Assembly (NCBI GenBank): GCA_049521795.1 | Contig: JBEKOM010000001.1 | Location: forward strand, 64,001 to 128,000 | DNA from: Candidatus Bathyarchaeia archaeon | GTDB taxonomy: Archaea; Thermoproteota; Bathyarchaeia; Bathyarchaeales; Bathycorpusculaceae | DNA: 64,000 nt | Direction: 5' to 3' | Shown: piece by piece, positions 1 to 64,000 of the stretch | Layout: every line of letters begins with the position of its first letter | How positions within the stretch are numbered: position 1 is the first letter of the stretch | Program-made: the position numbers and the translations under genes | Notes under the pieces: generated by a model | Seen by the model: the letters and a program-made list of their open reading frames with translations, nothing else | Told to the model about the DNA's origin: nothing | The model's database searches: none

Positions 1-1
1 C

Positions 2-1216
2 CTAGGGACCCTGCAGAATGAAGCTTACAGCCTGTTCAGGTATACGCCTCGACGCACTTTGAACACAGCACAACAACTCTACTTAGACGCATTAATCTCC
101 TATCCAAGAACTGACAGTCAGAGACTCCCGTCGACTGAAGACTATAGAACGATACTGAAAAACTTGATGAAAGACGACCGGTACAGTGAGTTTGCGTCGG
201 AACTTCTCGCTAAACAGGCACTTAAACCGAACGAGGGAAAGAAAGACGACCCAGCACACCCAGCCATCTATCCAACTGGAAACCTGCCGCGGCGAGCCCT
301 TGAAACATCCGAGAGAAAGGTTTGGGATCTAGTCGTCCGAAGGTTCATGGCTACTTTCAGCGAGCCAGCAGTAAAGCAGAACATGAAAGTCCACATCAAA
401 ATCAACGGACACCGCTTTCACTTCAATGGGAAGCGAATACTGGTCCATGGATGGATGCACTACTACCAGCCTTACGTCAAGTTTGATGAAATCCTGCTGC
501 CGCCGATAAAGAAGGGGCAGATCATCAACGTCGAAAAAACAAATCTAGAAGAAACGTTCACTGAACCACCGTCACGGTACAATCCAAGCAGTCTTCTCAA
601 GGATATGGAAGACGCAAGAATCGGCACAAAAGCGACAAGGGCCGACATAATGCAAACACTTTGTGACAGAAAATACATTGAAGGCGAAAAAATGACTGTG
701 ACGAGCTTGGGCTTCGAAGTTTTCGATGTCTTGAAAAAACACTGCCCATCAGTCGTTTCCACAGCCTTAACGAGAAAACTCGAAGAAAAGATGGACAGAA
801 TTCGGGAGAACAGGGAAACTAGGGAAAATGTTTTGGCTGATGTCATCGGAATGCTTGACCCCTTGTTAGCAGCCTTCAAGAAAGACGAGAGGGTCGTTGG
901 GGAACAACTAGACAATGCTTTGGAAAGATCAAAGCTAGAAGAAAGAATAATTGGCGTTTGCCCAGTGTGCAAAACTGGAAAACTCATCACAAACTACTCA
1001 AGAAAAACTGGAAAACGCTTCATCGGCTGCACGAACTACTTTAAGGGGTTGTGTAAAACCTCATTCCCGCTTCCACAAAGAGGCACGATAAGGTCAACTG
1101 GAAAAAAATGCCCTGCATGCGGTTGGCCCACTGTTCAAGTGGGTACAAAGAGACATTCATGGGTTTTGTGCTTCAACCTTGAATGCAACTCAAAAACAGG
1201 AAATGAAAAGATTTGA
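2..1216 (+). CDS. topA: DNA topoisomerase IA, C-terminal part (5' truncated by window edge)
   Basis: Frame is open from base 2. Catalytic ISYPRTDS, AHPAIYPT and IGTKATRA motifs, plus C-terminal Zn ribbons. Confidence 0.95.
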   Translation, partial: LGTLQNEAYSLFRYTPRRTLNTAQQLYLDALISYPRTDSQRLPSTEDYRTILKNLMKDDRYSEFASELLAKQALKPNEGKKDDPAHPAIYPTGNLPRRALETSERKVWDLVVRRFMATFSEPAVKQNMKVHIKINGHRFHFNGKRILVHGWMHYYQPYVKFDEILLPPIKKGQIINVEKTNLEETFTEPPSRYNPSSLLKDMEDARIGTKATRADIMQTLCDRKYIEGEKMTVTSLGFEVFDVLKKHCPSVVSTALTRKLEEKMDRIRENRETRENVLADVIGMLDPLLAAFKKDERVVGEQLDNALERSKLEERIIGVCPVCKTGKLITNYSRKTGKRFIGCTNYFKGLCKTSFPLPQRGTIRSTGKKCPACGWPTVQVGTKRHSWVLCFNLECNSKTGNEKI

Positions 1217-1446
1217 AATGTGCAGTATGCGACAGAAAATCGGGCGCAGACAAGTATTGCAGGTTGCATGAGAAAGCCTACGAAAACATCGCCAGAAGTT
1301 ATGCCCAATGGAGAAAGGCATTTGAGATTTCTTGGAAAGAGTATTTAAGTCAGATTGCCAACAATCCATTAACAGGAGAATGGGTGAAAGAAGTCGCCGA
1401 GCATCTTATGAAAAGTGGAGAGCAGATAGATGTCAAAAACGGTTAA
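1213..1446 (+). CDS. small Cys-containing hypothetical protein
   Basis: 77-aa ORF overlapping the topA stop; CxxC...CxxH motif. Confidence 0.6.
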   Translation: MKCAVCDRKSGADKYCRLHEKAYENIARSYAQWRKAFEISWKEYLSQIANNPLTGEWVKEVAEHLMKSGEQIDVKNG

Positions 1447-1855
1447 GAGAAGCATCTCTTCATTGTCATTTTCATTAAACAAACTTTATCGGACAATATC
1501 GAGTGCAAGACCATCAAATCTCATCATTCCATTTCTCTCGATAGCATTCACCGTATTCCTGTTCGGAGGTGGGGTGTACGACTTGATAATGAAACCGCTT
1601 CCAGCAGTCTATTACGGTGGGCGATTCCTTTTCCTCTACCCGTCGCTTTCCGACCAGTTCATAGGCGACAGCATCGTTTCAATGACCGTTTACGCCCTTG
1701 GAATTATCGGCTTGCTTACAGTTTATCAGAGCACCAAGTATGTGTACAAGCCAAGACAAGCCTATATGATGCTGATGATAGGAATTGTTCTTGTGATGTT
1801 GGCATACATATTTCTTGAGGCGTCATTACACTTCAAGTTGACTGGAGGGGCATGA
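1430..1855 (+). CDS. OST3/OST6/OSTC(DC2)-like membrane protein
   Basis: Three TM helices. FLFGGGVYDLIMKP...QFIGDSIVS...KLTG resembles the OSTC pattern as recalled from memory. Confidence 0.65.
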   Translation: MSKTVKRSISSLSFSLNKLYRTISSARPSNLIIPFLSIAFTVFLFGGGVYDLIMKPLPAVYYGGRFLFLYPSLSDQFIGDSIVSMTVYALGIIGLLTVYQSTKYVYKPRQAYMMLMIGIVLVMLAYIFLEASLHFKLTGGA

Positions 1856-1872
1856 AAGCGCATCGCCTGGTA

Positions 1873-2370
1873 CTACCAGGGATTACTCTTTAGCCTCAAC
1901 TTGAAAGCCGCGAAGTTTGTTAACAGATGGATCGGGGGGGTGATCACTAGAATGGTGACAAGCAACTCCCAATTCCACGCGATAGAAAGTAGAAGCGAGA
2001 AGAGAATCGCACCTAATATGAAGTCTAGCTGATCTACAACCGGCAACAACCCGCCTGGAGGAATGTTAAGTCTCCGTTTTAGAAAGGCTCCAGCCAAGTC
2101 TCCAAACAGGGCGCCAAAAGACAGCAGCAAACCAAACATAATAGGATAATTGAAGGCCTTGCTCTCTGCCAAGCCTGCCACAGTTCCTACAGCCAGCCCT
2201 GCAAAAAAACCTCTAAAAGTCTTATTTTTTCCAAATACAGGCTTCCCATCTGGCAGCTTTTTTCCAAAATCAATAGCTAGTCCACCACCAGCAAGTACAG
2301 GAACGGCGTTCGCGCAATACGCTGGAAATATGAACTTTAACGCTTCAAAGACTAGGTGAATAAGATCCAT
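1873..2370 (-). CDS. carS: CDP-archaeol synthase
   Basis: PAYCANAVP, GKNKTFRG, GDLAGAFLKRRL and DQLDF motifs. Confidence 0.93.
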   Translation of the reverse strand: MDLIHLVFEALKFIFPAYCANAVPVLAGGGLAIDFGKKLPDGKPVFGKNKTFRGFFAGLAVGTVAGLAESKAFNYPIMFGLLLSFGALFGDLAGAFLKRRLNIPPGGLLPVVDQLDFILGAILFSLLLSIAWNWELLVTILVITPPIHLLTNFAAFKLRLKSNPW

Positions 2371-2399
2371 CTACCTCACTCCATTTGATGACGCCCATA

Positions 2400-3098
2400 C
2401 TAGTGTATTCCAGATTCTTCAAGTCTTAGGTTGCAACTCATTGGAGCAAGACTCCGAGGGTTCTTTTCAACAGTTGCCGCGATATTTCGAGGGTTTTGAG
2501 TGAGCTTCATGTTGAGGACCGTGTCAGCCCAGAACTTTAGGACCCTTGTGGCAACAGGTTCGATGCTCACAGGAACTTGACTTAGAACACTGTGAACCTG
2601 ACTGGTCAATAGAACCAGGATTCTCTGGGTTCTGGCAGTCTGTGCTAGTTCTGCCAACTGTCTGTTTAGTTCTCGGTTAAGCTCAAACGTTTTTGAAGGA
2701 GACTCAGCGATCCTGAGCCGGTACAGCGCTGTTAAGGTGTCAAACACTACGAGTTTGAAATTCTGGTTTATATAATCAGTCAACTGATCCACAACCAGTG
2801 TCTGCTCACGAAAGTCATTCGGCCTGACTAGAATTATCAGTTCCGGGACTTCTTTGAACTGTTTTGGAACGATCTGAGAAAGCCTTTGAGCTGAAAACAT
2901 TCTATCCGAATCCACAAAGAGCGTTTTGTAGCCTTCTCTGGCACAGTTTGCGGCGCATTGCATGGACAGTGTTGTCTTTCCGGTTTCGGCCTCGCCATAG
3001 ACGAGAGCCACACTGTCAACCTGGAAGCCTCCCTGAAGGAAGTCGTCGATTGATCTGCAACCTGTTGGAATTTTCTCAAGCAAGTTCGAACACATCAA
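2400..3098 (-). CDS. radB: RadB-like RecA-family ATPase
   Basis: IPTGCRSIDDFLQGG, Walker A GEAETGKT, Walker B LVVFD; no N-terminal RadA domain. Confidence 0.8.
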   Translation of the reverse strand: MMCSNLLEKIPTGCRSIDDFLQGGFQVDSVALVYGEAETGKTTLSMQCAANCAREGYKTLFVDSDRMFSAQRLSQIVPKQFKEVPELIILVRPNDFREQTLVVDQLTDYINQNFKLVVFDTLTALYRLRIAESPSKTFELNRELNRQLAELAQTARTQRILVLLTSQVHSVLSQVPVSIEPVATRVLKFWADTVLNMKLTQNPRNIAATVEKNPRSLAPMSCNLRLEESGIH

Positions 3099-3164
3099 CA
3101 GGTATAAATCGCCGAATTATAATGTGTTTTTCTGTTCACAAGTCTCAAGCCGTTTGGAAGTCTC

Positions 3165-3800
3165 ATGAAAGCGAAAATAGCCGTTGCAACAGTTTCAGGG
3201 AAAGCCTATTTCCTCATCGTAAGCGAACTTAAGAGAAAGAATGTTCCTTTTCTAAGCTTAACTCCGTTCGAACCCGTTCCAATAGAAGTCAAGGTTGTTG
3301 TAACGACCGAAGAGGAAAAGGAATTGATAAGTCATGAAGAAATATTAGCCTATAAGGATGGAATGGAAACAGTTGCGCTCATAAACGAAGCTTTGCAAAT
3401 TGTTCATGGAAAAGAGTCTTATGAAAAGGTGACTATAGGTGTCGACCCAGGTGAGGTTTTCGGATTGGCAGTTCTGGCCGGTGGCAGAGTGGTTGAGACA
3501 GGAAACTGTTACAGCGTTGATGAGACTCTGCATAAGATAGAGACAATAATTAGGGGCCTTGAGCATGTTCCAGTTTCAGCGATTTCAGTGAAGGTAGGCG
3601 ATGGGGTTCCTACGTGCAAGGAAAGGCTTTTACATGAATTGGACAGGGCCCTGTCCCCCAACGTGGTGTTGGAGAGCGTTGGAGAAGCTGGTACGAACCG
3701 TCGGCTGAACGAAGCGAAACACAGAAGAGGCTTAAGAGATATTGTTTCTGCGATTCAGATAGCAGGGAGAAGCGGTCACACATTTCAAAGGAGGAAGTAG
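3165..3800 (+). CDS. conserved hypothetical protein with RNase H-like (GVDPG) domain
   Basis: IGVDPGEVFGLAV...VKVGDG...E.GT...DIVSA pattern. Confidence 0.65.
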   Translation: MKAKIAVATVSGKAYFLIVSELKRKNVPFLSLTPFEPVPIEVKVVVTTEEEKELISHEEILAYKDGMETVALINEALQIVHGKESYEKVTIGVDPGEVFGLAVLAGGRVVETGNCYSVDETLHKIETIIRGLEHVPVSAISVKVGDGVPTCKERLLHELDRALSPNVVLESVGEAGTNRRLNEAKHRRGLRDIVSAIQIAGRSGHTFQRRK

Positions 3801-3801
3801 A

Positions 3802-5115
3802 GTGAATCGTACAGTTGAAAAAGGCAAGACTCTTCTAGTTGACGGCCCAGCCGCGGTCACTGTGAATTCGGGCAAGGTAGAAGTTTTCGGGTCAGTGATA
3901 AGGGAAACAGGCAAAGTTGTCATACGTGAAGGAAAAAGGTTACCCTTCGCAGTCGAAGAAAAGACTATTCTCGACATTTCACTAGGCGAAAACGCAGCCT
4001 TGGAGGAAGTTGATGGCAACACTATCCCCTCCTCCTGGACTGAGTCAGCTCAAGAACTTCTGAACCTACAGATCAGACCCGCAACGGCAATGATCTTCGG
4101 AACTGCGGACGCCGGAAAGACCAGTTTCTGCACATACTTGATAAACAGAGTCTTACGCGAAAAACGTAAAATCGCAGTTTTGGACGGAGACCTGGGTCAA
4201 TCAGACATTGGACCACCTTCAACCGTTGCCTACACCTTTGTGACCAAACCATTAACCGACCTCTTTAACTTGCAAGCAAAAAACGCTGTTTTCATCGGTG
4301 AAACATCACCGGGCAACGCCGTGGACAAGATGATCGAAGGCCTTTCACTTCTGAAAAAAGAGATCATGGCTAGCAATCCTGAGTTTCTTATCGTGAACAC
4401 TGACGGTTGGGTTGAAGGAGAATGTGCCGTTCCGTACAAACTCAAACTTGCAGAGGAGCTTAAGCCTGAAGTGATATTCTGCATGGAGCAAAAAGACGAA
4501 CTGGCACCATTGCTCACTGCCCTGGAAAAATTCAAGAAGACAACCGTTGAATCGCCTACCGCAATAAGACAGAGGGACAGGGAGAAACGTAAAACCCTCC
4601 GCGAGCTTGGATACAAAAAATACTTGCGAAACCCAAGAGTCCAGTCGCTTTCGTTGAACTGGCTAAAAGTCGAGGGAAACGATTCTTTTGGCCTGAACAA
4701 GACCCACATGAACAGCATGGGAGCAAGAAGAATATGCGATCTTCTTGGAATGAAACCTCTGCAACTATCTGTGTTAAGCGATAAAATCAGCATAGTCATA
4801 GGAAGAAGACGCTGGATTGACTCGGACAAAATAAACAAGGTTGAGCAGTTGACCAAGAAGAGGGTCATAGTAACTAGGAAAGGCGAAGAGGAAGGCCTGC
4901 TTGCAGCCTTATATGACGATGGGAGAAGATTTCTCGGGATCGGCATCTTGCAGGAAGTAGACTACCTTAGGAAGACCGTGAAAGTCGTCACCCCCGTGTC
5001 CGAAGAAGTCTCAATCCTCGCCTTAGGAAAAGTGAAGCTCGACAGGAACATGAAAGAGATCTCTCTGACTGAAGAAAACAACGTGGACTTTGCATCTTTC
5101 AAAAAGCTTTTTTGA
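3802..5115 (+). CDS. Clp1/Grc3-family polynucleotide 5'-kinase
   Basis: GTADAGKTS, DGDLGQSDIGPP and VNTDGW motifs. Confidence 0.9.
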   Translation: MNRTVEKGKTLLVDGPAAVTVNSGKVEVFGSVIRETGKVVIREGKRLPFAVEEKTILDISLGENAALEEVDGNTIPSSWTESAQELLNLQIRPATAMIFGTADAGKTSFCTYLINRVLREKRKIAVLDGDLGQSDIGPPSTVAYTFVTKPLTDLFNLQAKNAVFIGETSPGNAVDKMIEGLSLLKKEIMASNPEFLIVNTDGWVEGECAVPYKLKLAEELKPEVIFCMEQKDELAPLLTALEKFKKTTVESPTAIRQRDREKRKTLRELGYKKYLRNPRVQSLSLNWLKVEGNDSFGLNKTHMNSMGARRICDLLGMKPLQLSVLSDKISIVIGRRRWIDSDKINKVEQLTKKRVIVTRKGEEEGLLAALYDDGRRFLGIGILQEVDYLRKTVKVVTPVSEEVSILALGKVKLDRNMKEISLTEENNVDFASFKKLF

Positions 5116-5154
5116 AAAGGCGGGCATTGACACGAGAGTCCGCGGGACAAAGGA

Positions 5155-5772
5155 CTATGAACTCTTCTTCAACTGACCTGCACCCTTTACAAGACTGAGT
5201 ATTAGATTCCACATCACCTTGGTTCTCCGTGGATTCTGGCACCTGTCAAAATGAAAGCACGTCACGCCCAGTTCTTTGCACTTAGCTATGTTCCTCTTTG
5301 AGTCGTCTACTAACAAAACCTCGTTGGGGCCGACCTTTGACTTATCTAAAATGTATGCAATCTGTGCCTTCTTGCTGGGCAATCTTTCTCTAGTCAAAAT
5401 CTCTCTGAAGTAACATTTTAGATCATGTTCACGAAGAAACTTTTCGACCACCACGGCACTTTGCATTGAAACTACGTACGTCTCAGAACAAGTTACAGAA
5501 ATCTTTTGCAGGAATTCCTTGAAAAACGGTGTAGGCTCTGCGTTTTTCAGAGCCTCGAGTTCCAGTTTCTCCATTTCGCTACTCACTATCTGAAAACTTG
5601 AGGTGCCATGATAAGATTCGTAGAAGGTGAGCAGGCTTTTTATGTTGTAACCTGATATGGTAGATGCCAAACGTATTGCGGAGTTCCAGTCAACGTTTAG
5701 GTTTGTGATCACGCCGTCGAAATCAAGCGCGATCACCTTAACTTTGTTTTTCAGGTTTAGATTATTCTCCAT
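5155..5772 (-). CDS. HAD-family hydrolase
   Basis: DFDGVI motif I and VDDS motif IV. Confidence 0.85.
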   Translation of the reverse strand: MENNLNLKNKVKVIALDFDGVITNLNVDWNSAIRLASTISGYNIKSLLTFYESYHGTSSFQIVSSEMEKLELEALKNAEPTPFFKEFLQKISVTCSETYVVSMQSAVVVEKFLREHDLKCYFREILTRERLPSKKAQIAYILDKSKVGPNEVLLVDDSKRNIAKCKELGVTCFHFDRCQNPRRTKVMWNLILSLVKGAGQLKKSS

Positions 5773-6863
5773 GTATTGTTATCACACTCAAGAATTACGC
5801 CGGCATCCAATTGCCGCACTAGGTAATAGTTGCCTGGAAACAAATCATAAGTGGGCAAGTCAACGCTTAGACTCCCGTTCAACCCTAACATTAGGTACGC
5901 GTAGGCTATGTTCAACTCTGGCTTCTTGAACGCTTTAGCAAAGGCGTACCCCCACAATGGGGCAGTTGTGTGCCATTTTCCGTCCACCTCTGTTATCATA
6001 GGCTTGCCAGTGATGTCTTCCTTAGCGTCTACTGAAAAAAAGCCATGTGGTTTAGAATCCAGTGCTTTGATTGCTTCCACGCCGACTCGATTTAGTTCTT
6101 GTTCTCTAACCGTTTTTGCTATGGTCGGTGTACCGGTGATTCCGGAAAGCGAAACGTGTTTCAAAGCATACTCTAGTCTCTCCCTGGCATAAGAGGTTAT
6201 CAGCTGCCCTTTGAACCAGAGTGAGTCAAATGCGAGGTCTCTTCCTGGTAGATATTCTTGGAGTATGAAGTCGCCGATAGCCGCTCGATTCTGAAGAGCG
6301 TTCAGTGTTACCCAATGTCGGGCCTGTTCCGGCGTGTCAACTTTTAAGCCAAGTCTTCCCCCAGCTCCATGCTTAGCTCTGATCCAGAGAGGGCGACCGA
6401 TCTCTGAAAATGCGTCATCAATGTTGTTGAGGGAATTTGGGGCCATCGTTCTCGGCACGGGAACGTTTTGCTTTGAAAGCGCATTGTGCATTTCCAGTTT
6501 GTCGGGCATTATTGACGTTGGTTTAGGCAAGTACGTTTCCACTTTTTCATTCTTGAATAAAACCGAGTTTTCTGAAACCACTCGTGCCTCACTACTAGGA
6601 TGAGGATGCAAGAACCTGATGGCATATTTTTTGATGAGTTTCAGAAGTGTTGGGACAAAGTTTGGGTCGTCGTGTCTAGGGGAGACGAATCTAACGTCTG
6701 CCTGAGGGAACTGAAGATAGTAAGGGTTGTGATCAGTGCACGCTAGGAACAATTTTGTGCTGTTTTGTGTTTCCGCCAGTCTCAATGCTCTAACGAAGTT
6801 GATTCCCCCGATTCCTCCTGTTCCGGTGACTAGTACGTTCGTTAAGCTGTCCATCTTTCTCAC
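5757..6863 (-). CDS. ATP-grasp domain protein
   Basis: VLVTGTGG, GAGGRLG, LQEYLPG and VDAKED...ITEV motifs. Confidence 0.85.
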   Translation of the reverse strand: MRKMDSLTNVLVTGTGGIGGINFVRALRLAETQNSTKLFLACTDHNPYYLQFPQADVRFVSPRHDDPNFVPTLLKLIKKYAIRFLHPHPSSEARVVSENSVLFKNEKVETYLPKPTSIMPDKLEMHNALSKQNVPVPRTMAPNSLNNIDDAFSEIGRPLWIRAKHGAGGRLGLKVDTPEQARHWVTLNALQNRAAIGDFILQEYLPGRDLAFDSLWFKGQLITSYARERLEYALKHVSLSGITGTPTIAKTVREQELNRVGVEAIKALDSKPHGFFSVDAKEDITGKPMITEVDGKWHTTAPLWGYAFAKAFKKPELNIAYAYLMLGLNGSLSVDLPTYDLFPGNYYLVRQLDAGVILECDNNTWRII

Positions 6864-6869
6864 CGATCA

Positions 6870-7691
6870 TTAATGCGTCCAATTCTTTGCTTTTTGCACT
6901 AGTTCAAAGGCTTCAATCCCTTTTAAAAAGGCCACATTTGAGTTGGAAGCGATTTGATTGATCAAGTCTGAGTATGCCCGCCCTCCCTTCATCATGATTG
7001 AATTATCGTGCCAGAGCAGCGTCATAATTTGAACGCCTGAAACGAAAAATCTTTCCATTGTCTTAAGCACAAATTTGATTATTGTTTTTTCTGTGAGACC
7101 CATATACGTAAATAGGTAGGCGTCCATGAATGTCACCGGGAAAACGACTAGACCGTTCTTACGCAGATAACCAGAATTTCTCGGGTCGACCCTTTCTTTG
7201 GAGTACGTCAGTGATGAGTCATATTTTAAACCTGCCTTAGCAAGGTTTGAAAAGGTGTTCTCAGAGACTTTCAAGTAGTGCACTCTTGACCCGTAAACTG
7301 ATCTTCCAACGGTTTTTTCAAGTGATCTCTTTTCGGAAAGGATCTCTCTGATGGTTGATGTGCTGTTTACGTGCAGACCTACTTCCCATCCGTTTTTCGC
7401 GAGTTCCTTCGTTGTATCTTCGTACTGCTCCACTGAGGTTCCGTCGTCGTATTTGGGTCGAAAGAAGAATGTGGAACGAATGTTGAATCTTTCTTCAATT
7501 TCCGTGACAGTTGGGACACCATAGTATGGATTGAAGCCTTCATCCGCAACCTTCCTCATTATGTCTGGATCGAATCTGCTTCGACGAGCCAAAATATGCG
7601 AGATTCCGGGACCTTTCCGAGGCCAATCGACATCATGCGTTACAACCAACGCGCGCATTCTTTCGGACAGAAGCGGCGAACTCGATTTCAA
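6870..7691 (-). CDS. polysaccharide deacetylase family protein
   Basis: THDVD, STFFF, EVGLH, GSRVHYL, YDSS and LLWH motifs. Confidence 0.85.
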   Translation of the reverse strand: MKSSSPLLSERMRALVVTHDVDWPRKGPGISHILARRSRFDPDIMRKVADEGFNPYYGVPTVTEIEERFNIRSTFFFRPKYDDGTSVEQYEDTTKELAKNGWEVGLHVNSTSTIREILSEKRSLEKTVGRSVYGSRVHYLKVSENTFSNLAKAGLKYDSSLTYSKERVDPRNSGYLRKNGLVVFPVTFMDAYLFTYMGLTEKTIIKFVLKTMERFFVSGVQIMTLLWHDNSIMMKGGRAYSDLINQIASNSNVAFLKGIEAFELVQKAKNWTH

Positions 7692-7761
7692 GTTGGGCCC
7701 CTTGTTGTTTTATCAATAGTTCTGCTCCTAATAAAGAACGCGCGCCCACAACTGGCTTGCT

Positions 7762-8424
7762 CTAGCTCCATAGATGTCTCGATGGGCAAAGCCTAGCTAG
7801 TGGACATTCCGTGCACAGTGGAGTTTTTGCCTTGCAGTACTTTCTCCCGTGCAGAATCAACAATATGTGAACAGCGAGATAGTCTGTTGGATCGTAGATC
7901 GACTGGAGAGCTCCACGCACAGTTTCGTAGTCTGCCTCTTCAGCTACTAGGCCCAGCCGTTTCGATACTCTGTTGACGTGCGTATCAACTGGCACCGTTG
8001 GTTTCTTGGCGCTGAACAGCAATAACACGTCTGCTGTTTTGGGTCCTACCCCCGGAAGTTGCAAGAGCTCGTCCCTTGCCTCATCAAGAGGCTTTGACAA
8101 GATCTGTGCCAAGTCACCGTTGTATTTCTCGAGTATTATCTTTGAGACTTGGTGTATCACTCGAGCTTTGTTGTGGTATAGACCGCCGACCTTCAAGTAG
8201 TTTTCGACCTGCTTGATCTCAGCATCTGCGAGGGCTTCGGGAGTTATTCGGAACTTGTTCGAGAGGTTTTCGAAGGCTCTTGCCATGTTCTTATCGTTCG
8301 TGTTTTGTGAAATGATCGTTGCAATCAACGTTGCGAAAGGGTTGCGAGCCGCGGTCGTCCACGTTGGCACCGCAAACGTAGTGCGAAGTATTCTCAGGAT
8401 TGTTTCGGCACGACGGTCAGCCAT
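7762..8424 (-). CDS. nth: endonuclease III
   Basis: LPGVGPKTA HhH motif, VDTHVNR, C-terminal 4Fe-4S motif; start placed at ATG 8424. Confidence 0.92.
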   Translation of the reverse strand: MADRRAETILRILRTTFAVPTWTTAARNPFATLIATIISQNTNDKNMARAFENLSNKFRITPEALADAEIKQVENYLKVGGLYHNKARVIHQVSKIILEKYNGDLAQILSKPLDEARDELLQLPGVGPKTADVLLLFSAKKPTVPVDTHVNRVSKRLGLVAEEADYETVRGALQSIYDPTDYLAVHILLILHGRKYCKAKTPLCTECPLARLCPSRHLWS

Positions 8425-8497
8425 TACGGATCCCCTTGTTTTGAAAGCAATAAATAGTGAGTACCTAAAGCTACTAATAAGCAATGGAGAGGGAAGG

Positions 8498-8869
8498 TTG
8501 GAGCGGGCAAGAGTCTTTAAAGACGAAATAACTGAGCAGAGCACGCGTTTTCTTGCGGTCTACGTGGAGGCGAAGAATTCATGTTTGGTAATGCTGAGTG
8601 AGAGGGAAGACAAGCTTGGGACGCTTGCAATCGCCGTTCCGAGACCGAAGGATTTGCTCGGTCCCCCATCATCTTCAGTTCTCCTCGGGGACAAGAACGC
8701 GATTTCAGCCCGCATGTTCGCAGAACTCTTGGCTGCAAGAAAGGAGAAGATAGCCTTGGTCTCGGTTTATCTTGAAACGATGGATGAGACGCAGGCGCAG
8801 TCAGTCTTCAAACGCTTGATAGAGAAGGTTGCCCACGAGCAGCCTCAGAAGGAGGCGTCTGGCGCATGA
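8498..8869 (+). CDS. proteasome assembly chaperone (PAC4/PAC3-like) protein
   Basis: LGTLAIAVP...SSVLLGD...AELLAARKEKIALVSVYL resembles PSMG4; TTG start after GGAG/GGAAGG. Confidence 0.6.
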   Translation: MERARVFKDEITEQSTRFLAVYVEAKNSCLVMLSEREDKLGTLAIAVPRPKDLLGPPSSSVLLGDKNAISARMFAELLAARKEKIALVSVYLETMDETQAQSVFKRLIEKVAHEQPQKEASGA

Positions 8870-10212
8870 GCCTCAGAGAATTTCTCAAGCAAATGGAAAA
8901 AGAAAGGGAAGTTTTGCACGTAAAGGATGAAGTCTCATCACGCTTCGAAATGGCGTATATAATGAAGAGCTTTGACAGCGAAGGCCCAATTCTGCTTTTT
9001 GAGAACGTTGATGATCATGCGACGAGGGTTGTTGCCAACGTCTCTGGGACCAGGAAGAGAATTTGCAGAGCGCTCCACGTTGGCCATGATGAGCTTTATG
9101 GAAGACTGACAGCTGCTTGGCGCTCGCCGAGTAAACCCAACGCGGTCAAGAATGCTGCAGCTAAAGAGTGTAAAGAGAAAGATGTTGACTTATCGAGGAT
9201 TCCTGCTCTTACTCACTTTGAGAAGGACGCAGGGCCTTACATCACTTCGGCAGTTGTGCATGCCAGAAGTCTCGACGGAGAGGTTGAAAACGTTTCAGTA
9301 CATCGCCTTCAGGTTTTGGACAGAAAGCACTTGGCTATTCGTCTCGTGCCCCGGCATCTTTTCAAATTGTGGCGAATGGCAAAGGAGGCTGGAAAAGACC
9401 TTGACGTCGCGATCTCTGTCGGCGTTCACCCGGCAGTGTTGCTGGCAGCTTCTTGTCCTTTGCCCTTCGGCGTGAGCGAGTACGGCGTTGCAAACGCCCT
9501 GTTGGACAACAACCTTAAGCTGACTGAGTGTGAGCACGTGAGCGCTTGTTGCCCAGCTGAGGCTGAGCTTGTCTTGGAAGGAAGAATCTCGGCGACGAAG
9601 GAGGTTGTTGAGGGTCCGTTTGTCGATGTCACCGGAACTTATGATGCGCAGAGAAGACAGCCGGTTGTAGACATTGTCGGTCTCTCGCACAGACGGGAAT
9701 ATGTCTATCATGCGCTTCTCTCTTCAGGAGCTGAGCACAGGCTCATGATGGGGTTGCCTCATGAAGTGCTGATCTGGGAAGCGGTTTCGAAGGTTGTGCC
9801 GAGGGTTTGTGCAGTGAACCTGTCAGTCGGTGGATGCGGGTGGCTTCACGCTGTGATCTCTGTTGAGAAACAATTGGAAGGTGATGGGAAGAACGCTTTG
9901 CTGGCGGCCTTTGCGGCGCATCCGAGTTTGAAACACGCGGTAGTTGTGGATTCTGACATTGACGTGTGTGACGTTTCAGACGTGGAGTGGGCTGTTGCGA
10001 CGCGTTTTCAGGGAAGTGAAGACTTGATCCTGATGGAGAACGTGCGCGGCTCAAGTCTGGACCCTTCAGCGGATCAAGAAAGGGTCTTGACTGCGAAAGT
10101 GGGCTTCGACGCCACTAGACCTTTGGGCAAGCCGAGAGAGAAATTTGAGAAAGCGAGAATTCCGGCTGGCGACAGCGCTGAGAAGACCGTTCACAGGTTG
10201 CGTCGAGCATGA
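8866..10212 (+). CDS. UbiD-family decarboxylase (possibly anhydromevalonate phosphate decarboxylase)
   Basis: EGPFVDVTGTY, VVVDSDID, WAVATRFQ and SSLDPS motifs. Confidence 0.9.
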   Translation: MSLREFLKQMEKEREVLHVKDEVSSRFEMAYIMKSFDSEGPILLFENVDDHATRVVANVSGTRKRICRALHVGHDELYGRLTAAWRSPSKPNAVKNAAAKECKEKDVDLSRIPALTHFEKDAGPYITSAVVHARSLDGEVENVSVHRLQVLDRKHLAIRLVPRHLFKLWRMAKEAGKDLDVAISVGVHPAVLLAASCPLPFGVSEYGVANALLDNNLKLTECEHVSACCPAEAELVLEGRISATKEVVEGPFVDVTGTYDAQRRQPVVDIVGLSHRREYVYHALLSSGAEHRLMMGLPHEVLIWEAVSKVVPRVCAVNLSVGGCGWLHAVISVEKQLEGDGKNALLAAFAAHPSLKHAVVVDSDIDVCDVSDVEWAVATRFQGSEDLILMENVRGSSLDPSADQERVLTAKVGFDATRPLGKPREKFEKARIPAGDSAEKTVHRLRRA

Positions 10213-10218
10213 GCGGAG

Positions 10219-10716
10219 GTGACTTGTTTGGCTGGTGAGAAAAAGAGAGAAGGAGACGTGTCTCTGAGGGTTGAGGACATTATGGTGAAGGAGGTCGTTA
10301 CCATAGATGAAGACTTGACTGTGAAAGAAGCTGCGGAGATCATGAACAAGTTTGAGATCGGCTGCGTGATCGGTGTGAGAAAGGGGAAGGCCATGGGAAT
10401 ACTGACTGAGCGAGACGTGCTGAAAAGGATAGTTGCAGAGGGCAAAGATGCGAGTAAGACTAAGGTCAGAGATGCTATGACGAGTCCTCTGGTCATCGCT
10501 GAGCCGAGTATGGACCTCGCGGAAGCGGTGAAGATGATGTTTCAGATGAAGATCAAGAAACTGCCCGTGGTCGATGGAAAACGTCTCGTAGGCCTAGTAA
10601 GCCTTACGGACATAGCTCGTTTTCAGCCTCAGATGATCACCATACTGAAGCAGCTTGCAGCAAAACAGACACCACCGAAAAGCATGCAGAAAGTCATCGA
10701 CCGCTACGTTGTCTAG
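10219..10716 (+). CDS. CBS-domain pair protein
   Basis: GILTERD and LPVVD...GLVSLTDI motifs. Confidence 0.9.
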   Translation: MTCLAGEKKREGDVSLRVEDIMVKEVVTIDEDLTVKEAAEIMNKFEIGCVIGVRKGKAMGILTERDVLKRIVAEGKDASKTKVRDAMTSPLVIAEPSMDLAEAVKMMFQMKIKKLPVVDGKRLVGLVSLTDIARFQPQMITILKQLAAKQTPPKSMQKVIDRYVV

Positions 10717-10993
10717 ACAAACGCTCAAGGTCCCTATTCCGATTAAGCGAGCATGGGTGTTCCAAAATTCCCTAGCGCGCGCTAAGCATGAGCGCTACAT
10801 CCCTGTGTTCGCGTTTTGACCCGTCTATTTTACCCTCCCCCTCCCCCTAGGGTGCTAGTACTGCACATAGGCGTTCGTGAGGGTCCTAGTGGATTTGTAT
10901 GGGCTTCAAGCTGAGCGCGTGTAGAGGGCTTGAAGGAGGTCTGGGCGAGCGTAGTACTTTTCTATGTGCTTGACCGTCGCTCATTAGCGCGCG

Positions 10994-11491
10994 CTAGTAA
11001 ACCAGGGAGCTTTCTTTCCACATTCTTAGAAGTTTCTGGCATTCCTCCGCTACTTCTTTTTCATGGGTCTTGCTCTTCAAAGCTTCGAGGAACTCTATTC
11101 GTTTCTCACCTGAACGCTTTTCCGCTACTCCTCCATAGTAGAGTTCTCCCTCAAGATACTCCTTCATGCTGTTGGCTTTCTGCACGAAGACGCTGGCCGC
11201 GTCAACCGAATTTTCAACAGCGTATTCATTTGCCCACAAAGCCGCCTCTGCTTGTCGGAGCTGCGTGAGACCGTCAATCTGTCTTACGCTGCGGACGTAG
11301 GTTCTGAAAAAATCGTAATAGCCGGCGGTCTTGACGAGAGCCAATGCTTTTCTGACTTTCTGCCTGAAGGCTGCGCTTCCTCTGATCCCTATGCGGTGCT
11401 TGTATCCCCCAGCGATTAGCGCTCTGGCCTGCTTGACTTCTTCTTCCGTGTAGACTCGCGCGGGGAAACTCGAGGAAATCTTGACCCTCAT
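10994..11491 (-). CDS. hypothetical protein
   Basis: 165-aa ORF co-oriented downstream of eS25. Confidence 0.7.
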   Translation of the reverse strand: MRVKISSSFPARVYTEEEVKQARALIAGGYKHRIGIRGSAAFRQKVRKALALVKTAGYYDFFRTYVRSVRQIDGLTQLRQAEAALWANEYAVENSVDAASVFVQKANSMKEYLEGELYYGGVAEKRSGEKRIEFLEALKSKTHEKEVAEECQKLLRMWKESSLVY

Positions 11492-11542
11492 GTCGGTAAA
11501 AGCAGGTTCTGTAACTGAATAGGGAGCAGGCCCGTGAACGGC

Positions 11543-11866
11543 TCAGTCTACCCGGTATATTTTGATGTTGTGATTTCCTGAAACCAGTTGGATCGCGCCG
11601 TTTTCTTTTAGTTGATCCAATAAGTCTTTCGCTGTGCTTATGCGCATGTTGAAATGCGTTGCCACAGAATACGGTGTCAAGACGTGCATCTTCTTCAGTT
11701 CGCCAATGACCTTTTCACTCTTCGCGTCTGGCGGGATCACTGCAGGCAGTTTCTTCTCCTTTGAAGGTCCCGCCTTCTCCTTTTTCTTCTTGTCTTTATC
11801 CTCACTGTCCTTTTTATCCTGCATGCGTTCAACTTGTTTCAGGCTGAGTTTCTTTTTTCCACCCAT
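11543..11866 (-). CDS. rps25e: ribosomal protein eS25
   Basis: Lys-rich N-terminus MGGKKK; LTPYSVA...ISTAK winged helix. Confidence 0.88.
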   Translation of the reverse strand: MGGKKKLSLKQVERMQDKKDSEDKDKKKKEKAGPSKEKKLPAVIPPDAKSEKVIGELKKMHVLTPYSVATHFNMRISTAKDLLDQLKENGAIQLVSGNHNIKIYRVD

Positions 11867-12034
11867 TTTGATCAGCTTCCAGTATTGAAATTTGTAGGGT
11901 GGTTCTTAAGCATTTTCCGTGTCGGAAGCCGTTTTCGTGGACATTGAAGATGGTTGGAGACTATTAAGATCACGGAGTAGGCAGGCAGAAACTTCTGATT
12001 TGACAAAAAAGAAAGAGAGAATTGGCGAAAACGG

Positions 12035-12256
12035 CTATTTGCCCATCACTTTTTTCGCTGCGATCTCGATGTCCTCAGACTTTATGGTTTTTCTCCCAGC
12101 GTGCATTGCGAAGTCCAAGGCTTCTCTTGCGATTTTCACACCGATTTCCTCTAACGCTTTGGCCAGTTCTTTTGCTGCCGCTTCGCTTACTCTATCCGCC
12201 CCAGCCTTTTTGCACAATCTGTGCATTGGGGCTACGGCTAATTCTAATTCGACCAC
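12035..12256 (-). CDS. archaeal histone (HMf family)
   Basis: [16 protein letters not shown]...[12 protein letters not shown]. Confidence 0.95.
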
Positions 12257-12622
12257 AAATAGTCCTCCGTAGCCTCTTTTTCTCTTTAAAGCCGTATTTA
12301 ACGTTTATTGTTCATAATTCTTCTCGGTTGATCGCGCTTGTTTAATCTGTAGCCACCTCCAGAGATGGATTTAACGTCTCGAAGCAAAATGCTGTTCGAC
12401 TTTCTGGGATCTAACAGTGCTATTTCTCTTCAATCGCATGTTTTTTTCAGTCTGCGCGCGCAAGCAGCGCATTCAGCACTAAACATCTAGGCTGTTTCAG
12501 ATTATTCGACGGTTGGAATAGGTAAAGTTAAATTAGCCTTGTTATGCTTATGACAGCTTGCTTCAGCAAATCCTTAATCATGGAGCACAGAACAACAGAG
12601 ATGTACTTGGAGGAACAGTTGC

Positions 12623-12850
12623 GTGGGAAGTGTTCGAACCGAACAGATCAAACGCACGGCCAAAGAACTGATTAGACGTTTCCCCGGCAAGTTTTCCCGT
12701 GATTTCGAAAACAACAAGCACATGGTTTCGACTCTAGTGCAAGGAGGGACGCCGAAAGTGAGAAATCAGATTGCCGGGTACATATCGCGCTATTTTGCGG
12801 CTGAAGAAACTGAGCCGCCAAGTGAAGTTGTGGAAGAAGAAGTGGAGTAG
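12623..12850 (+). CDS. rps17e: ribosomal protein eS17
   Basis: MGSVRT...DFENNK...RNQIAGYI. Confidence 0.95.
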   Translation: MGSVRTEQIKRTAKELIRRFPGKFSRDFENNKHMVSTLVQGGTPKVRNQIAGYISRYFAAEETEPPSEVVEEEVE

Positions 12851-12902
12851 CTCTGTTAGGGGCGAGTTGACCTCAAAACTCGTGCAGAGACGAAGGAAAT
12901 TG

Positions 12903-13280
12903 ATGGACGAGTACAGAAAGGGTTGGGCGCTTCGATATCTGCGCGAAGCAAAAGCAGAGCTTGAAGCTGCGAGAAAAATGCCTTACATGGCTCCGAGCCT
13001 GGTTTTGGAGGCTGTTAGAAAAGCTCGAAACGCCATTTACTATAGTCTGGGGGAGCCTGCGTTCGTCGAAATCGTCGTACGAGACACTGCAGAAAAAACG
13101 CAGCCTCAGATGATTAGCGATCCCGTCCTGAAGTGTCTAGTTGAAATCGAAGGAATCGTGCTTCAGCTGTCACAACTTGAGGAAGTGGACAGTGAGAGAG
13201 CGATGAAGCAGGCAGACACTCTGATACAGTTAGCATCAGAAATCGTTGAAACTTTGACAGAAGAAAAAACAGAGGATTGA
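12903..13280 (+). CDS. helical hypothetical protein (possibly HEPN-like)
   Basis: ATG at 12903; WALRYLREAKAEL helix pattern. Confidence 0.6.
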   Translation: MDEYRKGWALRYLREAKAELEAARKMPYMAPSLVLEAVRKARNAIYYSLGEPAFVEIVVRDTAEKTQPQMISDPVLKCLVEIEGIVLQLSQLEEVDSERAMKQADTLIQLASEIVETLTEEKTED

Positions 13281-13286
13281 GGAAGC

Positions 13287-14459
13287 CTATTGTTTCTTCA
13301 GAGACTTTTCTATGCGGTCTAAGGCCTTCTTGATGTTCTCAATCGAGTTCGCAAAGGATATGCGCAGATAGCCCTCGCCGAACTTGCCGAAAGACGTTCC
13401 AGGCAACACTGCCACGCCTCCGTTGTAGAGCAGGTGATCCCCGAGCTTGCGACTGTTCATGCCTGTCCCCGTTATGTTCGGAAACACGTAGAAAGCCCCG
13501 TGAGGCTTCTTGCATGTCATCCCTTTTATGTCGTTTAGGCCTTTGACTATGACTTCTCTCCTCTTCTTGAACTCTTCGACCATTCTTTCCGGTTCTTTCT
13601 GAGATCCCGTTAAAGCTTCAACTCCAGCGAGCTGAGTGAAAGTGGCAGTGCACGAGTTCGAGTTAGTCATCAGCTGCGCGACTTTTTCAGCCAAGTCTTT
13701 TCTCATGACACCGTAGCCGAGTCTCCATCCTGTCATGGCGTACGTTTTTGAGAAACCGTCCAGCAGGATCGTCTTGTCCTTCATCCCTGGGAATTGGGTT
13801 ATGCTTTCATGTTTGCCCTCGTAGATTATCCTGCTGTAGATCTCGTCAGAGAGCACAAAAACATCGTCTCTGTCTTTTAGACAGTCGGCAATGACCTTCA
13901 ACTGCTCCTTCGTGACGACTCCGCCGGTTGGGTTTTCTGGAGAGTTGAGGATTATCATTTTCGTCTTCTTCGTTACCTGTTCCTTCACATATTCGGGGTC
14001 GAGGCCGAACTCGTTTTCCTCTTTGAGGGGTATGGGCACGGCTTTTGCACCGACGAAGTTTATCATAGACTCGTAGATTGGGAAGCCTGGATTCGGGTAC
14101 AGTACCTCGTCGCCGGGGTTTACCAGCGCCAGGATGCTGAAGAACATTATCGGCTTGCCGCCAGGTGTGACGACCACTTCTTCCGGCTTGACTTCCAGTT
14201 TTCTGGTTTTGGAAATGTAATCTGCGACTGCCTGTCTCAGTTCTGGGATACCGGCAGACGGTGTGTAGTGAGTGTAGCCTGCGCTGAGGGCTCTTGTTGC
14301 GGCGTCCTTGATGTTTTTCGGCGTGTCAAAGTCCGGTTCACCTATCTCCAAGTGCACGACGTCCTTTCCCTGCTTCTCAAGTGCCCTGGCCTTTGCGAGA
14401 ACTTCGAACGCTGTTTCTGTTCCGAGAGTTTTCATCCTATCTGCGAAGATAGAGCTCAC
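13287..14459 (-). CDS. PLP-dependent class I/II aminotransferase (aspartate aminotransferase-like)
   Basis: GEPDF, NSPENPTG, SDEIY and GFSKTYAMTGWRLG motifs. Confidence 0.93.
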   Translation of the reverse strand: MSSIFADRMKTLGTETAFEVLAKARALEKQGKDVVHLEIGEPDFDTPKNIKDAATRALSAGYTHYTPSAGIPELRQAVADYISKTRKLEVKPEEVVVTPGGKPIMFFSILALVNPGDEVLYPNPGFPIYESMINFVGAKAVPIPLKEENEFGLDPEYVKEQVTKKTKMIILNSPENPTGGVVTKEQLKVIADCLKDRDDVFVLSDEIYSRIIYEGKHESITQFPGMKDKTILLDGFSKTYAMTGWRLGYGVMRKDLAEKVAQLMTNSNSCTATFTQLAGVEALTGSQKEPERMVEEFKKRREVIVKGLNDIKGMTCKKPHGAFYVFPNITGTGMNSRKLGDHLLYNGGVAVLPGTSFGKFGEGYLRISFANSIENIKKALDRIEKSLKKQ

Positions 14460-14644
14460 TCAAATCACCTAGTTTTGAAAGGAATTAGACGTAGAAGAGG
14501 ATGAGTATTTAACCATTTTACTTGTCCTGCTTCAAATTCATGATCCGACCTTGCATCATAGCTTCGAAAAAGCGATGAAAACATCAGAGAAAGGTGCGGA
14601 AAAGGTTGATTCGACGTGTTGCTTTGGCTATTTGCGTGCGATGC

Positions 14645-15646
14645 CTAGAATTGTCTTGTCAGTGGCCGAGTCTTCATCACGTCTGGGTTGATCAGGTTCG
14701 GCGGTTTCTTTCCTTCGAAGAACGCGACTAGGTTTTCTGCGACCATCTCGGCCATTCTGGAGCGAGTTTCGAGACTTGCGCTTGATATGTGTGGGGCTAA
14801 GACAACGTTGTCCAGCTTGAGCAACGGGCTGTCGACCGGTATGGGTTCCTGTTCGAAAACGTCCAGTGCTGCGCCAGCAATCCAACCCTCTTTTAACGCT
14901 TTGTACAATGCCTTCTCATCCACGACCGGCCCCCTTGAATTGTTTATCAGATAAGCTGTTTTCTTCATCATTCTGAGCTTCTGCTCGTCTATCAGATGAT
15001 GCGTCTCTTTCATCAACGGGACGTGGATGCTGACGAAGTCCGACTGTTTCAGCAATGTATCGAGGTCGGCTTTCTTTGCTCCGAGCTTCTCTATCTCTGG
15101 TCTTGGCACAACATCGTAGAACAGGATTTTCATGTCGAACCCTGTTGCTCGTTTGGCCACAGCGTAGCCGATTCTTCCCGCGCCCACAACACCGATGGTT
15201 GTGCCGTAGACGTCTCTGCCTGCCATCATGTTGGGGTGCCATCCGACCTTCCATTGCCCAGTGCGAACGTACTTGTCTGCTTCGGCCACTCTTCTGGCAA
15301 CCGCTAGTAGCAAGGCCCAAGCAAAGTCTGCAGTTGTGTCGGTCAGGACTTCAGGCGTGTTCGTTACGTAAATTCCTCTTTTCGTAGCTTCAGGTACGTC
15401 TATGTTGTCAAAGCCCACGGCTAATTGAGAAACGATCTTCAGCTTTGGCGCCGCATCAAAGACTTCAGGGTCTATCTTATCGGACAGAAGCGTGACAAGT
15501 GCGTCCACGTTTCTTGCTTTCTCTATTATCGTTTTTTTCGGCGGCGGAGCGTACTCAGGCCAGACTTCGGTGTCGAAGTGCTGCCTTATTATTTTCAGGC
15601 CTCTTTCACCGATATCCCGCGTAACGTAAATCTTCGGTTTTGTCAT
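14645..15646 (-). CDS. gyaR: glyoxylate/hydroxypyruvate reductase
   Basis: VGFDNID, NTPEVLT, GAGRIG, NSRGPVVDE, ALDVFEQEP and APHISS motifs. Confidence 0.88.
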   Translation of the reverse strand: MTKPKIYVTRDIGERGLKIIRQHFDTEVWPEYAPPPKKTIIEKARNVDALVTLLSDKIDPEVFDAAPKLKIVSQLAVGFDNIDVPEATKRGIYVTNTPEVLTDTTADFAWALLLAVARRVAEADKYVRTGQWKVGWHPNMMAGRDVYGTTIGVVGAGRIGYAVAKRATGFDMKILFYDVVPRPEIEKLGAKKADLDTLLKQSDFVSIHVPLMKETHHLIDEQKLRMMKKTAYLINNSRGPVVDEKALYKALKEGWIAGAALDVFEQEPIPVDSPLLKLDNVVLAPHISSASLETRSRMAEMVAENLVAFFEGKKPPNLINPDVMKTRPLTRQF

Positions 15647-15715
15647 GTAATTCACCGTGCAAATGTTTGCGCAATTCTTTATTAGAGTTGACTTATTACA
15701 CTTACGCAATCGTCT

Positions 15716-17119
15716 TTGAAGAAGGTCCGAGGGACTGCAGAGATGCTGGCAATAAGGAATAGGGAACAGTTGGTCAATAACGGCGAGACTCAGCGCAGCC
15801 GAAGAGCCAGGGAGCTAGCCCTCGGAAGCCTCGAAGCCGCGTTGAACGCGGTGGACCCCAAACAGTTAATAGAATCAAAAGTAGTGCTGAAAGACTGCAC
15901 TCTGAAAGTTGATGACTATTCCTTTGATGTGAGAGAGTTCAAGAACATCTACGTCATAGGCGGCGGCAAAGCAAGTGGATCCATGGCGGAAGCCTTGGAG
16001 CAGGTTCTGGACGCACGCATAACGGATGGGCTTGTAAACGTTCTCCATGAAAGCAGAAACAAGACTAGAATCATAAAGCTTCACGGAGCAAATCACCCTG
16101 TTCCAGACGAGGCCGGAGTAGAAGGAACACGCCGGATGCTTGAGATAGCTGAAGGCGCGACAGCTGACGACCTGATCATATGTTTGATCTCAGGCGGAGG
16201 CTCAAGTCTAATGCCTCTGCCAAGGGGAGATGTCACGCTTGCGGACAAGAGACAGGTAACAGATGCCTTGCTTAAGAGCGGCGGCACAATAAACGAGGTC
16301 AACACGGTCCGAAAACACATTTCAGACTTTAAGGGTGGTTGGCTTGCGAAGAAAGCCTACCCAGCCACGATTTTGAATCTGATCCTGTCCGACGTCACAG
16401 GCGATCCGTTGGATTTCATCGCTTCAGGCCCGACTGTTCCTGACTCCACAACGTTCAGCGAGGCCGTAGGAGTTCTGAAGAAGTATGCCCTTTGGGCCAA
16501 CGCGCCGTCATCTGTAAGGAAGCTCTTGTCGGACGGGGAGAAGGGCCTAGTTCCTGAAACGCCAAAAGCCGGAGATGAGGTTTTCAAGAAGGTTTACAGC
16601 TTTGTTGTTGGGAACAACCGGGTCGCCACTCAAGCGGCATGCGAAGGTTTGAAGTCTGCCGGCTTGAAGACCTTGATGCTAACTGCCATGTTGGAGGGGG
16701 AAGCCAGACAAGTGGGAATCGTGCTGGCTTCGATCGCACGTGAAGCTTCGGTTTCTGGAAACCCTGTTCCAAGACCAGCGGGCATAGTTGCAGGAGGAGA
16801 AACAACGGTGTTCGTGGTTGGGAAGGGCATGGGGGGAAGAAACCAGGAGATTGCCTTAGCAGCAGCGATGAAGCTTGAAGGTTTGGACGGTGTGGCTGTG
16901 GCTTCCTTGAGCACGGACGGCGTTGACGGTCCGACGGAGGCTGCTGGGGCAGTCGTCGACGGGCAATCGCTCGCAAGGGCAAAGGAGATCGGCCTAGCTC
17001 CTGAGAAGTTCTTGGCTGACAATGATTCATACCATTTCTTCTCTAAGCTCGGCGACCTCATCTTCACAGGACCCACGGGCACAAACGTCAACGATGTTTC
17101 GGTAATGGTCATTCTGTAA
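15716..17119 (+). CDS. glycerate 2-kinase (MOFRL family)
   Basis: GGGKAS, ISGGGSSL, GGETTV, GGRNQE, TDGVDG and TGTNVND motifs. Confidence 0.92.
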   Translation: MKKVRGTAEMLAIRNREQLVNNGETQRSRRARELALGSLEAALNAVDPKQLIESKVVLKDCTLKVDDYSFDVREFKNIYVIGGGKASGSMAEALEQVLDARITDGLVNVLHESRNKTRIIKLHGANHPVPDEAGVEGTRRMLEIAEGATADDLIICLISGGGSSLMPLPRGDVTLADKRQVTDALLKSGGTINEVNTVRKHISDFKGGWLAKKAYPATILNLILSDVTGDPLDFIASGPTVPDSTTFSEAVGVLKKYALWANAPSSVRKLLSDGEKGLVPETPKAGDEVFKKVYSFVVGNNRVATQAACEGLKSAGLKTLMLTAMLEGEARQVGIVLASIAREASVSGNPVPRPAGIVAGGETTVFVVGKGMGGRNQEIALAAAMKLEGLDGVAVASLSTDGVDGPTEAAGAVVDGQSLARAKEIGLAPEKFLADNDSYHFFSKLGDLIFTGPTGTNVNDVSVMVIL

Positions 17120-17138
17120 GACGGGAAGGAAAGCTGCA

Positions 17139-17423
17139 ATGATTGTAAGTGTGAAGTTCGTCGGATCGTTTCGAGGCATCTCCGGCAAGGACAAGCTGAC
17201 ACTCAAGTTTGGACGGCCTGTTTCGCTTACGGCCCTCGTGGAGAAGACTGTTGAACAGCTGCCTAAGCTCAAATCTTCTCTGATCGATCCTGAGTCTGGA
17301 GAGCCTAGAAGGAGCATGCTGGTGCTCGTGAATGGAAGGGAAATCAGTGTTTTGAACGGTTTGGAGACGCGTGTGAATGATGAGGATGAAGTGGTTTTTG
17401 TTCCGGTCGTGCACGGAGGTTGA
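17139..17423 (+). CDS. MoaD/ThiS/SAMP ubiquitin-like protein
   Basis: Beta-grasp pattern with LVNG and C-terminal HGG. Confidence 0.9.
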   Translation: MIVSVKFVGSFRGISGKDKLTLKFGRPVSLTALVEKTVEQLPKLKSSLIDPESGEPRRSMLVLVNGREISVLNGLETRVNDEDEVVFVPVVHGG

Positions 17424-17429
17424 GCTCGT

Positions 17430-18218
17430 TTGAGGCTCATTGCTGTCAAGACACGTGTCGTTAAAGCTGGAGACGACTTGGTCGAGTTGGTTCTTGAGGC
17501 TCTAAAGTCTCAAGGCTTACAGCTGGAGAATAACGATGTGTTGGCGTTGACTTCAAAGGTTGTGTCCTTTTCGGAAGGACGCACGGTTAAGTTAAGTGAG
17601 GTGAAACCTTCGGAAGAGGCCAAGAGACTGGCAAGGGAATATTCGTTGAAGCCAGAATTTGCCGAGCTGATCCTGCGAGAAGCAGACAGGGTCTGCGGAG
17701 GGGTTGAGAGAGCCGTTTTGACGCTCAAGAACGGGGTTATGGCTGCTAACGCGGGCATAGACAACAAGAACGCGCCTTCTGATTATGCTGTCCTGTGGCC
17801 CAAAGACCCTGCGGCTTCTGCAAGGGAGGTTAGAGACCGAGTCAAAAGCAGAACTGGCAAAGATGTCGCCGTTATAATAGTTGACAGCGGCTTGGTTCCT
17901 CTAAGAATCGGAACGACCGGCTTGGCCTTAGCAGTTGCAGGCTTTAAGCCCATAAGGGACAGCAGAGGCTGCAAAGACCTCTTCGGAAAGTCCATCGTGA
18001 TCACGCGACAAGCAGTTGCGGACGATCTGGCTTCAGCAGCCCACCTGCTGATGGGCGAGGCGACTGAGAAAACTCCCCTAGTGCTGATCAAGGATGCGCC
18101 AGTGGATTTTGACGGTAGCGTTTACGGTTCCGCTGACATGATGATGCCCTTCAAAGAATGCATATTCATGAACACGCTGGGGACGCAATCAGGCGTAAAG
18201 AAAAAGGCCAGAGCATGA
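17430..18218 (+). CDS. cofE: coenzyme F420-0:L-glutamate ligase family protein
   Basis: TSKVVS, ANAGIDNKN, IVDS and ADDLASAAHLLMGE motifs. Confidence 0.85.
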   Translation: MRLIAVKTRVVKAGDDLVELVLEALKSQGLQLENNDVLALTSKVVSFSEGRTVKLSEVKPSEEAKRLAREYSLKPEFAELILREADRVCGGVERAVLTLKNGVMAANAGIDNKNAPSDYAVLWPKDPAASAREVRDRVKSRTGKDVAVIIVDSGLVPLRIGTTGLALAVAGFKPIRDSRGCKDLFGKSIVITRQAVADDLASAAHLLMGEATEKTPLVLIKDAPVDFDGSVYGSADMMMPFKECIFMNTLGTQSGVKKKARA

Positions 18219-18310
18219 TCGTTGCCCTTCATGAGGCTCCCAAAGGGTTTTTCAAAACTAGCCCCGTTGCACGAGCAACTGCGAATTATGCATAAAGCCT
18301 TTTAAGAAGT

Positions 18311-18577
18311 ATGAATTGTATGACATATGTGAAAAGTGGAATAGCTATGAGTACACGTGACGAAGGTATGTCGATTTATGGGACGGTGAAAGTCGGCGAC
18401 CGAGGCCAAGTGGTGATTCCGGTCAAGGCTCGAAAAGACTTCAACATAAAGCCAGGTGACCTGTTGCTCGTGGTGGCGGGCAAGAAGAAGCGTGGCATCG
18501 CGATGGTCAAAGCAGACGCGATGAGGGAGTTCGCGTCAAGAGTCCTGAAGGGTCTAGAGCAGACCGCAGACGAGTAA
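18311..18577 (+). CDS. AbrB/MazE/SpoVT-family DNA-binding protein
   Basis: VKVGDRGQVVIP...IKPGD. Confidence 0.88.
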   Translation: MNCMTYVKSGIAMSTRDEGMSIYGTVKVGDRGQVVIPVKARKDFNIKPGDLLLVVAGKKKRGIAMVKADAMREFASRVLKGLEQTADE

Positions 18578-18607
18578 CGAGCACGGTGTCCATGCGGCTG
18601 GAATGTC

Positions 18608-19072
18608 ATGTTTGAAAGGCGTGAACGGATTCAGAGATGGTTCAACGATGTCGTCGAGAAGTTTCGCCAGAAGGGAGCGGTCAGTCCTGACAAGGCGATG
18701 ACGGCTGAGGAGCTCGGTCTTCCGCCGAGGTTCGAAGAGGCGATGAAGAGGCGTCTGGGCCGCTTAGGCGTGTTCGTGGAAGTGAATGGCAGGTACTATC
18801 TTTCAGAAGAAAGGTTGAAGCAAGTGGAAGAACTGCGATCTGCACGGGGCGGGGCATGGAATCCAGGAAACAGAATTATGACGTTGAGACTGTTTCAGTT
18901 GGTCACTATTGTTCTCGTCGTTACTCTTTTCCTCGTAAACCTCTTCGTTCAGAGTTGGGAGCTGAGAATAGTATCCGCCGTCCTTTTGGTTATCTGGCTA
19001 GTGATAGCCATGCTGCAGATATACTTTCTCTCGCGTGTCCGAAAGAGATACACTTCACAGCAGGCCAGCTAG
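18608..19072 (+). CDS. hypothetical membrane protein
   Basis: N-terminal soluble wHTH-like part followed by two TM helices. Confidence 0.7.
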   Translation: MFERRERIQRWFNDVVEKFRQKGAVSPDKAMTAEELGLPPRFEEAMKRRLGRLGVFVEVNGRYYLSEERLKQVEELRSARGGAWNPGNRIMTLRLFQLVTIVLVVTLFLVNLFVQSWELRIVSAVLLVIWLVIAMLQIYFLSRVRKRYTSQQAS

Positions 19073-19207
19073 GCACGGGGCGGCTATGCTGTGCCTTGCC
19101 CCTCGACGGAAATCGCGACATTCAACCGCACTCTGGTGTCTGTCTGGGGCACAGAATCCGTTGCTTATGACAAAGTATCTGCAGTTTGAACCTTTTGCAG
19201 CAGCTGT

Positions 19208-19924
19208 TCAACGCTTCCGTGGATCGGGCCAGAGATTGGTTGATCTCAAAACTCTTGACAAAGAAGCTCCGATAAATGTCGCGCTTAACGCGATGACAAT
19301 TCGCTCTACAGGATAAAGAACCGTGAGTGTTTGCCAAGTCGGCAACAGATTTGTCGCATTCGGTATCAAAGCTTCAAAGACTAATGACCCGGCAATCTGA
19401 CCCGCGAGCGTGGACGTCAGGCAAGTGATGAAAAATCCGAGGAGCAGTTTCAGGTTGCTTCCAGATTCTAGAGACCTTGCAGCTAGGGACTGCAGGGGCG
19501 AGACCAGAACGATGAGGACCGCTATCTGGAACCACAGTTCTAGGGGGAACAGCCATGCAGGTCCAACGATTGGATAGAACGCAAAAAGCAGTAGCAACGA
19601 TAGGTAGGCTAGTATGCTGATTATTCTTTTTCCGCTTTTGACCATTCCAGCGCAGAATGTCGTGGCAATGCCTGAGGCGAAGCTCGGGTAGGAGAGGGCG
19701 CCTAGAAAAAACCCGATTGTTCCCCCAAGAAACGCGGATAGAGTTCCTATGTAAGGGCCGAGCAGTATTCCGATGATCGGCGCTACGATTGCAGCAGCAG
19801 TGATTGCTTGCCCCGATAGGCCGATTATCGGAGAGATCTTTATGAATCCGAAAACAGCGTACAAAGCCGTGAAAGTCACCGTCAACGCAGTGTCTTTGGT
19901 CGTCAGTTTTCCGTAGTGCGTCAT
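19208..19924 (-). CDS. ECF S-component-like membrane protein
   Basis: Multi-TM; ALYAV...IGILLGPYIG signature. Confidence 0.6.
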   Translation of the reverse strand: MTHYGKLTTKDTALTVTFTALYAVFGFIKISPIIGLSGQAITAAAIVAPIIGILLGPYIGTLSAFLGGTIGFFLGALSYPSFASGIATTFCAGMVKSGKRIISILAYLSLLLLFAFYPIVGPAWLFPLELWFQIAVLIVLVSPLQSLAARSLESGSNLKLLLGFFITCLTSTLAGQIAGSLVFEALIPNATNLLPTWQTLTVLYPVERIVIALSATFIGASLSRVLRSTNLWPDPRKR

Positions 19925-19989
19925 TCTTGTAGTCCTTCGGTGCTATGCGTGGAAACCTAATTATTGGGTGTTGTTTATAAAAGAATGAC

Positions 19990-20784
19990 ATGGCTCGGCG
20001 CATAATCACTCTGACGACTGATTTTGGCTTGAAGGACCCGTACGTGGCAGAGATGAAAGCTGTCATTCTGAACATATGCCTCGACGCCATAATCATAGAC
20101 ATTTCTCATCAAGTCGACAAATTCAACGTTAGGATGGGAGCATACGTCTTAGCATCAGCATCTCCGTATTTTCCAGAAGGCACCATCAACGTTGCGGTTG
20201 TCGACCCGGGAGTTGGAACCAAGAGGCGTCCGCTGTGTATACAGACGAGACACGGCTATTTCATTGGGCCAGACAACGGAGTGCTCGTTCTGGCGGCGAA
20301 GGCCCAGAGGGTAGAGCATGTTTACGAGCTAACGAACTCAAGGTTCATGATGCCAAACGTTTCGAACACGTTTCATGGGAGGGACATCTTCTCGCCAGCA
20401 GCAGCCTACCTGGCAAACGGAGAACTTCCGTCAGACCTTGGACGAGAAACAAGAAAGATAACGGTCCCTGAATTTGCGAAAGTCGTCAGGAGGAAAGCAG
20501 GGCTTGTTGGTGAGGTGATTTACGTAGACGACTTTGGAAACATAATAACAAACATTGGAGAAAAAGAGCTTGCCCCGATGCGAACTATGAAGGCTGTGAA
20601 GGTCAAGGTGAAAAACACTTGGTTTACATTGAGGTTCTGCAGGGCCTACGGGGAAGTTGAGGCGCAGGAACCGTTAGCCCTTATTGGAAGTCACAATTTC
20701 CTCGAACTTTCCGTAAACCAAGGCAACGCATCAAGAGTGTTCAAAGTGAAGAGTGGAGACAGGGTTGTTCTTCAGCGGTCTTAG
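19990..20784 (+). CDS. SAM hydroxide adenosyltransferase (DUF62)
   Basis: TLTTDFG, VVDPGVG, GPDNG and TFHGRDIF motifs. Confidence 0.92.
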   Translation: MARRIITLTTDFGLKDPYVAEMKAVILNICLDAIIIDISHQVDKFNVRMGAYVLASASPYFPEGTINVAVVDPGVGTKRRPLCIQTRHGYFIGPDNGVLVLAAKAQRVEHVYELTNSRFMMPNVSNTFHGRDIFSPAAAYLANGELPSDLGRETRKITVPEFAKVVRRKAGLVGEVIYVDDFGNIITNIGEKELAPMRTMKAVKVKVKNTWFTLRFCRAYGEVEAQEPLALIGSHNFLELSVNQGNASRVFKVKSGDRVVLQRS

Positions 20785-21222
20785 CCTCGATCATCAGTCC
20801 CCTGTACGGTCGTTCGATATGTCGGTTTCTTGAATATGAGTGTCCGGAACCTATTTCAAGCGTAGAAATCCTGCTTTTACGCTGAGATGAGAATGTGTTC
20901 TTGACCAGAAATGTTCCAGGGAATATTCTTTGACGCTACCGAGACATTGATACTTCTGTTTCTGTCCCAATTGTCACTGATCGTAATCGCAGGCGCGATC
21001 TGGGCGAGGATAAGACAGTGAGGCTTTTCAGAAATCGAGGGAAGGCTGTGAGAAAGTGGCGCATGAGAGCGCTCTTTGTTGATCTTCACAAGACGAGGAT
21101 AACGATTTGGACGCCTCCGGGAAAGCATTTGCCTCCTTGGATTTTCAAACGGTCGACACCTTGCGAGAAAGCGAGTAATCATTCATGATCTGTGAGAGTG
21201 CGAGGTCTCTTTATTGAATATC

Positions 21223-21765
21223 CTAGGCTTTGTCGTTTTTGCTTAGGTCTTTGAGCCTGTTGATTCCGTCTATTTCTCTTATAAAAGCTGCCACGCTTTT
21301 GGGCACGAGTTTTTCCCAGTTTTCGTCCTTGACCATTCTCTTTCTGATTTCGGTCGAAGAGTATAGTTTCCTGTCAAAGAAACGAATGGGCTTCACTTTG
21401 TATTCAGCCTCCGTGAAGAGACGACGCGTCAACGGTTCGTTCGAGTAGACAACGTCAAAGCGAGGAGTATAGCCCTCTAAGGAAGACACCCACATCATGT
21501 GCAAGTGCACATCTGGAACGGGCACGATCCAAACTCGTTCATAATCTACTTTGCATTCTTCCAACGCTTCGCGAACCATAACCAGCCTTTCTCCTGCGGT
21601 GAACGGGTTGCTAAGGTTGTGGCTGTACTGCGCGCTGCCGATCACGATTACGAGTTCGTCAACCTCTTTCAGAACTTCCTTTATTGCGCTGAGGTGCCCC
21701 AGATGAAAAGGTTGAAACCTTCCTACGTAAAGGCCCCGTTTGCCCATTCGGATCGTCTCTTGCAA
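21223..21765 (-). CDS. nadM: nicotinamide-nucleotide adenylyltransferase
   Basis: GRFQPFHLGH, NPFTAGER and SSTEIR motifs. Confidence 0.93.
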   Translation of the reverse strand: MQETIRMGKRGLYVGRFQPFHLGHLSAIKEVLKEVDELVIVIGSAQYSHNLSNPFTAGERLVMVREALEECKVDYERVWIVPVPDVHLHMMWVSSLEGYTPRFDVVYSNEPLTRRLFTEAEYKVKPIRFFDRKLYSSTEIRKRMVKDENWEKLVPKSVAAFIREIDGINRLKDLSKNDKA

Positions 21766-21793
21766 CCTGTTATCTGTCGAAGAGAATTAACAT

Positions 21794-22381
21794 TTATCCC
21801 TGCTCTGCTTTCCTGATCGCAAGCTCGACTGGAAACACTCGCAATTTCTTGCCGTTCACCGGAATTATGCGTTCAGCAGGGTATCCACGCCTTTCACGCT
21901 TCAGAAAAGCAAGCTTGACGTCCAAGCCGCCTCCGTACCCACCCAGTGTCAAGTCCGCCCTTACAACTCGATGGCACGGGCAGACCGGTGCAAAAGGGTT
22001 TGAAGCCATGACCTGCCCAACAGCTCTCGGCCCTCCTCCGACGGTTTTGGCAACTTCACCGTACGTGGTCACGTAGCCCGGCGGTACCTTGCAAACGGTT
22101 TCGATTACTTTCTTAGTGTACTTTGGCAGATGCTCCTCGGCCAGGGAGAACGTTTGAGACACGTCTTTCCCATCGTAAATCTCCTTCAACGCTTCGATTA
22201 CAGAATGCGCAAACTCTGTTCTCTCTGGATTTTCCGCAGAACCATGAAAGCGGACACCCTCCCTCAATTCTCGTAGAGCATTGTTCTGAGTGAAGGCAAA
22301 AGTTGTCGCGTAGACAGATTCTTCTTCAAACGCGACTCCAAACCAGACATCTCCCACTTTCTCAGTGTAAACACTTATCAT
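21794..22381 (-). CDS. ogt: methylated-DNA--protein-cysteine methyltransferase
   Basis: TTYGEVA, RAVG, PCHRVV and GGYGGG motifs; start placed at ATG 22381. Confidence 0.9.
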   Translation of the reverse strand: MISVYTEKVGDVWFGVAFEEESVYATTFAFTQNNALRELREGVRFHGSAENPERTEFAHSVIEALKEIYDGKDVSQTFSLAEEHLPKYTKKVIETVCKVPPGYVTTYGEVAKTVGGGPRAVGQVMASNPFAPVCPCHRVVRADLTLGGYGGGLDVKLAFLKRERRGYPAERIIPVNGKKLRVFPVELAIRKAEQG

Positions 22382-22492
22382 GCTTGCTTCCTCTCGTAGA
22401 ACTATCGCCGCATCTAGTCTTATTTCTTGCTCCTCTAATTCAATCTTGCACGCACACGCTTCATTGAGAAAACCGCAAACACACTTGCCGAA

Positions 22493-23035
22493 GTGCGCGC
22501 GTTGAACGAAAAAGACTTGAACAACCATGAGAACCTGCGATGGGCATGGAATGTGATCGACAACGAAAGTCGATTTTGGCTTGCCTCTCAGATAACGGAG
22601 AAAAGGGAAATTGCAGACGCAAGACAGGTTCTGGCTCAAGCCTCAGGCCTTTCAAAAACGAGACCGATGGCAACAGTGACAGACGGACTGAGAGCCTATC
22701 AAGAGGCGATACCTAAGGAGATTTTCCCTTTGAAGGGGCCGAGGACTCAGCATGTTAATATTCCGAATATTAGAGATCGTTCCAACAACAACATGGTTGA
22801 AAGATTGCACGGAACGATTAGGCAGAGAAACAAGGTTATGCGAGGACTCGATGATCAAGAGACAGCACAGACAATGATGGATGGACTCAGAATTTACTAC
22901 AATTTCATAAGGCCGCACACTGCCCTAAACGGAAAAACGCCCGCACAAAAAGCAAATATTGAAACTGACAAGGCAGAATGGATGTCTCTAATTAAGAAGT
23001 CAAGTCAACATCAGAGGTTTGAGACAAGTTCTTAA
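22493..23035 (+). pseudogene. IS6-like DDE transposase, C-terminal half only
   Basis: Has WNVID..RFWLAS, VTDGL, NNMVERLHG and YNFIRPH..L.GKTPA. Lacks the first catalytic Asp (W..DE) and the N-terminal Zn domains. Confidence 0.85.
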
Positions 23036-24304
23036 GGCGTGGTAGGACTCTTATTCAAACATGGCAGGAATTGATGTTAATGTTTTGCTGAATACAATAC
23101 TTGGTGGAATCATAACGATCTCGGGAAGTCTTGCAGTTGCTGGATTGTACATAAGAAACCAAAATAAAAATCAAAGAAAAAGACGTCTGCAGGAGTTGAT
23201 TCAACAAACGTACTTCGAGCAGGGTATTCTCCCAGTCCTAGCAGCATTGTCAGAATATGGAACGAATACCGTATTTGCTTTAGCTGACACGAGAATATGG
23301 CTGGTAAGATGCTTCAGACTTGGAGAAGGTACTGAAGTTCTAAAAACACGATTGGAAGAGATTGCAAAACGTCCCGTGATAGTGGATTTAACTAGCCACA
23401 ATTTCACTAATGTTTTGAAGTGGCTTCCTACCCTTCAAAAATTCGGAATGCCATTGTATAGTTCAATCAAGAGAACTCTTCAATTCTACAGTAGCCTTGT
23501 AAGTGATGCAACTTCGTTTAGCTTATTGGAGAAAACCATTAAAAACTCTTCAGTTGAGGAGGTTGCTCGAAGTATGGGTGCAGTTGCCCAAATAATTGAT
23601 TTTACGCTAATGTATCTTGAAAAAAGATTTACAAACCTCAGAGACTATTTCTGGCAGCAGGAATTGGAGAATTACCACGATTTCTCGCAAGTGTTTTCAG
23701 ACACAAAATATCGTAACTTTCTATCAGTTATGGATCAGTATATGAAGCGGTTGACCCAATTGATGAATGCCATGCAATCAGAGAAGCCAGAGGACCGACC
23801 AAGAGAAACTCTTTCATTCAGCAAATGGCTAGGGGATAACTTGGACAATAACCCCCTTGAAAATAACGCCAAAACAGAAGAAGTACAGAAAATTGAAACA
23901 AAAAAGCCTAGTTAGATTTGCTTAACTTGGCAATCTTGCCTTTTGATAGAAACATCAATCATTAGAAAAATTCTATCTCAAGCAAAAAGTCTCCATAATA
24001 ATATTATGGAGCAAACAATACAGATTATTCCAGAGCTTATAGCGACTTTGATAAGCTCTTTGTCTGGTTCTCTTTGCCACCATTCTTTTATTTTGAGAAT
24101 AAACAAATCAATTCTAACCTTTGACGAATGAATCACCCTCTCATGCTCCAGTTTTTGAGAGAAAAGTTCATGCCTCGGAGAACCTGAATCATTGTTCTAT
24201 GTGGGTTTCCTGACAGATGGTTCATTCGACGAAGACTATATAGAACGATGGAAAAGCCCCGACAGTTAACAAACTTCTTTAAGCCCCGAAGAGTTAACAG
24301 AACC
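22500..24304. mobile_element. Element 0: left-truncated IS6-like cargo transposon remnant (right end preserved; left boundary approximate)
   Basis: 5'-truncated transposase. Right end ...CCCCGAAGAGTTAACAGAACC ends at 24304 and is followed by CTTTATCA. No left end was found. Confidence 0.75.
23061..23915 (+). CDS. hypothetical cargo protein with N-terminal TM helix
   Basis: 284-aa AT-rich ORF. Confidence 0.75.
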   Translation: MAGIDVNVLLNTILGGIITISGSLAVAGLYIRNQNKNQRKRRLQELIQQTYFEQGILPVLAALSEYGTNTVFALADTRIWLVRCFRLGEGTEVLKTRLEEIAKRPVIVDLTSHNFTNVLKWLPTLQKFGMPLYSSIKRTLQFYSSLVSDATSFSLLEKTIKNSSVEEVARSMGAVAQIIDFTLMYLEKRFTNLRDYFWQQELENYHDFSQVFSDTKYRNFLSVMDQYMKRLTQLMNAMQSEKPEDRPRETLSFSKWLGDNLDNNPLENNAKTEEVQKIETKKPS

Positions 24305-24312
24305 CTTTATCA
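24305..24312 (+). repeat. 8-bp target duplication CTTTATCA, copy 1
   Basis: CAGAACC|CTTTATCA|GGTTCTG junction. Confidence 0.9.
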
Positions 24313-24378
24313 GGTTCTGTAAACTTATCGGTTGGTGGTTCTGTGATAATGTAACCTTGCCTGTCATGGCATTAATGG

Positions 24379-24876
24379 CTACTGAGACTCTGTAATGTGA
24401 ATATCGTTTTGGATGTTGATCGCGACATTTAATCTAAGAGTCAGCGTTTTGAACCCAAGCTTTTGAGCGATCTGGAAAGAAGCTTTTTGATATTTCTTCG
24501 GTTCTGATTGATTGACCTTGACCTCAATAAAGAAGAGGTCACCATCTTTCTTTACGACAAAATCTGGAGCGATGCCGACACGACTATAATGACTTGCTAG
24601 CCTCGTTTCAGCCTCTTCCCTTGCCAACTTCCTTATAGCCTCAATGTATGCTTCCATATCTTCAAGTTTTCCACCAAAAAAGTCGCTAAAGAACTTGTCA
24701 AATTTTTCTGACTTTTTGCGATGCATATAGAAATCGAGTTTGAACATTATATCTCGGAACAAATGGACTTCATAGCCGTTTTGCTTCAAGTATTCTCTCG
24801 CTACTTTTTCCCCAATAGAACCGAACTCATTACTGACATTGACTTTCCATGTGCCGTCATTTGCACCTTTTGTCAT
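24379..24876 (-). CDS. PD-(D/E)XK nuclease (YraN/VRR-NUC-like)
   Basis: GEKVAREYL...GY and APDFVV...FIEVK motifs. Confidence 0.8.
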   Translation of the reverse strand: MTKGANDGTWKVNVSNEFGSIGEKVAREYLKQNGYEVHLFRDIMFKLDFYMHRKKSEKFDKFFSDFFGGKLEDMEAYIEAIRKLAREEAETRLASHYSRVGIAPDFVVKKDGDLFFIEVKVNQSEPKKYQKASFQIAQKLGFKTLTLRLNVAINIQNDIHITESQ

Positions 24877-25010
24877 GCCAACTACCTCAATAACAGTCTC
24901 CCAGTTGGGAGTATTAATCTGATCTGAAACTCGATACTGTAAACTTACCTGTCATGGGTTCTTGGGTTGAAATTTCTGGCATCGATTTTATTGGTACAAT
25001 GAGTGCGCGC

Positions 25011-25259
25011 TCATGATGTTATGCGAAAATAAGAATGATCGTATTCTGGAACGAAATCTGGTTTTCCCTTTTTGAGTTCATTCCAGACTTCTTTGAATGT
25101 TTCTTCTTTAGATTTTCCACTTTTTGCGATATGGCTCTTTCTTACTTCAGAATACACTAGCCGAAAGTGATTTTGAAGAGAACCCTTTACTCCTCTAGGA
25201 ATACGTGCCAAATCCTCTTTTACTTGTTGATTGAGAGTTTCTAGGCTTACCTTGACCAT
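25011..25259 (-). CDS. hypothetical protein
   Basis: 82-aa ORF with ATG start and GGAG upstream. Confidence 0.65.
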   Translation of the reverse strand: MVKVSLETLNQQVKEDLARIPRGVKGSLQNHFRLVYSEVRKSHIAKSGKSKEETFKEVWNELKKGKPDFVPEYDHSYFRITS

Positions 25260-25373
25260 GAGACGACATCTCCACTATAACAATCTTCATTTTCTTGATT
25301 AATACATATTTCCAACATTTTTTTGTTCAAATGAGCCCTAAGCACAAATCCGATTTTTCTTCTGTGAACCATT

Positions 25374-25583
25374 TTGAGTTATCGAAAACGACATGACGCT
25401 AAGAAATGGCTTGTCGTAAGAAGGAAAGGACACAGTATTATCCGAGTTGTCGCTGGAGAACGATATAGAACTAAAAAAAGAGCTCTGAAAGAGGCTAGGG
25501 ATTATAACAAAGCGTACAAGGGTTCCGATGTCAAGTTCATGGTCAGAAAAGAAGGGTGGAGAAGAAAGCGGTGGTGGTCATAA
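25374..25583 (+). CDS. small Arg/Lys/Trp-rich protein (paralog at 33944-34153)
   Basis: 69 aa; a same-length paralog with many synonymous differences lies in Element 2. Confidence 0.75.
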   Translation: MSYRKRHDAKKWLVVRRKGHSIIRVVAGERYRTKKRALKEARDYNKAYKGSDVKFMVRKEGWRRKRWWS

Positions 25584-25623
25584 TCAGGGTTCGACCCTTG
25601 TAAACTGGCATAAGATCACTTCT

Positions 25624-25689
25624 TAAAACGGGCCCTAACGCAACTTGGGAAAAAAGGGCCCTGATACAGCCTTCCTAAAACGGGCCCTA
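25624..25689 (+). repeat. three 14-bp direct repeats (T/A)AAAA(C/A)GGGCCCT(A/G) with 26-bp period
   Basis: Copies start at 25624, 25650 and 25676, separated by different 12-nt spacers. Confidence 0.8.
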
Positions 25690-25784
25690 TCTGATGCCTA
25701 ATAGAAAAATCCTAGCGGGCTTTGATAGGGTTGAAGCAAATGTTAAATTCTGAAGAGCATGAAACAAAAAATAAGGCTGAGGAA

Positions 25785-25919
25785 ATGCCACCAAAGAGAA
25801 CAAGTCAGAAGAAACCCAGAAAAAGAAGAGCTAGAAAAAAATCTAGCAAAGGCGGTTTCTGGGATGAAGTTGAAAAATTCCTTGGAATTAAGCAGACAAG
25901 GAAGAAGAGAGCAAGATGA
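25785..25919 (+). CDS. small basic protein upstream of PIN gene (possible antitoxin)
   Basis: MPPKRTSQKK...; its stop overlaps the PIN start (ATGA). Confidence 0.5.
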   Translation: MPPKRTSQKKPRKRRARKKSSKGGFWDEVEKFLGIKQTRKKRAR

Positions 25920-26464
25920 GAGTTTACTTGGATTCATGTATTCTCTTGGACTTTCTCCTAGATCGTAATGATGCATCGAGTCGTTTTATTGAGCATTTTG
26001 CGAAAGAACATGGGATAACTCTTATTCTGAGTAAATGGACACTAATCGAAACGCTCGGAGGCATGAAAGACAGATTTATGCTTCTGAAACTGATTTTTGA
26101 AGAGAACTTGGCTCCTGAAGAGGTACTGAGAAGGAGAAGAGAAATCGAGCCTAAGAAACATGAATTAAAAGGGCTACTCGATCAACTAAAGAGATTTGTC
26201 GAATATGATGTCAAAGGCATTGCTGAAGTTTTCGATGAACCAAACGCGACTTGGCATACGATTTTAGAGAGCTTGGAGACGCTCAAGGATACGGGACTTG
26301 ATGCTGGAGACGCTCTGCATCTCCATAATGCATTGAAAGCAAAATGCGATGTTTTCCTAACGCGAGATAGCCCTGCGACTAGAAGGGTAAAGAAATCCAA
26401 GCTAATGAAGATTCAAACTCCAGAAAATCTTATGAAAGACAGGAAAACTCACTCTTCAAATTAG
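25916..26464 (+). CDS. PIN-domain (VapC-like) nuclease
   Basis: VYLDSCIL, TLIE, DAGDALH and FLTRD motifs. Confidence 0.85.
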   Translation: MRVYLDSCILLDFLLDRNDASSRFIEHFAKEHGITLILSKWTLIETLGGMKDRFMLLKLIFEENLAPEEVLRRRREIEPKKHELKGLLDQLKRFVEYDVKGIAEVFDEPNATWHTILESLETLKDTGLDAGDALHLHNALKAKCDVFLTRDSPATRRVKKSKLMKIQTPENLMKDRKTHSSN

Positions 26465-27606
26465 CATTTTTTGCTCGCATTTTGTATTAGAGTTAGCCAC
26501 TTGTTCTTTCCTAGTTTCAGGTCTATGTTGGCTTGTTGTGCTGGAGTTTTTCCGTTTAGGGCTTGATGTGGTCTTATGACGTTGTAGTATGTTCTGTACG
26601 TTTCTGTCATTGTTTTTGCTGTGCGTTCTGTCTTTAAACCTCTCATAACCTTGTCTCGTTCTCTGATCGTGCCATGCAATCTTTCTATGATATTGTTGTT
26701 GGCTCTGCTTCTTATTCCAGCGTTTGCCATATGTTTTGTTCTCGGATTCTTCAGAGTCCAAAACTCCTTCTTGAAAGCTTCAGCGTACGAGCGTAAGCCA
26801 TCCGTGATTATGACCTCTGGATTATGTCCAACCTTTTCCTTAGCTTTTGCGAAAACTTGTCTTGCATCTGAAGCTTCCCTGCCTTCAGAAACATGAGACG
26901 CAAGTAAGTATCTGGTCGAATTGTCCATACAATTCCATAACCAGAGCCATTTTCCACCACAGCGGATTTTCATTTCATCCGTGTTCCAGACTTTTGATAG
27001 CTCTGGTTCAAGCTGGTCAACGTAGGCGTTGATGATTCGTCCATACTTCTGCAACCACTTGAAAACTCCCATCTGACTAATGTCTAAACCATAAAACTGC
27101 TTGATATGGTCAACGATCTTTCTGAGGCTTATGCCCTTGAAATAGAGGTCTAAAGCTAACGAAACAATTTTGGGATCGAACCGCATCCTAGCGAACCCTT
27201 CATCAACAACGAAGCTTTGACCGCAATCCTTGCACTTGAACCTCGGAGTTTTCACGTTTCTGTTCTTGCGGTAACCCCATTTGATAATGTTGACTGACCC
27301 ACAGAATTTGCAAGTGGAAGCCTCTGAAAATTCTCGGTAAAGCTGGAAAACATCAGCATTGTCAATTTTCTCTTTAAGGCTTATCCAGAAGCGAACAGCA
27401 AAAATGTGTTTGCAAACAACCTTTCGGTATTCGTGATCTGGGCAAGTGCAATCCCATTCTTTTCCGTTAGTTACAACATATTGACCGTTCCCAGATTGAC
27501 TTTTCACCTTGAATATGTGAGATTCTTTTTGCTCTATCTGCTCGTTTTGGGCTATTATTGCGAAGCCTCGAACCATTCTTCCGTTTGTCAGGTTTTGAGT
27601 TGTCAT
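26461..27606 (-). CDS. IS6-like DDE transposase with N-terminal SWIM finger and Zn ribbon
   Basis: CTCPD...CKH SWIM; CKFC/CKDC ribbon; catalytic triad WNTDE, ITDG, NNIIERLHG. Confidence 0.92.
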   Translation of the reverse strand: MTTQNLTNGRMVRGFAIIAQNEQIEQKESHIFKVKSQSGNGQYVVTNGKEWDCTCPDHEYRKVVCKHIFAVRFWISLKEKIDNADVFQLYREFSEASTCKFCGSVNIIKWGYRKNRNVKTPRFKCKDCGQSFVVDEGFARMRFDPKIVSLALDLYFKGISLRKIVDHIKQFYGLDISQMGVFKWLQKYGRIINAYVDQLEPELSKVWNTDEMKIRCGGKWLWLWNCMDNSTRYLLASHVSEGREASDARQVFAKAKEKVGHNPEVIITDGLRSYAEAFKKEFWTLKNPRTKHMANAGIRSRANNNIIERLHGTIRERDKVMRGLKTERTAKTMTETYRTYYNVIRPHQALNGKTPAQQANIDLKLGKNKWLTLIQNASKKC

Positions 27607-27692
27607 GTTGTTACACCTATTGGTATCTAATGGTATAATAGCAAATCTTAAATATAAAGGTTGCTAATGGTATCTATAGGTAGTGATTCAGA

Positions 27693-27830
27693 ATGCCTAT
27701 GAAGAAAATAATGGTATCAATGACGCAAGAAATGGTAGATGCCCTAGAAAAAGAGAGAAAAAAACGAAAACTAGCTAGTGTCCCTGAGGTGGTCAGACAA
27801 ATATTGGGAGAATACGTTTCTAGTGACTGA
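27693..27830 (+). CDS. ribbon-helix-helix (CopG-like) regulator, not in the ORF track
   Basis: MPMKKIMVSMTQEMVDALEKERKKRKLASVPEVVRQILGEYVSSD; divergent from the transposase. Confidence 0.75.
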   Translation: MPMKKIMVSMTQEMVDALEKERKKRKLASVPEVVRQILGEYVSSD

Positions 27831-28369
27831 AGTAAATGCTGGTCTTTCATGTCTAAGATCAAGCAAGAGATGCCACACTTTTCTATCAGAGAAGTTTCTG
27901 CCAACGAATCGGAAAAGCAATTCGTGCTTGCGACCCTTCTCTAGTGAGAGTGTCGGCATCCCAAACACTTGTTCATCCTGAACAAGCTGGAAAAGGGCAT
28001 GTTTGTCTTTTGTTATTGTACACAATCTTACTGAGATTGTTTGATCAGGATCAAGGTCAAAAGGCGCAAGTTTTTCTGGAAAATTAAGGTCTAAAGTGCC
28101 ATACTCGCGCAAAAGCTTAGGCGGTTTCGGTCTCATGGGCAATTTTTGTTTTACTTTAAATTTGACCCTAACACCAATAGCTGTTCGTTTTCCAGCATTG
28201 TGAAGGTAGAAAGAGCAATCATTTGTTCCTACATGGCAATCTTCGATTCTAAGTTTCGGCTTGTTGATAAAAAACGGTAAAGCTCTATAACCGCTGAAAT
28301 TGCCGAAAACGTGAACAGGACTATCAGAATCGCATCCGTCCAACTCGTTATAATCGGAATCGCTGACAT
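27771..28369 (-). pseudogene. frameshifted membrane-anchored hypothetical cargo gene
   Basis: ATG 28369 gives the TM segment MSAIPIITSWTDAILIVLFTFSAISAVIELYR. One extra T in the T6 run (28269-28274) would join it to FFINKPKLRIEDC... Confidence 0.6.
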
Positions 28370-28459
28370 GAGAAAACGGTTTATGGCTATTGCAATATAA
28401 GGTTATTCTCTGAAGGTCAATTCCCAAAAAAAAGAACCAACCGATAAGTTTACAGAACC

Positions 28460-28467
28460 CTTTATCA
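28460..28467 (+). repeat. 8-bp target duplication CTTTATCA, copy 2
   Basis: CAGAACC|CTTTATCA|GGTTCTG junction. Confidence 0.9.
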
Positions 28468-28802
28468 GGTTCTGGTAACTTCATGGGCGACAGAGAACCC
28501 TGTTAAATTTCGGGTGATGATTTCCCTTTTCGAGAAAAGGGTGTTAACAGTCGGGTGATAGACCCTTCAAGTGGGAAGGTGAGGGAAAGGGCAATAGGGA
28601 AGGAAAAATCTTTGCCTCTTCCCTCTCCTTGTACTGTTTCTTCTCCCTTCTCCTTCCCTCAAAACTTAGTTGAATAATCAAATATGGCTTATGGAGGATA
28701 GTTCTAGAGGAATCTTCTATTCAAATTCATCAAAAACAATTCTGTTTGATTAAGGGACCTGTACTAGAAAGAAAAAGATAATTGGTTTGTGGGGATGTAG
28801 GC

Positions 28803-29129
28803 TTACTTCTTTTTCATTGCTGCGATTTTAGCTTTTAGAACTGCTCTTATGGTTTCCTTGGCTTTCTCGTATGATATTATCTCATGCACGTCAGAGACAA
28901 CGTAAGGAGAGAATATGAGTACACGCTTGTAGGAATCTGCAGTTTCCCCTTTGCCGATTACGTATCCAGAGTATCCATCGTGGAAAGCCCCCCACTCTTC
29001 AATCTCTCCCTTCTTAATCATTCCATCCATGCTTGCAAACATCATTTCGTAGAGTTCTAAGAGCTTAGAAGGGTCTGTAGGCCATGGTGCTGACGGATTG
29101 AAGTGCCAAAAGTTTAGAAATCTAGCCAT
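28803..29129 (-). CDS. hypothetical protein (DUF3303/dimeric alpha-beta barrel-like)
   Basis: 108 aa, GGAGG SD, GEIEEWGAF..GYSGY pattern. Confidence 0.6.
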   Translation of the reverse strand: MARFLNFWHFNPSAPWPTDPSKLLELYEMMFASMDGMIKKGEIEEWGAFHDGYSGYVIGKGETADSYKRVLIFSPYVVSDVHEIISYEKAKETIRAVLKAKIAAMKKK

Positions 29130-29222
29130 TCAAGCCACCTCCCGTTATAGTTGTGTTTTGGGATGTTTGTTATAACTTCTATTTAAAATCATGGAAGAAT
29201 GGCAGAAAATGAGGAAAACAAC

Positions 29223-30356
29223 CTAGGGTTTGTTCTTAGACGCGTTCTCTATGATGGTTTTCCATTTGTCTTGTCCTTGAACCGTTATGCCGCATGCTTC
29301 CGCTGGAGTCTTTCCACCTAAGCTTTCATGGGGTCTGACATAGTTGTGGAAGAGTTGATAACCCGAGAGTATTGCTGAATCTTCTTTCTTTAAGCCTCTG
29401 AACACTTTCTCACGATCTCGGATTTCACCGTTCATGCGTTCCATCTTATTGTTCTCATGTTTTCCACGGAAGCTGATTTGTCGAATATGTTCAGTCCTAG
29501 GGCCCTTGAGAGTCCAGTATTCTTTCTTGTAAGCTTCATGATAAGACCTCAACCCGTCAGTGATTATGGTTTTCGGCTGTTTCCCCATAAGCTCCTTGCT
29601 CATTCGAAACAGCCTTCTCGCATCGTGCGAGACTTTTGTTTCAGCTACCTCTTGAGCGATCCAGAAACGAGTCTCATCATCCATCATGGCAAAGAGGTAT
29701 TTCATATCGCCCTTAATCTTGACATAAAGCTCATCTGCTCTCCATGTATCGCTAACGTTTGGTTTTATTTTTTCAAGGTAATCATTCATCAGCTTCACAT
29801 ATTTTCGTATCCACTTCAAAACTGAAACGTGGCTTACTGAAACGCCCTGTAGCTTGAGGAACTTCTGAACGTTTCTGAGTGATTCTCCAGTGAAGTATAG
29901 CTGCATTGCCGAGGTTATGATTTGAGGCGAGGCTTTCATTCCCTCAAAGCCCACGTTGACCGAGAACCGTTTTCCACATGATTTGCATAGGTATCGCTGA
30001 ATATCGTATTTCTTGTTATGTCGTACTGCGTCTTTGACTATTTGCTCTGAACCACAATAGATGCATTTTGAAGTGTTCAAAGGAGCGATGACAACGTTCT
30101 TCTTGACTTGTTCCTTGATTCTTATGCTGGTCTCAACCGCAAAAATGTGTTTGCACTTTACCTGTCGAAACCTGTTATCTGGACATTCACAAGTCCATTC
30201 ATTGTCAACTTTGGAAACAGCGTATTCGCCGTTTCCTGATTGCGAAAGAACGGTATAGAAATTTTCTTCTACTTGTTTGACTTGGCTTTCTTTATGGGCT
30301 ATTTCTAAGCCTCTTTCTTCTCTCAAATTTTCAGTCACGTTCATGGTTACATTCAC
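29223..30356 (-). CDS. IS6-like DDE transposase with N-terminal SWIM finger and Zn ribbon
   Basis: CECPD...CKH SWIM; CIYC/CKSC ribbon; catalytic triad WRADE, ITDG, NNKMERMNG. Confidence 0.92.
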   Translation of the reverse strand: MNVTMNVTENLREERGLEIAHKESQVKQVEENFYTVLSQSGNGEYAVSKVDNEWTCECPDNRFRQVKCKHIFAVETSIRIKEQVKKNVVIAPLNTSKCIYCGSEQIVKDAVRHNKKYDIQRYLCKSCGKRFSVNVGFEGMKASPQIITSAMQLYFTGESLRNVQKFLKLQGVSVSHVSVLKWIRKYVKLMNDYLEKIKPNVSDTWRADELYVKIKGDMKYLFAMMDDETRFWIAQEVAETKVSHDARRLFRMSKELMGKQPKTIITDGLRSYHEAYKKEYWTLKGPRTEHIRQISFRGKHENNKMERMNGEIRDREKVFRGLKKEDSAILSGYQLFHNYVRPHESLGGKTPAEACGITVQGQDKWKTIIENASKNKP

Positions 30357-30456
30357 CGATAGATGTATCTATGCATGGCTACTAATAAATGTGTCGGTAG
30401 CTATATAGATAAAGTTATAAATAAAGCCACCTATACGTTTATCGGAAGATGTTTCG

Positions 30457-30705
30457 ATGAAATCAAAAGACAAATTAGGCGAAAAGTTAATAACAGTGCT
30501 TGGTGAGGCCAGCGAACCGCTGGAGACGAAGGAGATAGAGGAGAAGGTGCCAGCGGAAACGAGATCAAAGATTTTCAATCGATTGAAAGACCTGAGAGGC
30601 GAGGGTCCCATTAAAGGTAAAATGGTGGGTTCTGGCAAAGGAACGTGGGTTTGGTGGGACAAGAATGCTTTTGCAAGACCAAACAGAACGGAGAGTAAAA
30701 AATGA
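30457..30705 (+). CDS. winged-helix DNA-binding protein
   Basis: PLETKEIEE...TRSKIFNRLKDLRGEG.I.GK...WVWW; divergent from the transposase and overlapping the next gene. Confidence 0.7.
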   Translation: MKSKDKLGEKLITVLGEASEPLETKEIEEKVPAETRSKIFNRLKDLRGEGPIKGKMVGSGKGTWVWWDKNAFARPNRTESKK

Positions 30706-33374
30706 GTCTGAGCGAACAATTACTGCAGGTTGTTCCTCAGAAAATAGGCAAGTATTTGTACTACCGTCTTGGCGAAACAACGATTAATCAACTTGTGAAT
30801 TTCGGTCTCATACCGAAAATTGATTATGGTGCATTGATAGCTAAAAAACCAGACGGCTTAATTGTCCATCATAAGGAAGTCAAAGGGATAGTAGAAGCGA
30901 AAAGTCCTGATGAGCTTAACACTACCGAGAAAGAGAATATTGCCATCTCACAGGAAAAGGATGTTGCAAAGAAACTGTGCAAGTTGCTGATAATCACTGA
31001 CAATAGTTCAAAGACTCTTTGGATTAACCCTTTAAATGGGGGAAGAATAAAAGAAAAGAATGGCTCTGAAGTAAGAGCAGTATTCGACGCTAAGTTCACA
31101 AAGAACGTTAATGAGATTGAACGTCTAATTGAGGAAATAGACCTTTCAATCAACGAAACAAACTCAACACTTCGCGAAGAGAAGATCATAGACCCTTCTG
31201 ATCTCGCTCGCCAGATGTGGCAAACTATCTGGGTAGCAACTGGAAAATCTCCAATAAAATGCCTATACAATGTCGTAGAACTCCTCATTTTCAAGTTCCT
31301 GAGCGATCTAAAGGTGCTGGAAGATGAGTATGCTTTCAACCACGTTTACGAAATCTCAAAGACAGACCCAGAAGAAGCTCTGACATTCTACGCACGAAAT
31401 TCAAGAGTGAAGATATTAGAACTTTTTCCAGAGGGAAAAGACAAGACAACTCTGATCAACGGAACAATTTTCGTAAATGAAAGTGGCAAGGCCAATCTAT
31501 CTCAAGCTGTCTTATTTCACCATTCTTTAAAACACCTCTATGAGTACGAATACAATTTCGGCACTTTCATCAAGATAGATAAGAGCTTCAAAACCAAATT
31601 ATACGAGACCTTTCTCAAACAAGAAGTTGAGGCACTAGGACAATATTTTACGACCAGAAAAATCGTTCAATCAATGATAAGGCTATCGAAACTGGACGAG
31701 GAAGAATTTGATTTTAAGGGCAAAAGAATTTGTGACCCGTTTTGCGGAGTCGGTGGCTTCCTACTCGAAATCTTGAATTTGAATGATCGAATGAAACAGT
31801 GTTATACTCCAGATGAAAATGGCGTTATTGACCTTCCTTTCACCATACATGGATTCGACAAGGGATTCGAGAAAGATGATGAAAGAACGATCATATTGGC
31901 TAAGGCAAACATGCTCATCTACCTCACTGACATCATTTTCAGAAATCCTAACGCAACGAAGGAGTTTGCCAGAGTTTTTAATGAAACCTTCACATTGTTC
32001 AGAGACAATCTGGCCACGTTTGCTCACATAATCGAGAAAGAAGATGAAAAGTACGACTACATCCTGACCAATCCACCATACGTCACACGTGGAGCTAGAG
32101 TTATCAAAGAAGAAATCAAGACCAAAGGGCTGAAGCAATATTATCCGATAAATGCTTCAGGACTGGAAGGAATAAGCATCGAATGGGTAGTGCGAAGCCT
32201 GAAGAAAGGGGGAAAAGCATTCATCATCGTTCCCGATGGAGTAGCCGAAAGGGAACTTGCATCTGACAAACGACTGAGAGAATACATCATTCAAGAATGT
32301 TATCTGGATGCAATAATCTCTCTTCCTGTACGAACCTTCTTTGCAAATTTCAGGAAAACCTACATCATAGCAATAACGAAGAAAGCCAAAGTGGATGACG
32401 TGCAAAAGCACGGAGTGTTCACCTATCTTGTCTCTGACATAGGGGAAGACTTAACGAAAAAGAGAAGAGAAGAGATACCTGAAAATGATCTACCAGAAAT
32501 GGAAAAATTGTTCGCTTTATACTCAGCTATCAAAGACTCACCTTCTGATTATCCCCTCATAAAAAGCCAAAGATGCAAAATATTGACTCTTGCTGAACTA
32601 GAGTTATTGGGTGGGGAGCAAAAACGCTGGAGAATTGAGAAGTTCTGGTCAGAGACAGAACTAAAGGAAATGAAATTGTTAGAGGATAAGGTCGAGCTTC
32701 AAACCGTGCTTGACTCATTGGAGAATTCGAAGGAATACATTAGAAAACTGATGCTTGCAAGGGAAAACATTCCAATAAGTGCAGGCCAAGTCAAGGTATT
32801 CAAAGTATCTGACCTATTCGATTTCGAAAGTGAGAAAGTAAGAGGATACATGAAATACACTAAGAAATACTGTAGAACACACAAAGGGGATTATCCAGTT
32901 TATTCAGGAATGACATATAATGATGGGTTAATAGCGATGATCGACCATTATGATTACGATGTCAAACAATGTCTAACGTGGACTGCTGACGGAGTTTATG
33001 CTGGCACAGTATTCCTAAGAGAAGGCAAGTTCAGCATGACCTACCATTCAGGGATTCTTTTGCCGAAAGGAAAGCTAGCAGAACCCCATTCTGCCTATGA
33101 TGTAAACGGAATCTATCTGCCTTATGTTTATCATGTTTTGAACAACAAACTGAGGAAGTTTGCTTTAGGACAAGAGAAACAGAACAAGAGGGTGACCGTA
33201 CGGGTTATGAAGGACATTGAAATCGAGATGCCAATCATGGATGAGAAAACTTTTGACAAGAAAAAACAAGAAGAGATGTCGATACAATACAATGCGCTTG
33301 AGCTAGCTCTTGATGAAGCAGTTCAAGCTAAAAATGAAGCCATAGAGATGTTGAAAAATGCACTCGGTAGATGA
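30702..33374 (+). CDS. fused restriction-modification enzyme (PD-(D/E)XK nuclease + N6-adenine MTase + TRD; type IIG-like)
   Basis: KPDG...VEAK, GQYFT, DPFCGVGGFL and NPPY motifs; C-terminal HsdS-like TRD (YPVYSG, WTADG..AG). Confidence 0.85.
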   Translation: MSLSEQLLQVVPQKIGKYLYYRLGETTINQLVNFGLIPKIDYGALIAKKPDGLIVHHKEVKGIVEAKSPDELNTTEKENIAISQEKDVAKKLCKLLIITDNSSKTLWINPLNGGRIKEKNGSEVRAVFDAKFTKNVNEIERLIEEIDLSINETNSTLREEKIIDPSDLARQMWQTIWVATGKSPIKCLYNVVELLIFKFLSDLKVLEDEYAFNHVYEISKTDPEEALTFYARNSRVKILELFPEGKDKTTLINGTIFVNESGKANLSQAVLFHHSLKHLYEYEYNFGTFIKIDKSFKTKLYETFLKQEVEALGQYFTTRKIVQSMIRLSKLDEEEFDFKGKRICDPFCGVGGFLLEILNLNDRMKQCYTPDENGVIDLPFTIHGFDKGFEKDDERTIILAKANMLIYLTDIIFRNPNATKEFARVFNETFTLFRDNLATFAHIIEKEDEKYDYILTNPPYVTRGARVIKEEIKTKGLKQYYPINASGLEGISIEWVVRSLKKGGKAFIIVPDGVAERELASDKRLREYIIQECYLDAIISLPVRTFFANFRKTYIIAITKKAKVDDVQKHGVFTYLVSDIGEDLTKKRREEIPENDLPEMEKLFALYSAIKDSPSDYPLIKSQRCKILTLAELELLGGEQKRWRIEKFWSETELKEMKLLEDKVELQTVLDSLENSKEYIRKLMLARENIPISAGQVKVFKVSDLFDFESEKVRGYMKYTKKYCRTHKGDYPVYSGMTYNDGLIAMIDHYDYDVKQCLTWTADGVYAGTVFLREGKFSMTYHSGILLPKGKLAEPHSAYDVNGIYLPYVYHVLNNKLRKFALGQEKQNKRVTVRVMKDIEIEMPIMDEKTFDKKKQEEMSIQYNALELALDEAVQAKNEAIEMLKNALGR

Positions 33375-33432
33375 ACTGCGCAAAAGACTTATTTGGTTAC
33401 TCTTTTAACATAAAAATGGATGGTGTGGTCCA

Positions 33433-33621
33433 GTGCCAAAGTGTCCAGAATGTAAGAAAGAAGTGACTAGACCTTCTAAGAAATGGAAATATAGTGTGTT
33501 CACTGTCGAGCTATTTGACTGTGGTTGTGGAACGCAATTTAGAGAATATTCAAAGAAGGGGAAGTACAGCCACACACTGAAGATCAAAAAAGGCAGAGAC
33601 AAAAATTACAGCAAAGTTTGA
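33433..33621 (+). CDS. small Zn-ribbon protein, Cren7-like
   Basis: KCPEC...PSKKW...VELFDCGCGTQFR. Confidence 0.6.
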   Translation: MPKCPECKKEVTRPSKKWKYSVFTVELFDCGCGTQFREYSKKGKYSHTLKIKKGRDKNYSKV

Positions 33622-33637
33622 ATATTTTCAATTAACC

Positions 33638-33808
33638 CTATTTCTTACTGGCCTTTGGGATTGTATGGCTTAATTTTCCTTCAAAATAATAAGCTTTGAA
33701 ACACCTTTCACATTTAGGGCAATCAAACCTCTTTGCGTGAAAGCTTGCGTAGTCCCATTCTCTTGTGGGTTTTGGGACTTCTGTATTGCAACGAGGACAC
33801 TTGACCAA
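33638..33808 (-). CDS. small Zn-ribbon protein, Cren7-like paralog
   Basis: TTG start; KCPRC...PTREW...FDCPKCERCFK...GKLSHT. Confidence 0.6.
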   Translation of the reverse strand: MVKCPRCNTEVPKPTREWDYASFHAKRFDCPKCERCFKAYYFEGKLSHTIPKASKK

Positions 33809-33943
33809 AATGCGACACCCAGTGACTCTTACATGTTTTATGTTAATAATACTTTTCTGACTGATAAACTCGTTATCAACCGATTTTTGACAAGGGCTTG
33901 TATCAACGAAAGACTTCACAGAACCCCACAAATTACTCAATCG

Positions 33944-34153
33944 TCAAGAGTACCAGCGTTTTCTTCTCCAACCTTCCCGTCGCACCATAAACTTGACATC
34001 AGAACCCTTGTACGCTTTGTTCCATTCTCTAGCTTCCTTCTCAGCCTTCCTCTTAGTCCTATAACGTTCTCCAGCAACAACGCGGATAATGCTGTTTCCT
34101 TTCCTTCTCACGACAAGCCATTTCTTAGGAGAAGGTCGTCTTTGATAACTCGT
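33944..34153 (-). CDS. paralog of the 69-aa basic protein (ACG at the start position; not in the ORF track)
   Basis: xSYQRRPSPKKWLVVRRKGNSIIRVVAGERYRTKRKAEKEAREWNKAYKGSDVKFMVRREGWRRKRWYS; same 210-bp length as 25374-25583. Confidence 0.7.
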   Translation of the reverse strand, partial: TSYQRRPSPKKWLVVRRKGNSIIRVVAGERYRTKRKAEKEAREWNKAYKGSDVKFMVRREGWRRKRWYS

Positions 34154-34256
34154 AGGGGCTCACAAAAGAAAAATCTGAAAAGTTACAGGTTCACAGAACA
34201 GCCTAATAGAAGAAAGAAAAAGCTTGAAGAATCGCTATAGGTCAGATTGCAGTTTT

Positions 34257-34553
34257 CTAACAGACTACCATTTTCTTCATTGGATACTCTTGGACATTCT
34301 CTGGTTTCTTGACGGCTGCGATCATCATCAGTTGTACTTCTTTGTTTGTATTTTCTATTTGCACATCGTTTCTGCTTCTCAAGAAGGTAAGTAGTTCGTG
34401 ACAGAATGATCTGGACGCAAAGATTATGTTTGAAAAATCTATTTGAACTGTCTGTCCTGACGGTACGTCTGAGATTCTTTTGGTTACTAACAAAGCAGTT
34501 TCTCTATCTCGCAATGTGTTCGTACCGAACATGTCGTATAGACTTATTTTCAT
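34257..34553 (-). CDS. STAS-like (DUF4325-type) protein
   Basis: VQIDFSNIIFASRSFCHEL. Confidence 0.7.
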   Translation of the reverse strand: MKISLYDMFGTNTLRDRETALLVTKRISDVPSGQTVQIDFSNIIFASRSFCHELLTFLRSRNDVQIENTNKEVQLMMIAAVKKPENVQEYPMKKMVVC

Positions 34554-34626
34554 GTTTTCTCTCTCCCTTTCAAGAGAAAGTTCTCACTTATGCTTAATTA
34601 AGTTAACGATGTAATGATTCGATTCT

Positions 34627-35454
34627 CTATTGTAAGTACTGATACATGATGTCTGTAGCCTTGAGCTTAAACCTTATTCCCACGAAAGAACCTTCCCACT
34701 CGAAACCAATTTGGTACGGAATACTTTCCTTCTTGTGGATGTACAACAAGGAATCGCCAGACAAGACGATGACCTCTCCACCATAACCTTCAACAAACAT
34801 CCTTACTATTGTTGGGATTCCTGTTCCTCGCTCCTGAACTGGTGATTTAGAGGATTTGCCTTCTAACGCATTGGTAATCGCATCTAGATGAGTTCTAACT
34901 TCGTATGGTGTTCCACGATAGGATTCTCTATAGCCAATACCAGTATCGCACATTGCGATTTCGCATGTTCTCATTGCGTTCCAGTACTGTGCAAGTATCC
35001 AGTAGTTGTTGACCCTTGCATGTTCCCGAATGTTTGCTACTATCTCACTGGTCAGAAGTTTTAAACTATTGGTTGAGGGTTCTCGGTTTTTTTCAGGAAG
35101 CTTACTTAAAATCAGGTCTTCATAGGTACTCAATACGCAGTTTTCTTTGTCATCGCATGAAAGTTGGGTTATGGGAAGAAAGTTCTTAGAAGATTCCAAT
35201 TTGGTTGTGCCTTGCTGAAAGGAAATCGCCTCAAGATAAGTCTGAATACCAGAGTCTTCCTCAGTGCAATTGATTGAGACGGCATGATTATTAGCGTATA
35301 CTGCAAGAGGCAAAATTGAGATCGGAGTTACCCACCCAACTGGACGCATTTCATTAGAGTCTTTTCCATCAACTACCGTCTGGTGTAGCTCCTTGAGATT
35401 GCCGATCAGTTCAAGAAGCCTTTTGCTTGTGCTGTACTCTCGACTCAATTGCAT
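34627..35454 (-). CDS. HATPase_c (GHKL) ATP-binding protein
   Basis: EIVANIREHA N-box, DTGIG and RGTGI motifs. Confidence 0.8.
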   Translation of the reverse strand: MQLSREYSTSKRLLELIGNLKELHQTVVDGKDSNEMRPVGWVTPISILPLAVYANNHAVSINCTEEDSGIQTYLEAISFQQGTTKLESSKNFLPITQLSCDDKENCVLSTYEDLILSKLPEKNREPSTNSLKLLTSEIVANIREHARVNNYWILAQYWNAMRTCEIAMCDTGIGYRESYRGTPYEVRTHLDAITNALEGKSSKSPVQERGTGIPTIVRMFVEGYGGEVIVLSGDSLLYIHKKESIPYQIGFEWEGSFVGIRFKLKATDIMYQYLQ

Positions 35455-35628
35455 GAACCATAAATAAGGTTGTGCAAGTTTTAAGATTTATCGCCATTGG
35501 ACTAGACATATATTAATCAAAATGCTTTCGTAATTCATCACCCGACAGTTAACATGGAGAGTTGGAATGGTTGTTTTGTCACCCGATTCTTAACGGCTTT
35601 TCCTATCGCCTATGAAGTTACCAGAACC

Positions 35629-35636
35629 CTTTATCA
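35629..35636 (+). repeat. 8-bp target duplication CTTTATCA, copy 3 (junction with host DNA)
   Basis: CAGAACC|CTTTATCA|TTAAGTTTAATA, 48 bp upstream of the psmB ATG. Confidence 0.9.
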
Positions 35637-35684
35637 TTAAGTTTAATAGTTTGTCCGTGCATAAAACGGGAAAGGCGTTGTCAC

Positions 35685-36302
35685 ATGGAAAAGCAATCGC
35701 AGAATGGTTACATGTTCATTCCGGGGGCCACAACTGTCGGCGTAATCTTCAAAGATGGTGTTATTTTGGCCTCTGAGAAGCGGGTTTCATATGGTTATCT
35801 CATCGTGAGCAAGACGGGAAAGAAGGTTTTCAGGCTGACGGACCACATAGGCGCGGCTTGTGCCGGACTGGTCTCTGACATGCAGGTTCTCATCAGAGAG
35901 GTCCAAGCCTACGGAAACCTGTTCAACCTGGATGTTGGCCGACCCATATCGGTCAGATCGGCTGCTAAGCTCATGTCAAGTCTACTCTTCAGCCGTCGGT
36001 TGGCACCTCTCATCACGCAGACAATCGTCGGGGGAGTGGACAAAGAGGGCCCCTCACTCTATTCGCTAGACCCACTGGGTTCGGTGCTTCCTGACAAGTA
36101 CACAGTCGTTGGGTCGGGAACGGAGATTGCGATGGGAGTCGTCGAGGAAGGATACAAGGATAACATGGGGATGGATGAAGCGAAGGACCTGGTCATGAGG
36201 GCAATGAAGTCTGCCGTGAGCAGAGACGTAATGAGCGGAGACGGGATAGATTTTCTGATAATAACTAAGGATGGAATCAGCGAAGAATCAATGAAATTTT
36301 AG
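35685..36302 (+). CDS. psmB: proteasome subunit beta
   Basis: GATTVG, ASEKR, AGLVSD, GSG and RDVMSGDG motifs. Confidence 0.93.
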   Translation: MEKQSQNGYMFIPGATTVGVIFKDGVILASEKRVSYGYLIVSKTGKKVFRLTDHIGAACAGLVSDMQVLIREVQAYGNLFNLDVGRPISVRSAAKLMSSLLFSRRLAPLITQTIVGGVDKEGPSLYSLDPLGSVLPDKYTVVGSGTEIAMGVVEEGYKDNMGMDEAKDLVMRAMKSAVSRDVMSGDGIDFLIITKDGISEESMKF

Positions 36303-36379
36303 GCCTCCCGTTCTCAGCAAAGATTTAAACTTTGATCTCTGCACACTAGTTATCTCCGCGACGCGGGGAGGGTTCAGAA

Positions 36380-37018
36380 TTGTCGTTTCAGCTTAGCCAG
36401 AATGAAGGAAGTTTTCTCGTGAAGCTGGCACGGAAGGCCGTTGAAGAGTATTTGAAAACTGGGAAACACGCGAAGATTCCGATGGGTGTCTCAGAACAAC
36501 TACTAAAACCATGCGGGGTCTTCGTTACCATAAACAGGCTTGAGGGTGACAAGAAAGCTCTCAGGGGATGCATTGGCTTTCCATACCCCACGACGCCGCT
36601 GGTTGAAGCAGTCGTAGAGTCTGCGATAAGCGCGGCAACTCAGGACCCAAGGTTTCCACCCATTTCTCTCAGCGAACTTGATCACGTTGTCTTCGAGGTG
36701 AGCGTGCTCACGCCTCCTGAGACGGTGGAGGTGAAAAACCCGAAGGAATACTGCGCCCAGATCAAGGTGGGCGAAGACGGTTTGATCGTTGAAAGAGGCT
36801 TCTGCAAGGGACTGCTCCTGCCTCAAGTGCCTGTCGAATGGGAATGGGATGAGGAGACCTTTCTCTGTCAATGCTGCCTCAAGGCTGGCTTGCCTCCAGA
36901 TTCTTGGCTTGTGAAAGGCACGAAGATTTACAAGTTCAGTTCCATCATTGCCGAAGAGCTTTCACCCAAAGGCGAAGTAGTGATGGTCGATATGCGAAAG
37001 AAAACGAGGGCCAAGTAG
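36380..37018 (+). CDS. AMMECR1-domain protein
   Basis: GVFVT, LRGCIG, DPRF and GLLLPQV motifs. Confidence 0.92.
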   Translation: MSFQLSQNEGSFLVKLARKAVEEYLKTGKHAKIPMGVSEQLLKPCGVFVTINRLEGDKKALRGCIGFPYPTTPLVEAVVESAISAATQDPRFPPISLSELDHVVFEVSVLTPPETVEVKNPKEYCAQIKVGEDGLIVERGFCKGLLLPQVPVEWEWDEETFLCQCCLKAGLPPDSWLVKGTKIYKFSSIIAEELSPKGEVVMVDMRKKTRAK

Positions 37019-37104
37019 CTCTAAGGTTCCGCGCGCAAAGCGTTTCATTTGCTATTGAAGTAGCAAATTATGCCATAGAAAAAACGTGAGAGACAAGACG
37101 TGAG

Positions 37105-37440
37105 CTACACGTATTTTTTGTCTCTGTCGCACCACCATCTCTGGTATTGCTCAATATACCGCAGCGGCCCGCCGCACGTGGGGCAGGTTGGTGCCGTGCT
37201 CTGTGTCTCTTGAACTTGGACTTGTGCAGGCTTCAACACTATGAAGTCTCCTATGGCTTGGACTTCTTCCCATGATATGTTTCGACCTTCGCCTTTTTTT
37301 CCCTCAACATGAAGCGACAAGCCCATCTTACCAACCACGAAAGCTACATCTTTAACGATTCCGACAGAACGACCATCAGAATCTACGACCGTCATGCCGA
37401 CGAGCATGTCCTTGGTAACAGCCTTTTCCTGTTTAGCCAT
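37105..37440 (-). CDS. PRC-barrel protein with C-terminal Zn ribbon
   Basis: LVGMTVVDSDG..VG.VKD and CPTCGGPL...WWC motifs. Confidence 0.8.
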   Translation of the reverse strand: MAKQEKAVTKDMLVGMTVVDSDGRSVGIVKDVAFVVGKMGLSLHVEGKKGEGRNISWEEVQAIGDFIVLKPAQVQVQETQSTAPTCPTCGGPLRYIEQYQRWWCDRDKKYV

Positions 37441-37625
37441 ACCTATCCTCCTTTTCGTTGGTAAGTGCGTGTGCACAGCTTAAGAGTTTTACCTAGTCGC
37501 TCTGCGAGTCCCAAAAAAGTTAAGAATCGCTCGGCCTCCATTTGCGCTTAGTGGCGCATCTTTACGTCCTTAACTTTCAACAAGACTCTCAAGATGGTCT
37601 TTGATGAAGAACGATTGAGAGAAGA

Positions 37626-38834
37626 ATGGAGCTCAATGCTGTTGGCGGGAAGTACGTTATGAAAGTCTATTTTGCTCCCAACGGGATCGGTTTGGGACAC
37701 GTTGGAAGATGCGTGCCCGTTGCGAGGAGACTCAGGGAAAACGGCGCTGAAGTGGTTTTTTCAACTTACCGAGAAGGCATAGGATACGTTGAGCGCGAGA
37801 ATTTTCCGCTCATAAAGGCTCCTCCTATCGGGTTCCAAGTCAAACCCGATGGGAGCGTTGATTTCACGCAGACTGCGATCAATCCGGGACCGTTTTTGGC
37901 CACGTTCACTCTTCTAAGACAGCTCAACGCAGAAATCAGAACGATTGAGGGTTTCAAACCTGATGTCGTTGTTTCAGACTCGCGTGCCACGCCTTTGCTG
38001 GCGGGGAGACTTTTGAGGATTCCCAGAATCTGCATACTAAACCAATTCCATCCTATAGTTCCAAGGACAAAGCGTCTTCTACACTTGTCAAGGTTCGCAG
38101 ACGCGGTCACTTTGACTATTGTTGGCAAAATCTGGACAGGCGGAAACAAAGTTCTAATCCCGGATTTTCCGCAACCATACACGATATCAATCGGCAATCT
38201 CACCATCCCAAAACCTTACCTAAAAAATGTTAAGCTCATAGGACCGATACTCCCGACGAAACCAGAAGAATTACCGGCTAGAGAGGAAATATGCGAAAAA
38301 CTGAACCTGCCAACAGACAGGCCAACAATATTTGCCGCAGTGAGCGGCCCAACGTCAGAGAAGGCTTTCGTAACCGGAGTCCTGAGAAAAATCCTGCTGG
38401 AGTTTCCAGAAGATTATGAAATCATAATGTCCCTTGGCTACCCAAGCGCAGACAACAAGCCCACGCGCCATGGAAACGTTACGATTTACAAGTGGGTTCC
38501 TAACCGTTTTGAATACCTGAAAGCGTGCGACTTGGTCATAGGACGCGCAGGGCATGGAACGATAACTCAGTGTATGTGTTATGGCAAGCCCATGATACTA
38601 GTGCCCACACCTAGTCACACCGAGCAGATCAGCAATGCAAAACAGGCAGAGAACATCGGTGTTGCAAAAATCGTCTTACAGAATCGCTTGAGCAAAGAAA
38701 AACTCCTGCAAAACGTCCAAGCGACATTGCAGAGCGAAATGGTTCAGAGAGCTGCTGAGGTTCAAAAAGAAGTCCTGAAGTATGACGGATTGGAAAACGC
38801 TGTTCAGAACGTGATGGATGCGGTTGGAAAATAG
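37626..38834 (+). CDS. GT28/MurG-like glycosyltransferase
   Basis: GIGLGHVGR, PDVVVSD, RAGHGTI and HTEQ..NA motifs. Confidence 0.85.
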   Translation: MELNAVGGKYVMKVYFAPNGIGLGHVGRCVPVARRLRENGAEVVFSTYREGIGYVERENFPLIKAPPIGFQVKPDGSVDFTQTAINPGPFLATFTLLRQLNAEIRTIEGFKPDVVVSDSRATPLLAGRLLRIPRICILNQFHPIVPRTKRLLHLSRFADAVTLTIVGKIWTGGNKVLIPDFPQPYTISIGNLTIPKPYLKNVKLIGPILPTKPEELPAREEICEKLNLPTDRPTIFAAVSGPTSEKAFVTGVLRKILLEFPEDYEIIMSLGYPSADNKPTRHGNVTIYKWVPNRFEYLKACDLVIGRAGHGTITQCMCYGKPMILVPTPSHTEQISNAKQAENIGVAKIVLQNRLSKEKLLQNVQATLQSEMVQRAAEVQKEVLKYDGLENAVQNVMDAVGK

Positions 38835-38881
38835 AAGACTGCAACAAGTGTTTTAAGCCGAATAGCTGAGAACTTAGAGGC

Positions 38882-39736
38882 ATGTTCTTGCCGCGCAAGA
38901 TTCTAGAAGAGAAGCTTCGAGCTTTGTTGGCTGAGGACGTAGGACAAGGAGACATAACTAGTTCTTTGATAGTTCCAGCGGACACGAATGCGCGGGCCTC
39001 AGTAGTGGCAAAGCAGCTGGGGATCGTTGCTGGAATTGAAGAGGCAAAGATTTTTCTTCAGAGTTTAGGGCTTGAAGTGGAAGCTTCCGTGAATGACGGG
39101 AAAGAAGTGAGACCAAGTGAAGTTCTGCTCAGAATCTACGGAGATGCTCGCACGCTTCTGGCGGCAGAACGGACCCTGCTTAATCTTCTTTCGCGCATGA
39201 GTGGCATAGCGACAGCGACGAGGAGCTTGGTCGAGAAGCTTCGAAAGGCCAAGGTTAAGACTAGGGTTGCGTGTACCAGAAAGACTGCGCCTGGACTTCT
39301 GTACTTCGACAAGAAAGCCGTGCTGGTAGGCGGTGGAGACACGCATAGGCTCCATCTTGATGATATGATACTGATAAAAGACAATCACATAGCCCTGGCT
39401 GGAAGTGTCGAAAAAGCCGTTGAAAGAGCTAGGAAACACGCTTCTTTCAGCAAGAAGATTGAGGTTGAAGTAACTAAGACTGAGGAAGTTCTGGCTGCTG
39501 TTCGAGCTGGAGCTGACATCGTGATGCTGGACAACTTTTCTCCGAAACAGACAGAGAAGACGATGACGTTGCTCAGGAAGGAGAAGTATTATGGAAAAGT
39601 TTTGGTGGAAGCCAGTGGCGGAATAACTGCTGAGAACTTCATGAGGTTTGCCTCAACAGGGGTCGATGTCGTGAGTTTGGGCGAGATAACTCAGAGCCCA
39701 AAAGCCCTAGATATGAGTTTGGAAATCAACAAATAG
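38882..39736 (+). CDS. nadC: quinolinate phosphoribosyltransferase
   Basis: EDVGQGDITS, TRKT, LIKDNH, EVEV, MLDN and EASGG motifs. Confidence 0.95.
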   Translation: MFLPRKILEEKLRALLAEDVGQGDITSSLIVPADTNARASVVAKQLGIVAGIEEAKIFLQSLGLEVEASVNDGKEVRPSEVLLRIYGDARTLLAAERTLLNLLSRMSGIATATRSLVEKLRKAKVKTRVACTRKTAPGLLYFDKKAVLVGGGDTHRLHLDDMILIKDNHIALAGSVEKAVERARKHASFSKKIEVEVTKTEEVLAAVRAGADIVMLDNFSPKQTEKTMTLLRKEKYYGKVLVEASGGITAENFMRFASTGVDVVSLGEITQSPKALDMSLEINK

Positions 39737-39761
39737 CGAAAAGTTGATCGATGGGATAGTA

Positions 39762-40307
39762 TTAGCCGCTAGTTGCATTTATCAGGGCGATTTCTATTAT
39801 TGCAGATACTAACAATATCAAAGTTACAATGGCGATGAGGACAGCGGCGTTTCTAAGCTCTCTCTTGCCGTAGCCTTGCATGGTCCTTCGAATGAGCCAG
39901 ACGCTTTCTGCTAGGCCTACAGACATCGAGATGTTCTCTAACCAATAGATCGGAATCAGAAAGTATAGGAGGAGCAACAGCCACGGCGGTAACCCCTGCG
40001 CCTGCGGAGACATGGATTGTGCGACTATGACGACTCCTGAGCTGTAGCTTGAAAAGAAGCCGAAGATTGGTCCGCCAATGGGCACGAATGTTGCTAGACA
40101 GAGAATGAGGTTGTGTCCGAAGATGTTTTCAACACTGGCTGTGGCCCGCTCCTGATCTATTTCCTGGTTTATACTATTGGCGTCTTGTTGACTTAGGTGC
40201 GTCAGAAGTCCTACACCGGTGGCGACCTGCCACAGCAATAAGAAGACCGCGACAGTGATAATCCGCTTTCTTCTTGATGAGGACCTTTTCCAAAAACCGG
40301 GCATCAA
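39762..40307 (-). CDS. SpoIIM-like membrane protein
   Basis: IFGHNL and LLVSAIIE motifs. Confidence 0.75.
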   Translation of the reverse strand: MMPGFWKRSSSRRKRIITVAVFLLLWQVATGVGLLTHLSQQDANSINQEIDQERATASVENIFGHNLILCLATFVPIGGPIFGFFSSYSSGVVIVAQSMSPQAQGLPPWLLLLLYFLIPIYWLENISMSVGLAESVWLIRRTMQGYGKRELRNAAVLIAIVTLILLVSAIIEIALINATSG

Positions 40308-41006
40308 TCACTTTGCCTCCTTTGGACTTATTCTTAATGCTCTGAAACCCCTTGCCACGGGGTTTAATACTTCTGTGATATTGACCTTTTTGAGAACTTC
40401 TCCTGTGTCCTCCGCGTCACCTCTTACGTCGTGCTCTGCAGGCATCAACGAGTACAGGTAGACGTTGTTTTCCGTTAGCCTTGGCTGGCATCTGGAGGGT
40501 AAACCTAGCAGGACAGTTTGTTTCTCATCGATAGCTCTTGCGCTTGCATAGAGTATCGCGTGTGCGCCCGATGTCAGCTCGGCGATCCTTACTGGTACGC
40601 TTTCTTTGCCTATGGCCAACACTTCAGCACCGTATTTTTGCATTATTTCGTTGGCGATTTTTCTGAGCCTCGGCAACACTTTTAACAGGTGGCGTTTGGC
40701 GTTTGCTGAGATTTTCATGTTGGTGAATTCTATGGGGGAGAGTTGTTCAAGCGTCACTGACCCCAGGGACATGTCGAGGTGCACAACGTCAGCCTTTGCT
40801 TTTGCGATTAGGTCCCTGCAGAGTTCTGCTTCGTGTATTATGACTTCGTGGCCGTTTTCAGCGTTGGCGAAGATGGGTTCGGCCAGAAAAGCGCTTGCTT
40901 CCCTGTATGGTGGGAGGGTCAGGACTGATGCAGCTGCAACGATCGACAACGGTTTAAACTTGTCGTTGAGTATGGCTGCTGAGGAATCTGCCGCGATCAC
41001 TCTCAA
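40308..41006 (-). CDS. conserved archaeal protein (DUF4152-like)
   Basis: IAADS, VHLDMSLG and AIGKESVPVRIAEL motifs. Confidence 0.7.
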   Translation of the reverse strand: MRVIAADSSAAILNDKFKPLSIVAAASVLTLPPYREASAFLAEPIFANAENGHEVIIHEAELCRDLIAKAKADVVHLDMSLGSVTLEQLSPIEFTNMKISANAKRHLLKVLPRLRKIANEIMQKYGAEVLAIGKESVPVRIAELTSGAHAILYASARAIDEKQTVLLGLPSRCQPRLTENNVYLYSLMPAEHDVRGDAEDTGEVLKKVNITEVLNPVARGFRALRISPKEAK

Positions 41007-41045
41007 CCTTTCACCTTGCTTGTCAATTAGCGCGGTGACGAGGAT

Positions 41046-41675
41046 TTATGTTTGCTGTTCTAAGCCTTGCTTCTTCAGGTGTGTTCCTAGAATGAAGATT
41101 TCTGAGCTTTTGGCTCTGCTGGCTTTCGGTTTCACCACGACTATGGTTTCGAAGCATTGTTCCACCTTGTGCACGAAGTCGTCAAGCATGTCTCCTTGGA
41201 AGACCTTGACGAAAAAGTTTCCTGAAGGTCTCAGTGTCTGCTGCGCTATTTCGAGTGCGCGTTGTGCTAGGTCTATTTGGCGAGCATGGTCAACTTCCCA
41301 TATTCCTGAGATGTTCGAGGAAGCATCGGAGATTACGGCATCGGCTTTTCTTGGGAGCATTTCCAGAATCTGGTTAACTGCTTCTTCTTCTGTTATGTCG
41401 CACACTATCGTTCTCACGTAGGGTTGTGGAAACGGTTCGATATGTTTCAGGTCGACGCCTAGGACAAAGCCTTTTTTGCCGACGGTTTTTCGTGCCGCTT
41501 GGACCCAGCCGCCTGGCGCTGCGCCCAGGTCGACGACAACGTCGCCGTACTCTATGAAATGATACCTCGTTATAGCTTCAAAAAGTTTGTAGGTTGCCCT
41601 TGAGCGGTATTTTTCCAGCTTTGCCTTCTTGTAGTAGTAGTCTCTTTTTCTATTCTGAATCCACGCCTTGGGCAA
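41046..41675 (-). CDS. rlmE: 23S rRNA 2'-O-methyltransferase RlmE/FtsJ
   Basis: YRSRATYKL, DLGAAPGGW, KVFQG and KPKASR..SSE motifs. Confidence 0.93.
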   Translation of the reverse strand: MPKAWIQNRKRDYYYKKAKLEKYRSRATYKLFEAITRYHFIEYGDVVVDLGAAPGGWVQAARKTVGKKGFVLGVDLKHIEPFPQPYVRTIVCDITEEEAVNQILEMLPRKADAVISDASSNISGIWEVDHARQIDLAQRALEIAQQTLRPSGNFFVKVFQGDMLDDFVHKVEQCFETIVVVKPKASRAKSSEIFILGTHLKKQGLEQQT

Positions 41676-41677
41676 GA

Positions 41678-42055
41678 CTAGCTGTCACCAACAGCGCCCA
41701 GCTGGTCTTGAGAAATATAATGAAGCCACTCTGTGAGCTTTTCACAATCTTGCGGTGAAATGGCACTTGACGGGTCACATCGAGGGTTGTCTGGGCACAT
41801 CAGGCATGGGCAGTCAGCTATCGAGTCTATTGATGCCGGTAGCCTTTTGGGGAACAGTCTGTACGTCCATCTTCCCTCTCGGAGTTCTTTCTCTCTCCGG
41901 ATGAGCCCTTTGTTCTCGAGTTTAAGGGCTATTCTGGAGCCTTCGCGGCTGCTGGCGTCCAACTCATGCCAGAGGTCAGATTGGAGCACACCCTCAAAGC
42001 CTGTGGTCATTATAAACTGCAGAGCCCTCTGCTCCAAGTCATTGCGCTTCGGCAT
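41678..42055 (-). CDS. TFE-beta / RPC34-like transcription factor (wHTH plus 4Fe-4S domain)
   Basis: GVLQSDLW wHTH and C-terminal PCLMC.....C......SPQDC..L..W cluster motif. Confidence 0.8.
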   Translation of the reverse strand: MPKRNDLEQRALQFIMTTGFEGVLQSDLWHELDASSREGSRIALKLENKGLIRREKELREGRWTYRLFPKRLPASIDSIADCPCLMCPDNPRCDPSSAISPQDCEKLTEWLHYISQDQLGAVGDS

Positions 42056-42134
42056 CTACATCAATTCCAAATCTTCCTGTTTAATATGTACAGCTTTTAA
42101 ATAAAAACCTGTATGTTTAAGATCGACAAAAACA

Positions 42135-43172
42135 ATGTTGAAAGATGGGAAAATGAAGGTTAAGGCACGGAGAGGCTACTGCTTGGGAATCGAATCGACG
42201 GCTGACGACTTCAGCGTTGGTGTGTCGACGTTTGACGGTGAAATACTTGCGAACGTGATAGACGCTTACGTGCCGCTGGAAGGTGGCATCCATCCGCGAG
42301 AGGCGGCCAGACACCATGCTGACGTGGCAAGTAAAGTTCTTCGAGAGGCTTTCGAAAAATCTGGGCTAAGGCCGAAAACCTTGTCTGTGTTGGCGTTTTC
42401 TCAGGGTCCAGGCTTGGGTCCGTGTCTGCGCACTGGTGCGACTGTGGCCCGGGCTTTAGCGTCCTACTTGGGCATTCCGCTTGTCGGAGTAAACCATTGC
42501 ATAGCGCACATTGAGATAGGTAAGCTTACGGCGGGCGCCAAAGACCCTGTGACACTGTATGTTTCTGGTGGCAACACGATGGTTGTAGCCTTTGAATCTG
42601 GGCGTTACCGGGTTTTCGGCGAGACGCTGGACATCGCTCTGGGAAATTGTCTTGATGTTTTCGCCAGGGAGGCTGGGCTTCGTCAGAAGGTAGGTGTGCC
42701 GTTCGGCGCCGTAGTAGAAAAGCTCGCGTTGGACGGGAAGAAGTTGATTCCGTTGCCATACTCGGTCAAGGGCATGGATGTGTCCTTGAGTGGTCTGTTA
42801 ACGGCGTCCGTTGCTCTGCTTGAGAAAGGAGGCTGTAGGCTTGAGGACCTATGCTATAGTCTTCAGGAGACGGCTTTTTCGATGGTGACCGAGGTCACTG
42901 AGAGGGCTCTGGCTCACACTGGGAAGAAAGAGCTTCTCTTGACCGGCGGCGTGGCTGCTAACAGAAGGTTGCAGTCGATGATCAGAGCCGTGGCCGAGGA
43001 GCATGGCGTCAGGTTCGAAGCGGTGGAGACGCAGTTTGCGGTGGACAACGGCGCGATGATTGCTTGGACTGGGGCTCTGGCTTACAGTCATGGTGTCGTT
43101 ACGCCGGTGGAGAAGAGTTTTGTCAGGCTGAGGTGGCGTCCTGAAGAGGTTGAGGTTCCGTGGGCAGAGTGA
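42135..43172 (+). CDS. kae1: KEOPS t6A synthase Kae1
   Basis: LGIESTA, GGIHP, VNHCIAH, VSGG and DNGAMI motifs. Confidence 0.95.
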   Translation: MLKDGKMKVKARRGYCLGIESTADDFSVGVSTFDGEILANVIDAYVPLEGGIHPREAARHHADVASKVLREAFEKSGLRPKTLSVLAFSQGPGLGPCLRTGATVARALASYLGIPLVGVNHCIAHIEIGKLTAGAKDPVTLYVSGGNTMVVAFESGRYRVFGETLDIALGNCLDVFAREAGLRQKVGVPFGAVVEKLALDGKKLIPLPYSVKGMDVSLSGLLTASVALLEKGGCRLEDLCYSLQETAFSMVTEVTERALAHTGKKELLLTGGVAANRRLQSMIRAVAEEHGVRFEAVETQFAVDNGAMIAWTGALAYSHGVVTPVEKSFVRLRWRPEEVEVPWAE

Positions 43173-43834
43173 GTTCGCCAGTGTTGATCAAGAAGGGGGC
43201 TGAGGCTAACCTTTACCTTGCAGACTGGCATGGCAGAACGGCGGTGATGAAGAAACGTCTGCGCAAGGAGTACAGGCCGCAGAAGCTTGATGAGCAGATT
43301 CGCATTTTCAGGACGATCCATGAGCCGCAGTTGATGCATGAGGCAAAGAGGGCTGGCGTGCCTACGCCGATGATCTTTCTGGTCGATGTGAAGAACACGA
43401 CTATAATCATGGAGTACATCGATGGAAAACAGGTGAAACAGTTGCTCAGTGACATTTCTAAGGCTGAGAGGCAACGCTTGTTCCTCAGGATTGGCCAGTT
43501 GATAGCACAGCTTCACAAGTGCGGCTTGATTCACGGCGATTTGACCACGTCGAACATGATTGTAGGCTTGAGCGGGAGGGTTTTCTTCGTGGACTTCGGG
43601 CTTGGCGACAGGAACAGGGAGGTTGAGGCGAGGGGCGTTGACCTGCACTTGATGAAGAGAGCCCTTGAAACCACGCATTACCAGTTCGCTGGGCCTTGTT
43701 TTGAGTCTGTTTTGGCAGGCTACGAAAGCGTGTTAGGCGCAGGAGCAGCAAAAAGTGTTTTAGATAAAATCAAGGAAATAGAGAGGAGGGGACGCTATGT
43801 CGCAGAGAGGAAACAGGAAGAATCTTCAGCTTAA
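43160..43834 (+). CDS. bud32: KEOPS kinase Bud32
   Basis: KGAEA, HGDLTTSN, DFGL and RGRY motifs. Confidence 0.95.
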   Translation: MGRVSSPVLIKKGAEANLYLADWHGRTAVMKKRLRKEYRPQKLDEQIRIFRTIHEPQLMHEAKRAGVPTPMIFLVDVKNTTIIMEYIDGKQVKQLLSDISKAERQRLFLRIGQLIAQLHKCGLIHGDLTTSNMIVGLSGRVFFVDFGLGDRNREVEARGVDLHLMKRALETTHYQFAGPCFESVLAGYESVLGAGAAKSVLDKIKEIERRGRYVAERKQEESSA

Positions 43835-44402
43835 AGGCCGCGTCATATTCTTTGCAACGAACAACGTTAACAAGTTCGATGAAGCCCGCAGAGTCCTAAC
43901 CGAACACAACGTAGCGGTTGGCATGCTGAGAGTGAAGTCGCTTGAGATTCAAAGTGAAAGCCTCGAAGAGATCGCCAGAGCAAGCGCTTTGAACGCTTTT
44001 GAGAAGTGCCATCTGCCAATCATAGTGGAGGACGCCGGGCTGTTTACAGACGCTCTGAATGGTTTTCCTGGGCCGTACGCGGCTTACGTGTACAAGACGG
44101 TTGGAAACCAAGGTCTGTTGAGACTGATGAAGAACGTAAAAGCCAGGAGGGCTCACTTTGAGTCTGCGGTTGCATACTTCTCAGCGGAGCTACAGTCGCC
44201 GATCTGTTTTCACGGCGAAGTGATCGGAGAAATAACGGATGAGGAGAGAAAGGGAAGCAACAGGTCTGGTTTTGGTTTCGACCCGATCTTCAAGCCGCTG
44301 AATAGCCATAAGACATTCGCTGAGATGACCATCGAGGAGAAGAACGAGCACTCACATCGGGCAAGAGCCTTACGAAAATTCGTACTGTGGTACAAGAGCT
44401 AA
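43797..44402 (+). CDS. rdgB: XTP/dITP diphosphatase
   Basis: ATNN.NK, EDAGL, GFGFDPIF and SHR motifs. Confidence 0.93.
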   Translation: MSQRGNRKNLQLKGRVIFFATNNVNKFDEARRVLTEHNVAVGMLRVKSLEIQSESLEEIARASALNAFEKCHLPIIVEDAGLFTDALNGFPGPYAAYVYKTVGNQGLLRLMKNVKARRAHFESAVAYFSAELQSPICFHGEVIGEITDEERKGSNRSGFGFDPIFKPLNSHKTFAEMTIEEKNEHSHRARALRKFVLWYKS

Positions 44403-44466
44403 GATCCTTTGGCCTTGGCGCACGTTTTTAGGATTAAACGTACTGATAGACACTTCATAACGTTTA

Positions 44467-44661
44467 TTGTTGAGAAAGATTTATGTTCAAACAGTGACGC
44501 TTTTGGAAACAAGGGTCGAACAGGAGACTTTCATCGTATCTGAAGAAGAGCTTGAACGCTGTCGAATGTGCAGCAAAATGTTCAAACCATACAAGATTAA
44601 GGAACGTGGACGAGAGCTTGACAGCGCCATCTGTAAAGAGTGCCGCGAGAAATCTGCCTAG
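44467..44661 (+). CDS. small Zn-finger hypothetical protein
   Basis: CxxC...CxxC; the true start is probably downstream. Confidence 0.45.
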   Translation: MLRKIYVQTVTLLETRVEQETFIVSEEELERCRMCSKMFKPYKIKERGRELDSAICKECREKSA

Positions 44662-44795
44662 TGCACGCTAAACGTTTCCTGTTAATGTGACACAATCTCA
44701 TTTATCTTCCAGATCCTTGAAGGGCTAGCTGCGCGCGTTTTGAGGGTACACAAAACTTTTAAAAAGACTTCTGATGAACTTTACTCGATGTCAAA

Positions 44796-45629
44796 TTGGC
44801 TCAACCGAGCTATCCTCCGCCTCCTCCAGCTGAACACCCTCAAAGTTCCCGAGGAAGCGGTCTTCACGGCCCAGAAACCCATTTATTCACAAGCATCAGA
44901 ACTCATTTGACTTTCTTAGAACAACAACTCCCAACGTCGTTGGCAAAAAACTTTAGAAAAGGATTAGTCTTGGCCCTAATCCTCGGAGCAACACTCAGCA
45001 TAGCGTTATCTGCCCTCTTCGAACTCTTGATCGGGGTAAGTCTAGTTGCGATAGCAACTGTTTTTCCTCTTCTGGAAGAGATTTTCAAAGGTCTGAGCAT
45101 ACTGCTTGTAGCACTATTCGTCTGGAAGACAATTCCAAGCCGTCGGTACGGCGCGATCCTTGGAGCATCAACTGGGTTGGGATTCGCCATATCAGAAAAC
45201 ATCATTTACTCCGTTCAATACGCGTTAAGCAACGCTTCAAATTCAGCTGAGCTTATAGCCTCCAGATGGGTCGGTGTACCGTTCATGCATGTTACTTGGG
45301 ATGCTTTTGTCGGAATAGGGATTTTTGTCCTCTTGGCCCAAAAATCATCACGCCGAGGCACCCCATTATGGCTCGCAATGCCGTTTCTGCTTGCAGGTGT
45401 GCTCGCTCACATGCTATGGAACTCCATTGCAGTTGCACTTTCAGGCATAGACGTTTTCGGGGTCATTTTGGTGGATGTGATAGTGATTTTCATTCCGTTC
45501 GCTATAATGCTGAGAGACTTCCTCGGAGGGCATTTCAACCTCCAAGGCTTTTTGAAGTCTGCGACCGAGCCACGAGCTCCTCAAATTTTAATTCCGCCTC
45601 AGCCACCACCCCCACCCCCTCCACCCTAA
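44796..45629 (+). CDS. PrsW-family intramembrane metalloprotease
   Basis: EEIFK, GFAISEN, H and HMLWN motifs; Pro-rich termini. Confidence 0.88.
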   Translation: MAQPSYPPPPPAEHPQSSRGSGLHGPETHLFTSIRTHLTFLEQQLPTSLAKNFRKGLVLALILGATLSIALSALFELLIGVSLVAIATVFPLLEEIFKGLSILLVALFVWKTIPSRRYGAILGASTGLGFAISENIIYSVQYALSNASNSAELIASRWVGVPFMHVTWDAFVGIGIFVLLAQKSSRRGTPLWLAMPFLLAGVLAHMLWNSIAVALSGIDVFGVILVDVIVIFIPFAIMLRDFLGGHFNLQGFLKSATEPRAPQILIPPQPPPPPPPP

Positions 45630-45827
45630 TGTTCCCAACGGAAATCGCAAGTTTACACATGTACGATAACGATGCAAAACTCCCCATAGGCGACTCATTT
45701 GTCGTTTAGGAATCTCCAGCATTTCCATAACCAATCTTTGTTCGTCCACTGAGTCAGTCTGCGATATGGGCATGCGCTGAGTGAGTGCGAGAGTTATAAG
45801 AGTGCCAGGTTTGTTCTGGTTATAAAT

Positions 45828-47087
45828 TCACACGTTAATGTTTATGCTGTACACGCACATAATCCAGATGCCAGCTGCGTTTGGGATCGTGGGGGAAATT
45901 ATTACGCTAGAAGTATCGGCTTCCAAGCGTCTTGGTGTTGTTGCTTGGTACTCTCCGTCCAATCCTACCGTTACCGTCGTTTCGTTGAGAACGACATGAA
46001 AGGTGTTCCATTGGAATGGTGTCAATTGTGTCTTAACGGACGACACGTACCTTAGGTACTGCCCCTCTATTTTTTGCGATAATTCCAGAACTCCGTCCTT
46101 GTGGAAGACGACGTAGTAGTAGTTATCTTCGTTCGTGTAGTCGAAGACTATCCACGGTACATCCCAACTGTTCGCTCCCGCTATGATGGTTCTGATGTGT
46201 ACGTCGAAGCTGAAGTTTCTGGAGGTGACAGCCACTTTTGTGCCGATTCTTCCTGTTTGGAACACAACCAATATCAAAAGCAACGACACGACTACGACTA
46301 CGACTTCTTTCTTTCTGATTAAATGGAACTTATCCACACGTTTCTCGCTGCGTGCTTTCATCAAGGGTTTCGCAAGGTAGAGATCCGTTGCTAACGCAGG
46401 TATTATGTAGAAAGGAATGGATGTTTGGTTTATCTGAATTGGGAATTCAAATAGGTGGTTCAATACTAGCGATGCCATGAGTGATGCAATGAAGATCAAG
46501 AGAATAATCGTAGTCAATGATTTCTTAATTCCCAGAAATGATGCGACACTTTTTCTAGGATCGTTCATTTTCCCTAGTCCTGCGAGAAGTTCTCCTGCGA
46601 ACGAGAAGAAGACTATGGCTAGCACGGCTAACAGTGCCGTTGCGTTGAAGAAACCTAGCGAGCCGTATCCCAGGATGAAAATGAAGATGTATCTTAATGC
46701 GTGATGTATGGCATCAAACGGGGCTTTCCCACTACAAATGGGATAGAGAGAGTAAACTATCAGAATCAAGACTCCCATGACTATTTCAAAAGGTGTAAGT
46801 GGCATGAGAAGTGGAATCAACGATGCAAAAGCTATTGTGGAGTAGATTCTTGTTTTCTTTGAAGCATCTCTATTCTCTGCGAACATCATTGAAAAAAGTT
46901 TCGACATCACAACAAATACAGATACAAATACGAATACAAACGGGCTGATCGCGAGTCTTGACGAAATCAGGTATCCGAAGAACGCAGTCAAAAACACGTG
47001 TATGATTGATGACATGTGGGAGGGGAGTCTTGCCCAAGGACTGAGTGAGCGTGCCATATCCACGTGAGATATCCCCTCGTTTTTCAT
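45828..47087 (-). CDS. membrane protein with UbiA-like TM region and C-terminal beta-sandwich domain
   Basis: Multi-TM region with YS....K.PFD; C-terminal DEDNYYYV...WNTFHV...LDG pattern. Confidence 0.55.
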   Translation of the reverse strand: MKNEGISHVDMARSLSPWARLPSHMSSIIHVFLTAFFGYLISSRLAISPFVFVFVSVFVVMSKLFSMMFAENRDASKKTRIYSTIAFASLIPLLMPLTPFEIVMGVLILIVYSLYPICSGKAPFDAIHHALRYIFIFILGYGSLGFFNATALLAVLAIVFFSFAGELLAGLGKMNDPRKSVASFLGIKKSLTTIILLIFIASLMASLVLNHLFEFPIQINQTSIPFYIIPALATDLYLAKPLMKARSEKRVDKFHLIRKKEVVVVVVSLLLILVVFQTGRIGTKVAVTSRNFSFDVHIRTIIAGANSWDVPWIVFDYTNEDNYYYVVFHKDGVLELSQKIEGQYLRYVSSVKTQLTPFQWNTFHVVLNETTVTVGLDGEYQATTPRRLEADTSSVIISPTIPNAAGIWIMCVYSININV

Positions 47088-47511
47088 TGTTTCACATCGC
47101 TTACAGGAGTTTTAGGAAGTTCTTCCATTTTATTTTTTCTTGCAAGCTATTGATGTAACGTGTGAATAGCATTTAACCCCTTGTCTAGATAGGTACATCC
47201 TGATGTTCTTAGGTAAGAGTATCAGCAGCAAGTTGAAAAGGCTTGAGGAGTGGATCAATATGTGGAAGGGTTTGATTTCCTTGGATCTTCAATCCCTAGT
47301 TTGTCTATGTCCGTGCGCAGATTTAAGATTGCCTAGCGCGCGGTCTGTCAGAGAGAGTAAGTGAGAGGTGCGTGAGAGATAGAAGTAAAAGGTTTGGAGT
47401 TTTCGGGATAGAACTCTACCCAACCAACCAATTTAACGAGGGGTCAAGGCAGGCTGGGAGACAGCAAAGAACGCAAGAGAAAAAGGGAAAAGAAAAGGGG
47501 AAAAAAGGTGT

Positions 47512-47754
47512 CTAGAAGTATTTCTTGGTCGCGAATGCCGCTATTGTAGGCCCTATGATTATTGCAACGGCTATCAGCGCAGCTGCCTTCGAAATGTCGC
47601 CGCTAATGCCGAAGACTGATATTCCCCAGTTGGCAATTCCAAGCGCTAGCACAGCTAGGATTATGGCTAGGATTATGCCTATGATGCTTATCAGTAGCTC
47701 TTTTCCAGAGGAAGCTGCTTTTTCAGCCATTTGTTCAGCTTTTTTTTCAGCCAT
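47512..47754 (-). CDS. small membrane protein
   Basis: ATG 47754; two TM helices. Confidence 0.6.
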   Translation of the reverse strand: MAEKKAEQMAEKAASSGKELLISIIGIILAIILAVLALGIANWGISVFGISGDISKAAALIAVAIIIGPTIAAFATKKYF

Positions 47755-47969
47755 ATAAGCCACAGCCTTGTATCTCTCGGTCAGCACATAAAACACTTGT
47801 TGTTCTAACTCATCTGCGTGTTTATCCGCATCATGTTTTTCCGGGTTTTGGGGGTGGAGGTTATCCCAAACCAAACCTGACGACGATGCCTTGCTCTGGA
47901 AAAGCGCACGCGTGGTTGGTTTAGGCACCCACGCTGCATTTTACAAAAGATAGCTAGGTTAAAATATCC

Positions 47970-48878
47970 GTGCAACTTAGGAAGATTCAGGGAAGGGGGG
48001 ACGTGCCCATGGTAAGCCTTTTCAAGAAAACCACGTTTCTAATGGTATTGCTATCATGGTCAACTCTTGTGATTTACATAGTGGCCGCGTCGGGTGACCA
48101 AGGGATATACATAAGCGCGATTAACCCTCCTGAAGTGTATCTTGGGGATAGTGTCCATGTTTATGGGGGAGGTGCCACACCCGGAAGCGTGGTAGTCGCC
48201 AAGTTAGTCGGCCTTCCTAGAGACGCGGTAGTCAACAACTTGACACTAGGATCAACCGTTGCAGGAGAGACGGGAGACTGGCAGATAGACTTCGTTACGC
48301 CGATAATCTTTCCTGGCAACTACACCATCCACGTCTTCGACGACAGAAATGTTCCGAGCAACCTCACAAGCTTTCAAGTTTTAATGAACATAACAATCAT
48401 ACCGGCGACCACCTTCACGTTTCAAGAAGTAACGAACACGACTTGGCAGTTCGGGCCCGTGACAAACGCAACACTGCCTATACTGTTCTTCGTGCCCCTC
48501 ACCGCTGCGCCCGCATCTGGACCATCAGGTGCATGGGTGACGATCTATGGACATTATGCTTCAGGAGGTCAAATTCAAGTCTACCTCAACAACACGCAAG
48601 TAGCCACGGTCGCCAAACCAAGCTCAGGAGACTGGAGCACCTCTTTTCAGGTACCCAGCGTTTCACCAGGAAACTACACGATAAGAGCTGTAGACACTGG
48701 AGCAAGGATCATAAGTCTCGCTTCATTCTTCGTAACGTCTGAAGTTAGCTTGTCACCAACCCCACTCCTGCTGCTAATCGGACTGTTTGCGCTCGCAGTG
48801 TTTTCAGGATTAGTCATGCTAGTGCTGCTCGCTGCCTACGCGAGACAACGCAAAAAATCAATCTCAGGCCGACATTGA
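47970..48878 (+). CDS. membrane-anchored surface protein with two Ig-like (IPT/TIG-type) repeats
   Basis: Signal peptide, repeated GDW...F.VP...PGNYTI, N-glycosylation sequons, C-terminal TM helix and basic tail. Confidence 0.75.
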   Translation: MQLRKIQGRGDVPMVSLFKKTTFLMVLLSWSTLVIYIVAASGDQGIYISAINPPEVYLGDSVHVYGGGATPGSVVVAKLVGLPRDAVVNNLTLGSTVAGETGDWQIDFVTPIIFPGNYTIHVFDDRNVPSNLTSFQVLMNITIIPATTFTFQEVTNTTWQFGPVTNATLPILFFVPLTAAPASGPSGAWVTIYGHYASGGQIQVYLNNTQVATVAKPSSGDWSTSFQVPSVSPGNYTIRAVDTGARIISLASFFVTSEVSLSPTPLLLLIGLFALAVFSGLVMLVLLAAYARQRKKSISGRH

Positions 48879-49075
48879 CAAAGCATACTTTGCGGCCTTC
48901 GTAACACTTCTTTGGTTTGGTGGGAGGTAGAGTTTATCCCAAACCCAAAGAGCGTGTGCCCGATGCATCAATAAGAGAAAAAAAGAGAGTTTGCCACGGA
49001 TATCTCCATCGTAGGGTGAATAAACTTTTAACATATCATTCCACGTTATTTCAGTGATGAGGAGCACTAGGAGAC

Positions 49076-50416
49076 TTGATAGTCGATTGCGTCTTGGCAA
49101 ATGCCAAAGCTTACTTTAAGCAGGCAATAGTAGACTGCAGCATCGCCTTCAATGAAGGTAGGATTTTCAAGATAGGCAGAGAATCGAGCATGCCCACCGC
49201 CGACGCAAGATTCGACCTAAAGAATCAGCTGGTTCTTCCTGGGCTGATCGACGCTCATGTGCATCTTCGGGATGAGGGTAAGTCGTACAAAGAAGACTTT
49301 GTCTCTGGCACGGCCGCTGCGGCTGCGGGTGGAATGACGACTGTTCTTGACATGCCTAACAACGAGCCAGTGACTACGAGTGCTGATGCTTTGAAGAATC
49401 GAATGAAGGTTGCGAAGGGAAGGATTCTGGTCGACGTTGGCTTCCGGTCTGAATTCCCGGGAAACGTTGGGGAGATAGAGGGAATTGTGCGAGAAGGTGC
49501 TGTGGGTTTCAAGTTTTTCATGGTTAATCAGGTCGGCGGGTTGGATGTAAACGATGATGAAGCCATGCTGGAAGCGTTCAAGGCTGTCGGCAAGCTTGAA
49601 GTTACGACCTCTGTTCACGCAGAGGACGAACAGACGTTGAAGAGGGCTGAGGCTGAGCTACAGCGCCGTAGACAGAATGATGTTGCCGCTTTCCTCAAGG
49701 CTCACTCCGAAAAGGTCGAGCTGAGAGCTGTAACACGTGTTCTGGACACGGTCAAGCAGGGCAACGTCCACGTGCATTTCTGCCACGTCAGCACGCTGGA
49801 AGGCTTAGGAGCCATTGCCGCTGGAAAGAAGTCTGGAATGCCGATATCTTGCGAAGCAACGCCGCACCACCTGCTTCTGACTGTTGACGACTTGAAGAAG
49901 GCGGGAACGTTGGGTGTGACTATGCCGCCGGTTCGGGATAAGCAGCACGCTGAAGCGTTATGGGAAGGTGTTAGAAACGGTTGGGTCGACATCGTGGCCT
50001 CGGACCACGCTCCGCACGCTATTGGGGAAAAGGAGGCGGAGACCGTTTGGGACGTCAAGGCCGGCATACCTGGGGTAGAGACAACTCTTCCGCTTCTGCT
50101 GACTCAAGTCAAACGAGGGCGATTGTCGATTGGTGATGTGGCGAGGCTCATGTCGGAGAAGCCCGCTGAGATCTTCAGCTTGAAGGGCAAAGGATGCTTG
50201 AGAGAAGGAAACGACGCCGACTTGACCGTGGTGGACGTACGCAAGAAGTTCAGAATTGATTCATCCAACTTTCAGTCTAAGGCCAAGTACTCTCCTTTTG
50301 ATGGGCGCGAGGTCGAGGGAAAACCTGCGAAAACGTTTGTCGGCGGACAGCTGATCATGGATGAAGGCGAAATCGTTGCCAAACCGGGAAGCGGTAGAAT
50401 CATTCGGAGACAGTGA
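49076..50416 (+). CDS. pyrC: dihydroorotase / cyclic amidohydrolase
   Basis: PGLIDAHVHLR, DMPN, HAED, EATPHHL and SDHAPH motifs. Confidence 0.88.
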   Translation: MIVDCVLANAKAYFKQAIVDCSIAFNEGRIFKIGRESSMPTADARFDLKNQLVLPGLIDAHVHLRDEGKSYKEDFVSGTAAAAAGGMTTVLDMPNNEPVTTSADALKNRMKVAKGRILVDVGFRSEFPGNVGEIEGIVREGAVGFKFFMVNQVGGLDVNDDEAMLEAFKAVGKLEVTTSVHAEDEQTLKRAEAELQRRRQNDVAAFLKAHSEKVELRAVTRVLDTVKQGNVHVHFCHVSTLEGLGAIAAGKKSGMPISCEATPHHLLLTVDDLKKAGTLGVTMPPVRDKQHAEALWEGVRNGWVDIVASDHAPHAIGEKEAETVWDVKAGIPGVETTLPLLLTQVKRGRLSIGDVARLMSEKPAEIFSLKGKGCLREGNDADLTVVDVRKKFRIDSSNFQSKAKYSPFDGREVEGKPAKTFVGGQLIMDEGEIVAKPGSGRIIRRQ

Positions 50417-50420
50417 CCAT

Positions 50421-50909
50421 TTGAGGTTCCTCGCCGACGGCATGCTTGGAAAACTGACGCGTTGGCTTCGCATGCTGGGACAGGACGTGAAGTACTCGAA
50501 CAGCTTGGACGACCCGGAACTTCTGATGATAGCGAAAAAGGAGAAAAGAATTTTGCTGACGAGGGACTTTGAACTTTATCAACGAGCCAATGCCAGGGGA
50601 ATCGATGCCTTCTACTTGGAAGGACTGACTGAAGAAGAAAAACTGGCGGAGCTTGCCAAGAGGTACGATGTCAGACTGGAAATAGACATGGCGTCATCCA
50701 GATGTCCAAAGTGCAACTCAACCGTGAAGCCCACATCCAGAAAAGGGGCTGAGGACAAGGTTGAAAGAAGCACGTTTGACCATTACAAAGAGTTCTGGAA
50801 ATGCCCAAACTGCGGCCAGATATACTGGCAAGGCGCACACTGGGCGAGAATCAGAAAGACGCTGAACGCGGCAAAACAGATTTTGGAAGAAACAGAAAGA
50901 GAAAAATGA
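50421..50909 (+). CDS. Mut7-C RNase domain protein (DUF82)
   Basis: FLADGMLGKLTRWLR, LLTRD, RCPKCN and CGQIYWQGAH motifs. Confidence 0.9.
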   Translation: MRFLADGMLGKLTRWLRMLGQDVKYSNSLDDPELLMIAKKEKRILLTRDFELYQRANARGIDAFYLEGLTEEEKLAELAKRYDVRLEIDMASSRCPKCNSTVKPTSRKGAEDKVERSTFDHYKEFWKCPNCGQIYWQGAHWARIRKTLNAAKQILEETEREK

Positions 50910-50913
50910 GTTT

Positions 50914-51171
50914 CTAACGCTCTTCCAAGAGCCACTTCAACGGAATATCCTGGTAAGTCTTGTCGGGCAACGTTCGTCTTACAGTCATCGGCAGGATACC
51001 TGCTCCGAGCTCCTTCAGCGCTATGTCTATCGGACCTGAAAAGCCTTCTGACACGTCGACGAGTATGGGGGCCCCCATGGATATTTGCAGGGCCCTAGCG
51101 CCCACTATTCTTGCCTTCTCGAAACGGGTGAGCTTTGGCGGTCCGATCGTGATCCGTTTTGTCTCAGACGT
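50914..51171 (-). CDS. rpoK: RNA polymerase subunit K (Rpo6), probable ACG start
   Basis: [26 protein letters not shown]...ALKEL; the conserved LTRFEKAR lies upstream of the first GTG. Confidence 0.9.
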
Positions 51172-51174
51172 TTT

Positions 51175-52848
51175 CTAGTACTCCCCCATTCCTGGGTATC
51201 CGCCTCCTGGGCCGCCTGGGCCTCCTGGAGGTGTTGGGGGAGCTCTCATTTTTCCAGAAGCGATTACGTCGTCGATCTTCAGTATCATCGTAGAAGCTTC
51301 AGTTGCTGACTTCACTATTTGTTTCTTGACTGCCAAAGGTTCGTAGACTCCTGCTTTGGCCATGTCCTGTGCTTTTCCGCTGTTCACTTCTATGCCTGCC
51401 CACGTTTCGCCTTTTTCATGTCGTGCTCTGAGGTCGGATATTACGTCGATTGGGTCCAGCCCCGCGTTTTCTGTCAGCGTGATCGGCACGGCTTCAAGAG
51501 CCTCTGCGAAGGCTTTGACTGCAAGCTGTTCTCTTCCTGGCAGAGTTTCGGCGTATTTCTTGAGCATACGTGAAACTTCCAGTTCTGGGGCTCCTCCTCC
51601 CGCAACGATCTTTGGTTCTTCAACCACGTCTCTGACCACGCACAAAGCGTCGTGCACTGACCGCTCTGCTTCGTCAACGATGCGTTGGGTTCCACCCCTT
51701 ATCAGTATTGTAACGGCCTTGGGATGCTTGCATCCTTCTATGAAGGTCATCTTGTCGTCGCCTATCTTGCGTTCTTCGACGAGAGCGGCATAGCCTAAGT
51801 CTGCTGAAGTCATGCCGTCAAGGTTGGTCACTATTTTTCCACCGGTAGCCTTGGCCAGTTTCTCCATGTCTGACTTTTTGTTCCTTCGAACCGCAAGTAT
51901 CCCTTTTCTGGCAAGGAAGTGCTGAACCATGTCGTCGATACCTTTCTCGCACAGAACAACGTTGGCACCAGTCTTCGCAATCTTTTCAGCCATGTCGCGC
52001 ATCATGTCCTCCTCCTGCTTGAGGAAGGCATCCATCTGCTCCGGGCTTTCAATGTTGATCTTTGCATCAAACTCTGTCTTCTCGATCTCAAGGGGGCAGT
52101 CAAGCAGAGCTATCTTGGCCTTTTCGACGCGCTTAGGCATACCTGAATGAGCGATTTCCTTGTCAAGGACTACTCCTTGAATAAGCTTCGTTTCCTTCGT
52201 TGACTCACCTGGTTTCTTCTCGACTTTCACGTCGTCCACATCCGCCTTGTACTTGTCACCGTCCTTCTCTGCGACAGCCAAGATCGCTTTAACCACTAGG
52301 TCAGCCAGATACTCTCTGTGCTCAGCAACGAGCTTGCTTGCCATCGAGGTCATCGCAACCTTCTTCGGGTAATCTGTGGAAGTCGGGTCTATCGAAATAG
52401 CGATTTTTTCCAGAACTTCCAATGCTTTATCCGAGGCTTTCTTGTATCCGTCGATTATTATCGTGGGATGAACACTTCTTTCAACAAGCTCTTGAGCCTT
52501 GTTGAGCAGCTCGCCGGATATTATGACCGCTGTTGTTGTTCCATCGCCTGCTTCGTTGTCCTGAGTTTTCGCGACCTCCAGCATCATTTTTGCCGCTGGA
52601 TGCTGAATGTCCATCTCGTCCAGAATTGTACGTCCATCGCTTGTTATGGTAACGTCGCCAAAACTGTCCACGAGCATCTTGTCCATGCCCTTTGGGCCGA
52701 GGGAACTCTTCACAGTCTCAGCCACTATTCTAGCAGCTTCAATGTTTGTGTGCAGAGCTTCTCGCCCTTTAGAACGGCTAGAGCCTTCCTTCAACACTAG
52801 AACTGGAACACCGCCAGCTGATTGTGATGCTGACAAGTTCTTAAACAA
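51175..52848 (-). CDS. thermosome (group II chaperonin) subunit
   Basis: [16 protein letters not shown] and ILKIDD motifs. Confidence 0.97.
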
Positions 52849-52955
52849 TCCTCCCTTTTTGCGTCACAATGAAAAACAGCCTCACAATATAAGTTTTTCT
52901 AAAAGGAACGGGTAGAAGCTAGATTTTGAACATAGACTTTCGCAAATTGCGGCAG

Positions 52956-54110
52956 TCAGGGTCGGACCGTTGCTGTTTTCAAACCCGCTCCAGTCAAAAC
53001 TATCGCAGCGCTACTGTCAACTGATACTTCTTTGTTCTTGACTTGTTTCTTGTAGCCAGCGTAGGCAACGGCTGAGCTCGGCTCCACGTAGAAGCCTCTT
53101 CCCGCAAGCTCTCTGAAGGCTTCAAGTATCTCTTCTTCTTCAACAATGACCGCGTCGCCGTCCACTTTCTTCAAGTTCTTGACCATAAGCTCCAACAGCG
53201 GAGGATCAACGCTAACCAGAGCGTCAGCGACCGAGGCTAAAGTGTCAAGTGGCGTGTAGCTCAAATTCTTCATGCGATGATAAAGCGGCGAGACCTGCCT
53301 CGTTTGGCAAGCCACTATTCTCGGCATCGATTCTATCACGTTTGAGCCGACCAAATGTTGGAAGCCACTCACGACGCCCAAGAGCAGAGTTCCTGCAGAA
53401 ACGGGCAGATAGACACAGCCTGGGGCTTTCCAACCGAATTGTTCACTCATCTCATAAGCTAGACTTCTTATTCCGTCGCGAAACAATGGATGGAGTATGT
53501 GGCCGACGTAGAATTTTCCAGGTTCAGGCTTCTGCGCTTCCTCTGCAACCTTGCTACGGTTCCCAGAGACTTTAACGACGTCAGCCCCGTAAAATTGGAT
53601 CTGGTTGAACTTCGGACCAGCGACGGCCTCTGGAACGTACACCTTCGCCCGTAACCCGGCACGCGCAGCGTACGCGGCGATCGATGCGCCTGCGTTACCC
53701 GAAGAGTCTTCAGAAATGTAACCTCTTCTCTTCTTTACCAATTTGTGAAGTGCAGAAACCAGTAGCGCAGATCCTCTGTCTTTGAAAGAACCTGTAGGGT
53801 TCAAACTTTCAAGTTTGAAGTAGACACGCTCAGAGAATCTAACCAAAGGTGTCCACCCTTCTCCGAGCCTCACGATCTCACCATCTCTTACGTAAGGAAA
53901 GAATCTTCTGTATCGCCATAATGAGAAATCTTTCTTGGAAATTCTCTTAGTTTCAAAATCGAGGTGAACTTGTATGTCCAACGGCATGCCACATGAAGAG
54001 CACTTGAAATCAAGCAGATTGCTCGAATGATAGCTGCACGCTGAGCATTCAACATCATATTTCATATTGACAACGCCGCATTTATTCGACCAGACCGATG
54101 GCCAATCCAA
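52956..54110 (-). CDS. threonine synthase-like PLP enzyme
   Basis: LGEGWTPL, NPTGSFKDRG, SSGNAG and EPSSA motifs. Confidence 0.85.
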   Translation of the reverse strand: MDWPSVWSNKCGVVNMKYDVECSACSYHSSNLLDFKCSSCGMPLDIQVHLDFETKRISKKDFSLWRYRRFFPYVRDGEIVRLGEGWTPLVRFSERVYFKLESLNPTGSFKDRGSALLVSALHKLVKKRRGYISEDSSGNAGASIAAYAARAGLRAKVYVPEAVAGPKFNQIQFYGADVVKVSGNRSKVAEEAQKPEPGKFYVGHILHPLFRDGIRSLAYEMSEQFGWKAPGCVYLPVSAGTLLLGVVSGFQHLVGSNVIESMPRIVACQTRQVSPLYHRMKNLSYTPLDTLASVADALVSVDPPLLELMVKNLKKVDGDAVIVEEEEILEAFRELAGRGFYVEPSSAVAYAGYKKQVKNKEVSVDSSAAIVLTGAGLKTATVRP

Positions 54111-54250
54111 GTCTCATTTCTATATTATCTTGCTGTTTTAGGACTTTCTCTCGGGGGCTGTCCCGCTCTTGCTCAAAGCACCTTCTTCCTTGACTTTACA
54201 GGTTGCCCAGAAGACAGGCACACTGAAGTAAAAAAAGGTAGAAGATAGGC

Positions 54251-54577
54251 TCATCCAAACAGTGGTCTCAGTGCATCGACGAAAAGTAGAATCATGGACA
54301 CTGCGAAGAAAAAGACGGTGGCAGAGTACGTCCATTTCTTGGCGAAACGCGCTAGGCAAAGTGCAGACGTTGCAACGCTCAAGATGAAGAACAAATGCAC
54401 CGTGGCACTCAGATAGTACCAGGCATCGCGCGTTGTCGTGTACGAATATGAGGGAAAAGCATAGAGAACCGAGAGGCCTATAGATGCAAAGAACATTATG
54501 AGCGAGACCACCAGAATCCACGCAACGTTTCTTTCAGGTGCTTCCAAGAAACCAACTCTCCTGCTATTGTTCTCCAT
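54251..54577 (-). CDS. small membrane protein
   Basis: Three hydrophobic segments. Confidence 0.55.
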   Translation of the reverse strand: MENNSRRVGFLEAPERNVAWILVVSLIMFFASIGLSVLYAFPSYSYTTTRDAWYYLSATVHLFFILSVATSALCLARFAKKWTYSATVFFFAVSMILLFVDALRPLFG

Positions 54578-54710
54578 ATGTGCATAAAAAGTTATCCCCT
54601 GCCTAGAACATGGTACAAAAAGCTAGGACAACGGAGCTACTGTCGATATCTTCTGGTTTTAAATATGCGCTAAGAGATATTTTGGGGAAAGCAGTCAGAA
54701 GAGTGGGGCT

Positions 54711-54965
54711 ATGATCAGGAAGCTTGTTCTGGGGCTTGGGTTATTGATGGACCTAGTCGGAGTATTCATGCTATGGTATATTGCCCCAAGGATCATTCAC
54801 GACGATTCAGGCATATATGCACCGGATATCAGTTACACATATTTTGTCGTCGCTCTGACCGTTGTCATAATGGCACTTGTCCTTCTCGTTGCTGGAATCA
54901 CCTATCCAGATGTCAGCAAAACCGGTCCAGAGGCAGAGTCAACAGGCAAAAAGGAGCAAGTCTGA
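54711..54965 (+). CDS. small membrane protein
   Basis: Two TM helices. Confidence 0.6.
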   Translation: MIRKLVLGLGLLMDLVGVFMLWYIAPRIIHDDSGIYAPDISYTYFVVALTVVIMALVLLVAGITYPDVSKTGPEAESTGKKEQV

Positions 54966-54992
54966 TTACGAGGGCTTACCGAACACTAAGAA

Positions 54993-55520
54993 TTAGAGCT
55001 GTAATCCTTTTCTGAAGGCGTTGATGTTTGTTTCAACGGTCTTTGCTGAAACACTTACTCTTACCGCTTTTTCCATTGATTGAACCGTGACCAGTTGAGT
55101 TGTCTTTATGAAAGCCCCGAGCATGACCATGTTAGCGTACATGGCTTCTCCGAAAGTTTTCTTCGCCGTCTCTGTCATCGGAAACCTATGGACCCTTGCC
55201 TTTGACTCGGGCAACGTAGTCACGCTGGAACTGTCAATTATCAGCACTCCGTTCTCCTTCAAATCCTTGAGCAGCTTGTCAAGTGCTTCCTGGCTCATAG
55301 CCACTAGTACGTCGGGCTTCCTGACTGCTGGGAACCCAATTTTGTTGTCTGAGATTATGACTTCACTCTCGGCAAGGCTTCCTCTTGCCTCAGCCCCGTA
55401 TGCCTGCGTTTGTACCGCGTTTTTCCCATCTAGGACTGCTGCCTTGCCCAGTATTTGGGCGGCCAAGACTACGCCTTGTCCGCCGCTTCCCCCTATTCTA
55501 ATCTCTGTTTTGCTCGCCGT
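54993..55520 (-). CDS. korC: 2-oxoacid:ferredoxin oxidoreductase gamma subunit, probable ACG start
   Basis: EIRIGGSGGQGVVLA, YGAEARG and NMVMLGA motifs. Confidence 0.88.
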   Translation of the reverse strand, partial: TASKTEIRIGGSGGQGVVLAAQILGKAAVLDGKNAVQTQAYGAEARGSLAESEVIISDNKIGFPAVRKPDVLVAMSQEALDKLLKDLKENGVLIIDSSSVTTLPESKARVHRFPMTETAKKTFGEAMYANMVMLGAFIKTTQLVTVQSMEKAVRVSVSAKTVETNINAFRKGLQL

Positions 55521-56337
55521 TTTCCTTTGCCTCCTTAATCATGGCGTATACTGTTTCAACTAGCGTTGGGCGTCTTCTTGAAACGAATTCTCCGACGACT
55601 ATTTTCGCTTCAAGCTCTTCGGGACTCATCTTTTCAGCTTCCTCAACTGTGACTGCGCTTTCTTTGAAGTGTTTGAGCATTTCTGCGATATTCTTGAATC
55701 CTGCTCTCCTGCCGTAGGCCGTTGGGCAGTGGGTCACGACTTCGATGAACCTGAAACCTTGCATCTGCAATGCTTTCTTGATTGACTCTACTAACTCGTG
55801 CAAATGCGCGGTTGTCCACCGCGCTGAGTATGCTGCTCCAGCCGCAACCGCGAGCTTCGCCGCGTCTAATGGATACTCGAAGCTTCCATAGGGCGTCGTC
55901 GTCGTCCTCGCTTTGAAGGGTGTTGTGGGGGCCACTTGGCCGCCTGTCATCCCGTAAACCATGTTGTTGCCCATTATGACGAGGATATCGGTGTTTCTCC
56001 TCGCTGCGTGCAGGAAGTGGCTTAGGCCTATGCCGACTATGTCTCCGTCGCCGCCGAAGACCACGACGTTCAAGTCTGGGCGTATGAGTTTTATGCTGGT
56101 GGCGGGCGGTATGCTTCTTCCATGAAGTGTGTGTACCGAATCGGCTTCAAAATAGGGCGAAGGAATCCATGAAGAGCAGCCTATGCCGCTTGTGAAGCAG
56201 AACCCGGTCAGGTCTTCGTGGCCCAGCTCATGCACGGCTCTGAGAAAAGCGTCACTGAGTGAAAAGAGTCCGCAGCCTGCGCAGAAGGGCAATCTTAAGT
56301 CTCTCATGTACTTTCGAGGTGAGAATGCTTCAGTCAC
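55498..56337 (-). CDS. korB: 2-oxoacid:ferredoxin oxidoreductase beta subunit
   Basis: FCAGCG, SGIGCS, GGDGD and YGMTGGQ motifs. Confidence 0.92.
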   Translation of the reverse strand: MTEAFSPRKYMRDLRLPFCAGCGLFSLSDAFLRAVHELGHEDLTGFCFTSGIGCSSWIPSPYFEADSVHTLHGRSIPPATSIKLIRPDLNVVVFGGDGDIVGIGLSHFLHAARRNTDILVIMGNNMVYGMTGGQVAPTTPFKARTTTTPYGSFEYPLDAAKLAVAAGAAYSARWTTAHLHELVESIKKALQMQGFRFIEVVTHCPTAYGRRAGFKNIAEMLKHFKESAVTVEEAEKMSPEELEAKIVVGEFVSRRRPTLVETVYAMIKEAKENGEQNRD

Positions 56338-57469
56338 TTTGCTTGCCTCCTTCCAGAATCTTGGTCAGCAATTCTTCAGGCGTGATAAGTTCCCCTCCGC
56401 CGATCTTGTTCAGCGGAATGACCTCCGCGTTGCAAGCGACTCTTTGCACTTCGCGGCTGATTTGCCCAAGGTTCATCTCTGGAACGATTATTCTCTCAGC
56501 GCTTTCAGCGAGTCGTTTGACAGCCTTGTCTGGAAAAGGCCAGATCGTCTTCAGCCTGACGTAGCCTGTACTCATTCCTTCAGCTTCTGCCCGTTCAGTA
56601 GCCTCGTAGACAGCGCGGGACGTGCAGCCGTAGGAGACTATGCCAACCTTGCAATCGTCAACGTTGTAGTCTTCGACTTCAACGATGTCGTCTGCGTGAT
56701 CGTTTATCTTGGCGTTAAGTTTGCTTAACATTCTTCTGTGAACAAGCGGGTCCTGTGTAAATCGAACACCATACTCATCGTGGGTTGAAGCCGTTACAGC
56801 GACGTTGAAGCCTTCGCCTACCGATGGCATCGGCGCAACTTCTTCCGAGCCGAAGAAAGCTCTATCGCTGGGTCCTGGTTTCTTTCGGTCGAATATTTTT
56901 ATTTGCTCAAGTCGCGGCACAGTTGCCTGCTCCCTCAAATGAGCTATAGTCTCGTCTGCCAACAGGATCACGGGCGTGCGATACTTTTCAGCCAAGTTGA
57001 AAGCTCTTACCGTAAGTTCGAACATCTCTTGCACCGAGTTGGGCGAAAGCGCGATTGCCGCGTAGTCACCGTGAGTACCCCAACGTGCCTGCATGACGTC
57101 TCCTTGACCACACTTGGTTGCCTGCCCAGTGCCGGGTCCAACTCTTTGAACATCAACTATCACGCACGGGGTTTCAGTCATGAAGCCCCAGCCGATGGTC
57201 TCCTGCATCAGACTGAAGCCCGGTCCGGAAGTGGCCGTCATAGCCTTCTTCCCTGCCCAGCTGGCGCCCATAACCGCGCCTATCGAAGCCAGCTCGTCTT
57301 CCATCTGCATGAATATGCCGTTAAGCTGCGGTAGGCGTTCTGAGAGGCGCTCAGGTATCTCGTTTGAGGGCGATATTGGGTATCCAGCGAAGAACCTGCA
57401 ACCAGCGATTATTGCTGCTTCAACGCAGGCTTCGTTTCCTGACCAAAAATAGGTGCCTGGTTTGACCAT
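56330..57469 (-). CDS. korA: 2-oxoacid:ferredoxin oxidoreductase alpha subunit
   Basis: GNEA, GYPISP, QMEDE, TSGPGFSL and EMNLGQ motifs. Confidence 0.92.
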   Translation of the reverse strand: MVKPGTYFWSGNEACVEAAIIAGCRFFAGYPISPSNEIPERLSERLPQLNGIFMQMEDELASIGAVMGASWAGKKAMTATSGPGFSLMQETIGWGFMTETPCVIVDVQRVGPGTGQATKCGQGDVMQARWGTHGDYAAIALSPNSVQEMFELTVRAFNLAEKYRTPVILLADETIAHLREQATVPRLEQIKIFDRKKPGPSDRAFFGSEEVAPMPSVGEGFNVAVTASTHDEYGVRFTQDPLVHRRMLSKLNAKINDHADDIVEVEDYNVDDCKVGIVSYGCTSRAVYEATERAEAEGMSTGYVRLKTIWPFPDKAVKRLAESAERIIVPEMNLGQISREVQRVACNAEVIPLNKIGGGELITPEELLTKILEGGKQSD

Positions 57470-57699
57470 GTTACCTGTTTCTCCTGATTACTTAGCTTGC
57501 ATTGCTGATGATCTTATTTAGGCATTTGTCGTTTCCATGAGAAATTGGGATATTCTTTTTCGACCTTTCAGATGGTCTATTCATTGCGGATGGCCAGTGG
57601 AAATCTGGATTCAGAATGGCGAAAGAGTGCAGTGGAGGCCGAAATTTTCCATTTAGTAGTGAAAAAGAATGACAGAGGGCCACAGCTGAGCAGCGAGTG

Positions 57700-58608
57700 C
57701 TACTCGATTATCTTGAAGAAGTCCCTTTCTGTAAATATGCCTACGAGCGCTCCGTTTTTGACAACGGGTACGGCTCCTATGTCTTTCTCCCTCATGATTT
57801 TTGCAGCTTGACCCACATCGGTTTCCGGTTCTACGGTTGAAACGTTTTTCGTGGCTATCTCAAGCGCTGGGGTATTTAGAACCTGGATTATCGTGCCAGA
57901 TCTCAGGTGGTTGAAGACTTCTCCGCAGCCGAAGAAGCGGATGATGTCCATGGCCGTCACTATGCCGATGAGTTTGCCGTCGGAGGTTATGGGCAACCTT
58001 CTGAATCCCTGCGCCACCATGGTTTTTTCGGCCTCAAATATCGTCGTTTTGGGCAAGGCCGTGACCACGTTCTCCGACATGAGTTGAGCAACCGCTACGC
58101 CGCTCGTTCGGTCGGCGAAGAGAACTGCGATGTCACGCTCGGTAACTATGGCTTTTACGCTGTTTTTTTCATCCACTACCGGCAAGCCGCCGAGGTTCGA
58201 TTCCTTCATCTTTTCGATTGCTTCACCTATTTTTGCTTCAGTCGTGATCGAAATGACTTTCTGAGTCATTATCAGCCGGATCTGCTCGTTTATGGCCTTG
58301 AAGAAGTTTCCACCGTACTTATGCTGAATTATCTCAAATTTTTGCCCACCGCCGAGGTATTCGACTATGTCCGTGGCGGTGACAATTCCCTCCAAGTATT
58401 TGGTTCCAGGGTTAGCTATGGGTAGCCGGCGAAATCCTTCCTTCGCCATTTTTTGAACCGCGTCATAAATGGGCGTGGTTGGAGCAACCATCACAACGGG
58501 GCTTTTTGCAACTGTAAGTATTTCCCCTTCACGCTTCTTCGAAGGATGAGTCTTTAAGTCTAGGGGGCCTGTTCCCCGCAGTCTTCTTCTGAAGCCTTCT
58601 TTGCTCAA
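57700..58608 (-). CDS. four-CBS-domain protein
   Basis: Repeated FRRLP / GIVT..D motifs. Confidence 0.9.
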   Translation of the reverse strand: MSKEGFRRRLRGTGPLDLKTHPSKKREGEILTVAKSPVVMVAPTTPIYDAVQKMAKEGFRRLPIANPGTKYLEGIVTATDIVEYLGGGQKFEIIQHKYGGNFFKAINEQIRLIMTQKVISITTEAKIGEAIEKMKESNLGGLPVVDEKNSVKAIVTERDIAVLFADRTSGVAVAQLMSENVVTALPKTTIFEAEKTMVAQGFRRLPITSDGKLIGIVTAMDIIRFFGCGEVFNHLRSGTIIQVLNTPALEIATKNVSTVEPETDVGQAAKIMREKDIGAVPVVKNGALVGIFTERDFFKIIE

Positions 58609-58620
58609 TTGTGTTCACCC

Positions 58621-59421
58621 TCACCTGACAACTAATCTTGCAACGTCTTCGCGATCCAATATGCCGAGCAGTTTCCCATTTTTGTCCGCTACCGGTATCC
58701 TTCCAACATTTTTCGTAACCATGACTCTGGCAACCCTGATCACCTTTGTTGAAGGCTCAACAGAAACCACGTTTGTATTCATTACGGAAGATATTTTTGG
58801 CGAGTCTCTGAAGCGTCCTTTCTTAGACTCGAAGGTCGGCAGCATGGCTCCAGATTCAAGAAGGTCTTTCTGCGTAACTATGCCTACTAGCTTCCCATTC
58901 TTGACAACCGGCAATCCTGCGAAGCGCGTTTCTGTCATGAGGCGCCAAATATCGTCAATCCCGTCTTCTGGAGAGCACGATACGACCTTTGTGGTCATGA
59001 TTTCAGAAACGTCCTTCACGAACCGGTCAGGACTCGTTTTCATCAGTGATTCAATGAAACTTTCTAACCCTACGACTCCCCTGTAGCTTCTGTCCTCGGC
59101 TGAAGCGACAACCGGTGCATGCCAAACATCCACTCGAAGCATGGCTCTAAACGTTGAAGTTACCTCATCCTCAACCGTTGCGACGTGCCTTGCAGGAGTC
59201 ATAATACCTTTCACGGTTATCGGCGACACAGATGAAGAAATGGTCATCACGTCGCGACGCGAAACTTTTCCCAGAAGCATCTTATTCTTGTCGGTTACCG
59301 GGAGAATCCTCAGGTCAAACTCTCTCATTATCGCGCGTGCTTTCGTGGCGAGCTGGTCTTCATAAATCGACGGATGCTTTTGATCCATGATCTCTTTGAC
59401 ACGCAAAAGATCTCCTCTCAC
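58621..59421 (-). CDS. four-CBS-domain protein
   Basis: Repeated LPV / GIVT.KD motifs. Confidence 0.9.
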   Translation of the reverse strand: MRGDLLRVKEIMDQKHPSIYEDQLATKARAIMREFDLRILPVTDKNKMLLGKVSRRDVMTISSSVSPITVKGIMTPARHVATVEDEVTSTFRAMLRVDVWHAPVVASAEDRSYRGVVGLESFIESLMKTSPDRFVKDVSEIMTTKVVSCSPEDGIDDIWRLMTETRFAGLPVVKNGKLVGIVTQKDLLESGAMLPTFESKKGRFRDSPKISSVMNTNVVSVEPSTKVIRVARVMVTKNVGRIPVADKNGKLLGILDREDVARLVVR

Positions 59422-60014
59422 TCCTCAGTTTCCAGTTCAACCTTGCAATCTTCGCAGAGGAATTCGCCGTTGACTTCTGTCAAGTCGTCAGACCAGACTC
59501 CGCAGTGGTCGCAGTATCCTGCGGGAGGTGCCGATTCCTTCTGTGCTTCTTCAGCCATGTTCTCACCTTCTAACATGGCTTTCTCTTGTATTGTTTCCAA
59601 AAGTTCAGGCATGACGGCCAAGACGTCTTTGCTCGAAACTATTCCGACAAGCTGCCCCTTGTACATGACTCCTAGACGTCTGATGTTCAGTTTGCTCATT
59701 AGCCTGGCTGCATCGTTTATCGTTGCGTCTGATTCGATCGTCATCAGCGGAGAAGTCATGACGCTCTTGGCCCTGACGGTGTCAGGTTTAGCGTTTTTGG
59801 CTAAGACTCTTACAACGAGGTCCCTCTCAGTTATGATTCCCATAGGTTTTGCCTGCTTGGTCGTCACTAGGATGCATCCGTACTCGTGTTTAGCCATGAG
59901 TCCCGCAACTTTGTTAGCAGGAGCATTTTCGTCCACGGTAACCGCTGGACTACTCATGATGTCTTTAACCAGCATCTTAGACCTAAGTCCAATCTCGGCC
60001 ATGGTTCTCGCCAC
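59418..60014 (-). CDS. CBS-domain protein with C-terminal Zn ribbon
   Basis: GIITERD and GYCDHCG...LCEDC motifs. Confidence 0.9.
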   Translation of the reverse strand: MARTMAEIGLRSKMLVKDIMSSPAVTVDENAPANKVAGLMAKHEYGCILVTTKQAKPMGIITERDLVVRVLAKNAKPDTVRAKSVMTSPLMTIESDATINDAARLMSKLNIRRLGVMYKGQLVGIVSSKDVLAVMPELLETIQEKAMLEGENMAEEAQKESAPPAGYCDHCGVWSDDLTEVNGEFLCEDCKVELETEE

Positions 60015-60175
60015 GTAAATAATGCATTCGACTATTAAGGTTTGGCTTCACTGAACTCAAGAGAGAGCCCCAAATTTAAAACTTGCCGTATTCCTCTCGC
60101 ACGTCACAATTTTGGCTGAGGCCAAGTCTTATTAGTTTCCGCCTTTCAAAGCACCTATGCTTTGGGGAATGATGA

Positions 60176-61066
60176 ATGCTGAGAACCAATGAGGATAAGT
60201 TAGTGAAGATCTCGGTCGTCGGCGAAGTAGTGAGTCCCGTTTTCGGAAGAGACGTCTACAGGATCACTGCCCAAGGGAACCCGGTGGTTTTACCAGGCGT
60301 CGGAGGAATAACCTATAACATCAGGGTAGGCGACCCAGCCTCAGGATGGCAAGCCGATCATGTTGAACCAGGAGTAAGCGTTGAAAACAAAGAGAACGAC
60401 CCGCGCTTTGGACAAGGCGCAAACGCCGCCTTCAACGTGCTCTCATGCGTTGGAAACGAGGCCACGATAATAAGCGGCGAAGCCAAGGGTTCAAAAGGAG
60501 TTGTCACGGGCAAACACGGCGGAATAGAACACGTGCTAGTCGATGTTCAGCCCGAAGTCATGGACAAACTTGTGATCGGTGACAAGTTTCTCATCAAAGC
60601 TTTCGGAGTTGGCCTCCAACTGTTAGACGCTCCTCACGTCACGGTGATGAATTTGGACCCCAAGTTTCTGAAAGCATTGAAACCCAGATTGAAAGGAAAC
60701 AAGCTGGAGGTTCCAGTCAGTCACATCGTTCCAGCCGCTATCATGGGCTCAGGACTCGGCGCCAACCAGACTTACTCCGGAGACTATGACATTCAACTCT
60801 TCGATGAAAAAGTGAGAACACAGTTTGGCCTCGACGACCTCAGACTAGGAGACCTCGTTGCCATAATTGACGCAGACCACACCTTCGGAAGGATATACAA
60901 ACAAGGCGCCATCTCCGTCGGTATCACAGTGCACACAAACTGCGTCATAGCCGGCCACGGCCCAGGGGTCACAACACTGTTCACATCTTCCACCGGAAAA
61001 ATCATCCCGAGAATCGACAAGAAAGCGAACATCGCCTCGATTCTGAAGCTAAGAAAGGACATCTAA
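60176..61066 (+). CDS. DUF4438-like conserved protein
   Basis: PGVGGITYN, DHVEPGVS, GKHGG, GDYDI and AGHGPG motifs. Confidence 0.8.
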   Translation: MLRTNEDKLVKISVVGEVVSPVFGRDVYRITAQGNPVVLPGVGGITYNIRVGDPASGWQADHVEPGVSVENKENDPRFGQGANAAFNVLSCVGNEATIISGEAKGSKGVVTGKHGGIEHVLVDVQPEVMDKLVIGDKFLIKAFGVGLQLLDAPHVTVMNLDPKFLKALKPRLKGNKLEVPVSHIVPAAIMGSGLGANQTYSGDYDIQLFDEKVRTQFGLDDLRLGDLVAIIDADHTFGRIYKQGAISVGITVHTNCVIAGHGPGVTTLFTSSTGKIIPRIDKKANIASILKLRKDI

Positions 61067-61523
61067 TTCACTTCAGCCAAGCGCCGCGGCCTGGCGCCTT
61101 GTGTTCCACGACACCGCATCGTTCCACGTAGACCGAAAACATTCCACGGGCTTCCGCGAATGAATGGGATATTTCTTCCGGAACAGAACCGTTGTCGACA
61201 GAGCTGCTAGCATCATTAATGGCGCAAGGTTCGCTGGGAATTCTGCGATGGTCTGGGCTGTCCTAGAATGTTATTGTTACCATCCATTGTTACTGTTATC
61301 ATTACTGACGTGTGCGACCGCGCGCGCTTGAAAAGGTCAAGGCCAAAGCCAGAAGCGCGATTGAAGAGGACAGCAGGAAAACACGGTGTCTTCGCATGGA
61401 GACATTTTCCAGCGTTGTGCACGTAAGAAAGATTTCTTGGCGTCTTGAAACTGGAATTGGAACAGATATATAAAGCAGCAAACTAGATTGTTTGCTATAA
61501 GGAAGTATAGGAGTAAGAAAAAG

Positions 61524-61817
61524 TTGCCGTTCAAACGAAAGAGCCGTGGAAGGTCAAAGGGCGGTAAGGGCAGCAGCGGTGTCGTTCAATGTCAAAGTTG
61601 CGGGTCAATGGTGCCCCGTGACAAGGCTAAGAAAGTGACCAGGACACACTCTATCGTGGATTATCAACTGGCGAAGGAACTACGCCAGAAAGGCACGTAC
61701 ATTGAGATGCCATCCACGACCAAGTACTACTGCGTGTCGTGCGCAGTGCACCGTGGTGTCGTGAAGGTAAGGGCAGAGAACGAACGACGGATTCGCACGC
61801 GGCCGAGAAGATTCTAG
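61524..61817 (+). CDS. rps26e: ribosomal protein eS26
   Basis: PFKRKSRGR, CQSCG..VPRDKA and YCVSCAVH motifs; TTG start. Confidence 0.93.
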   Translation: MPFKRKSRGRSKGGKGSSGVVQCQSCGSMVPRDKAKKVTRTHSIVDYQLAKELRQKGTYIEMPSTTKYYCVSCAVHRGVVKVRAENERRIRTRPRRF

Positions 61818-61824
61818 TTTTCAC

Positions 61825-62430
61825 TCAAACTTTTTTCTTTGATTTGCCGTAAACGTAGAAGCTTCTCTGCAAGACCGTCAGGTTTGTGAGCACTGCAAGC
61901 AGTATGATTGCCGCGTTCATCACCATGGTAGGTTGCCAGAAGATCGCCACTAGACTTGCAACGGCAAGGATTAACACACGTTCCGCTCTTTCCGCAAGGC
62001 CGATCGATTCCATTTTGAATCCCGCAGCCTCGGCTCTGGCCCGACTGTAACTCACAAGCAATGAACCTATTATCGCCGCTAAACCCCAGTAGAAATCGCA
62101 CAGACCTGCGAAAATTATGCCGACATACACAGCAGCATCAGCGTATCTGTCAAGCAGAGAATCCAGAAAACCACCGAACACCGTTGCTTCTTCAAACAAC
62201 CGGGCGACCACGCCGTCCAAGGCGTCGCAGAACCCTGAAAGCAAAAGCAGAACGGTTGCAAGCAAGAGAAGAAGGGGGTTCGCCTGCCATCTTGCGTAGA
62301 CAAAAGCTGACAAGAAAGCTAGGAAAGCGCCGAGAACGGTTATCTCGTTGGGTGTGAGGCCGATTCTGTGGGCGATTCTTGCTTCAGTCGCCAGCATCGA
62401 TTGAATCTTCTGCTTCAGCCTCGTCAGCAT
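61825..62430 (-). CDS. CDP-alcohol phosphatidyltransferase (archaetidylinositol-phosphate synthase-like)
   Basis: TPNEIT, DALDGVVAR...G..LDS..DR and SYSRARAE motifs. Confidence 0.9.
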   Translation of the reverse strand: MLTRLKQKIQSMLATEARIAHRIGLTPNEITVLGAFLAFLSAFVYARWQANPLLLLLATVLLLLSGFCDALDGVVARLFEEATVFGGFLDSLLDRYADAAVYVGIIFAGLCDFYWGLAAIIGSLLVSYSRARAEAAGFKMESIGLAERAERVLILAVASLVAIFWQPTMVMNAAIILLAVLTNLTVLQRSFYVYGKSKKKV

Positions 62431-62492
62431 TGGCAGGTGTTTCTCCAGCGATTCTTATTTAAGCGTGGATATGTCATGTGTGCAGTTAAAAG

Positions 62493-62795
62493 GTGTTCGC
62501 CATGATAAGCATCATGACAATAAAGGTTGACGGCAAGAGCTGCTTGGGCCTCCGCACAGATCTCCCTGACAGCCCACCGCTTCTTCTCATCACCGCCGAA
62601 AAAGGCTTCGTCATGTGCGGCTTCCTGAACGTCGAATCAGCTGAAAAACTAGGCGTAGCCGCCGCAGTCGTGAGCGGAGTGAAGACTTTTGATGACGTGC
62701 TCAACGGACAGGTCAAAGCAGTAACGTCTAAGGCCAAAAGCTTGGGCGTTGAAGTAGGCATGAAAGGAGCTGACGCCCTGAAACACCTGTTCTGA
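62493..62795 (+). CDS. YunC/DUF1805 family protein
   Basis: KGFVMCGFLN...AAVVSGVKT...GM.G.DAL. Confidence 0.85.
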   Translation: MFAMISIMTIKVDGKSCLGLRTDLPDSPPLLLITAEKGFVMCGFLNVESAEKLGVAAAVVSGVKTFDDVLNGQVKAVTSKAKSLGVEVGMKGADALKHLF

Positions 62796-62798
62796 GCA

Positions 62799-63455
62799 AT
62801 GTATCCGTCGATTCGTGGAACCGCGAGGATGCGGGATGGCCTCATCGTGTCAAATAAACATCTTTTAGACGCTGTTGCTGCAGAAGTCGTGGTCTGCGTC
62901 AAGTGCGACCTTTGGAAAAGCCGCAAAAAGGCTGTCCCAGGAGTTGGCAGTCCTGAAAGCCGAGTGCTGCTTATCGGAGAGGCTCCGGGTCAATCAGAAG
63001 ACTTGAAGGGCGAACCTTTCGTCGGTGCAGCAGGAAAGTTTTTGGACACTCTGCTCTCCGAAATCGGGTTTTCAAGAGCAGACGTTTTCATCACTAATGT
63101 TGTGAAGTGTAGGCCCCCGAGAAATCGTGACCCCAAACTGGATGAAATCGAAACGTGCACACCTTACTTGAACAGGCAGATAGGCATTATCCGACCAAGA
63201 TTCATCGTCACTCTTGGCAACCATTCAACCGCTTATGTTCTTTCAAAAGCAAGGTTACCCTTCCGCAGCATAACGCAGGCGCGGGGCAGGGTTTATGAAA
63301 CATCTGTTTTTGGCTTTAAGACTGCAGTCTTCCCTACCTTCCATCCTGCGGCTGCTCTATACAGCGGGCGGTACAAGAAACAGTTGGAGGAAGACTTCCG
63401 CCGGATAAAAGAGGAGCTTTTGAAAAGGGGACTTATCAGCGCTTCAATTTCTTAG
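62799..63455 (+). CDS. family 4 uracil-DNA glycosylase
   Basis: CxxC, GEAPG, PFVG.AG, KCRPP.NR and HPAA motifs. Confidence 0.92.
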   Translation: MYPSIRGTARMRDGLIVSNKHLLDAVAAEVVVCVKCDLWKSRKKAVPGVGSPESRVLLIGEAPGQSEDLKGEPFVGAAGKFLDTLLSEIGFSRADVFITNVVKCRPPRNRDPKLDEIETCTPYLNRQIGIIRPRFIVTLGNHSTAYVLSKARLPFRSITQARGRVYETSVFGFKTAVFPTFHPAAALYSGRYKKQLEEDFRRIKEELLKRGLISASIS

Positions 63456-63487
63456 CAGATTTTATGTTGTCAAGATCTGAAGGGTTC

Positions 63488-64000
63488 TTATGCGCTTACT
63501 TGTGGAGGCGGCGGACGTGCCGACCTGCCTAGTTTTCTGCGAAGAGCAATGTGATACAGTTTTCTCAGAGATTTCACCAGACGCTCGAGACCGCACAGGC
63601 TGGAGTATATGAGTGGGATACCATCATACTCCGCCAACCGTATTGAATACTCGTCCGGCTGAGTGCCGTGAAAAATGACAACACGCGGCTTCAAACTACT
63701 GACCCGCACGATGAGCATGGGAGAAATGCCATTTTCTATGTTTGTGAATATCAACGCCCGCTCGGTTGTGACGCCGAAGAGTTGCGAGAACTCGAGCCCC
63801 GAAAGCGTTTCAACAGCTCTCTGGCTGTCCACAACAGTGTAACCGTTGATCTCTCTAACGTATCTGTCCATGCACGCCACGACTTTGCCCTCGATGGCTT
63901 TGCACAGATGTTCCACGCGCACGGGCAGTGGGAATTCACGAAGGTCTATTATGGCGTTACTCGGCGAACTCGTGAGTTTGGCAAACTCGTGCGTGAAACG
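63488..64000 (-). CDS. HTH/DRTGG-like regulator, C-terminal part (continues beyond the window)
   Basis: GYTVVDS...LFG.TTERALIFT...G.SPM pattern of archaeal XRE-type regulators. Confidence 0.7.
   Translation of the reverse strand, partial: RFTHEFAKLTSSPSNAIIDLREFPLPVRVEHLCKAIEGKVVACMDRYVREINGYTVVDSQRAVETLSGLEFSQLFGVTTERALIFTNIENGISPMLIVRVSSLKPRVVIFHGTQPDEYSIRLAEYDGIPLIYSSLCGLERLVKSLRKLYHIALRRKLGRSARPPPPQVSA

Follow-up and report, generated by a model that had tools for sequence, protein, structure and literature searches.

What brings several unlike transposons to lie end to end between two archaeal host genes, separated by identical 8-mers, and what marks the spot at which they insert? The question is raised by the spacer between the divergent genes ogt (6-O-methylguanine DNA methyltransferase; 21794-22381, minus strand; Pfam DNA_binding_1, E 6e-27) and psmB (proteasome beta subunit; 35685-36302, plus strand; Pfam Proteasome, E 3.9e-55), the left and right host neighbours of the array, on a Candidatus Bathyarchaeia contig of which we analysed a stretch of 64,000 nt, here called the window. 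Host homology to two related loci, L007 and L117, extends to about 22491-22493, after which the order is E0 remnant-CTTTATCA-E1-CTTTATCA-E2-CTTTATCA-TTAAG-TTTAATAG-psmB. E0 is a left-truncated remnant (22491-24304), recognised by a DDE_Tnp_IS240 fragment and an end-HMM match, while E1 (4147 nt, 24313-28459) and E2 (7161 nt, 28468-35628) each have their own inverted ends and their own transposase. The three plus-strand copies of the 8-bp target lie at 24305-24312, 28460-28467 and, on the host side, 35629-35636, and the last is followed by a putative psmB core promoter (35637-35649, plus strand), in which TTAAG occupies the BRE position and TTTAATAG forms a TATA-like box. E0, E1 and E2 are three different cargo transposons of one archaeal IS6-like family, arranged head to tail.

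Junctions between the elements

The 8-mer CTTTATCA by itself is not significant in the window (5 matches against 2.47 expected, a number that 13 of 100 shuffles reach). The composite CAGAACC-N8-GGTTCTG occurs twice (24298-24319 and 28453-28474) where 0.02 occurrences are expected, and none of 100 shuffles reaches two. One might suspect collapsed or chimeric joins at the repeated ends, as the 7-14 nt common to the ends of different elements can mislead short-read assemblers. Yet a Logan contig from run X1, possibly the source sample, covers 23008-29094 including both internal junctions with 0 differences, and a further X1 contig covers 29070-36500, so that all three junctions are bridged within X1; the E0/E1 junction is also bridged in two other samples, X3 (23773-24335) and X4 (24228-24608). 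The same junction type is found at 8762/8771 in L007, a related genome represented by a single chromosome record, and in many unrelated assemblies. An assembly artefact is in our view extremely unlikely, and the tandem array first described in the earlier note is confirmed by the window sequence, by contigs from other samples and by a related closed genome.

Contents of E0, E1 and E2

What is left of E0 comprises a C-terminal transposase fragment (22493-23035, plus strand; DDE_Tnp_IS240, E 1.5e-15) and a 284-aa ORF (23061-23915, plus strand), together with the right end, which is intact and contains two subterminal direct repeats (about 24249-24304; end-HMM match C1:88304(-), E 2.7e-08). A full 6570-nt element with an E0-type end adjoins psmB in genome G002 (L117:11764-18333), and L007 has about 330 nt of host DNA (7355-7680) that the window lacks on the E0 side.

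The terminal inverted repeats of E1 (24313-24336 and 28436-28459) match at 24 of 24 positions. Its ORFs are a weak nuclease-like one (24379-24876, minus strand), a small basic one (about 25374-25583, plus), one with a PIN domain (25916-26464, plus), the transposase (26461-27606, minus) and one with no family assigned (27771-28484, minus). The counterpart of E1 in L007 has only the transposase and the ORF at 27771-28484 in common with it (87% nucleotide identity), and it lies in the opposite orientation with different cargo.

E2 has terminal inverted repeats that match at 24 of 26 positions, and a repeat search extends the arms to 50 nt at 80%. It encodes a 108-aa ORF (28803-29129, minus strand), the transposase (29223-30356, minus), an 890-aa fusion of an N6-methyltransferase with a specificity domain (30702-33374, plus), a zinc-ribbon ORF (33638-33940, minus), a homologue of the small basic ORF (about 33944-34111, minus), and weak STAS-like (34257-34553, minus) and HATPase-like (34627-35454, minus) ORFs; a solo end of another family member also lies inside it (about 33870-33925). 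Save for one 225-nt stretch of 81% identity in inverted orientation, the cargoes of E1 and E2 are unrelated. E2 is missing from the psmB site in L007/G001 and in G002; G010 has the remnant of an E2-type end. The suggestion that such cargo is of a defence type holds in part: the methyltransferase-specificity fusion occurs in 6 of 34 elements, and E1 encodes the PIN protein.

A transposon family with one transposase and variable cargo

The transposases of E1 and E2 are 43% identical. Both match Pfam DDE_Tnp_IS240 (E 5e-21 and 6e-18, respectively) and SWIM, and both exceed the 125-bit cut-off of the NCBIfam IS6 equivalog NF033587 (138 and 129.3 bits), IS6 being the best match in the Pfam and NCBIfam scans and the sole model above its own cut-off. 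A Mutator/IS256-type core was rejected, with Transposase_mut at 21.4 bits (E 1.3e-4) and the NCBIfam IS256 model at 38.7 bits against a cut-off of 150. An integrase-type element was also rejected, on account of the inverted-repeat ends and target duplications and of the scanned E0-E2 ORFs, in which Pfam and NCBIfam models found no tyrosine or serine recombinase domain.

The family is widespread, with 102 relatives counted among species genomes and no fewer than 576 among metagenomes. Its transposases, 362-414 aa long, combine a SWIM zinc finger at the N-terminus with a CxxC...CxxC zinc ribbon and a DDE core of the IS6 type, and across 54 aligned transposases the SWIM residues C56, C58, C68 and H70, the zinc-ribbon residues C98, C101, C124 and C127 and the catalytic D208, D267 and E306 are invariant. 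GGTTCTG stands at nearly all ends; all ends also have a GTTAAC-like first repeat, and each bears subterminal direct repeats, two or three in number, that are specific to the element. Pairs of ends with matching 8-mers range in size from 0.7 to 8.8 kb and transposase-bearing elements from 2.2 to 8.8 kb, the latter enclosing 1-7 kb of variable cargo between their inverted ends. The transposase is the only gene family common to most elements (31 of 34), and we found no accessory target selector in the sense of a further gene family common to most of the 34. The earlier note had proposed a single-transposase, cargo-carrying archaeal transposon family whose ends start with GGTTCTG and whose insertions duplicate 8 bp, and the end pairs bear this out: 33 have 8-mers that match with at most one mismatch (4 of these pairs span two neighbouring array elements), and metagenome loci add 23 more, 22 of them perfect. 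At two loci, L026 and L031, the duplication looks 9 bp long.

Empty sites and the question of an attachment site

The psmB site is empty in G006, G003, G008 and G005, and empty sites carry a single, diverged copy of the 8-mer (CTTTGACA, TTGTGTCA). The G006 allele reads ...gggagaagtctccgtct-CTTTGACA-TTAAGTTTAATAGG and matches the L007 array at both of its outer flanks, so the empty, single-copy allele expected under serial insertion does exist; moreover, four genomes of the same genus hold four different arrays at psmB, which supports the claim that elements were inserted serially into the same 8 bp. The genome of the window also has a third full element, C1:584502-588352, flanked by the duplication CGCAGCTG; its site is empty, with a single 8-mer, in G001 (CGTAACTG) and G002 (CGCAACTG).

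Is CTTTATCA then a dedicated, sequence-specific attachment site, as originally proposed? In favour of this reading are the three copies in the window, a further copy that flanks a solo end upstream of serS (C1:556379) and the similar 8-mers found elsewhere (CTTTATCG in L029, CTTTATTA in L019). The duplicated 8-mers vary between loci, however, over both the 33 and the 23 end pairs, with only about 0.1-0.25 bits of information per position, and the third full element of the very same genome uses CGCAGCTG. Relatives at other loci with variable 8-mers are what the earlier note had itself named as speaking against its reading. A dedicated sequence thus appears very improbable to us, and what stands of the single chromosomal attachment site is that the loci are non-random, with a fixed spacing from TATA-like boxes and with proteasome-beta promoters reused in distant lineages.

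Position relative to TATA-like boxes

The feature that insertion sites share is their position relative to a TATA-like box, not the sequence of the 8-mer. We defined such a box as an 8-mer with at least 7 of 8 A/T that starts 11-17 from the junction, and scored 99 non-tandem flanks from 53 contigs and loci. The box, starting about 5 nt beyond the duplication, is present in 56 of the 99 flanks, against 24 and 26 when the search is shifted to 31-37 and 46-52 (paired counts 41:9 and 38:8; p about 6e-6 and 9e-6), and against 15.6% of random intergenic positions, a null drawn from this single genome (binomial p about 1e-20). The A/T-box profile peaks at 30-33% at positions 11-15 over a background of about 10%, and A stands at positions 10-11 in 51-60% of flanks. 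Counted by site, at least one outer flank has a box in 26 of 29 cases, against a null of 35.8% (p = 2.6e-9), and 3 of the 29 are without one by the 7/8 A/T criterion; the spacing from duplication to box is 2-10 nt, with L010 and L043 at 9-10 nt. A replicate set of 80 metagenome loci gives 51 of 95 flanks against 23 and 20 (paired 37:9, p = 4e-5), and held-out loci from IMG/VR and class samples, a small set with a high internal control, show it in 12 of 23, compared with 7 of 23 for the shifted search.

An outward ORF of at least 80 aa starts 32-100 nt from the junction in 27 of 56 TATA-like flanks and in 4 of 43 others (Fisher p = 2.7e-5). At psmB the TTTAATAG box starts 5 nt past the duplication and ends 35 nt before the ATG, and the block cATTAAGTTTAATAG upstream of the gene is conserved in same-genus and same-family genomes and fits 8-mers enriched upstream of this genome's ORFs (CTTAAATA, AAGTTATA, AAAGCTTA). 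Their position, the enriched host motifs and the downstream ORFs, all read from sequence, suggest that the A/T boxes are working promoters.

It is also conceivable that insertion is random and that the survivors are those copies which spare genes and core promoters. Neutral sites are few in compact archaeal genomes, the ogt-psmB spacer does lie between divergent genes, and the A/T background further out is high in the held-out set. But such selection would tolerate any distance upstream of the BRE, so that no peak confined to starts 11-17 would be expected, and it accounts neither for the exact reuse of 8 bp at psmB nor for same-8-mer arrays at other loci. As the explanation of the pattern we judge it quite improbable; survivorship, through loss of insertions elsewhere, may nonetheless add to the positional signal.

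Stacking at the same 8 bp

Arrays that repeat an 8-mer of their own occur at no fewer than nine other loci, tandem end-8 bp-end junctions whose 8-mer is that of the outer duplication being found at L007, L117, L010, L013, L023, L025, L043 (an array with three copies of its 8-mer), L068 and G130. The TATA-like box stands at one of the two array ends wherever the outer flank is known. The decayed members are the distal ones in the window, L007 and L013, and in 9 of 9 arrays the element nearest the promoter is intact, a count that is biased because intact transposases served to find the loci. At psmB at least four element types have reused exactly the same 8 bp. A proteasome beta gene lies downstream of the junction in the window's lineage and at L022, L025 and L042, whose beta subunits are 40-45% identical to that of the window and which show no synteny and different 8-mers; in the replicate set, L213 and L217 likewise have the junction and then a proteasome beta gene, again distant and with different 8-mers. 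Proteasome-beta promoters have been hit in six separate lineages.

Tandem flanks make up 22 of 132 flanks, 13 of 36 in the held-out set and 13 of 109 in the metagenome replicate, which is far more than equal use of about 2000 promoters would give, so that either strong hot spots or a pull by resident elements is needed. A pull of this kind would draw the newcomer to the end of a resident, as with IS26 beside a resident IS26 or with IS30/IS3-type elements that insert at inverted repeats, and would make the psmB promoter a chance first landing. The excess of tandem flanks fits this idea, the GGTTCTG and GTTAAC-like motifs shared by the ends mean that transposases might bind foreign ends, and IS26, in the sections of PMC7986276 drawn on here, prefers to integrate beside a resident copy. 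According to the same sections, however, targeted integration by IS26 requires identical copies and makes no duplication (PMC7986276), whereas neighbouring elements of the present family are 40-50% identical and have a full 8-mer at every junction. Nor can resident ends account for the fixed spacing from TATA-like boxes that single, non-tandem insertions already show; moreover, distant lineages have had their proteasome-beta promoters hit independently. We consider it unlikely that residents direct the insertions; their pull may act on top of promoter targeting, and it is probably the promoter, not the resident element, that sets the insertion position.

A model of promoter targeting and target regeneration

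The reading we favour, and regard as probable, is promoter targeting, in which the duplication ends about 5 nt upstream of a TATA-like box and arrays arise by regeneration of the target. The family would recognise no particular 8-mer and would insert, either way round, on the upstream border of an archaeal core promoter, in which A-rich, BRE-like bases precede an A/T-rich TATA-like box. Since insertion leaves an undamaged core promoter and one 8-mer on the side of the gene, the target would be regenerated and the same 8 bp could be used again. The next element would then cut the same 8 bp, even with a transposase only 40-50% identical, and the result would be a head-to-tail stack with identical 8-mers between its members, with repeated use of certain promoters, above all that of the proteasome beta gene. 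The newest element would adjoin the promoter, such that E0 probably arrived first, then E1 and then E2; since the L007 counterpart of E1 is inverted and has other cargo, arrival order is not simply readable from shared ancestry. We speculate that the promoter is sensed either through DNA shape or sequence by the zinc-finger N-terminus, or as a complex bound by TBP/TFB.

Comparison with known systems

With IS6/IS26 elements (IS26, IS257, IS6100) the present family shares an IS6-type DDE transposase, GG...G7 ends and an 8-bp duplication. As outlined in the parts of the literature used here, IS6 elements are 789-880 bp long, encode a transposase of 213-254 aa and no other gene, and duplicate 8 bp of target (PMC7986276), and their ends start with GG and have G at position 7 (PMC6807381). 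The elements described here differ in being 2.2-8.8 kb long with cargo rather than about 0.8 kb and transposase-only, in having transposases of 362-414 aa with SWIM and zinc ribbon where known IS6 transposases have only an H-HTH before the core, and in their two or three subterminal repeats per end and promoter-proximal targets. Long clostridial IS6 relatives, the ISCpe7 group, are portrayed in the relevant passages of PMC6807381 as 1.2-1.5 kb long, with a single gene, an N-terminal zinc finger and longer terminal repeats. Compared by description only, this group and the archaeal IS6-like clades of ISfinder resemble the present family in the N-terminal zinc-finger extension on an IS6-like core and in the longer terminal repeats; those passages mention no SWIM, cargo or target rule.

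IS26 translocatable-unit arrays likewise accumulate IS6-type elements and passenger DNA serially at one place, but in the account excerpted from PMC7986276 their segments share one identical IS between them, identical copies are required and no duplication arises, whereas here each unit has its own ends and a diverged transposase, with a full 8-mer between units. Tn7, as presented in part in PMC11014353, inserts at a defined distance from a landmark of the host that is left undamaged, which makes for a safe site, and does so with several proteins, TnsABC plus a target selector, while target immunity stops a second insertion. Insertion at a set distance from a landmark left intact is a likeness to Tn7 at attTn7; the present family differs in having one transposase, many landmarks and commonly stacked, unlike elements. 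Pfam and NCBIfam scans of the E0-E2 ORFs gave no Tns-type match, and there is one transposase per element. Yeast Ty3, a eukaryotic retrotransposon with an integrase, integrates at RNA polymerase III start sites through TFIIIB. Ty3 differs in kind from the archaeal transposons described here, for which contact with TBP/TFB is only a candidate mechanism; if promoter targeting is true, however, both would insert, either way round, at a constant distance from an initiation complex that contains TBP, with the gene kept functional.

The array between ogt and psmB

Three cargo transposons of an IS6-like family, E0, E1 and E2, are stacked in the window between ogt on the left and psmB on the right, with copies of the 8-mer CTTTATCA at 24305, 28460 and 35629. 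E1 (24313-28459) has ends that match at 24/24 positions, and E2 (28468-35628) has ends that match at 24/26, which a repeat search extends to arms of 50 nt at 80%. Their transposases, both on the minus strand (26461-27606 in E1, 29223-30356 in E2), each combine a SWIM domain, a zinc ribbon and an IS6-type DDE domain and are 43% identical to one another. All that E0 retains is its right end, which is intact, a single unknown ORF and the C-terminal half of the third transposase. The bare 8-mer is unremarkable alone, with 5 matches in the window versus 2.47 expected; the composite CAGAACC-N8-GGTTCTG occurs twice versus 0.02 expected, a count not attained in any of 100 shuffles. Every junction is bridged by Logan contigs in sequencing run X1, perhaps the sample of origin, and the E0/E1 junction also by contigs of two further samples. 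The array described in the earlier note is real.

Two internal features of the array deserve mention. An end-like sequence within E1 (window 24933-24962, GATACTGTAAACTT...) is an 88% copy of the second subterminal motif at the element's left end and may be an older left boundary of E1. Inside E2 lies a solo end that belongs to a different family member (about 33870-33925, minus strand), for which a search at HMM E <=1 found no partner, and E2 is therefore a mosaic. Window 33616-34583 is covered at 29-308x by contigs of runs X3 and X4, compared with 2-5x elsewhere, so this piece must be abundant elsewhere in those samples.

Target duplications and empty sites

The family transposes, duplicating 8 bp of varied sequence. 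Matching 8-mers, with at most one mismatch, flank 33 end pairs, 4 of which span two adjoining array members, and metagenome loci add 23 further pairs; the elements range from 719 nt, without a transposase, to 8.8 kb. A third full copy in the same 2.44-Mb genome, G000 (C1:584502-588352), is flanked by CGCAGCTG, and its empty site in related genomes has the flanks joined around a single CGTAACTG (G001) or CGCAACTG (G002). The element at C2:127958-129548 yielded no clean empty site, since in both G001 and G002 its two flanks fall in different parts of the genome. The psmB site is empty in four same-genus genomes, and in G006 it reads ...gggagaagtctccgtct-CTTTGACA-TTAAGTTTAATAGG, with a left part that matches the outer left array flank of locus L007 in G001 (...gggagaagtctccacct-CTTTATCA, then the element junction). 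The empty allele with a single 8-mer that the earlier note had looked for thus exists, and its idea of one attachment sequence has to be given up: variable 8-mers at other loci had been named beforehand as refuting it, and such 8-mers are what we see. A strict CTTTATCA site is out because the 8-mers differ across loci and information per duplicated position is low.

Insertion at a fixed distance from a TATA-like box

The common property of the insertion sites is position. Counting outward from the element junction, 8-mer first, most flanks show, about 5 nt past the 8-mer, the start of an A/T-rich box, often after cAAnc and ending in AG. We scored a box where an 8-mer with at least 7/8 A/T began at positions 11-17, and used shifted windows at 31-37 and 46-52. 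Among 99 flanks of loci from G000 and species genomes (non-tandem, end E <=0.1, one orthologous duplicate left out), 56 have a box at 11-17, compared with 24 and 26 in the shifted windows (paired counts 41:9 and 38:8). Held-out loci from IMG/VR and class samples gave 12 of 23 flanks versus 7 at 31-37, and 80 metagenome loci, fetched afterwards, gave 51 of 95 flanks versus 23 and 20, with the same positional peak and a paired count of 37:9. Of randomly chosen intergenic positions in G000, 15.6% satisfy the box definition. The positional profile has its maximum at 11-15, where it reaches 30-33% compared with roughly 10% in the background, and strict matches to the consensus TTTAWATA peak at start 14. 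At the level of sites, a box stands on at least one outer flank in 26/29; among random intergenic sites the share is 35.8%.

Upstream of G000 ORFs the strongest enrichment is seen for the 8-mers CTTAAATA, AAGTTATA and AAAGCTTA, which is why the A/T box of the flanks looks, by sequence, like the host's own putative promoter. An outward ORF starts 32-100 nt from the junction at 27/56 TATA-like flanks, compared with 4/43 others. Read by eye, the TATA side faces either element end about equally often, and the box does not covary with the element-specific end repeats. Survivorship, the retention of tolerated insertions, may have sharpened this pattern, but survivorship cannot be the source of nucleotide-exact reuse.

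Two further observations concern the flanks. On an X3 contig from another peat sample, whose loose end lies at window 24304, an E0-type end runs into GACAAAGA-AAATG-TTTAATAGG, and the box is again 5 nt past the presumed duplication. The GC-alternating 8-mers GCGCGCGC, CGCGCGCT and TAGCGCGC are about 3-fold enriched 20-75 nt upstream of G000 ORF starts, and they are present in several element flanks too.

Reuse of the same site

At psmB the third window copy of CTTTATCA is followed by TTAAG-TTTAATAG, with the psmB ATG 35 nt further on, and a cATTAAGTTTAATAG block upstream of the gene is conserved across the family-level sample. If insertion occurs at a fixed spacing from the box, duplicating 8 bp just upstream of it would leave the box and one 8-mer copy beside the gene, and together these would offer the same target to the next element. 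An array can form because the psmB-proximal 8-mer and box would be kept after each insertion.

Four close genomes, 90-93% identical at the locus, carry four different arrays at the single psmB site. G000 has the E0 remnant, E1 and E2; G001 (L007) has a decayed remnant with the degenerate 8-mer TGTTATCA, a 735-nt non-autonomous element and an E1-type element in opposite orientation with different cargo; G002 has another element and then a full 6570-nt E0-type element; and G010 has an E2-type end remnant alone, with the 8-mer GTTTATCA. Same-8-mer arrays also occur at L010, L013, L023, L025, L043 (with three copies of the 8-mer) and L068 and in G130, every data set contains additional tandem junctions (end-8 bp-end), and a box lies at one array end wherever the outer flank is known. 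With 10 of 401 class genomes matching the exact junction pattern and 6 matching its reversed control, the raw count carries no weight as evidence. HMM-supported ends are present on both sides at 6 of the 10 junction loci outside G000, on one side at 2 and on neither at 2. With so high a share of tandem junctions, hot spots or an added pull of resident ends must exist. Loci were sampled via intact transposases, which biases statements on which array member is intact.

Favoured putative promoters

Promoters of proteasome beta-subunit genes, themselves putative, are hot spots. This gene follows the box in 4/26 TATA-side flanks with a nearby outward ORF: in the window and at L022, L025 and L042, where the beta subunits are 40-45% identical to the window psmB, ogt and AMMECR1 synteny is absent and the 8-mers are different. 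The recurrence was noticed post hoc and was seen again in the later metagenome set, where at L213 and L217 an element end lies 55-103 nt upstream of a beta-subunit gene.

Element ends occupy homologous positions upstream of a gene for an ECF-transporter S component at G000:C11:77889, L038:4139 and probably L043:14995; these sites have a common flank, ...TTAAGAGTAACTAC..., differing 8-mers, and an A/T box 10 nt from the duplication, not 5. A solo end upstream of serS (G000:C1:556325-556379; L124:3326-3380), for which no partner end or transposase was found, is flanked by CTTTATCA itself, followed by TAAGG-TTAAATAG, and the seryl-tRNA synthetase ATG lies 38 nt after the box. G000 encodes three TBP and three TFB paralogues (C4, three loci; C1:165357 and C2, two loci), and the hot spots could arise if individual promoters rely on specific members of these two sets.

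A family of cargo transposons

E0-E2 are part of a large, previously uncharacterised family. Besides the third full copy, G000 holds three transposase fragments, and an end profile trained on 20 ends, over their inner 60 nt, detects about 29 across this genome. The ends open with GGTTCTG. Behind it come two or three directly repeated copies, about 30 nt apart, of a ~16-nt motif that is GTTAAC-like and continues with NNNCG and a tail specific to the element. Scanning one genome per species yielded 102 relatives, mainly in Bathyarchaeia, Methanoperedens and Nitrososphaeria; IMG/VR adds 5 full-length copies and JGI metagenomes at least 576 relatives. An alignment of 54 transposases shows no variation at the four SWIM ligands, the four cysteines of the zinc ribbon or the DDE residues, and a PDB sequence search with this 54-sequence profile returned no matches. 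Contigs assigned by binning to Saccharibacteria, Parcubacteria and Limnocylindrales (L023, L067, L068; L069-L085) likewise carry full-length family transposases, which could reflect mis-binning or transfer, and in many bacterial contigs the match is confined to the ~80 N-terminal residues, the SWIM region.

ORF clustering of 34 delimited elements leaves the transposase as the sole widely common gene (31/34), the remaining 3 being short non-autonomous derivatives. Short derivatives of this kind have family ends and an 8-bp duplication and no transposase (G000:C1:604087-604805, 719 nt; L007:8028-8762, 735 nt; G000:C2:127958-129548, 1591 nt), and one of them has a 168-aa ORF. Recurring cargo includes a methyltransferase-specificity fusion like the 890-aa E2 protein (6/34), a small basic protein (6/34), and AbrB-like (6), ribbon-helix-helix-like (5) and ParB-like (3) proteins. 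Despite their 43% identical transposases, E1 and E2 have in common a 225-nt stretch at 81% identity (window 25352-25575 and, inverted, 33952-34175; also L007:11931-12170, minus strand). It encodes the small basic protein, with the motif ...VVRK.G...R[IV]VAG..[FY]RTKK.A..., whose match to Pfam DUF2188 (E 0.25) is a hint at most. For the E0-E2 ORFs of 284, 237, 108, 275 and 98 aa, searches with Pfam, NCBIfam and PADLOC returned sub-threshold hints at best.

How a promoter might be read, and why it matters

We speculate, with considerable doubt, that through its SWIM/zinc-ribbon N-terminus an IS6-type transposase might recognise the archaeal pre-initiation complex, or TBP/TFB-bent DNA, and integrate exactly at the upstream edge of either, such that constitutive promoters like that of psmB would be class-wide safe harbours where unrelated cargo transposons pile into islands. 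A predicted complex of host TBP, TFB core and transposase N-terminus (residues 1-135, alignment A2) scored 0.01, where the mark was 0.32, and weighs neither for nor against this idea. If such reading were true, prokaryotes would have an analogue of Ty3-TFIIIB targeting.

Little is known of how archaeal transposons choose their targets. If the positional rule holds, it would explain integrase-free islands beside housekeeping genes in Bathyarchaeia, Methanoperedens and Nitrososphaeria and provide a simple core-promoter marker for uncultured archaeal lineages. It would also suggest a possible archaeal genetic tool, namely a transposase that acts as a single protein and inserts at a predictable point while sparing genes, and offer a testable parallel to eukaryotic retrotransposons aimed at transcription-initiation complexes.

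Comparison with known systems

Among the nearest functional analogues is Ty3, which integrates at Pol III genes. The other is Tn7 at attTn7 (PMC11014353). Full-text literature searches for SWIM-bearing IS6-like cargo transposons and for promoter-edge targeting in archaea found neither, and an ISfinder entry is possible; a preprint on Tn7 in archaea (10.1101/2025.07.27.667033) has none of the terms TATA, promoter, IS6 and SWIM in its text. The elements resemble the IS6 family in transposase model, end sequence and duplication length, but differ from that family as described in size, cargo, N-terminal domains and complex ends: its members are 789-880 bp long with a single gene for a 213-254-aa transposase (PMC7986276). 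The family membership of archaeal and long zinc-finger members has already been questioned (PMC6807381). Arrays of IS26 are built via identical IS copies and without duplication (PMC7986276), a different route of formation from that of the arrays studied here.
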